From a virus, in the IMG/VR virus record IMGVR_UViG_3300045988_024913: a DNA stretch of 18,079 bases. One strand, given 5' to 3'. Of this stretch, positions 1 through 18,079 are shown in pieces (positions within the stretch are counted from its first letter, which is position 1; every line of letters starts with the position of its first letter). The notes beneath the pieces are model-generated. The model ran no database searches and was not told where the DNA came from. It was given only the letters and a program-made list of their open reading frames with translations. The position numbers and the translations under genes are program-made.

Positions 1-299
1 GGAGGGGAGGGGCCCCAGCAGCTAGCCTTTTTCCACAACTGCTTTGTTGTGTGTTTTGCTATCGTTGTTTGTTCTGTGTTTTTTGTTGTTGTTTCTGTTG
101 TGCTTTTTTGCCTCGTCTCTGGTTCTTGTTGTGTTTTGCTGGCTTTTTTCGTTGTCGTTTTTTGCTTGTTGTTTTGTCTGCGTTTTTTGTCTCGTTGTTT
201 TTTATCGTTTTTGTGTTGTTGTTGGGCGTGTTGTGTTTTGTGGTGGTGTATTATGTGATTGTCGGCCAAGGAATGTAGAAAGGATGGTAGTTGAGATGA
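1..299. repeat. Left inverted terminal repeat (ITR), 299 bp
   Basis: Bases 1-299 equal the reverse complement of 17781-18079, except g261 versus the base mirrored at 17819. Identity stops at position 300. The terminus reads 5'-GGAGGGGAGGGGCCCC. Confidence 0.97.
249..254 (+). promoter_or_regulatory. Possible -10 element (TATTAT) of an early promoter inside the ITR, mirrored on the - strand of the right ITR
   Basis: TATTAT at 249-254 is preceded by TG at 247-248 and lies about 45 nt upstream of the first start codon. I found no convincing -35 at 17-bp spacing. Confidence 0.25.
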
Positions 300-511
300 C
301 TGGTATTTCTGTTCGTTTTGAGACTGGTGAGCTGGGCGGGAAGGAGGTTCTTATCTTGCGCTATCGTCTAAGGAGGTTTGTGATTGTAAAATTCTTCACT
401 GAAACGTATGATTCTTGTTCTGGTGAGGTTTGTTCGGCTATGGATAATATGGTGGGCTTTGTTTATCGCTTGATGAGGTTTGTTTCTGAGCATCCTGAGT
501 ACTCCTATTGA
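296..511 (+). CDS. Hypothetical early protein (71 aa), first gene of the left-end operon
   Basis: This is the 3' part of track ORF 44..511. The upstream part lies in the A-free ITR, where no stop codon can occur, so I trimmed to ATG 296 (alternative ATG 284), downstream of AAAGGA at 279-284. No family recognised. Confidence 0.5.
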   Translation: MTGISVRFETGELGGKEVLILRYRLRRFVIVKFFTETYDSCSGEVCSAMDNMVGFVYRLMRFVSEHPEYSY

Positions 512-533
512 AAAAGAGTGAAGGTGATAGATA

Positions 534-794
534 ATGTGGTGTTTTACTGTTACGCCTGATGGTTTTTCGGTGTTCGAGTTCACGTCTGAGTATGTGCAGG
601 TGAGGGGCCCGTATCCAGCCGGTACGTTCAAGGAGGCGTTGGATGGCGTGCTTGACGTTGTTCGCTATGCGTTTGCCGGGTTTGATGTGGATGTTGGTTT
701 TGCTTACTCCTCGTTTGACCCAGAAACGGGGTTTTTGGATGGTGTCGTTGATGTGAGCTTGCCGTTTGAGGGGGTGTTTGATGATGGTGAGTGA
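534..794 (+). CDS. Hypothetical early protein (86 aa), acidic and V/G/F-rich
   Basis: ATG 534 is preceded by GAAGGTGA. The gene is tightly packed with its neighbours. No family recognised. Confidence 0.6.
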   Translation: MWCFTVTPDGFSVFEFTSEYVQVRGPYPAGTFKEALDGVLDVVRYAFAGFDVDVGFAYSSFDPETGFLDGVVDVSLPFEGVFDDGE

Positions 795-1026
795 TGAGGT
801 TGTGGCCGTGTTTCCGTCCAAGTTTAAGGACGGTGACGTGCGGCTGGTGTATTGTCCTCATAATCGGATATATGAACTGCGGTATGCGGTGCAGTCTCAG
901 GGTGGCGGCAGGTGTCGTTTGGTTTGGTCGGCTGTGGCGTTTGATGCGTGTGATTACGTGCAGGTGGTTCATATGTTGGTTGATGCGAGGGCGTTGGCTG
1001 ATACGTTGTTGTTGGAGAGGTGTTGA
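781..1026 (+). CDS. Hypothetical early protein (81 aa)
   Basis: Same frame as track ORF 766..1026. ATG 781 follows GAGGGGG and overlaps the previous stop by 14 nt. The stop at 1026 lies 2 nt before the next start. Confidence 0.55.
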   Translation: MMVSDEVVAVFPSKFKDGDVRLVYCPHNRIYELRYAVQSQGGGRCRLVWSAVAFDACDYVQVVHMLVDARALADTLLLERC

Positions 1027-1028
1027 TT

Positions 1029-1538
1029 ATGAAAAGCAATGATGACCGGACAAATTGGTTTGATGATGGCGTGCTGGACGATGACCGTGTGCGCCGTGTC
1101 ATCCGTGGCCGTCGGCGTAATCTGCACTTGCGGGAATACAACCGTGGTAATGGTGATTGGGAGACGTTTTGCCGTACTATAGCACTGCTCAAGGACTTTT
1201 ACAAGCCCCAAGGTGGTCAGGTGGCGTTTGCTGACAGTATCGAACATGCGGCAAACATTTGTCTAAGCATCTTGCCAAGTTCGTCAATGTATGCCGCATT
1301 GTCTCGAACGCAGGACATTGAAATGTTGTCCGGGCTTATTTATTGTCCGGCGATGGTGGCGTGGTGCGCGGTCTGTCATGTCAAGGGCGCGTCGTGCTAT
1401 GAGATGTGCCAGACGTGGGAGGGTGATGAGTTCGCTCAGACTGTCATCAAAATTGCGTGTCTCTGTTTTGACAATCTGACCGAAGGACGGTATACTGATG
1501 AAGACATTGCAAGAATGTCACGACAGCAGCAACATTGA
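1029..1538 (+). CDS. Hypothetical early protein (169 aa), Cys-rich C-terminal half
   Basis: Same frame as track ORF 1020..1538. ATG 1029 follows GGAGAGGTG. The protein contains CPAMVAWCAVCHVKGASCYEMC. No family recognised. Confidence 0.7.
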   Translation: MKSNDDRTNWFDDGVLDDDRVRRVIRGRRRNLHLREYNRGNGDWETFCRTIALLKDFYKPQGGQVAFADSIEHAANICLSILPSSSMYAALSRTQDIEMLSGLIYCPAMVAWCAVCHVKGASCYEMCQTWEGDEFAQTVIKIACLCFDNLTEGRYTDEDIARMSRQQQH

Positions 1539-1545
1539 AATAAGG

Positions 1546-1554
1546 TGGTATAAT
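1546..1554 (+). promoter_or_regulatory. Perfect extended -10 sequence TGGTATAAT (function doubtful here)
   Basis: The TGnTATAAT consensus occupies 1546-1554. It overlaps the SD (AAGGTGG) and ends 1 nt before ATG 1556, so a transcript from it would start inside the ORF. Confidence 0.3.
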
Positions 1555-1555
1555 T

Positions 1556-1867
1556 ATGGCATATATTAAGCGAGCCAAGCACTATAGTATTGTGCGCGGC
1601 GTTACGCGCAGTGAAAACGGCGAACTCGTGGACACCGAAGTAGTCGTGGATGGCGCGTGCCGCACGGCTGACATGGCAATGAAAAAAGCCCGTAAGATTA
1701 ACAAGGACATGCTCCCCATGTCCGCTGAGTATCATGCGCAGGCTACGCGCATGGATGAGGCAATCTATTGGGCTGATTGCGAATTTGGGGATGATACCAT
1801 CATCGACTATCCGGGGTCGGTTAACGGCAACGTGGTTGAAGATGATATTATTTCCGAGGAAAAATAA
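1556..1867 (+). CDS. Hypothetical early protein (103 aa) with an acidic C-terminus; possible phi29 p6-like DNA-binding protein by size and position only
   Basis: ATG 1556 follows AAGGTGG. The 103 aa end in VEDDIISEEK. The gene sits two genes upstream of the terminal protein gene, as gene 6 does in phi29. No sequence similarity recognised. Confidence 0.6.
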   Translation: MAYIKRAKHYSIVRGVTRSENGELVDTEVVVDGACRTADMAMKKARKINKDMLPMSAEYHAQATRMDEAIYWADCEFGDDTIIDYPGSVNGNVVEDDIISEEK

Positions 1868-1897
1868 TTACTAACCCTATAAGGAAAGGCAACACAA

Positions 1898-2335
1898 ATG
1901 GCTGACAACGAACTGGCCGTAATGGACGGCAACAATTTTGCGGCGAACGGCGCTAACGCCGTATCCCATTTCTTCAACACTGACACTATGGATGGCAAAA
2001 TGGCGCTCTATAACGCCATGCAGACCGTCGACAAGATAGACGAACATCTTAATGAGCCTTTGCACGTGACCAACGTGCTTGCGCAGGCCATCGAGGTTGC
2101 CAATCAGGAAACCGGCGAAATCAACTCTTCCACCCGCGTTGTTATCCACGCGGAAGAGGGCGACTTTGCCGCCGCCTCCCCCACGTTGGCACATGCTTTT
2201 GGTAATCTGTTCGCCATCTTCGGAACGCCGGACACGTGGGACCATCCGCTTGTCCTCAAGGTGGTGGAAAAGAAGAGCCGCCGTGGTTATAAGTTCTTTG
2301 ACCTTGAACTAGCGTCGGAAAACAAGCGCAAGTAA
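1898..2335 (+). CDS. Early protein, tentative phage-type ssDNA-binding protein
   Basis: ATG 1898 follows AAGGAAAGG. The pattern FN..D...L...H(V/I)..V........ETGE....TRVVI..EEG...A.S......L..IFG...W...L.LKVVEKKS..G..FF.LEL resembles my recollection of small OB-fold SSBs of Gram-positive phages. The position upstream of the terminal protein and polymerase genes matches phi29 gene 5. Confidence 0.5.
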   Translation: MADNELAVMDGNNFAANGANAVSHFFNTDTMDGKMALYNAMQTVDKIDEHLNEPLHVTNVLAQAIEVANQETGEINSSTRVVIHAEEGDFAAASPTLAHAFGNLFAIFGTPDTWDHPLVLKVVEKKSRRGYKFFDLELASENKRK

Positions 2336-2363
2336 CGCGAATGTCCGCACCATATGATAGCAT

Positions 2364-2389
2364 GGCAATATCCCTATAGGGATGTTGCC
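2364..2389 (+). other. 26-bp imperfect palindrome or hairpin, GGCAATATCCCTATAGGGATGTTGCC
   Basis: The arms 2364-2375 and 2378-2389 are complementary apart from one T/G position, centred on CCCTATAGGG. It could be an operator or the first of two tandem hairpins after the preceding gene. Confidence 0.4.
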
Positions 2390-2399
2390 GCCAGACTCA

Positions 2400-2431
2400 C
2401 CCCCCGTCGTTTCCATCCTTACGACGGGGGG
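2400..2431 (+). terminator. Stem-loop, putative intrinsic terminator or attenuator
   Basis: An 11-bp perfect GC-rich stem, CCCCCCGTCGT (2400-2410) with ACGACGGGGGG (2421-2431), has a 10-nt loop and is followed by TGTTTCAC, a weak U tract. Confidence 0.5.
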
Positions 2432-2457
2432 TGTTTCACACTCACAAGGGAGGAGCC

Positions 2458-3402
2458 GTGGCAAAACGCAAAAACAACCGACGTGCCAACAATCTGAAAC
2501 GCAACGCCGCCATCAGGTCGGCACAGGTACGCCGAGAGCAAGCGGTCAGGGATTACAGTACCGGACATCTCCCCAAGCAAATCACCGAAACGTTTTTAGG
2601 AAAACTCAGCGCCCAACAACTCGAACAGGTCGCACGACGCATCGGGCAGGAATTCGGGGAACGACAGCAAGCATTAAGGGCGCGGGACGGCGAGCCGTAT
2701 CAGGTTGTCCCGGATGTGCATGTCACGAAACTTGATAGGGAGCTGGCGGCGCGTCCGTTGATTACCGACGCGGAAATCGCCGCCGCCCCGTCGAAACGTC
2801 AGAAGACGTTACGACAGCAGCAGCGCCGCCGCATCGAGGCACGGCAGAAAATCAAACGCGCCCAACAGTTCGACGCATTGAGCCTAGCCCGCTACACCGT
2901 GGCCGAAATACGTGAAATGGAACGCGCCGGAGAATCCCCCTTTGATGTGCTGGGCACTCACACGGTCGGCGGTTCGGCGCGTGACGAACTCACGCGCAAC
3001 CGTGCGAACGTGTTCGGCTCGGAGCGCGGCATGAGTCACGCGCGTATGATGATACGAGAAGGGGGCAGGAGGAAGCTTGAACGTGAGATACTCGAATATG
3101 CCGGGCTTGTAGGTCGAGCGCCATTGCATGCAGGTACTAGACAGATTTCCGGAGGTGAGGGGGTTTCGGATTTTGACAGGGTCGCACAGCAACTCGAATC
3201 ATTCGACTCCAGTATAGCCCAAAAATTCGCATCCTTATCGAACCGTCAAAAACGATGGCTGATAAATAATACAAATTTCAGCACCGTGGTACGTGAGGCC
3301 GCTTGGTATAATGATAAGACACATAAATGGGAGACAAAGGCGGATGCGGGCGATGTAGAGACACGACTTGATGAATGGATGGCCAGCGCGGCACGACACT
3401 AA
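2458..3402 (+). CDS. Probable terminal (priming) protein (314 aa)
   Basis: GTG 2458 follows the strong SD AAGGGAGGAG at 2446-2455; track ORF 2431..3402 starts inside the hairpin. The N-terminus is very basic (AKRKNNRRANNLKRN). The gene lies immediately upstream of the protein-primed polymerase in an ITR-bearing linear genome. No direct similarity to phi29 p3 recognised. Confidence 0.6.
   Translation: MAKRKNNRRANNLKRNAAIRSAQVRREQAVRDYSTGHLPKQITETFLGKLSAQQLEQVARRIGQEFGERQQALRARDGEPYQVVPDVHVTKLDRELAARPLITDAEIAAAPSKRQKTLRQQQRRRIEARQKIKRAQQFDALSLARYTVAEIREMERAGESPFDVLGTHTVGGSARDELTRNRANVFGSERGMSHARMMIREGGRRKLEREILEYAGLVGRAPLHAGTRQISGGEGVSDFDRVAQQLESFDSSIAQKFASLSNRQKRWLINNTNFSTVVREAAWYNDKTHKWETKADAGDVETRLDEWMASAARH
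3304..3312 (+). promoter_or_regulatory. Perfect extended -10 sequence TGGTATAAT inside the 3' end of the terminal protein gene
   Basis: The TGnTATAAT consensus occupies 3304-3312, about 105 nt upstream of the polymerase start codon. Confidence 0.4.
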
Positions 3403-3416
3403 AAAAGGATGGAATT

Positions 3417-4877
3417 ATGCGAGAGCGTCGAACGGCGGCAACGGACGGCGTAACACTATTGACGGATGACGGCGTGGAACCATTGACAGCAGCCGCCGTC
3501 ATCCGGCTTACCATGCTTGATTATCATACGCGCGTATGGTGCGCCCACGGATGGCAGGATATCAAGCCCATAGCCGCCGAACTGTTGAAACGACTCCCCT
3601 TGCAATCGAATCCGGCCAAGGATGGCGTGTGGGGCACGTTCAACATTCGAGGCCACTTCTATAGTTTCCGTGTACGCATAGGCGGTATCACCGTGGATTT
3701 TTTGGACGTGCGCAACATTACACGTGACGATGGATTGAATGTTTCACGTGAAACATTCGGCGGTGCGGATGATTTGGAGACCACGTGGAACATCGCGCAG
3801 GAATGCGCCGCCCTGCATCTCAGGGGCACAACCATAGCATCTATGGCGATGGCCGACTATATAGACGGGGATTATGCCGGGTTCAAGCGTCATTTTCCGC
3901 CATTGGACAAAGAGGTTTATCATCGGATGCGCCCCGCCTACTATGGGGCGATAGTGTACAGCAAGCCGGGCGAGTACCGGGATTGCCGAAGCTGGGATGT
4001 AAACAGTCTCTACCCAAGTATCATGCGCGATGCCCCCATGCCGGTAGGCTCACCCGTGTGGCATGACGGGGAGTATCGGTATGACGCTGATTATCCGTTG
4101 CATATCGATGTCATCACGTTTGATGCAAGGTTGAAAACGGGGAAAACAGCGACACTCACCAATATCTTACCCGTATGGGGGTATGAGGGCGAACGCTTGG
4201 ATAGTACGTTGGGTGCCATCACATTGCCGGTCACTGATGTGGATTGGGAGACGCTCACGGAAAACTATGACGTGCACGTGTGGGAACATGTCGGCGGTTG
4301 GAAATTCCGTAAATCGCACGGACTTTATTACACCTATGTTGATAAATGGTTTCACGTGAAACAAACCGCCACCGGAGAGCGTAGGCAGATGGCGAAACTG
4401 TTACTAAACTCACTGGTGGGGAAATTCGGGGCCTCGCTCTACCGTCCCATGTTGCACCCAAAACCATCGGCGGACGGTGGCGTGGATTTTACCGTGGACA
4501 AACCCGAGTCGGCCAACAGTCTGGCATGGTTGCCGACCGCCGCATATGTCAATGCCTACGGACGGCAAATACTATCCCGCGCCATGAACGCGAACGCCGA
4601 CCGCGTACTCTACGCCGACACTGACGGCATGATACTGGAAGGGTTGGATACACCCATCGGCATCGAAACGGATGACCGGAAACTAGGGGCGTGGAAAAAC
4701 GACCACACCTATGAGAGGCTCCGTATTCTCGGCAATCGCAAATATTGCGGCGCGGAAACGGATGGCGATACGGTAATGCGATTGAGTGGCGTGCATCGTG
4801 CCGCCCCCATCCCCTATGATGAGTTCCTGCCGGGGTCACGTCATCTCAATGATGACGGCCATATTTTCGTGCTATAA
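3417..4877 (+). CDS. Family B DNA polymerase, protein-primed (phi29 gp2-like), 486 aa
   Basis: ATG 3417 follows AAGGATGG; the track start 3375 overlaps the terminal protein gene. Motif A is WDVNSLYPS (phi29 FDVNSLYPA). DADYPLHID matches phi29 DEDYPLHIQ. Motif B is KLLLNSLVGKFG (phi29 KLMLNSLYGKF). Motif C is LYADTDG (phi29 IYCDTDS). The KxY motif is NRKY. Confidence 0.95.
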   Translation: MRERRTAATDGVTLLTDDGVEPLTAAAVIRLTMLDYHTRVWCAHGWQDIKPIAAELLKRLPLQSNPAKDGVWGTFNIRGHFYSFRVRIGGITVDFLDVRNITRDDGLNVSRETFGGADDLETTWNIAQECAALHLRGTTIASMAMADYIDGDYAGFKRHFPPLDKEVYHRMRPAYYGAIVYSKPGEYRDCRSWDVNSLYPSIMRDAPMPVGSPVWHDGEYRYDADYPLHIDVITFDARLKTGKTATLTNILPVWGYEGERLDSTLGAITLPVTDVDWETLTENYDVHVWEHVGGWKFRKSHGLYYTYVDKWFHVKQTATGERRQMAKLLLNSLVGKFGASLYRPMLHPKPSADGGVDFTVDKPESANSLAWLPTAAYVNAYGRQILSRAMNANADRVLYADTDGMILEGLDTPIGIETDDRKLGAWKNDHTYERLRILGNRKYCGAETDGDTVMRLSGVHRAAPIPYDEFLPGSRHLNDDGHIFVL

Positions 4878-4878
4878 T
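4870..4878 (+). promoter_or_regulatory. Perfect extended -10 promoter element TGCTATAAT overlapping the polymerase stop codon
   Basis: The TGnTATAAT consensus occupies 4870-4878, giving a predicted start near 4884-4886. Downstream lie a 187-bp non-coding region and then the late genes. Confidence 0.5.
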
Positions 4879-4884
4879 ATCCGG

Positions 4885-5053
4885 TAGCGGGATGTGCGTC
4901 CCAAGTCGATTCGATGGCCCGACCGTAAGGCAAGTCGGTAAGGCGATTCGGTTGGATGTAGACGTGCGTAGCCAACGCCCAGCGACGGCGAGGGAACCCG
5001 CACAGCCTAGCAAACCGGCATGACGGCGTGATTGCCGTCATGCCACTTACTTT
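4885..5053 (+). ncRNA. Candidate structured RNA of about 170 nt (pRNA-like candidate, or a structured late-mRNA leader)
   Basis: This is the largest non-coding gap in the genome. It is bracketed by the extended -10 at 4870-4878 and the hairpin at 5017-5044. A long-range helix pairs 4887-4902 with 4992-5011 (gc/gc, ggg/cct, tgtgcg/cgcaca, tccc/ggga, with bulges). No ORF with an SD is present. Confidence 0.35.
5017..5053 (+). terminator. Stem-loop with a short interrupted T run, just before the scaffold gene SD
   Basis: An 11-bp perfect stem, GGCATGACGGC (5017-5027) with GCCGTCATGCC (5034-5044), has a 6-nt loop and is followed by ACTTACTTT. Confidence 0.5.
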
Positions 5054-5064
5054 AAGAGGTGATT

Positions 5065-5406
5065 ATGGACGACACCGAAACCAATGAGCCGGACACCACG
5101 CCCGACACCGAGTCGGACGCCAAGCCAACCGACGATAATACGCCAAACCCGGAGCCCGAAACGCAGGACAATGGCGAACCAGAAGACGCGGGCGACGATA
5201 AGGACGCCGACATGGCCAACCGGCTGGACGCCTTGGAAGCGACCGTGGCGGAACTATCCAAAACCATTGAGGCCATGCGTGACGCCGCCGCCGAACATGT
5301 GCTGAACGATGGCCCGGGCGATGACGAGGAGCCGGGCGCCACGGAAGTGACTGACGACGACTACAACGGCACCTATTCCACGTTCGACGACCTATATGAA
5401 GACTGA
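5065..5406 (+). CDS. Probable scaffolding protein (113 aa), highly acidic with a helical central part
   Basis: ATG 5065 follows AAGAGGTG. The protein is D/E/T/P-rich with a segment ANRLDALEATVAELSKTIEAMRDAAAE. It lies immediately upstream of the major capsid gene, as phi29 gene 7 does. Confidence 0.6.
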   Translation: MDDTETNEPDTTPDTESDAKPTDDNTPNPEPETQDNGEPEDAGDDKDADMANRLDALEATVAELSKTIEAMRDAAAEHVLNDGPGDDEEPGATEVTDDDYNGTYSTFDDLYED

Positions 5407-5426
5407 TAACAGAAAGGAAAACTACA

Positions 5427-7163
5427 ATGCCGACTACTCCAGTGGTGACGCCGAAGCAGCAGCTTCGACCGCTCACCGAATTTAACAACGCGCAGATTCT
5501 CAACATGATTCGCAATGAGGCATCTCCCGAGTACCAGCGGCGTATGCCAAGTGCGACTCAAATGAACATGGACAGGCAGATGGCCACCCTCATGTCGTCC
5601 ACTCAGCTGAAGAACGAGTTTTACTCGGCCTTGGTGAACCGTATCGGCGGCACCTATGTGAACACATGGCGCTGGAATAATCCACTCACCGTGTTCCAGC
5701 GCGCATCTCAGGCGTATGGCGACACGTGGCAGGAAATCGCCGTAGGTATGCCACTCGCACAAGTGTACGACCCGGACGCGGAGTACTTGGGCGCGGATAA
5801 TTTCCGCAAGTGGAAAATCGACGTGGACAGCCTCTATCATCGGCTTGACTTCACTCACTTCTACCCCGTCACCACGGAAGATAAGACGCTCCAGCGTGCC
5901 TTCACCTCCGAAAACGGTTTGGCCTCGCTCACCTCGCAGATTCTCACATCCTGTTACAATGCGGCTGAGGTTGACTTGTTCGAGGCCATGTGTCACCAGT
6001 TCGTCGAGTATGCGAAACTCGGCGGATATTGGCGTGTCCACATGGGGCACGACCTTAACGACATGGGCAGTTCGGAAACGGACGCCCGCGACATGTTGCG
6101 CCAGATTCGCGCATGGGCTGACACGCTGAAATTTGTATCCACTCGGTACAATGCGCGTCACATGCCGACGTTCGCCCGCCCCGACGAACTCGTGCTGTTC
6201 TGCTCGCCCGAAGTCAAGTCGGCGCTTGACGTGCAGGGTCTGGCGACCGTGTTCCAGCGTACGGACGCGGAACCGACCATTGACCGGATTATCGTCATCC
6301 CACAAGACAGGTTCGGCATGGACGGCGTGCAAGCCATCCTGACCACTGACAAATTCCTCATCGATATTCCCGTCATCAATGAGATGACCCAGCAGACGAA
6401 CCCGGTTAACATCAATTCGGTCAACCATTACTTGCACGTCCAACACATCATTTCGGTGTCTGGTTTCGCCCCCGCCGTCATGTTCTGGACTGGAGAGGGT
6501 TCCACCGCGAAAATGGTGCCGCCTACCGGTACGACGGCCAAGACGCCGACCTTCCAACTCAAACTTGCCATGTACGGTGGTGGCACATCCACCCCGTCGA
6601 ATGTGGCGCGTGGCGGAGCGGTGCAGGTCGTTGCCGATACGTCCATCACCAATGACGGTACGGCCACGTTCCGCTCGAATGCGGTCGAGTATCGTATCGG
6701 CGACACTGTCAAGCCCAAGAGCGATTACACCTATATTTCGCCGACCGGCGTGCTCGTGGTCGGTCTTGACGAACCAAACACCACTATTCCGGTCACGGCC
6801 ACCGCCCTATATACGAACCCGACGACGCCGGAAGTGCCGGGCACCGTGTCCGCCGCCCTGAACGTGCCGGTGGTTGGCGATGGTGTCATCGGATTCAACC
6901 CGTCCATCGTCGCGTCGATTGCCGTCAATGTTTCGAAAGTGACCGTGGGCCATACGGTGCAGGCGACTGCCGTAGCGACCATGATTGACGGGCGAACCGC
7001 CGACGTGACCGCTCAAGCCGCATGGACATCCGGCACCCCGGCCAACGCCACCGTATCCGAGTCCGGCGTGGTGACTGGAATCAAGGAGGGCAGTTCTGAT
7101 ATCACCGCCACGCTGTTCGGCGTATCCGGTAAGAAGAGCGTGACCGTGACAGCGGCCGCGTGA
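5427..7163 (+). CDS. Major capsid protein (phi29 gp8-like) with C-terminal Ig-like (Big_2-type) domain(s), 578 aa
   Basis: ATG 5427 follows GAAAGGAAA. NEFYSALVNRIG, FYPVTTEDKTLQRAF and ILTSCYNAAEVDLFEAM parallel phi29 gp8 NDFITSLVDRIG, FYHQTIQDDSLKTAF and IINAIYNSAEVDEYEYM. The C-terminus ATVSESGVVTGIKEGSSDITATLFGVSGKKSVTVTA is a typical Big_2 signature. Confidence 0.9.
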   Translation: MPTTPVVTPKQQLRPLTEFNNAQILNMIRNEASPEYQRRMPSATQMNMDRQMATLMSSTQLKNEFYSALVNRIGGTYVNTWRWNNPLTVFQRASQAYGDTWQEIAVGMPLAQVYDPDAEYLGADNFRKWKIDVDSLYHRLDFTHFYPVTTEDKTLQRAFTSENGLASLTSQILTSCYNAAEVDLFEAMCHQFVEYAKLGGYWRVHMGHDLNDMGSSETDARDMLRQIRAWADTLKFVSTRYNARHMPTFARPDELVLFCSPEVKSALDVQGLATVFQRTDAEPTIDRIIVIPQDRFGMDGVQAILTTDKFLIDIPVINEMTQQTNPVNINSVNHYLHVQHIISVSGFAPAVMFWTGEGSTAKMVPPTGTTAKTPTFQLKLAMYGGGTSTPSNVARGGAVQVVADTSITNDGTATFRSNAVEYRIGDTVKPKSDYTYISPTGVLVVGLDEPNTTIPVTATALYTNPTTPEVPGTVSAALNVPVVGDGVIGFNPSIVASIAVNVSKVTVGHTVQATAVATMIDGRTADVTAQAAWTSGTPANATVSESGVVTGIKEGSSDITATLFGVSGKKSVTVTAAA

Positions 7164-7169
7164 TATAAT
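7161..7169 (+). promoter_or_regulatory. Perfect extended -10 element TGATATAAT overlapping the capsid gene stop codon
   Basis: The TGnTATAAT consensus occupies 7161-7169; its TGA is the capsid gene stop. The predicted start near 7176 falls within the first downstream hairpin (7170-7197). Confidence 0.45.
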
Positions 7170-7197
7170 GAGAGGGTGGCCGGTTGGCTACCCTCTC
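7170..7197 (+). terminator. Stem-loop 1 after the capsid gene
   Basis: GAGAGGGTGGCC ggtt GGCTACCCTCTC forms a 12-bp stem (one G-T wobble) with a 4-nt loop. Confidence 0.5.
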
Positions 7198-7216
7198 TCA
7201 CGGCGAGATGCAATAC

Positions 7217-7255
7217 AAGGCCCGGAGCGCAAGCCACGTGAGCGCTCCGGGCCTT
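7217..7255 (+). terminator. Stem-loop 2 after the capsid gene
   Basis: AAGGCCCGGAGCGC (7217-7230) pairs with GCGCTCCGGGCCTT (7242-7255). This is a 14-bp perfect stem with an 11-nt loop and no clear U tract. Confidence 0.5.
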
Positions 7256-7274
7256 GCCATATGAAAGGGATAGT

Positions 7275-9524
7275 ATGCTGAGAGATATCAACCCTAACGT
7301 CGAGGCGACGTTTAACTGGGCTCAATGGACGCCCAACACGTCACTGAAACTCTGTAACGTGCCGTGGGATAGTAGTTACCGTGACCTAGCCCGGTTCGAA
7401 TCACCGCAGAAACAACAGGAATGGTTCGACCGACGGCCCGGCATTGACAGGGTACATGGAGTCATGCACATGTTCGGCCAACCCGTGCGCGTCGAACTGC
7501 CATTTAACGAGGCGTCCAACTACAACTATGTCGTGGTGTATAACGATTACCCCGATTTGGAGGCGCCACGGTATTGGTATTATTTCATCAACCACGTGGA
7601 TTACATCAATGCGTACACTACTCAGCTCACTGTGCAGTTGGACGTTTGGCAGTCGTTCCAGCATGTACTTAGGTTCGGTTCATGCTATGTGGTGCGAGGC
7701 CATATCGGCATTGCCAACGAAAACCAGATGACCGATTATGGCCGCAGTTATCTCGCACTACCCGAAGGGCTGGACACCGGTAGCGAAATGGTGACGGTAA
7801 ACCAACGATACAAGTCTCTTATCAGCATGGACGGGAAAAATCTGAGTTACGGCGTAATAGTCGTGAGCACGGTAGATTTGTCAGCGGACGCGGGCAGTCA
7901 GGGAAAACCGTCTCTCACTACTGCGGGCGGCTCTCTTTTCGAGAACATGGCTAACGGTGCTGAAATACTGTACTTTAAGGATATCCAGTCTATCCAAGTG
8001 TTTATGGGAGTGGGCTCTACTTTTTCATGGATAACACAGGGTATTGTAAACATGTACATGATACCCTCTTTAGATGATGACTTTCTTAAGCAATCCGGCT
8101 ATGTCGTAGATAAGCTGTTTGGGAAAACACTCCCTTCGGAATTAAATAATCGTATCTACCGTTTCCCCCAGTCGGCCACAAATGCGCCCAGCAGATATGA
8201 AGACATTATTACCATTAATGATTTTCGTGATAATTTTAATATCCCTGAACGTTATAAAAACCTTAAAAAACTCAAATGCTACCCCTATTCTACTGTTGAA
8301 TGCACTTGCTTGAATGGTACTAATATCACCTATAAGCCCGAAAATATCCAAAGCGATAATCTGGTTATTAGAGAGGTGCATAATTACGCGCCCAATGGCG
8401 CGCGCTTGAACTTTTACCCGGTTGGGTACAATAAGGCGGGTGCAAGCGAGATTGCTCCTCTTGGTAAAAACAATGGGTTGCCCATTGATAGCGGGGAAAT
8501 GTTGGACGCCGCGTTTGGCATCAGCAATTTCCCTCAATTTGTGATAGTCAACAATGGCGCCCAGTTGGCAATGGCAAACAGTGCCTACACTCGTTCCTAC
8601 AGTCAACAGTCCGCCGACTGGGCATACCAAAAAGCGCAGATGGGCATCAGTCAGTCTCTTGCGGCCACGGCCATGCAAAACCAGTACAACACCCAAGCCA
8701 ACAAACTCGCTATCGGCAACCGCAACGCCAATAACGCAATTCAAGCGACAGCTCTTAACACCGGTCTGGATAACACGACGTATATCAACAATCAGCGAGC
8801 CGACCTAGCCCAGCTAAACAACGTGGCAAACGGTGTAATCGGGGTGGTGGGTAACGCCGCTTCGGGCAATGTCGGGGGCGCGGTATCGGCATTAGGCGGG
8901 GCGGTCATGAATGGTGTCAACACTGAAGCAAACCGCAGTATCAACAATACCGCCGCCCAACTTTCCACGGCGAACTCGCTGAGTACCAACGCGGCCACAA
9001 CAAGTCAGGCCAACACATACGGTTCTCAGACTACAGCGCTTTCAAACCAGTTGGCCCAAAACATGGCGGACATGAACGCGGATTACGCGCAACGTTCCGC
9101 GTTCGGCGACTATCAAAACACCATTGCGGGCATCAATGCACAGGTACAGCAGATGCAATTAACACCCCCGACCACCTCCGGTGCCATCGGCGGAGACGGT
9201 TTTAACCTCGCGAACGGTATTGTCGGGGTGTTGGTCCGATTTAAGACGTGCGCACCCTCAGCTCTGCGGAGCGTCGGAGAGTACATGTTACGTTACGGGT
9301 ATTTTATCCAGCGTTTCATCACGCCGCCGCAATCGCTGGAATGTATGACAAAATTCACGTACTGGCAGATGCAAGAGTGTTACGTGCGAGGTGATTTGCC
9401 CGAGCAGTATCGACAGACCATTAAAGGCGTGTTCGAGTCTGGGGCTACTATATGGACTAACCCGGATGATATCGGCGTGACCGATTGGGCGGATAACGAC
9501 CCATTGCCGGGCATCTCATTCTAG
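7275..9524 (+). CDS. Tail knob protein (phi29 gp9-like), 749 aa
   Basis: ATG 7275 follows AAAGGGA; the track start 7254 lies inside hairpin 2. CNVPWDSSYRD, RYWYYFINHVDYINAYTTQLTVQLDVWQSF, KCYPYSTVECT and MLRYGYFIQR...GATIWTNPDDIG parallel phi29 gp9 [55 protein letters not shown] and FHKYGYKINR...GITLWHTDNIG. Confidence 0.85.
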   Translation: MLRDINPNVEATFNWAQWTPNTSLKLCNVPWDSSYRDLARFESPQKQQEWFDRRPGIDRVHGVMHMFGQPVRVELPFNEASNYNYVVVYNDYPDLEAPRYWYYFINHVDYINAYTTQLTVQLDVWQSFQHVLRFGSCYVVRGHIGIANENQMTDYGRSYLALPEGLDTGSEMVTVNQRYKSLISMDGKNLSYGVIVVSTVDLSADAGSQGKPSLTTAGGSLFENMANGAEILYFKDIQSIQVFMGVGSTFSWITQGIVNMYMIPSLDDDFLKQSGYVVDKLFGKTLPSELNNRIYRFPQSATNAPSRYEDIITINDFRDNFNIPERYKNLKKLKCYPYSTVECTCLNGTNITYKPENIQSDNLVIREVHNYAPNGARLNFYPVGYNKAGASEIAPLGKNNGLPIDSGEMLDAAFGISNFPQFVIVNNGAQLAMANSAYTRSYSQQSADWAYQKAQMGISQSLAATAMQNQYNTQANKLAIGNRNANNAIQATALNTGLDNTTYINNQRADLAQLNNVANGVIGVVGNAASGNVGGAVSALGGAVMNGVNTEANRSINNTAAQLSTANSLSTNAATTSQANTYGSQTTALSNQLAQNMADMNADYAQRSAFGDYQNTIAGINAQVQQMQLTPPTTSGAIGGDGFNLANGIVGVLVRFKTCAPSALRSVGEYMLRYGYFIQRFITPPQSLECMTKFTYWQMQECYVRGDLPEQYRQTIKGVFESGATIWTNPDDIGVTDWADNDPLPGISF

Positions 9525-9533
9525 TGCTATACT
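9525..9533 (+). promoter_or_regulatory. Near-consensus extended -10 TGCTATACT, 7 nt before the portal start codon
   Basis: TGnTATAcT occupies 9525-9533. ATG 9540 has no SD upstream (ctagagac), so a transcript starting at or near the ATG (leaderless) is conceivable. Confidence 0.3.
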
Positions 9534-9539
9534 AGAGAC

Positions 9540-10496
9540 ATGTCTAGGTCGAGGAAAAATCAGAATCGCAGGGGCGGCGCGTTGCACCCGCGTGGCAATT
9601 ACGCCAAGGCGCGCGCCGCCGACCTTGACGCAATGTACTATCACTTGTTAACTGAACTGGCACTGAACCGGTTCAGTTGGCGGGGGCTACCGCCAACAGT
9701 GGATGAACGATGGCTGGAAATGTGTCTGTGTGAATACGGGTGCGCGTTGTTTTTCGAGGACAAGCGTATAGGCCGGTTCCTCGTAACACAGGCCGGCTAT
9801 CAAGGCCGATTGAATGTGTATAATAATCCGACGTGTTTCGAGCCGGTGGGCGTCAACTACCATTACAAGCAACTCAAGGCGGGCCGTGAATGCATCCCGA
9901 TTTGGGACAATCGGATGCGCATGAGTTTCAAAGATATCTTATGGCAGTATGCGAGACGCCTTGCCGACATTGACAAGGCATATGATGTGAACTTGGAGAG
10001 CCTGAAACTGCCGACCATCATCACCGCCGACCCGCGCACCAAGCTCACCGTGCAAAACATGCTCCAGCAAAGGCAGGACGGCCAAGACTATATCATCGGA
10101 TATGACTCCCTCGACCCCGGTAGCATGTTCCAGCCGTGGCCCAACACTACACCGTATCTGCTGGACAAGTTTATCCAGCAAAAAACTCAGGTGACTAACG
10201 AGGTATTGGGGTATCTCGGTATCCAGTCCAGTGGTACCGAGAAAAAAGAACGGCTTATTTCCGATGAGGTGGCGCAGGCCAATGAGAAAACGGACGTGTT
10301 CCGGTTGAGTTTTCTCAAGGCTCGGCAGACGGCGGCGACTGAGATTAACCGGCTGTGGCCGCAACTTAACATCTGGGTTGAGTATGCGGACGCGCAAAGC
10401 TCCGGCGTGCCGAACGCGCTGGACTCCAGCGCAAGCGGTACGACGGATATTGATATGCCCGCGTCGTATGACGCGGGTATTGGAGGTGTATTGTGA
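9540..10496 (+). CDS. Head-tail connector / portal (upper collar) protein (phi29 gp10-like), 318 aa
   Basis: FSWRGLPPTVDERWLE, YLGIQSSGTEKKERLISDEVAQANEK and FLKARQTAATEINRLW parallel phi29 gp10 [42 protein letters not shown] and FLKSREEACEKINELY. The length is similar (318 vs 309 aa). Confidence 0.93.
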   Translation: MSRSRKNQNRRGGALHPRGNYAKARAADLDAMYYHLLTELALNRFSWRGLPPTVDERWLEMCLCEYGCALFFEDKRIGRFLVTQAGYQGRLNVYNNPTCFEPVGVNYHYKQLKAGRECIPIWDNRMRMSFKDILWQYARRLADIDKAYDVNLESLKLPTIITADPRTKLTVQNMLQQRQDGQDYIIGYDSLDPGSMFQPWPNTTPYLLDKFIQQKTQVTNEVLGYLGIQSSGTEKKERLISDEVAQANEKTDVFRLSFLKARQTAATEINRLWPQLNIWVEYADAQSSGVPNALDSSASGTTDIDMPASYDAGIGGVL

Positions 10497-10729
10497 TGAT
10501 GACTTGTGACACTATGGTGAGACTCGTCCATGAAATGTATGAAATCGCCGATAAAATCAGTGAGGCCGAATATGCTCTATATAGCTATGAAACGGGGGAC
10601 TTGTCCATGTCCAGCCGTGCTGCGGAGCTGCTGAAAAAACAAGTTGTTGCAATGAAAGCATATCATGATATCATCGCCGCACGTATTAGCCACCAAGCGG
10701 AGGGGGCCACGTATGGCACAGAGTTTTAG
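10496..10729 (+). CDS. Small hypothetical protein (77 aa), predicted helical
   Basis: ATG 10496 shares its A with the portal stop TGA (GTGATG) and follows GGAGGTG at 10483-10489. No family recognised. Confidence 0.5.
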   Translation: MMTCDTMVRLVHEMYEIADKISEAEYALYSYETGDLSMSSRAAELLKKQVVAMKAYHDIIAARISHQAEGATYGTEF

Positions 10730-11507
10730 CGCCTATGCGATGGAAACGCCGGGGGAGTACACGGAAACCCTCGGCAATCTCATTGCGTTCGGATACGACA
10801 CGGATACCAAACTGCATCTCAGCGCCGACTATTACCCGATTTATGATGAATCACATCGTGCGGAATTGAACAAGAAAATCGTCCGCCATTACGCGCTTAG
10901 GGAGATTGGTCAGGAAACCGCCCAGCAGTTCATTTTTTACTTGGGAATGACGATGGCGGAAATCATGCCATATTTTAATGAGCGCTACAGGACGCTAGCG
11001 TTGAAATATGACCCATTGAACACTATGGAAATGGTCAGTGAAAGCCTATCCAATACTGTAGCCCAGTCCAGCGGCAAAACCAGCGCCTCTCAGGATAGTG
11101 AGACCCGAAGCTCCTCGGACGGCACCAGCTCAAGTAGCACCAAGTCCCAGTCTTACGACTCAGAAGTGCCCGCAACCGGCGTGCAAGGTGATTTTGCTCG
11201 ATACGCGACCCATGCCAATCAGGCGCAAGCGGATACGGACGGCAGTAGCCATAGCACGCAAGATACCTCTTCTCAGTCCCATAGTACATCCAGCACGGAA
11301 TGGCAACACGACGCCACAGATGGGAACACCAAATCCCACACGTCGGGCCGCTCCCAGTCCGCCATGAGCCTCATCCAAGAGTACCGGAATGCGATTATTA
11401 ATGTGGACATGGAAATCGTGCGGAGTCTCGAACCGTGTTTCATGCAAGTATGGGGCTCGTATGATACTATTTTCAGTAACTGCCATAATTATGGAGAACG
11501 GGAGTGA
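10713..11507 (+). CDS. Lower collar protein (phi29 gp11-like), 264 aa
   Basis: ATG 10713 follows GGAGGGGG; the track start 10665 lacks an SD. YPIYDESHRAELNKKIVRHYALREIGQETAQQFIFYLGMTMAEIMPYFNERY matches my recollection of the conserved N-terminal signature of lower collar proteins in small podoviruses. The position after the connector gene agrees. Confidence 0.7.
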   Translation: MAQSFSAYAMETPGEYTETLGNLIAFGYDTDTKLHLSADYYPIYDESHRAELNKKIVRHYALREIGQETAQQFIFYLGMTMAEIMPYFNERYRTLALKYDPLNTMEMVSESLSNTVAQSSGKTSASQDSETRSSSDGTSSSSTKSQSYDSEVPATGVQGDFARYATHANQAQADTDGSSHSTQDTSSQSHSTSSTEWQHDATDGNTKSHTSGRSQSAMSLIQEYRNAIINVDMEIVRSLEPCFMQVWGSYDTIFSNCHNYGERE

Positions 11508-11513
11508 TTAATC

Positions 11514-12143
11514 ATGTCAGTCAATGCCCTTGTGCCACGCGCCTATCCACTGGCACGTATTCCCACGTCGGTTCCTTTCACGTACCGGGACGGGTTGACC
11601 ACGCTCCAATTGATTGAGTGCATCCGGTGTAATCTTGACGATTTGCAGTCTGATTTTAATACACTGGTAGAGCAGGTGAATCAATCGATTACGGACAATA
11701 ACGCCGCCGTCCAGCAGATTGCCGATGACCTCGTTAAGCAAATGGCCATCCTACGCGACGAACTCATCCGGCTTATCGAGCAATCACAGTCCACCGGATT
11801 AGCGTGGTCGCCAGTATATGGCAGACAAGACGCTCTGCAAACGGTGCTTGACGGCATGTATGACAATACCCGTAATCATGCGCTGTTCTGGGCTGATTAC
11901 GACAATATGGAATTAGAAGCGTCCATGTATGACGCGCTCGACTTGACCGCACGCGAATATGACCTACGCGCAACTGCCGTCGATAATTGCGTTCCCGGCG
12001 ATTTTCCGGGACGTTCGCAATTCCCTTACGGTAGGAGTATCCCCGAAAGCAAACCCGCTGACATTTATCTGACACGCGGAGATGCTGATAGTATGTTTGT
12101 GCGGCGCAATCCCACCGCACAAAATTTCGATAGCAAGGAGTGA
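11514..12143 (+). CDS. Structural (tail or appendage-associated) protein of unknown function, 209 aa
   Basis: ATG 11514 follows GGGAG. It lies between the collar and fibre genes and has a central predicted coiled-coil segment (LVEQVNQSITDNNAAVQQIADDLVKQMAILRDELIRLIEQ). Confidence 0.45.
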   Translation: MSVNALVPRAYPLARIPTSVPFTYRDGLTTLQLIECIRCNLDDLQSDFNTLVEQVNQSITDNNAAVQQIADDLVKQMAILRDELIRLIEQSQSTGLAWSPVYGRQDALQTVLDGMYDNTRNHALFWADYDNMELEASMYDALDLTAREYDLRATAVDNCVPGDFPGRSQFPYGRSIPESKPADIYLTRGDADSMFVRRNPTAQNFDSKE

Positions 12144-12149
12144 TGAAAA

Positions 12150-12509
12150 ATGACCGCAACCAAACATACTGCAAACTACAATCTAAGCCAGTTCGAACCG
12201 ACCGACCGGCCTACATGGCAGGGCGATTACAACGGAGATATGAAAAAAATTGACACGGCGCTTCACGGCATCACGTCGTCGGGCGGATTGCGTGAAGTCG
12301 CCGTGTCCGCGCCACTGTCCGGCAAGGGCACCAGCAGCTCGCCTATCGCCATTGACTTGAGCGGCTACGCCACCAAGTCCGCCCTCACTTCCGGCCTTGC
12401 GGGCAAGGCGGATAAAACCGCATCGGCTCCGGAAACCAAGGGGCTGACCGCCAGTCAACTGGATTCGCTTTGGGTGGACGATAACGGAATCGTCCGATTC
12501 GCGGCATGA
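12150..12509 (+). CDS. Short tail-fibre-like protein (119 aa) sharing its N-terminal module with the next gene
   Basis: ATG 12150 follows AAGGAG. The N-terminus HTANYNLSQFEPTDRPTWQGDYNGDMKKIDTAL is paralogous to 12537..13436 and resembles the N-terminal docking motif of Gram-positive phage fibres. Confidence 0.5.
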   Translation: MTATKHTANYNLSQFEPTDRPTWQGDYNGDMKKIDTALHGITSSGGLREVAVSAPLSGKGTSSSPIAIDLSGYATKSALTSGLAGKADKTASAPETKGLTASQLDSLWVDDNGIVRFAA

Positions 12510-12515
12510 TATTAT
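12507..12515 (+). promoter_or_regulatory. Near-consensus extended -10 TGATATTAT overlapping a stop codon (weak call)
   Basis: TGnTATtAT occupies 12507-12515. The predicted start would fall within the downstream SD GGAGGAGG, which argues against function. Confidence 0.2.
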
Positions 12516-12536
12516 TGACGGAGGAGGTATCTTATC

Positions 12537-13436
12537 ATGTCCAGTATCAACAAAACCCCGCACTATAATCTCAGCCAGTTCGGTGACAGCCCGGACGATA
12601 AACCGTCATGGCGCGGCGACTACACTGCGGATATGAGCAAGATCGACTCGCAGATGTATCGTAATGAAACGGACGCGACAACCGCAGCAAGTACCGCCAA
12701 TACGGCGAAAAGCACGGCGGATAACGCTCTATCGTTGGCGCAAACCAATAAGAGTGATATTGCCGAACATGCGTCGTATTTTACCGCGCTTGGCGTGACC
12801 TCGGAATCGACCGCACAAGCGCTTATGTCCACCATTAACGGTAAGGCGGAAAACACCGCGTTGACCACACTGCAAGGCACGGTGTCTTCTCTATCCAGCA
12901 CGGTCGACACCAAGGCGAACACGTCCGACGTGTACACCAAGAGTCAGGCCGACGCCCGATACACCCAGCAAGGGGGGTACGCTGGGACTGCCTCCACGAT
13001 TTATGAGATGGCGAGCGGGGCACAATCCAGCATTACTAGCCTCCAGTCAACCGGGGTCGCCCCGATTCAAGTCGTAAGTCAAAACGTGCTGACAGACTAT
13101 TTCGCAAACGGAGCTTGTGTGCTCACCGCGTATTATTCACCAATCTCTCGCATGATACACATCATGCTCAGGGTCGGGGCAGCAGAGGGAACCGGCGTAA
13201 CGCCAAAAAAGGCGTACCCCGGTAATCTGAGTACAAAAATAGCGACTATCGAGGAGCAGTATAGGCCCACTGTTTCGATTCAATCGCCCACGCAGCCGAT
13301 ATCTAACCCGGGCTCATTAAGTAACATTTTGGTAATGCCGACAGGCGAAATCAAGTTTTGGGGCGGTTCAAGCGGATTGTCAACATCAGCTTCAATCAAC
13401 GCAACTTTCCAGACAAGCTACTTTATTGTCCGCTGA
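12537..13436 (+). CDS. Tail fibre / receptor-binding protein candidate (299 aa)
   Basis: ATG 12537 follows GGAGGAGG. The N-terminus KTPHYNLSQFGDSPDDKPSWRGDYTADMSKIDSQM is followed by an A/T/S-rich, probably coiled-coil shaft and a distinct C-terminal domain. Confidence 0.6.
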   Translation: MSSINKTPHYNLSQFGDSPDDKPSWRGDYTADMSKIDSQMYRNETDATTAASTANTAKSTADNALSLAQTNKSDIAEHASYFTALGVTSESTAQALMSTINGKAENTALTTLQGTVSSLSSTVDTKANTSDVYTKSQADARYTQQGGYAGTASTIYEMASGAQSSITSLQSTGVAPIQVVSQNVLTDYFANGACVLTAYYSPISRMIHIMLRVGAAEGTGVTPKKAYPGNLSTKIATIEEQYRPTVSIQSPTQPISNPGSLSNILVMPTGEIKFWGGSSGLSTSASINATFQTSYFIVR

Positions 13437-13437
13437 C

Positions 13438-14697
13438 ATGATTATACCCCGCTCGGTATGCCGGGCGGGGTATACTAATACTATGGTAGACGTGCAAGCA
13501 TGGTTGGAACGTACCCAAAACCAATACTGGGATATGGATGGGGTTTACGGCGCCCAATGCTGGGACCTGTGGGCGAAATACTGCATGGATAATTACAATC
13601 TGTCATTAGGCGACTGCATCACCCCGACAGGTTACGCGGCGGGCAATTACATCATGTTCCCCACCACGTCCGCCGTGGGGCGTGTTTTTGAGAAAAAAGA
13701 CGCCAACTATACGCCCGGCATGGGGGATGTCGTGTTCTGGAGGTTCGGCAGTCAAAACTACCCCGGCAGTCACGTGGCCATCGTATGGGGGGGCGTCCAA
13801 GGCGACAATATCGACGTGTTGACGCAAAACCCAACGCCCGCCGTACATCAATTGTTGCCGCTCGCGAAAAGCTCCCAACTGCTTGGCTATCTGCATCCCA
13901 CGGCATTGCCGGAACCGCCGGAATCCGGCGACAATCCGACAGGCGGCAATAATCCGGGCGTGACCGTGGACGGCGATATTTCCGCATGGATACAATTACA
14001 GGGCGATAACCTCGTATATCACAGTGGTTCGGGCACGACATCATCGCAAGCCATTTTCTACAAGGCGAGCGCCCAGACGTGGATATATCGTGGCGGCACA
14101 GGTCAGCCGGACGCCGACCAAGGTCAGGGCACGCCAAGCGTGGGCGACGGGAAAAGCTCATACGCGCTCTATGTAATCGGTACCGTTGAATCATCATTAC
14201 GCTGGGATGCTGTCGAACCAAACAATCAGGGCATCGGCATCGCACAATGGAGTTTCGGACGCCGCCTACAGGTCTTGAATGCGATGAGGGCGGTGGACGC
14301 TGTAGGATATGAGGCGTTTGCCGCCGCCGCGCCGAGTATCGCCACGCTTATGGAATCAGGCGGCGCATTCGATAGGGCGATGACCGGTAGCGAGGTCGCC
14401 GCATTCCAGATTTGGGCGCGGCGCACGGAATCACGGCAGGGACAGCGAAACCAGTTTGCCGAGGACTACGAGAGCTACCCGAAGACGTATGACGATGTGA
14501 AAATGCAGATACTATGGGTGAGCGCCTATCATCAAAGCCCGGCGGGCGCGTTGAACGTGCCACATGCCTCAACCCTTGCCCAACTGTATAGTAATATCCT
14601 CAATACCTCCCCGTTCGGGCCATACGGGACACGTTATAACACCGTCTATTCGTTGTTGAATGTGTGGGACGGCGCCAGCGCACCACCGAACTTCTGA
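13438..14697 (+). CDS. Tail-associated peptidoglycan hydrolase: N-terminal CHAP domain plus C-terminal lysozyme/transglycosylase-like domain (functional analogue of phi29 gp13)
   Basis: The CHAP Cys context is GAQCWDLW (around 13549-13572) and the His context is GSHVAIV (around 13765-13785). A P/G/N linker follows. The C-terminal part has GTVESSLRWD...GIGIAQWS, reminiscent of the E-S / G-[LI]-x-Q transglycosylase signature. The start is uncertain: ATG 13438 has no SD, and ATG 13483 is an alternative. Confidence 0.75.
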   Translation: MIIPRSVCRAGYTNTMVDVQAWLERTQNQYWDMDGVYGAQCWDLWAKYCMDNYNLSLGDCITPTGYAAGNYIMFPTTSAVGRVFEKKDANYTPGMGDVVFWRFGSQNYPGSHVAIVWGGVQGDNIDVLTQNPTPAVHQLLPLAKSSQLLGYLHPTALPEPPESGDNPTGGNNPGVTVDGDISAWIQLQGDNLVYHSGSGTTSSQAIFYKASAQTWIYRGGTGQPDADQGQGTPSVGDGKSSYALYVIGTVESSLRWDAVEPNNQGIGIAQWSFGRRLQVLNAMRAVDAVGYEAFAAAAPSIATLMESGGAFDRAMTGSEVAAFQIWARRTESRQGQRNQFAEDYESYPKTYDDVKMQILWVSAYHQSPAGALNVPHASTLAQLYSNILNTSPFGPYGTRYNTVYSLLNVWDGASAPPNF

Positions 14698-14698
14698 C

Positions 14699-14738
14699 AC
14701 AGTGACAAACCGGTAGATATATACCGGTTTGTCACTGT
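14699..14738 (+). terminator. Very strong stem-loop between the tail lysin and ATPase genes
   Basis: ACAGTGACAAACCGGTA gatata TACCGGTTTGTCACTGT forms a 17-bp perfect stem with a 6-nt loop. It starts 2 nt after the stop codon and is followed by TGTATGG, with no U tract. Confidence 0.5.
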
Positions 14739-14749
14739 TGTATGGTAGT

Positions 14750-15856
14750 ATGGATACTATGGAGAGACTGTTAGCGGAGGGTGATTATTACGATTATGGG
14801 CGCGTATTATCCTATCACGCGCCTTGGATGTTCGTAATCGGCGCGCGCGGCCTCGGCAAAACCTATGGTGCCAAAAAACTTGTCATTGGTGACTGGATTA
14901 AAAAACGCTGGCAATTCATCTATCTAAGACGTACCGCCGAGGAACAGAAAAACAAGGGCACATGGTTTGCTGACATTGCAGAACAGTATCCGGAGCTGGA
15001 ATTTCGCGTGTCCGGCAATCAGGCAGAATGTCATTGGCTGGATGACAGGGACGCGACCACGGACAAACACGGCAAGACGCGCCCCACGTGGCATATCATG
15101 GGGTATTTCATCGCCCTCAGTCAGGCCGGACAAGTGAAATCAGTTGCGTATCCCAAAGTGCGAACCATTGTTTTTGATGAGATTTTCCCCGATAATATGC
15201 GGTATTTGGGCGGTGAGGTGACCGCGCTTGAGGAATTTTATAATACGGTTGACCGTTGGAATGATAGGACTCGCGTTATCATGTGCAGTAATGCGGTAAC
15301 GTTGGCCAACCCGTATTTTTCGGCATTTAACATCAATCTGAAAACCCAATTGGATAATCACACGCAATACCAACGCTATTGCAACGGGTTCATTATGGTG
15401 GAATTGGCGGATTACGGGGGGTTCAGCGCCAAGGTGGCCACGTCGAAATTCGGTCAGTTTCTACGCGAATATGATGAGAATTATGCGAATTATGCAATCA
15501 ACAATGATTTCAGGGATAACGCCAATACTCTCGTCAGTGATTTCAACAACGCCGGTTATGCGTTCACGCTGAGAACGACCGAATACGGTATTTTTAACGT
15601 ATACCAACAATTAAGCGATACCGACGAAGTACTATATATAATCACCAAAAAACAGCCTAAAATCACCCGTGATTTTACGTTTGATTACCGACTGGTTGAC
15701 AATGATTGCATCATGCTCAAACGTTCCGACGATATGACGCAGAAAATATTAAGCGCCTATCGCGTCGGGCGACTGCGTTTTGAAACACCGCAAATCAAAG
15801 CGGAGTTCAGTATGATACTTGGCGGCCTGCTACAGCAATCAGGTATAAGAAAGTGA
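14750..15856 (+). CDS. DNA encapsidation ATPase (phi29 gp16-like), 368 aa
   Basis: FVIGARGLGKTYGAKK (Walker A), QFIYLRR, VRTIVFDEIF (Walker B) and CSNAVTLANPYFSAFNI parallel phi29 gp16 FVIGARGIGKSYAMK, QFIYVRR, VSTIVFDEFI and LSNAVSVVNPYFLFFNL. The start is either ATG 14750 or ATG 14759; the track start 14729 lies inside the hairpin. Confidence 0.92.
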   Translation: MDTMERLLAEGDYYDYGRVLSYHAPWMFVIGARGLGKTYGAKKLVIGDWIKKRWQFIYLRRTAEEQKNKGTWFADIAEQYPELEFRVSGNQAECHWLDDRDATTDKHGKTRPTWHIMGYFIALSQAGQVKSVAYPKVRTIVFDEIFPDNMRYLGGEVTALEEFYNTVDRWNDRTRVIMCSNAVTLANPYFSAFNINLKTQLDNHTQYQRYCNGFIMVELADYGGFSAKVATSKFGQFLREYDENYANYAINNDFRDNANTLVSDFNNAGYAFTLRTTEYGIFNVYQQLSDTDEVLYIITKKQPKITRDFTFDYRLVDNDCIMLKRSDDMTQKILSAYRVGRLRFETPQIKAEFSMILGGLLQQSGIRK

Positions 15857-15865
15857 GGAACATAT

Positions 15866-16231
15866 ATGCCAATCCATGAGTTAATCGTTATCGGTATCGT
15901 ATTTTTATTGGTGCTGATTGATTATATTACCGGAGTAGTTAACGCGATTATGCAAGGCGAACTGTCCAGTAAAAGAATGAGGGAAGGACTCGGGCACAAG
16001 TTCGCCTATCTGGCGGTAATTTGCGTGGCGTTGATTGTGGAATACGGTTCTGATTACATCAATCTTGGAATCGAACTACCCGTATTCATTCCCGTTTGCG
16101 TAGGTATCTGTCTGACTGAAATCACATCAATCATCGAAAACTGCGTGAAAATCAACCCCGAACTATCCAGCTCGAATATTCTCAATATTTTCAACATCGA
16201 CAGGAAGGAAGATAATGGCAAAGAAGATTAA
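15866..16231 (+). CDS. Holin (phage_holin_4 / toxin-secretion-type family), 121 aa
   Basis: ATG 15866 follows GAGGAA. It has three hydrophobic segments and a charged C-terminal tail (DRKEDNGKED). The LIDYITGVVNA...SSK....G...K pattern is typical of this holin family. It lies immediately upstream of the endolysin gene and overlaps it. Confidence 0.8.
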   Translation: MPIHELIVIGIVFLLVLIDYITGVVNAIMQGELSSKRMREGLGHKFAYLAVICVALIVEYGSDYINLGIELPVFIPVCVGICLTEITSIIENCVKINPELSSSNILNIFNIDRKEDNGKED

Positions 16232-17279
16232 AGCAGTCGCCTATAGTGTAATCGCCGCGACCACCGCACTGCTGTTGGCATTCGCGCCAACCGCGAGCGC
16301 GGCGGACATGATAGACGTATCCAGTTGGCAGACCGGCATCAACGTAACCACCACTGGCGCGCAAATCGTCGTAGCCAAAGCCACCGAGGGTGTCGGATAC
16401 GTCAACCCCGATTGCGACCGCGTGGTACAAGACGCCCTGAAAGCAGGGCAGGGGGTAGGCGTCTACCATTTCGCGCACACGGAAAACAGCGCTGTCAGCG
16501 AGGCCAATTACTTTATCAACAACACACGCGGATACATCGGTAAAGGCATCGTGCCGATACTAGACTGGGAGCCAAACGCCCCATGGGACACTGGTTGGGC
16601 CCTCACATGGCTCCAAACCGTGGAAGCCGCATGGGGCACCAAGCCAATCATCTACACGAACCAATTCACGGAAAATTCCTACGACTGGTCGGCGGTTGTC
16701 GCCGGTAACTATGGCCTGTGGATAGCCGCTTACACGCTGGGTTATACACCAATATACGGGTTTAATCCGCCCTCAACCCAGCCCACACTCCACTACTGGC
16801 CGTTTGCCGTAGCATGGCAATACACTAGCACCGGCTATATCAACGGCTGGGCCGAAGGAGTTGACCTAAGCGTAGTCTACGGCGACCTCAACACGTGGCA
16901 CGCATACGCAGGCAGCGGACAAGTCGCACCCAAGCCCACACCGCAACCCGCACCGCAACCCGCACCGCAACCCAGTGCGCCGAACACTCCATGTAACACC
17001 AATTGCGTTATCATCCAAAGCGGCCAGTATGTTTCAATGTTCTGGCCCGACTGGTGGAACGTAAGCGCACCCAGCGGCAACCCGTCCATCGTATACCCCG
17101 GCGACAAGGTATGTCACAACGGCGGAGGCACCGCAACAGTATCACGCACATACGTAGTGCAGGCGGGCGACACGCTATCAAGCATTGCCGCATATCTTGG
17201 AGTCAACATGTACAACATCACCGGATACAGCTCTGGTAACATGAACCTCATCTACCCCGGGGAAGTACTCTACTACTAA
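16215..17279 (+). CDS. Endolysin: N-terminal signal peptide, GH25 muramidase domain, Pro-rich linker, C-terminal LysM-type wall-binding region
   Basis: ATG 16215 follows AGGAAGGAAG. MAKKIKAVAYSVIAATTALLLAFAPTASA|AD looks like a Sec signal with an AxA site. DVSSWQ...VVAKATEG..YVNP...GVYHFA is the GH25 signature. The linker is PKPTPQPAPQPAPQPSAP. The C-terminus YVVQAGDTLSSIAAYLGVNMYNITGYSSGNMNLIYPGEVL is LysM, preceded by a degenerate LysM-like unit. Confidence 0.9.
   Translation: MAKKIKAVAYSVIAATTALLLAFAPTASAADMIDVSSWQTGINVTTTGAQIVVAKATEGVGYVNPDCDRVVQDALKAGQGVGVYHFAHTENSAVSEANYFINNTRGYIGKGIVPILDWEPNAPWDTGWALTWLQTVEAAWGTKPIIYTNQFTENSYDWSAVVAGNYGLWIAAYTLGYTPIYGFNPPSTQPTLHYWPFAVAWQYTSTGYINGWAEGVDLSVVYGDLNTWHAYAGSGQVAPKPTPQPAPQPAPQPSAPNTPCNTNCVIIQSGQYVSMFWPDWWNVSAPSGNPSIVYPGDKVCHNGGGTATVSRTYVVQAGDTLSSIAAYLGVNMYNITGYSSGNMNLIYPGEVLYY
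16939..16974 (+). repeat. 12-bp tandem repeat (about 3 copies of CACCGCAACCCG) encoding the PQPA linker
   Basis: The copies are 16939-16950, 16951-16962 and 16963-16974 (last base differs). All lie inside the endolysin linker. Confidence 0.85.
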
Positions 17280-17292
17280 TCTCCCCGGCATG

Positions 17293-17325
17293 AATAAGCC
17301 CCGCAAAATGCGGGGCTTATTTGTT
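17293..17325. terminator. Bidirectional intrinsic terminator between the convergent + strand late genes and the - strand right-end genes
   Basis: AATAAGCCCCGC (17293-17304) pairs with GCGGGGCTTATT (17310-17321). This 12-bp stem has a 5-nt loop, is followed by TGTT on the + strand, and has A/T-rich stem bases at both ends. Confidence 0.8.
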
Positions 17326-17330
17326 ATCGG

Positions 17331-17576
17331 TCACCATGCATAATCATAAATTGAAACAACATATGAACAAACACCATTTTCAACACCACAACATACAAAA
17401 TCAAAATCACAATCACCATAATCATGTTCAAGAACCCTAGTAAGAGCTGATTTAAACGTGACCACGCCATTATCAATCTCCCTACAAGCATTAACAATTT
17501 TCTCAAACCCGTCAACATCAACCAAATAGACATGATACGGTTCAATCTCAGTCACATAAGCATTAACCTTAAACAT
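17331..17576 (-). CDS. Hypothetical right-end protein (81 aa)
   Basis: The ATG is preceded on the - strand by GGAAGGAGAG. The gene ends just before the bidirectional terminator. No family recognised. Confidence 0.65.
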   Translation of the reverse strand: MFKVNAYVTEIEPYHVYLVDVDGFEKIVNACREIDNGVVTFKSALTRVLEHDYGDCDFDFVCCGVENGVCSYVVSIYDYAW

Positions 17577-17598
17577 TCTACTCTCCTTCCTTTATTGC

Positions 17599-17784
17599 TC
17601 ACTCGGCCACACGATTCACAAAAACCACAGTCTCAAAACAATAACGATAAAACTCAACACCCCCATGCTCATAGAAAACAACAAGACAATCCACAATAGC
17701 ATCAACATCATAACCCACAACACGCCCACCACTGTTGCGAATGTAGCCAATAACCTCATTCTCAATGTCTTGACGATGCATCAT
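17599..17784 (-). CDS. Hypothetical right-end protein (61 aa), first gene read inward from the right ITR
   Basis: This is the 3' part of track ORF 17599..18036. I trimmed it to the ATG mirrored from 296, which uses the same ITR-encoded SD as the left-end gene. An alternative start at 17796 gives MVVEM. Confidence 0.5.
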   Translation of the reverse strand: MMHRQDIENEVIGYIRNSGGRVVGYDVDAIVDCLVVFYEHGGVEFYRYCFETVVFVNRVAE

Positions 17785-18079
17785 CTCAACTACCATCCTT
17801 TCTACATTCCTTGGCCGATAATCACATAATACACCACCACAAAACACAACACGCCCAACAACAACACAAAAACGATAAAAAACAACGAGACAAAAAACGC
17901 AGACAAAACAACAAGCAAAAAACGACAACGAAAAAAGCCAGCAAAACACAACAAGAACCAGAGACGAGGCAAAAAAGCACAACAGAAACAACAACAAAAA
18001 ACACAGAACAAACAACGATAGCAAAACACACAACAAAGCAGTTGTGGAAAAAGGCTAGCTGCTGGGGCCCCTCCCCTCC
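17781..18079. repeat. Right inverted terminal repeat (ITR), 299 bp
   Basis: Reverse complement of 1-299 with a single mismatch at 17819. The window ends exactly at the repeat end. Confidence 0.97.

Follow-up and report, generated by a model that had tools for sequence, protein, structure and literature searches.

Protein-primed phage polymerases are usually regarded as high-fidelity proofreaders on the model of phi29, and engineered exonuclease-minus mutants of the phi29 enzyme lose strand displacement. In the phi29 DNA polymerase (gp2; PDB 1XHX, 2PYJ) the exonuclease site consists of D12, E14, D66, D169, Y165 and K143 (PMC4974454), and K555, Q560 and L567 also act at this site (PMC1475753). 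A survey of family B polymerases found the exonuclease domain to be conserved, mavirus-type derivatives excepted; in the protein-primed polymerases (pPolBs) of the Mavirus virophage and of polinton-like viruses (pPolB-S1H) the domain is a remnant or has been lost, and a lower fidelity has been proposed for them (PMC11161782). A further comparison comes from eukaryotic family B enzymes (Pol alpha, Pol zeta and, in Pol epsilon, the C-terminal module), whose exonuclease fold stays structural after loss of the catalytic residues (PMC2669801, PMC7544198). Here we describe a whole clade of gut Bifidobacterium phages whose polymerases have the exonuclease fold but lack the catalytic set, starting from the polymerase gene of one uncultivated member.

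The genome and its phi29-like gene set

The window, that is, the whole stretch of DNA that was analysed (18,079 nt), represents a linear genome in full, bounded on both sides by inverted terminal repeats (ITRs) of 299 nt, and its source is an uncultivated phi29-like podophage of the Bifidobacterium type. The hallmark set of the phi29-like podophages (taken as the Salasmaviridae and related unclassified Caudoviricetes) is present, with a phi29-type MCP, the connector gp10, the tail knob gp9, the gp16 packaging ATPase and a p5-type SSB (Pfam matches PF25622, PF05352, PF20934, PF05894 and PF17427). The linear genome with terminal repeats, the SSB and a gene at the terminal-protein position are shared with phi29 itself, whereas the ITRs of phi29 measure 6 nt. 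The features outside the polymerase domains are:

1 to 299, no strand: left ITR, 100% complementary to 17781-18079
17781 to 18079, no strand: right ITR, partner of 1-299
1898 to 2335, plus strand: phi29-type single-stranded DNA-binding protein (PF17427, 9.4e-14; phrog_6243)
2431 to 3402, plus strand: putative terminal protein, so named from its position directly upstream of the polymerase gene
3417 to 4877, plus strand: DNA polymerase gene, protein-primed family B, 486 aa plus stop (PF03175)

The 323-aa product of 2431-3402 shares 31% identity with the ORF that precedes the polymerase gene in Bifidobacterium phage BD811P2; it gave no match in Pfam, PHROG, NCBIfam or PDB, and no similarity to known terminal proteins. 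In the search for a pRNA, no Rfam family reached its gathering score anywhere in the window, a search that a divergent pRNA would escape, and a megablast comparison with the phages in GenBank returned no match to the window as a whole.

Identity of the polymerase and its polymerase domain

The polymerase matches PF03175 with 118.1 bits (gathering score 25.8) and phrog_1907 at 1.6e-54. A phmmer comparison with the phi29 enzyme (1.6e-44, about 34% identity) covers the polymerase domain only (query 169-458 of the 500-aa ORF) and is silent on the N-terminus. Translation starts from ATG 3417 and not from the upstream ATG at 3375; the ribosome binding site AAGGA precedes the former, and every one of more than 80 relatives is 486 aa long from the equivalent start. 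An AlphaFold (AF2) model of the 486-aa protein has a pLDDT of 90.8, and Foldseek matches it to phi29 DNA polymerase (2PYJ/1XHX) over the whole length (E 1e-39, TMq 0.84). The TPR1 and TPR2 regions are retained, with phi29 residues 206-501 aligning continuously and without large gaps. The protein is thus a protein-primed family B polymerase whose polymerase domain is complete, with palm, fingers and both TPR1 and TPR2; protein priming by this enzyme is predicted from its family and from the genome setting. Within the polymerase domain and thumb we assigned:

3996 to 4016, plus strand: motif A 'DVNSLYP', with catalytic Asp194 and steric-gate Tyr199; columns invariant
4395 to 4430, plus strand: motif B 'KLLLNSLVGKFG', with Val334 (4416-4418) at the conserved Tyr (phi29 Y390)
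4611 to 4628, plus strand: motif C 'YADTDG', with catalytic Asp403, from alignments
4746 to 4874, plus strand: thumb and C-terminus in shortened form, with about 31 aa fewer than phi29 in the alignment

The polymerase motifs had been called intact from the sequence, and all three are indeed found. The motif residues D194, Y199, K327, N331, D401 and D403 are all present, the sole deviation being the replacement of the motif B Tyr by Val334. In the thumb, the alignment shows no counterpart of phi29 K555-D569, a segment that includes Q560 and the thumb-tip L567.

A shortened exonuclease fold without a complete DEDDy site

The N-terminal domain has the exonuclease fold in a shortened form, and its DEDDy site is incomplete. 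Its parts are:

3417 to 3833, plus strand: reduced exonuclease-fold N-terminal domain, residues 1-139, corresponding to phi29 residues 1-189 and about 50 aa shorter
3441 to 3449, plus strand: 'TDG' (T9-D10-G11), the remnant of Exo I, where the first beta-strand ends; in MAFFT, (A/S)(T/C)D corresponds to phi29 SCD
3513 to 3560, plus strand: strand beta4 and Exo II remnant 'MLDYHTRVWCAHGWQD' (residues 33-48), D48 corresponding to phi29 D66 by MAFFT and hhalign
3639 to 3668, plus strand: beta-hairpin 'FNIRGHFYSF' (residues 75-84), corresponding in the alignments to phi29 'IISRMGQWYMI'
3762 to 3779, plus strand: deletion junction (hhalign gap) and Exo III remnant 'GADDLE' (residues 116-121)

Homology to the canonical pPolB N-termini was recovered when the short clade was aligned with them by hhalign (probability 97.6%, E 3e-12; query 24-168 against phi29 43-219). 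The invariant T139 aligns with phi29 T189, and the model pLDDT is 88-95 across the domain. Counted from the start at 3417, the segment before FPPL is 51 aa shorter than in phi29; the original prediction was right that it is shorter, while its figure of about 60 aa was too large. For the residue map, MAFFT alignment with intermediates, hhalign profile-profile alignment and the order of strands and helices in the AF2 model were combined, and the equivalences given here rest on profile alignments and secondary-structure order rather than on residue-level superposition.

At Exo I, MAFFT and topology indicate that D10 probably corresponds to phi29 D12, an assignment that stays at probable because hhalign places the first 23 residues inconsistently and with low confidence in both global and low-mact modes. 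All of 78 relatives share D10 and G11. None of these 78 has a [DE]x[DE] dyad within its first 34 residues, and the equivalent of E14 is absent. Exo II, according to profile alignment and the order of model strands and helices, falls at 'RVWCAHGWQD': the model strand 37-42 comes after three strands and a helix, and a helix (46-59) then follows. Here the Asp is kept as D48, N62 gives way to H44 or to G45 according to the alignment used, and F65 is replaced by Q47; in sister lineages even the Asp has gone. H44 and D48 are invariant among the 78 relatives and D35 is variable. The strands 70-75 and 81-88 of the hairpin come after the helix that follows Exo II.

Exo III is marked by a 27-residue deletion, which in hhalign corresponds to phi29 L142-N168 and removes K143, Y148 and Y165. 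The Kx2hxA motif (phi29 K143) lies inside this deletion and is absent, and of Yx3D, whose Tyr is deleted with 26 neighbours, only D119 is left, equivalent to D169 by an ungapped register running back from T139 and T189. D119 starts the helix 119-132 and is invariant in the 78 relatives, whereas the wider clade has P, V, A, K or a deletion at this position. By this map up to three of the five residues D12, E14, D66, Y165 and D169 are kept (D10 probably, D48 and D119), with E14 absent and Y165 deleted, instead of the single one suggested before. Having no DxE dyad, no Tyr and neither K143 nor N62, the exonuclease site is non-canonical.

Selection and distribution among relatives

Across the 78 relatives, the N-terminal domain shows a dN/dS of 0.081 and the polymerase domain one of 0.076; their mean pairwise amino-acid identities are 90.7% and 89.5%, respectively. 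With a dN/dS of about 0.08, matching that of the polymerase domain, the N-terminal domain is not decaying. The acidic character persists as identity falls to about 45-55%, with D10 unchanged, D or E at position 48 and, in most sequences, D or E at position 119.

The reduced form is shared by all cultured Bifidobacterium podophages, with further losses. The polymerases of the cultured phages (BD811P1-3, BP1, BadAztec1/2/4, BadAargau2), annotated merely as 'DNA polymerase', have the same reduced architecture in 445-483 aa, with the same 27-residue deletion, the same thumb truncation and Val or Ile in motif B. Models of the BadAztec1 and query polymerases agree with a TM of 0.86/0.89, and the genomes are syntenic with the query genome. 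The cultured polymerases differ from the query in sequence (35-38% identity), and even the equivalents of D66 and D169, both of which the query subclade keeps, are gone; BD811P2, BD811P3, BP1 and BadAztec1 have the short form without even D48 and D119 equivalents.

Fully canonical exonuclease residues were found in Av-1, Mimi16, Evcara, Anjali and PineapplePizza, which are other actinobacterial phi29-like phages. We therefore rejected an Actinobacteria-wide trait, as phi29-like phages of Actinomyces, Curtobacterium, Microbacterium and Arthrobacter have complete exonuclease motifs. At least 40 further metagenomic clusters (50% identity) also lack the canonical exonuclease residues, and the representative library splits in two, into clusters with every exonuclease residue and clusters without most of them. 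The literature searched contains no description of the missing exonuclease site, including for the cultured Bifidobacterium podophages.

A probable loss of proofreading, and alternatives

We consider it probable that this polymerase has little or no proofreading activity and that the remnant domain is kept as a structural scaffold. A naturally proofreading-deficient replicase is the most economical reading. Three elements of phi29 proofreading are jointly missing, namely the Exo I DxE dyad, of which one Asp at most is left, the 27-residue segment and the thumb-tip hairpin, by which phi29 keeps the primer 3' end at the exonuclease site. The exonuclease domain has shrunk to about 139 aa, a minimal scaffold with the exonuclease fold. 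Purifying selection would keep this remnant for a structural need, in that the remnant, TPR2 and the palm may form the template tunnel that confers strand displacement and processivity, and the remnant may also serve for docking of the terminal protein. Because the conserved proofreading domain is shrunken and without essential catalytic parts, the phage probably replicates without built-in error correction, and its mutation rate may be raised. A purely structural role of the remnant is not self-evident, since the D12A and D66A substitutions reportedly impair strand displacement in phi29. With D10, D48 and D119 (three of the four carboxylate positions) and H44 invariant in the query subclade, weak or non-canonical activity may also persist.

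This arrangement differs from that of Mavirus and pPolB-S1H, which belong to eukaryotic viruses and have a TP-vOTU fusion architecture. The phage polymerase has the exonuclease fold almost whole and keeps the regions that align with the strand-displacement elements of phi29, and no helicase was matched in family scans of the ORFs of its genome. It also differs from Pol alpha, Pol zeta and Pol epsilon, which are RNA/DNA-primed cellular enzymes acting in multi-subunit replisomes with other proofreading polymerases, whereas the query is the sole replicase of its virus. If confirmed, the clade would offer natural exonuclease-minus, presumably strand-displacing polymerases, which, given that engineered phi29 mutants of this kind lose strand displacement, would be interesting candidates for use in amplification and sequencing. 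The clade would also provide a test case for the tolerance of replication errors by an 18-kb dsDNA virus, and reveal how much of the exonuclease domain, and which portions, serve purely as a scaffold.

That the reduced domain is still an exonuclease, with D10, D48 and D119, maybe together with H44, forming a minimal non-canonical metal site for useful proofreading that dispenses with the Exo I Glu, the Exo III Tyr and Lys143, seems to us unlikely. It would agree with the strong purifying selection on the domain, with the invariance of D10, G11, H44, D48 and D119 in the 78 unique sequences, and with the acidic residues at 10, 48 and 119 being mostly kept to about 45-55% identity. However, 46% of the N-terminal positions are invariant in the same set of 78 sequences, so that the invariance of the Asp residues is weak evidence, and sister lineages, including all cultured Bifidobacterium phages, have kept the domain without equivalents of D48 and D119. 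Each Asp also occupies a structurally favoured place in the model (DG beta-turn, first helix turn, helix N-cap), and Lys143, Tyr165 and the thumb residues L567 and K555, which phi29 needs for catalysis or for holding the primer end (PMC4974454, PMC1475753), are deleted. It is quite unlikely, too, that D10, D48, D119 and His44 make up an undescribed minimal site for editing or another phosphoryl transfer that does without the Glu, the Tyr, Lys143 and the thumb tip; if true, a replicative polymerase would supply a new, reduced variant of the DEDD nuclease active site.

More doubtful still is proofreading in trans, through a different phage protein or an exonuclease of the host, an arrangement that would leave the overall fidelity undiminished. 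Proofreading in trans is known from other replicases, such as through the epsilon subunit of Pol III, and three early ORFs (1020-1538, 1556-1867 and 2431-3402) have no recognisable function. Yet none of the 16 ORFs tested matches an exonuclease family (Pfam, PHROGs, NCBIfam, PDB sequences), so the compensating factor once envisaged has no detectable exonuclease in the genome to account for it, and a 172-aa early protein was modelled as all-helical (AF2, low confidence, pLDDT 47), unlike the alpha/beta fold of the DnaQ type. The thumb parts for primer-end transfer are deleted, and a processive strand-displacing polymerase encircling the DNA would leave little room for an outside editor.

We regard as very improbable the residue assignment of the original prediction, in which Exo I was placed at 'MLDYHT/RVWCAHGW' and Exo II at 'FNIRGHFYSF', with His substituting for Glu and Asp ligands and an altered metal coordination. 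The codons concerned are indeed read in the frame of the ORF (Asp 3519-3521, His 3525-3527, Asn 3642-3644, His 3654-3656 and Ile 3792-3794), and RVWCAHGW locally resembles phi29 RVWAYGY, as FNIRGH resembles HNLKFD. Profile alignments with intermediates nonetheless put both strings at other structural elements. The first is the strand leading into Exo II, and 'MLDYHT' cannot be the first strand carrying Exo I because three strands and a helix precede it in the model; the second sits past the helix following Exo II and maps to the downstream hairpin. 'TTWNI', where Exo III was thought to have exchanged Tyr for Thr and Asp for Ile, likewise sits downstream of the Exo III Asp position. The Asp believed to be kept at Exo I is D35, which changes to G, N or E in close relatives, and 'RVW' is not conserved in the clade, where RVY, RMY, IIY and VVW occur. 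Of the two His residues proposed as metal ligands, H37 is at the start of strand beta4 and H80 is in the hairpin, neither of them at E14 or D66. The degenerate, shortened exonuclease domain itself has held up, as a fold without a complete DEDDy site, while the residue equivalences proposed for it were wrong.

A short N-terminus produced by a misassigned start, a frameshift or pseudogene decay, to which the unusual length alone could point, has a negligible probability given an intact ORF of exactly 486 codons in 79 independent contigs, a dN/dS of 0.08, the ribosome binding site ahead of ATG 3417 and the same architecture in cultured phages.

The Val in motif B is kept as an observation only, because canonical exonuclease-plus pPolBs also vary at this position, several of them having S, T or I; its use as independent evidence of low fidelity was dropped. 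The role of the corresponding Tyr390 in phi29 has been described (PMC1976434, PMC4974454). Among the 78 relatives, position 334 is V in 76 and A in the other two.

Polymerase Gene and Polymerase Domain

The polymerase ORF most likely starts at ATG 3417 rather than at the listed 3375, since the ribosome-binding site (AAGGA just 5' of ATG 3417) and all homologues, which are called from this codon, agree; a start at the in-frame upstream ATG, 3375, would make the protein 14 residues longer and run into the end of the preceding ORF, whose stop lies at 3402. Residue numbers here count from 3417. As originally predicted, the polymerase-domain motifs of this protein-primed family B polymerase (pPolB) are intact: PF03175 matches at 118 bits, phmmer aligns the protein to residues 206-501 of phi29 DNAP (1.6e-44), and the catalytic residues of motifs A, B, and C are all present. 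Motif B (4395-4430) carries Val334 (4416-4418) in place of a Tyr described as invariant among family B polymerases, which in phi29 (Tyr390) touches the nascent base pair (PMC1976434, PMC4974454). This position is V, I, T or A across the short clade, i.e., the query and its relatives with a reduced N-terminal exonuclease-fold domain. Val334 gives no clear fidelity signal, because S, T or I is found there in some canonical pPolBs, which carry the full exonuclease residue set. Motif C (4611-4628) reads YADTDG; several relatives, including BD811P3, BP1 and the compared protein P0094, show YANTDG, with Asn for the first Asp (phi29 D456), and all of these retain the second, catalytic Asp.

A Reduced Exonuclease Domain

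Every string and codon quoted in the original prediction, which had aligned the N-terminus to phi29 DNAP by eye, was found in the ORF. Pairwise searches could not align this region to phi29, and we therefore used MAFFT alignments including intermediates and canonical relatives, profile-profile comparison, and an AlphaFold2 model. Comparison of short-clade with canonical N-termini in hhalign (probability 97.6%, E 3e-12) matched query residues 24-168 to phi29 43-219, and the model (mean pLDDT 90.8) matched phi29 DNAP over its whole length in Foldseek (E 1e-39, TMq 0.84). The model begins with three short strands (4-9, 13-16 and 19-22), followed by helix 25-32, strand 37-42 and helix 46-59, the last of these being long, an order which we take to be the beta1-beta2-beta3-alphaA-beta4-alphaB of the phi29 exonuclease domain.

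Together, the two alignments and the model topology shift the motif assignments. The segment ‘MLDYHT...RVWCAHGW’, previously read as Exo I, is really beta4 leading into Exo II, with D48 equivalent to phi29 D66 by MAFFT and hhalign alike, while the supposed Exo II ‘FNIRGHFYSF’ is a hairpin matching phi29 ‘IISRMGQWYMI’. At Exo III, the register runs ungapped back from the invariant T139 (phi29 T189), so that D119 corresponds to D169 and the Asp thought to be replaced by Ile is retained. The position of phi29 N62 is taken by H44 or G45. At D35, the Asp formerly called kept, G, N or E is found in some of 78 unique sequences, and the proposal that His residues occupy metal-ligand sites is contradicted by both alignments and topology. 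For the remnant of Exo I, the only possible place is the conserved ‘(T/C)DG’ of residues 9-11, where MAFFT aligns D10 to phi29 D12 and hhalign is not confident; the DxE dyad is absent whatever the register, because none of the 78 relatives shows acid-x-acid within the first 34 residues.

Of the five classical residues, as many as three may be left, rather than the one counted before. In phi29 the exonuclease site comprises E14, Y165, K143, and N62 with D12, D66, and D169 (PMC4974454); the first four are missing from the query. K143, Y148, and Y165 all fall inside a 27-residue deletion (phi29 L142-N168 in hhalign), and the region ahead of FPPL falls short of its phi29 counterpart by 51 aa, against the earlier estimate of about 60. 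The shortening and the incomplete site proposed originally are thus real, but the motif assignments and residue count were wrong. The thumb/C-terminus (4746-4874) is also truncated by about 31 aa relative to phi29 and lacks the equivalent of the K555-D569 hairpin, in which K555, Q560, and L567 act at the exonuclease site to stabilise the primer end (PMC1475753). This hairpin is missing from every short-clade member.

Distribution Among Relatives

The nearest cultured relatives of the polymerase at the protein level are those of the Bifidobacterium podophages BD811P1-3, BP1, BadAztec, and BadAargau2 (35-38% identity). All have the short form (445-483 aa), with the same deletion and thumb truncation; the D48 and D119 equivalents are also gone in all of them, leaving (T/C)DG as the only motif common to the whole clade. 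The query model and the BFVD model for BadAztec1 DNAP superpose with TM 0.86/0.89. More than 80 metagenomic relatives (87-93% identity) are all 486 aa long, one being labelled as from a Bifidobacterium breve assembly. The reduction is not general to phages of Actinobacteria, since the phi29-like Av-1, Mimi16, Evcara, Anjali, and PineapplePizza carry polymerases of 566-598 aa in which the ADFETTT, FHNLxFDG, KxxxDY, and YxxxD motifs are complete.

An N-terminal profile run against 1.84 billion cluster representatives gave 72 matches, and alignment of these to phi29 revealed a clean dichotomy: 15 clusters have every exonuclease residue and at least 42 (454-664 aa) lack most of them, proportions that are biased because the search was seeded with a degenerate profile. 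One 589-aa lineage among the 42 (P0145) shows substitutions without deletion. All clusters retain the polymerase catalytic residues. Proteins P0140-P0186 from this search include many metagenomic pPolB lineages besides the query's, of 511-550 aa and 627-664 aa, in which the canonical residues of Exo I, II, and III are likewise missing.

Selection and Functional Interpretation

We compared 78 unique 486-codon genes, all intact, taken from IMG/VR contigs. Their amino-acid identity averages 90.7% over all pairs in the N-terminal 165 residues versus 89.5% in the rest, and Nei-Gojobori dN/dS is 0.081 in the N-terminal domain versus 0.076 in the polymerase domain. Given these near-equal values, the N-terminal domain is not decaying and is constrained as much as the rest of the protein. 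The number of intact genes and the low dN/dS exclude a pseudogene or artefact.

The original idea of a natural exonuclease-deficient replicase is partly supported. From sequence and model, the best-supported reading, which we consider probable, is that this replicase proofreads weakly or not at all. Its exonuclease-fold remnant would stay because the polymerase architecture includes it; the narrow template tunnel on which strand displacement depends in phi29 is built from the exonuclease domain, TPR2, and palm (PMC4974454). Catalytic residues, the Lys/Tyr segment, and the thumb tip are all gone together, which fits an enzyme that has stopped shuttling primer ends to a site for editing.

That D10, H44, D48, and D119 still support some non-canonical exonuclease activity seems unlikely. 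These residues, like G11, are invariant (n = 78), but this is weak evidence for catalysis given that 46% of all positions in the N-terminus do not vary in this set. The three Asp lie in the model at a DG turn, in the first turn of a helix, and at a helix N-cap, and such structurally favoured positions could provide a non-catalytic reason for their conservation. Still less probable is proofreading supplied in trans: none of the 16 ORFs scanned against Pfam, PHROGs, NCBIfam and PDB sequences matches an exonuclease family, and the 172-aa early protein is predicted by AlphaFold2 to be all-helical, at low confidence (pLDDT 47).

Inactivated exonuclease folds are known from cellular family B polymerases, namely Pol alpha, Pol zeta, and the C-terminal half of Pol epsilon (PMC2669801, PMC7544198). 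Among protein-primed enzymes, the domain survives in the mavirus polymerase as a mere remnant and is absent from the pPolB-helicase fusions found in polinton-like viruses (PMC11161782). No helicase family was matched by the ORFs of this phage in the scans run. A 2024 review of phi29-like phages names Bifidobacterium phages and mentions exonuclease activity for phi29 alone (PMC11476376). Searches of open-access papers under the names of these phages found no discussion of their polymerases, and an earlier description is possible. As a candidate exonuclease-deficient replicase, the enzyme is moderately surprising for the field, and the cultured relatives allow a direct test.

Genome Context

The window is a complete linear phage genome of 18,079 bases with a phi29-type gene set, including holin and GH25/LysM endolysin genes as well as:

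1898-2335, p5-type SSB
3417-4877 (+), DNA polymerase
5427-7163, phi29-type major capsid protein
7254-9524, tail knob gp9
9540-10496, connector gp10
14729-15856, gp16 packaging ATPase

No DNA-level match was found among GenBank phages. The genome ends in perfect inverted repeats of 299 nt (1-299 and 17781-18079), in contrast to the 6 nt of phi29. The inner part of these repeats shows strong strand skew, with T- and G-rich TTGTTG-like runs (first kilobase: GC skew 0.39, AT skew -0.48), which accounts for spurious Leu/Phe/Cys/Val-rich ORFs at 44-511 (+) and 17599-18036 (-). No Rfam family, the phi29 packaging RNA included, reached gathering score over the whole window; a pRNA, should this phage use one, must have diverged too far for recognition. 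The 172-aa early protein at 1020-1538 matched no family and is conserved, with many invariant Cys, Trp, and Asp residues (e.g., C51, C81, C116, C119, C130, C147). At its C-terminus the major capsid protein has an Ig-like (Big_2-type) domain, approximately residues 503-576, with sub-threshold Pfam scores. The adjoining ORFs 12150-12509 and 12537-13436 have similar N-termini, ‘T(A/P)(N/H)YNLSQF...(P)(T/S)W(Q/R)GDY..DM.KID’, and appear to encode paralogous tail-fibre or appendage proteins that share an anchor but differ in their distal parts.

Follow-up and report, generated by a model that had tools for sequence, protein, structure and literature searches.

What is encoded in the long gap that separates the polymerase gene of a small phi29-like phage from its scaffold gene? 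The stretch of DNA analysed here, which we call the window (18,079 nucleotides, IMG/VR virus record IMGVR_UViG_3300045988_024913), is a complete, phi29-like genome of 18 kb with ITRs of 299 bp, attributed to a Bifidobacterium-type phage with a high-GC, Actinobacterium-type host. The polymerase ORF ends at 4877 and the scaffold ORF starts with an ATG at 5065 (with a GTG at 5059 in the same frame), leaving a non-coding gap of 187 bp (4878–5064). An earlier note on this DNA had described it as the largest gap in the genome, which holds for the confidently annotated central part, and had proposed it as a candidate gene for a packaging RNA. Separately, coding is uncertain in the terminal regions 1–533, 795–1019 and 17280–18079. 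We propose, on the basis of sequence comparisons, that this gap is the gene of a small structured RNA, a counterpart of the prohead or packaging RNA (pRNA) of phi29, and put the probability of this reading at about 0.7. It withstood every comparative test run, being backed by a conserved promoter, by G-U pairs specific to the + strand, by a fold with covariation support, the topology of phi29 pRNA and near-identical element sizes, and also by complementary CE and D loops, a phi29-like operon position and the presence of gp10 and gp16 in the genome.

The protein components expected of such a motor, which the earlier note had taken to be present, are both encoded in the window: a gp10-type connector (9540–10496, + strand; PF05352, 1.5e-42), which has a basic N-terminus, MSRSRKNQNRRGG, and is the putative docking partner of the RNA, and a gp16-type packaging ATPase (14729–15856, + strand; PF05894, 2.1e-42), the presumed partner of the closing helix described below. 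Matches to PF03175 and PF25622 identified the polymerase and the major capsid protein (MCP), respectively. The phage context expected for the functional class of pRNA, namely a gp10 connector, a gp16 ATPase lacking a nuclease and protein-primed linear DNA, was found on the basis of these matches and the ITRs. Genes for SSB, a 323-aa ORF and the polymerase lead into the promoter and the RNA; the early region runs throughout in the same orientation as the late genes, so that the RNA lies mid-genome and adjoins the scaffold gene. A small protein-coding ORF in the gap was considered and rejected: the ORFs on the - strand are intact in just 30 of 79 and 18 of 79 relatives, and single-base indels occur inside the region among these genomes.

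The comparison covered 94 related genomes, with diversity calculated from 79 genomes and pairing from 78 distinct sequences. Searches with megablast and blastn against deposited phages returned no DNA match, and relatives among these could be reached via the capsid protein only. A second IMG/VR scan, started from the most divergent member of the clade, recovered the same contigs again. When 893 segments of 100 nt from the first 12 kb were compared, the ten most conserved all fell at 4881–5070 (identity 0.94 versus a median of 0.86). Nucleotide diversity was 0.059 in the RNA, compared with 0.35 and 0.27 at third codon positions in the genes on either side, and the 8-nt spacer between the -10 element and the start of the first helix (4879–4886) was highly variable (0.34). 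A covariance model built for the window clade found exactly one match per locus across the 94 loci (1.06 Mb), always at the syntenic site, and reached the diverged clade with an E-value of ~1e-10.

The earlier description of the region as structured was borne out by folding, since the + strand fold had a z-score of -2.9 and none of 200 shuffles was equally stable. The predicted RNA consists of a 125-nt domain (4887–5011), a 5-nt linker and a 12-bp hairpin (5017–5044). According to RNAalifold, the two ends of the domain pair in a long bulged helix, which encloses a three-way junction; together with pair counts, this revealed the arrangement expected of a pRNA-type molecule, that is, a domain of ~120 nt, a bulged end-closing helix, a three-way junction and C/E and D arms. 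In the 78 distinct sequences 99.1% of the cells of this fold were paired, compared with 27–43% in slid controls. When the more distant clade whose capsid protein defines it as 77%-MCP was included, 95.4% remained paired (controls, 24–40%), and none of 500 shuffles reached the covariation score. With this clade added, 19 pairs had changes on both sides, and 16 pairs were altered on both sides between the two clades, although many of these double changes are single events between two clades, and the alignment used for the count had been fitted to the model. The compensatory changes that the earlier note had asked for in related phages are present, and they support the fold. In addition, the G-U pairs and the switches between G-U and G-C identify the + strand as the RNA strand.

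The closing (A-type) helix has its 5' strand at 4887–4917, in the segments 4887–4891, 4893–4898, 4899–4901, 4905–4908, 4911–4913 and 4915–4917, with an internal loop, CAA, at 4902–4904 and a bulge at 4909–4910. Its 3' strand (4979–5011) carries an invariant 3-nt bulge, ACC, at 4996–4998 and a 1-nt bulge at A5009. The outer part of this helix, 4887–4901 with 4993–5011, had been proposed before as a long-range pairing; it is predicted by RNAalifold, is 99–100% paired in relatives, and three of its pairs differ at both positions in the 77%-MCP clade. For the closing helix as a whole, the pairs listed as altered on both sides in that clade are 4893/5004, 4894/5003, 4898/4999, 4901/4993, 4905/4989, 4907/4987 and 4916/4980, and the pair 4913/4983 switches from GC to AU within the clade.

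Within the domain, the C/E arm (4919–4955, + strand; RNAalifold and pair counts) is made up of a C helix, 4919–4925 with 4949–4955, which is 99.7% paired and changed on both sides in five of seven pairs; a CE-type internal loop of 7 nt on the 5' side only (UAAGGCA, 4926–4932); an E helix, 4933–4937 with 4944–4948, changed on both sides in three of five pairs; and the E loop, GUAAGG (4938–4943). A single-stranded junction, AUGUAGACGU, follows at 4956–4965 and is nearly invariant (diversity 0.021). It leads to a D-type hairpin (4966–4978), the helix of which, 4966–4969 with 4975–4978, encloses the 5-nt loop AGCCA (4970–4974), is 100% paired, is changed on both sides in three of four pairs and stacks directly on the closing helix with a junction of 0 nt. 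It is these three inner helices that the relatives back, instead of the two local stems suggested earlier: ccgac/gtcgg (4919–4938) contains a C-A mismatch in the many relatives carrying A at 4934, and gttgg/ccaac (4951–4976) does so in the ~90% of relatives carrying C at 4953.

Transcription of this RNA is predicted to begin at an extended -10 promoter, TGCTATAAT, found at 4870–4878 on the + strand as the earlier note had stated. The element is near-invariant, with a nucleotide diversity of 0.027 across 79 genomes; the stop codon of the polymerase gene, TAA (4875–4877), lies inside its -10 hexamer, and there is no good -35. The same motif, TGnTATAAT, overlaps the stop codon of the polymerase gene in the clades of BD811P2 and BadAztec and in the 77%-MCP clade. 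Together with the folding and the terminator-like hairpin, the position of the -10 delimits a predicted RNA gene of ~165–170 nt at 4884–5053 (+ strand), in which the RNA would start 6–8 nt after the -10, near 4884–4886, and end within an interrupted U-run, ACUUACUUU (5045–5053), that is weak as a terminator. The U-run follows a GC-rich hairpin with a 4-nt loop (5017–5044), equivalent to domain II or a terminator, which is the top terminator-like match of the window; it has 12 pairs, one of them G-U, rather than the 11 given in the earlier note, is 98.6% paired among relatives and has compensatory changes at five pairs.

In the window clade only 8 nt separate this hairpin from the Shine-Dalgarno sequence, AAGAGGUG, which together with the ATG at 5065 (5053–5067) starts the gene in the scaffold position, where the third-codon-position pattern of diversity also sets in. 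As no second promoter fits into this distance, late mRNA is probably transcribed across the RNA gene as well. The marks of a discrete transcript in this clade thus comprise the promoter, the hairpin and conserved synteny, whereas the U-run is weak and a second promoter is absent, so that a discrete RNA end remains a prediction here. The late promoter with a structured leader, raised earlier as an alternative to an RNA gene, may apply in this clade alongside the RNA gene and does not exclude it.

Two of the predicted loops could connect copies of the RNA. GGC at 4929–4931, in the CE-type loop, is complementary to GCC at 4971–4973 in the D-type loop, and both are unchanged in 85–86 of 86 distinct sequences, although a match of 3 bp alone is not significant (P ~0.09–0.19). 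The complementarity amounts to 5 bp in the 77% clade (UGGCA/UGCCA) and to 4–5 bp in the BD811P2 clade, where the loop-loop pair 55/101 covaries, being G-C in 55 sequences, G-U in 7 and A-U in 4, and A-C or mismatched in none. In known pRNAs, complementarity between the CE and D loops spans 2–5 bp, and self-complementary loops of this kind have been described as unique to pRNA (PMC4201828).

Predicted RNAs lie at the same locus in other phages. Bifidobacterium phages BD811P1-3, BP1, BadAztec1/2 and BadAargau2 share the synteny of the window with Arthrobacter Anjalivirus, in the order polymerase (with or without an RHH gene), RNA, scaffold and MCP, and in the Bifidobacterium phages TGnTATAAT coincides with the polymerase stop. 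Like that of the window, their RNAs show compensatory changes in the closing helix and contain a three-way junction and a terminator hairpin, while their sequences are not alignable with it. The layout of the window RNA recurs in the BD811P2 sister clade (74 genomes, including the isolate BD811P2), in which, unlike in the window clade, promoter and RNA are followed by a strong, full terminator with a U-run, by a second promoter, TGATATAAT, and then by the scaffold gene. The RNA of this clade is therefore a discrete gene, with a fold that is 93.7% paired and has 19 covarying pairs. In the same clade, a local hairpin (GUCGA-UUU-UCGAC) competes with the long-range UCG/CGA helix and shows one compensatory change (L155). 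For the BadAztec RNA only two sequences exist, and they permit two mutually exclusive inner folds. None of the deposited Bifidobacterium and Arthrobacter phage records that we examined has the RNA annotated. Covariance models did not cross between the window and these other groups: model R1, for the BD811P2 clade, did not detect the RNA of the window, even when filters were switched off, and models R2 and R3, for the window clade with or without the 77% clade, found no BD811P2, BadAztec, Arthrobacter, Rhizobium or phi29 RNA, although they gave one non-significant match at the syntenic site in BadAargau2 (E 2.3).

Could the structure serve the late operon alone? As a cis-acting 5' leader (a riboswitch, an attenuator or a processive-antitermination element), it would regulate transcription or translation of the genes for scaffold, capsid and tail without acting as a free RNA. 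The short distance from hairpin to Shine-Dalgarno sequence in the window clade, with no room for a promoter, and the interrupted U-run are what such a leader would show, and the word GACGGCG occurs both at 4984–4990 and in the 5' arm of the hairpin (5022–5028), making an alternative pairing with the 3' arm conceivable. We nevertheless regard a leader-only role as quite unlikely, since in the BD811P2 clade the strong terminator and second promoter cut the RNA off from the late genes, Arthrobacter phages place an ORF between the RNA and the scaffold gene, and the arms of the hairpin covary with each other while the upstream GACGGCG stays invariant. Moreover, no riboswitch or other cis-regulatory leader family in Rfam matches, and the complementarity of the CE and D loops and the pRNA-like dimensions would be left unexplained. 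A conserved antiterminator formed through the GACGGCG repeat (4984–4990 with 5033–5039) was examined in its own right and rejected, as position 5038 changes without compensation in about one third of relatives, where U5038 to C gives an A-C mismatch with A4985.

The discrete gene layout of the BD811P2 clade would also suit a trans-acting phage small RNA that serves a different purpose, for instance in host take-over, as an anti-defence decoy or as a cofactor of replication or transcription, and resembles pRNA in shape only. The conserved unpaired segments (the junction at 4956–4965, the E loop and the ACC bulge) point to contacts with protein or RNA without specifying the partner, and sequence homology to pRNA is lacking, as this explanation would have it. 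Against it stand the fixed position of the RNA beside morphogenesis genes in four clades, the presence of gp10 and gp16 in all genomes that bear the RNA, and the detailed match to phi29 pRNA in topology and size, including the self-complementary loops (PMC4201828), which together make another job unlikely. Control at the level of DNA appears very improbable by comparison. The three 7-mer direct repeats reported in the earlier note are real (CAAGTCG at 4902 and 4931, GTAAGGC at 4925 and 4938, CGATTCG at 4907 and 4944), and the region that switches phi29 from early to late expression likewise lies just upstream of the scaffold gene; on this reading the repeats would be bound at the early-late switch by a p4/p6-like regulator. 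However, substitutions preserve base pairs rather than words, with at least 16 pairs altered on both sides; the G-U to G-C switches would be A-C on the opposite strand; and the 77% clade loses the repeats and keeps the fold. Since the repeat words fall in RNA helices and loops, the idea of regulator binding is superfluous.

If the RNA is a pRNA counterpart, as we favour, the 3' hairpin would terminate or protect part of the transcripts, yielding a free RNA of ~165 nt, while the remaining transcripts would read through into the scaffold and capsid late operon. Copies of the RNA could then join head-to-tail via loop-loop pairs between GGC (4929–4931) and GCC (4971–4973) into a ring on the prohead. 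This ring would bind the basic N-termini of the gp10 connector, and the closing helices would dock the gp16 ATPase, which would pump the protein-primed DNA into the head, with the RNA released once packaging ends. We advance more tentatively, at somewhat less than even odds, the broader proposal that a packaging RNA, rather than being peculiar to the Bacillus relatives of phi29, is an ancestral and universal component of the gp10/gp16 motor, retained where polymerase and scaffold genes meet in the phi29-like phages of Actinobacteria (Bifidobacterium, Arthrobacter and perhaps others) while its sequence drifted beyond detection by models. In the window clade it would additionally have been fused to the late operon as a 5' leader, coupling the supply of RNA to late transcription, and free RNA would arise through partial termination or through processing.

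How pRNA arose is an open question in the field. Its documented occurrence is essentially confined to Bacillus phages, and according to a 2024 review no pRNA-dependent packaging apparatus is known outside phi29 and its Bacillus relatives (PMC11476376). If our reading is true, a pRNA-like family exists in phages of gut Bifidobacterium, with analogues in Arthrobacter phages, and the RNA dates back to their common ancestor. This would provide independent natural sequence sets in which to find the features required by the motor (candidates being the pairing between loops, the D/A junction of 0 nt and the bulges), as well as new GC-rich three-way junctions for RNA nanotechnology, and it fills an annotation gap in the deposited genome records examined. 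The availability of cultured relatives (BD811P2, BP1 and BadAztec1) makes the claim directly testable.

How does the window RNA compare with known systems? A search with the Rfam pRNA model, RF00044, as suggested in the earlier note, left the window without a match, both at the gathering threshold and with E-values up to 10 allowed, and neither RF00044 nor any other credible Rfam family was found in the window, the region or the genomes of five relatives at gathering and permissive thresholds; phi29, as positive control, scored 145 bits. Given this, and the failure of the models from the window's clade to find the phi29, BD811P2, BadAztec or Arthrobacter RNAs, the link to pRNA is one of architecture, position and gene context, not of sequence homology. 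The RF00044 set covers phi29, PZA, M2/Nf, B103, SF5, GA-1 and other Bacillus Salasmaviridae, while the window points to a high-GC, Actinobacterium-type host; the putative pRNA of Streptococcus phage Cp-1 (Firmicutes host) is a precedent for divergence beyond model detection. Intrinsic-terminator attenuators, riboswitch leaders and phage put-type antiterminator RNAs share with the window the order of promoter, conserved structured RNA, hairpin and first gene of the operon, but the window RNA differs from them in having no conserved antiterminator pairing and no family match, and in sister clades that detach the RNA from the operon.

Compared with phi29 itself, the window RNA lies mid-genome beside the scaffold gene rather than at the left end, and in its clade probably doubles as the 5' leader of late mRNA. 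Its C/D junction has 10 nt instead of 3, and its closing helix carries the 3-nt bulge on the 3' strand, whereas phi29 has CCA on the 5' strand. Yet both come from small phages whose DNA is protein-primed and which encode a gp10 connector as well as a gp16 ATPase. In phi29 SSB, TP, polymerase and gene 1 are followed on one strand by promoter A1 and pRNA, and in the window, too, the early operon ends with the polymerase and a promoter for the RNA comes directly after it. A domain of ~120–125 nt, a bulged closing helix and a three-way junction are common to the two RNAs. With the Rfam consensus and fold as the reference for phi29 topology, the elements of phi29, the window and BD811P2 measure, in that order, 9, 7 and 7 nt for the CE loop (on the 5' side only), 4, 5 and 4 bp for the E helix, 6, 6 and 7 nt for the E loop, 5 nt in each for the D loop and 0 nt in each for the junction between the D and A helices, and all three RNAs continue into a linker and a 3' hairpin to reach ~170 nt overall.

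Inverted terminal repeats of 299 bp at both ends (1-299 and 17781-18079; 260 bp match perfectly and a single mismatch follows before 299) indicate that the window, at 18,079 bp, represents a complete linear genome; in the left-end repeat the + strand is markedly poor in A. Every recognisable gene is encoded on the + strand: a phi29-type SSB (1898-2335), a 323-aa ORF in the terminal-protein position (2431-3402), a protein-primed family-B polymerase (3375-4877), a small acidic ORF in the scaffold position (5065-5406), Phi29_MCP (5427-7163), the gp9 tail knob (7254-9524), the gp10 connector (9540-10496), the lower collar (10665-11507), a CHAP/lysozyme tail protein (13426-14697), the gp16 packaging ATPase (14729-15856), a holin (15866-16231) and a GH25-LysM endolysin (16215-17279). 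The connector and ATPase claimed in the earlier note are thus both present. The polymerase ORF is short (500 aa, with the family match starting at about residue 148), and its start is overlapped by the 323-aa ORF, which has no family match; relatives annotate the same pair of ORFs (about 321 aa plus 446-470 aa). Nucleotide searches with the window found no DNA-level similarity to deposited phages. By capsid protein, the nearest isolates are the Bifidobacterium phages BadAztec/BadAargau (41-43% identity) and BD811P1-3 and BP1 (37%), followed by phi29-like phages of Arthrobacter, Curtobacterium and Rhizobium.

The non-coding gap 4878-5064, between the polymerase and scaffold genes, proved to be real and structured (+ strand fold -76.4 kcal/mol, z = -2.9). 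The extended -10 element that had been proposed, TGCTATAAT at 4870-4878, is there too, with the polymerase stop codon TAA embedded in the hexamer TATAAT (4873-4878). The same overlap is seen at other fetched loci (L082, 4720-4725; L256; L258-L269; L081, about 5773-5781), and is retained across clades with capsid proteins only 37-43% identical. The terminal hairpin, at 5017-5044 with a 4-nt loop, is the top terminator-like site within the entire window; it was correctly anticipated, save that it has 12 pairs rather than 11.

A search of IMG/VR identified 124 close relatives (MCP 91-99% identical), of which 80 were retrieved; 78 of these align across 4700-5420, with identities of 80-99.9%. Nucleotide diversity was 0.059 for the RNA body (4887-5011) and 0.027 for the promoter; codon positions 1, 2 and 3 of the polymerase gave 0.10, 0.07 and 0.35, scaffold third codon positions 0.27, and the 8 nt from the -10 to the first paired base 0.34. 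The ten most conserved of 893 overlapping 100-nt windows (roughly 1-12 kb) all fall within 4881-5070. That the gap is itself a coding ORF was ruled out, because single-base indels segregate in it and only 30 and 18 of the 79 genomes keep its two - strand ORFs intact. Elsewhere, the tail-knob gene region 7750-9250 aligns in only 38-54 of the 80 otherwise collinear relatives (93-96% identical where aligned), and GC drops to 0.39 at 8001-8400; the region looks like a swapped (mosaic) receptor-side module. A small ORF at 10493-10729, which has a crAss001_48-related domain (PF21825, E 3e-9) and aligns in only about 25 of the 80 relatives, is probably an accessory gene between connector and lower collar, while a perfect GC-rich palindrome at 7216-7256, shortly 3' of the capsid gene stop (AAGGCCCGGAGCGC...GCGCUCCGGGCCUU), probably forms either a terminator or an mRNA-stabilising hairpin that separates the capsid gene from the tail genes.

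A consensus fold of the + strand was computed with RNAalifold on 79 sequences. The closing helix consists of outer blocks 4887-4891/5006-5011, 4893-4898/4999-5004 and 4899-4901/4993-4995, and continues past an internal loop as 4905-4908/4986-4989, 4911-4913/4983-4985 and 4915-4917/4979-4981. Inner to this lies a three-way junction, from which arm 1 extends as a C helix (4919-4925/4949-4955), an internal loop of 7 nt confined to the 5' strand (UAAGGCA) and an E helix (4933-4937/4944-4948, loop GUAAGG). A 10-nt junction strand leads to arm 2, a D helix (4966-4969/4975-4978, loop AGCCA) that adjoins the closing helix with 0 unpaired bases; a linker (5012-5016) then precedes the terminal hairpin. 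Standard pairs occupy 99.1% of cells in the window-clade alignment, versus 27-43% with partners slid 1-3 columns. In nine pairs both partners changed, and five of these pairs belong to the terminal hairpin; all one-sided changes are G-U/G-C or G-U/A-U switches, which also places the RNA on the + strand. The local stems suggested in the earlier note, ccgac/gtcgg (4919-4938) and gttgg/ccaac (4951-4976), were not upheld: relatives with A at 4934 or C at 4953 would carry a C-A mismatch in them, whereas the same changes strengthen the consensus pairs (G-U to A-U and G-U to G-C). The 7-mer direct repeats CAAGTCG, GTAAGGC and CGATTCG do occur where that note placed them, two copies each within 4902-4950, and the E hairpin (4931-4950) resembles segment 4902-4913 plus an inserted GUAAGGC. 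The repeats could reflect an internal duplication or permit alternative pairing; they are lost in the relatives with MCPs 77% identical (the 77% clade).

As domain I is mostly invariant within the window clade, more distant relatives were sought. A protein search revealed clades with MCPs 85%, 82% and 77% identical, whose contigs have the same polymerase-gap-scaffold layout. R2, a covariance model from the window clade, matches the RNA of the 77% clade at E about 1e-10 and gives exactly one match per locus across 94 loci (1.06 Mb), at the syntenic site every time. In a model-guided alignment of the window and 77% clades, 95.4% of cells are paired, versus 24-40% in slid controls. Both partners changed in 19 of 44 pairs, and none of 500 shuffles attains the covariation score, in an alignment that is fitted to the model and in which many double changes are single events between two clades. 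Among the changed pairs are four from the inner closing helix, five of the seven C-helix pairs and three each from the E and D helices. The long-range outer helix proposed in the earlier note was recovered by RNAalifold, three of its pairs having changed on both sides once the 77% clade was added. Despite the alignment caveats, sixteen independent pairs, with all changes pair-preserving, would be hard to explain otherwise, and a conserved structured RNA gene is almost certainly present on the + strand.

Among isolates, the Bifidobacterium phages share this synteny; at the corresponding position they have a gap of 178-230 bp that carries no annotation, each gap opening with gTGCTATAAT or gTGCTATAGT overlapping the polymerase stop. 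About 100 IMG/VR genomes make up the BD811P2 clade, with gaps only 70-90% identical. All have the order promoter 1, RNA, strong terminator with U-run (for example CCCCGCGUGAUUGCGGGG UCAUUUUAUUUU), second extended -10 promoter (TGATATAAT), Shine-Dalgarno and scaffold gene; judged from sequence, the RNA of this clade is unambiguously a separate transcription unit. Its fold has the design of the window RNA, with a closing helix from the predicted 5' end and a three-way junction. Arm 1 comprises a C helix of 9 bp with a single bulge, a 5'-side internal loop of 7 nt and an E helix of 4 bp. A 4-nt junction leads to arm 2, a D helix of 6-7 bp with a 5-nt loop, and the D/A junction is 0 nt. The fold is paired in 93.7% of cells, versus 32-52% in slid controls, with 19 pairs changed on both sides and the D helix 100% paired. 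Moreover, the internal loop is complementary to the D loop (GCCA/UGGC or ACCA/UGGU), the variable pair being G-C in 55 cases, G-U in 7 and A-U in 4, with zero mismatches and three lineages of origin for the A-U state. A local hairpin, GUCGA-UUU-UCGAC (L082 about 4745-4760; alignment columns 17-27), rivals the long-range UCG/CGA helix of the closing stem, and could represent a second conformer; a compensatory change in one sequence, L155, favours it.

Read directly against each other, BadAztec1 and BadAargau2 differ in the closing helix by five or more double changes that preserve pairing, the inner fold being ambiguous. Arthrobacter Anjalivirus phages have an analogous unannotated element 3' of the RHH gene (Mendel, L086, 1966-2137; L252, L253 and L254), with a compensated closing helix, a three-way junction, and a compensated terminator hairpin. 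Its 5'-side internal loop (ACAGCU) and its hairpin loop (GUAGCU) both contain AGCU (AGCU/AGCU), and three of the four phages have an ORF between the element and the scaffold gene. In the phi29-like Rhizobium phage RHph_N3_8, whose host is Gram-negative, the gap that precedes the scaffold-position gene (L088 1958-2112) folds into a closing helix with inner hairpins plus a strong 16-bp terminator hairpin.

The Rfam pRNA model search suggested in the earlier note, run on the window and relatives, gave no match to the current RF00044, and our own covariance models bridged neither to the phi29 RNA nor between major clades. We therefore infer homology to pRNA only from position, architecture and gene context. 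The absent matches agree with a report that a Bacillus-based pRNA model fails to detect the proposed Cp-1 pRNA reliably (PMC6266182). A 2024 review of phi29-like phages, with a data set that takes in BadAztec and BD811P-type phages, states that, to current knowledge, only phi29 and its relatives among Bacillus phages have the pRNA-based apparatus (PMC11476376). We found no publication connecting pRNA with Bifidobacterium, Arthrobacter or Curtobacterium phages, and no RNA is annotated at the locus in the deposited records of the relatives examined.

With the promoter motif, strand, fold, loop complementarity, hairpin, synteny and gp10 and gp16 genes documented here, the window RNA is probably a packaging RNA (probability about 0.7). 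In phi29, pRNA forms a ring on the prohead via its CE and D loops, with contacts to the connector and gp16. By analogy, copies of the window RNA would multimerise through CE/D loop pairs into such a ring, which would bind the basic N-terminus of the connector (here MSRSRKNQNRRGG) and offer its closing helices to the gp16 ATPase. In the window clade the stretch from the hairpin to the scaffold Shine-Dalgarno is too short for a promoter and the U-run is broken, so the RNA promoter probably also drives the late operon by read-through; free RNA would then come from partial termination or processing. A riboswitch-like leader would call for an antiterminator. GACGGCG occurs twice, in the 3' strand of the closing helix (4984-4990) and the 5' arm of the terminal hairpin (5022-5028), and pairing via this repeat was the only candidate; uncompensated changes in relatives break it. 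As no antiterminator is conserved, such a leader is unlikely to be the whole story.

The packaging-RNA reading was compared with phi29, fetched as a control, with pRNA features taken from the Rfam consensus and fold. Its pRNA is 174 nt in total. The closing helix, which has a 3-nt bulge, leads across a junction of 1 nt into the C helix (9 bp, one bulge); a loop of 9 nt, confined to the 5' strand, follows, and then the E helix (4 bp, 6-nt loop). A junction of 3 nt precedes the D helix (6 bp, 5-nt loop), the D/A junction is 0 nt, and a linker of 13 nt connects to a 3' hairpin with U tail. Loop-loop complementarity is weak evidence in any single RNA (window, 3 bp, P 0.09-0.19; phi29 itself, 4 bp, P 0.04-0.12), yet it was found in all clades examined, lengthens to 5 bp among RNAs of the 77% clade and shows covariation in that of BD811P2; in pRNAs already described it amounts to 2-5 pairs (PMC4201828). 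The window and BD811P2 RNAs agree with phi29 pRNA for each element, although in the window the C/D junction is 10 nt rather than 3, the D helix 4 bp rather than 6, and the 3-nt bulge, an invariant ACC on the 3' strand, differs from that of phi29. On one strand phi29 carries gene 6, SSB, gene 4, TP, polymerase, gene 1, small ORFs, promoter A1 and pRNA. The order SSB, TP (in the window, the TP-position ORF), polymerase, promoter, RNA is common to both genomes; in the window, early block and late genes point the same way, and the RNA therefore adjoins the scaffold gene.
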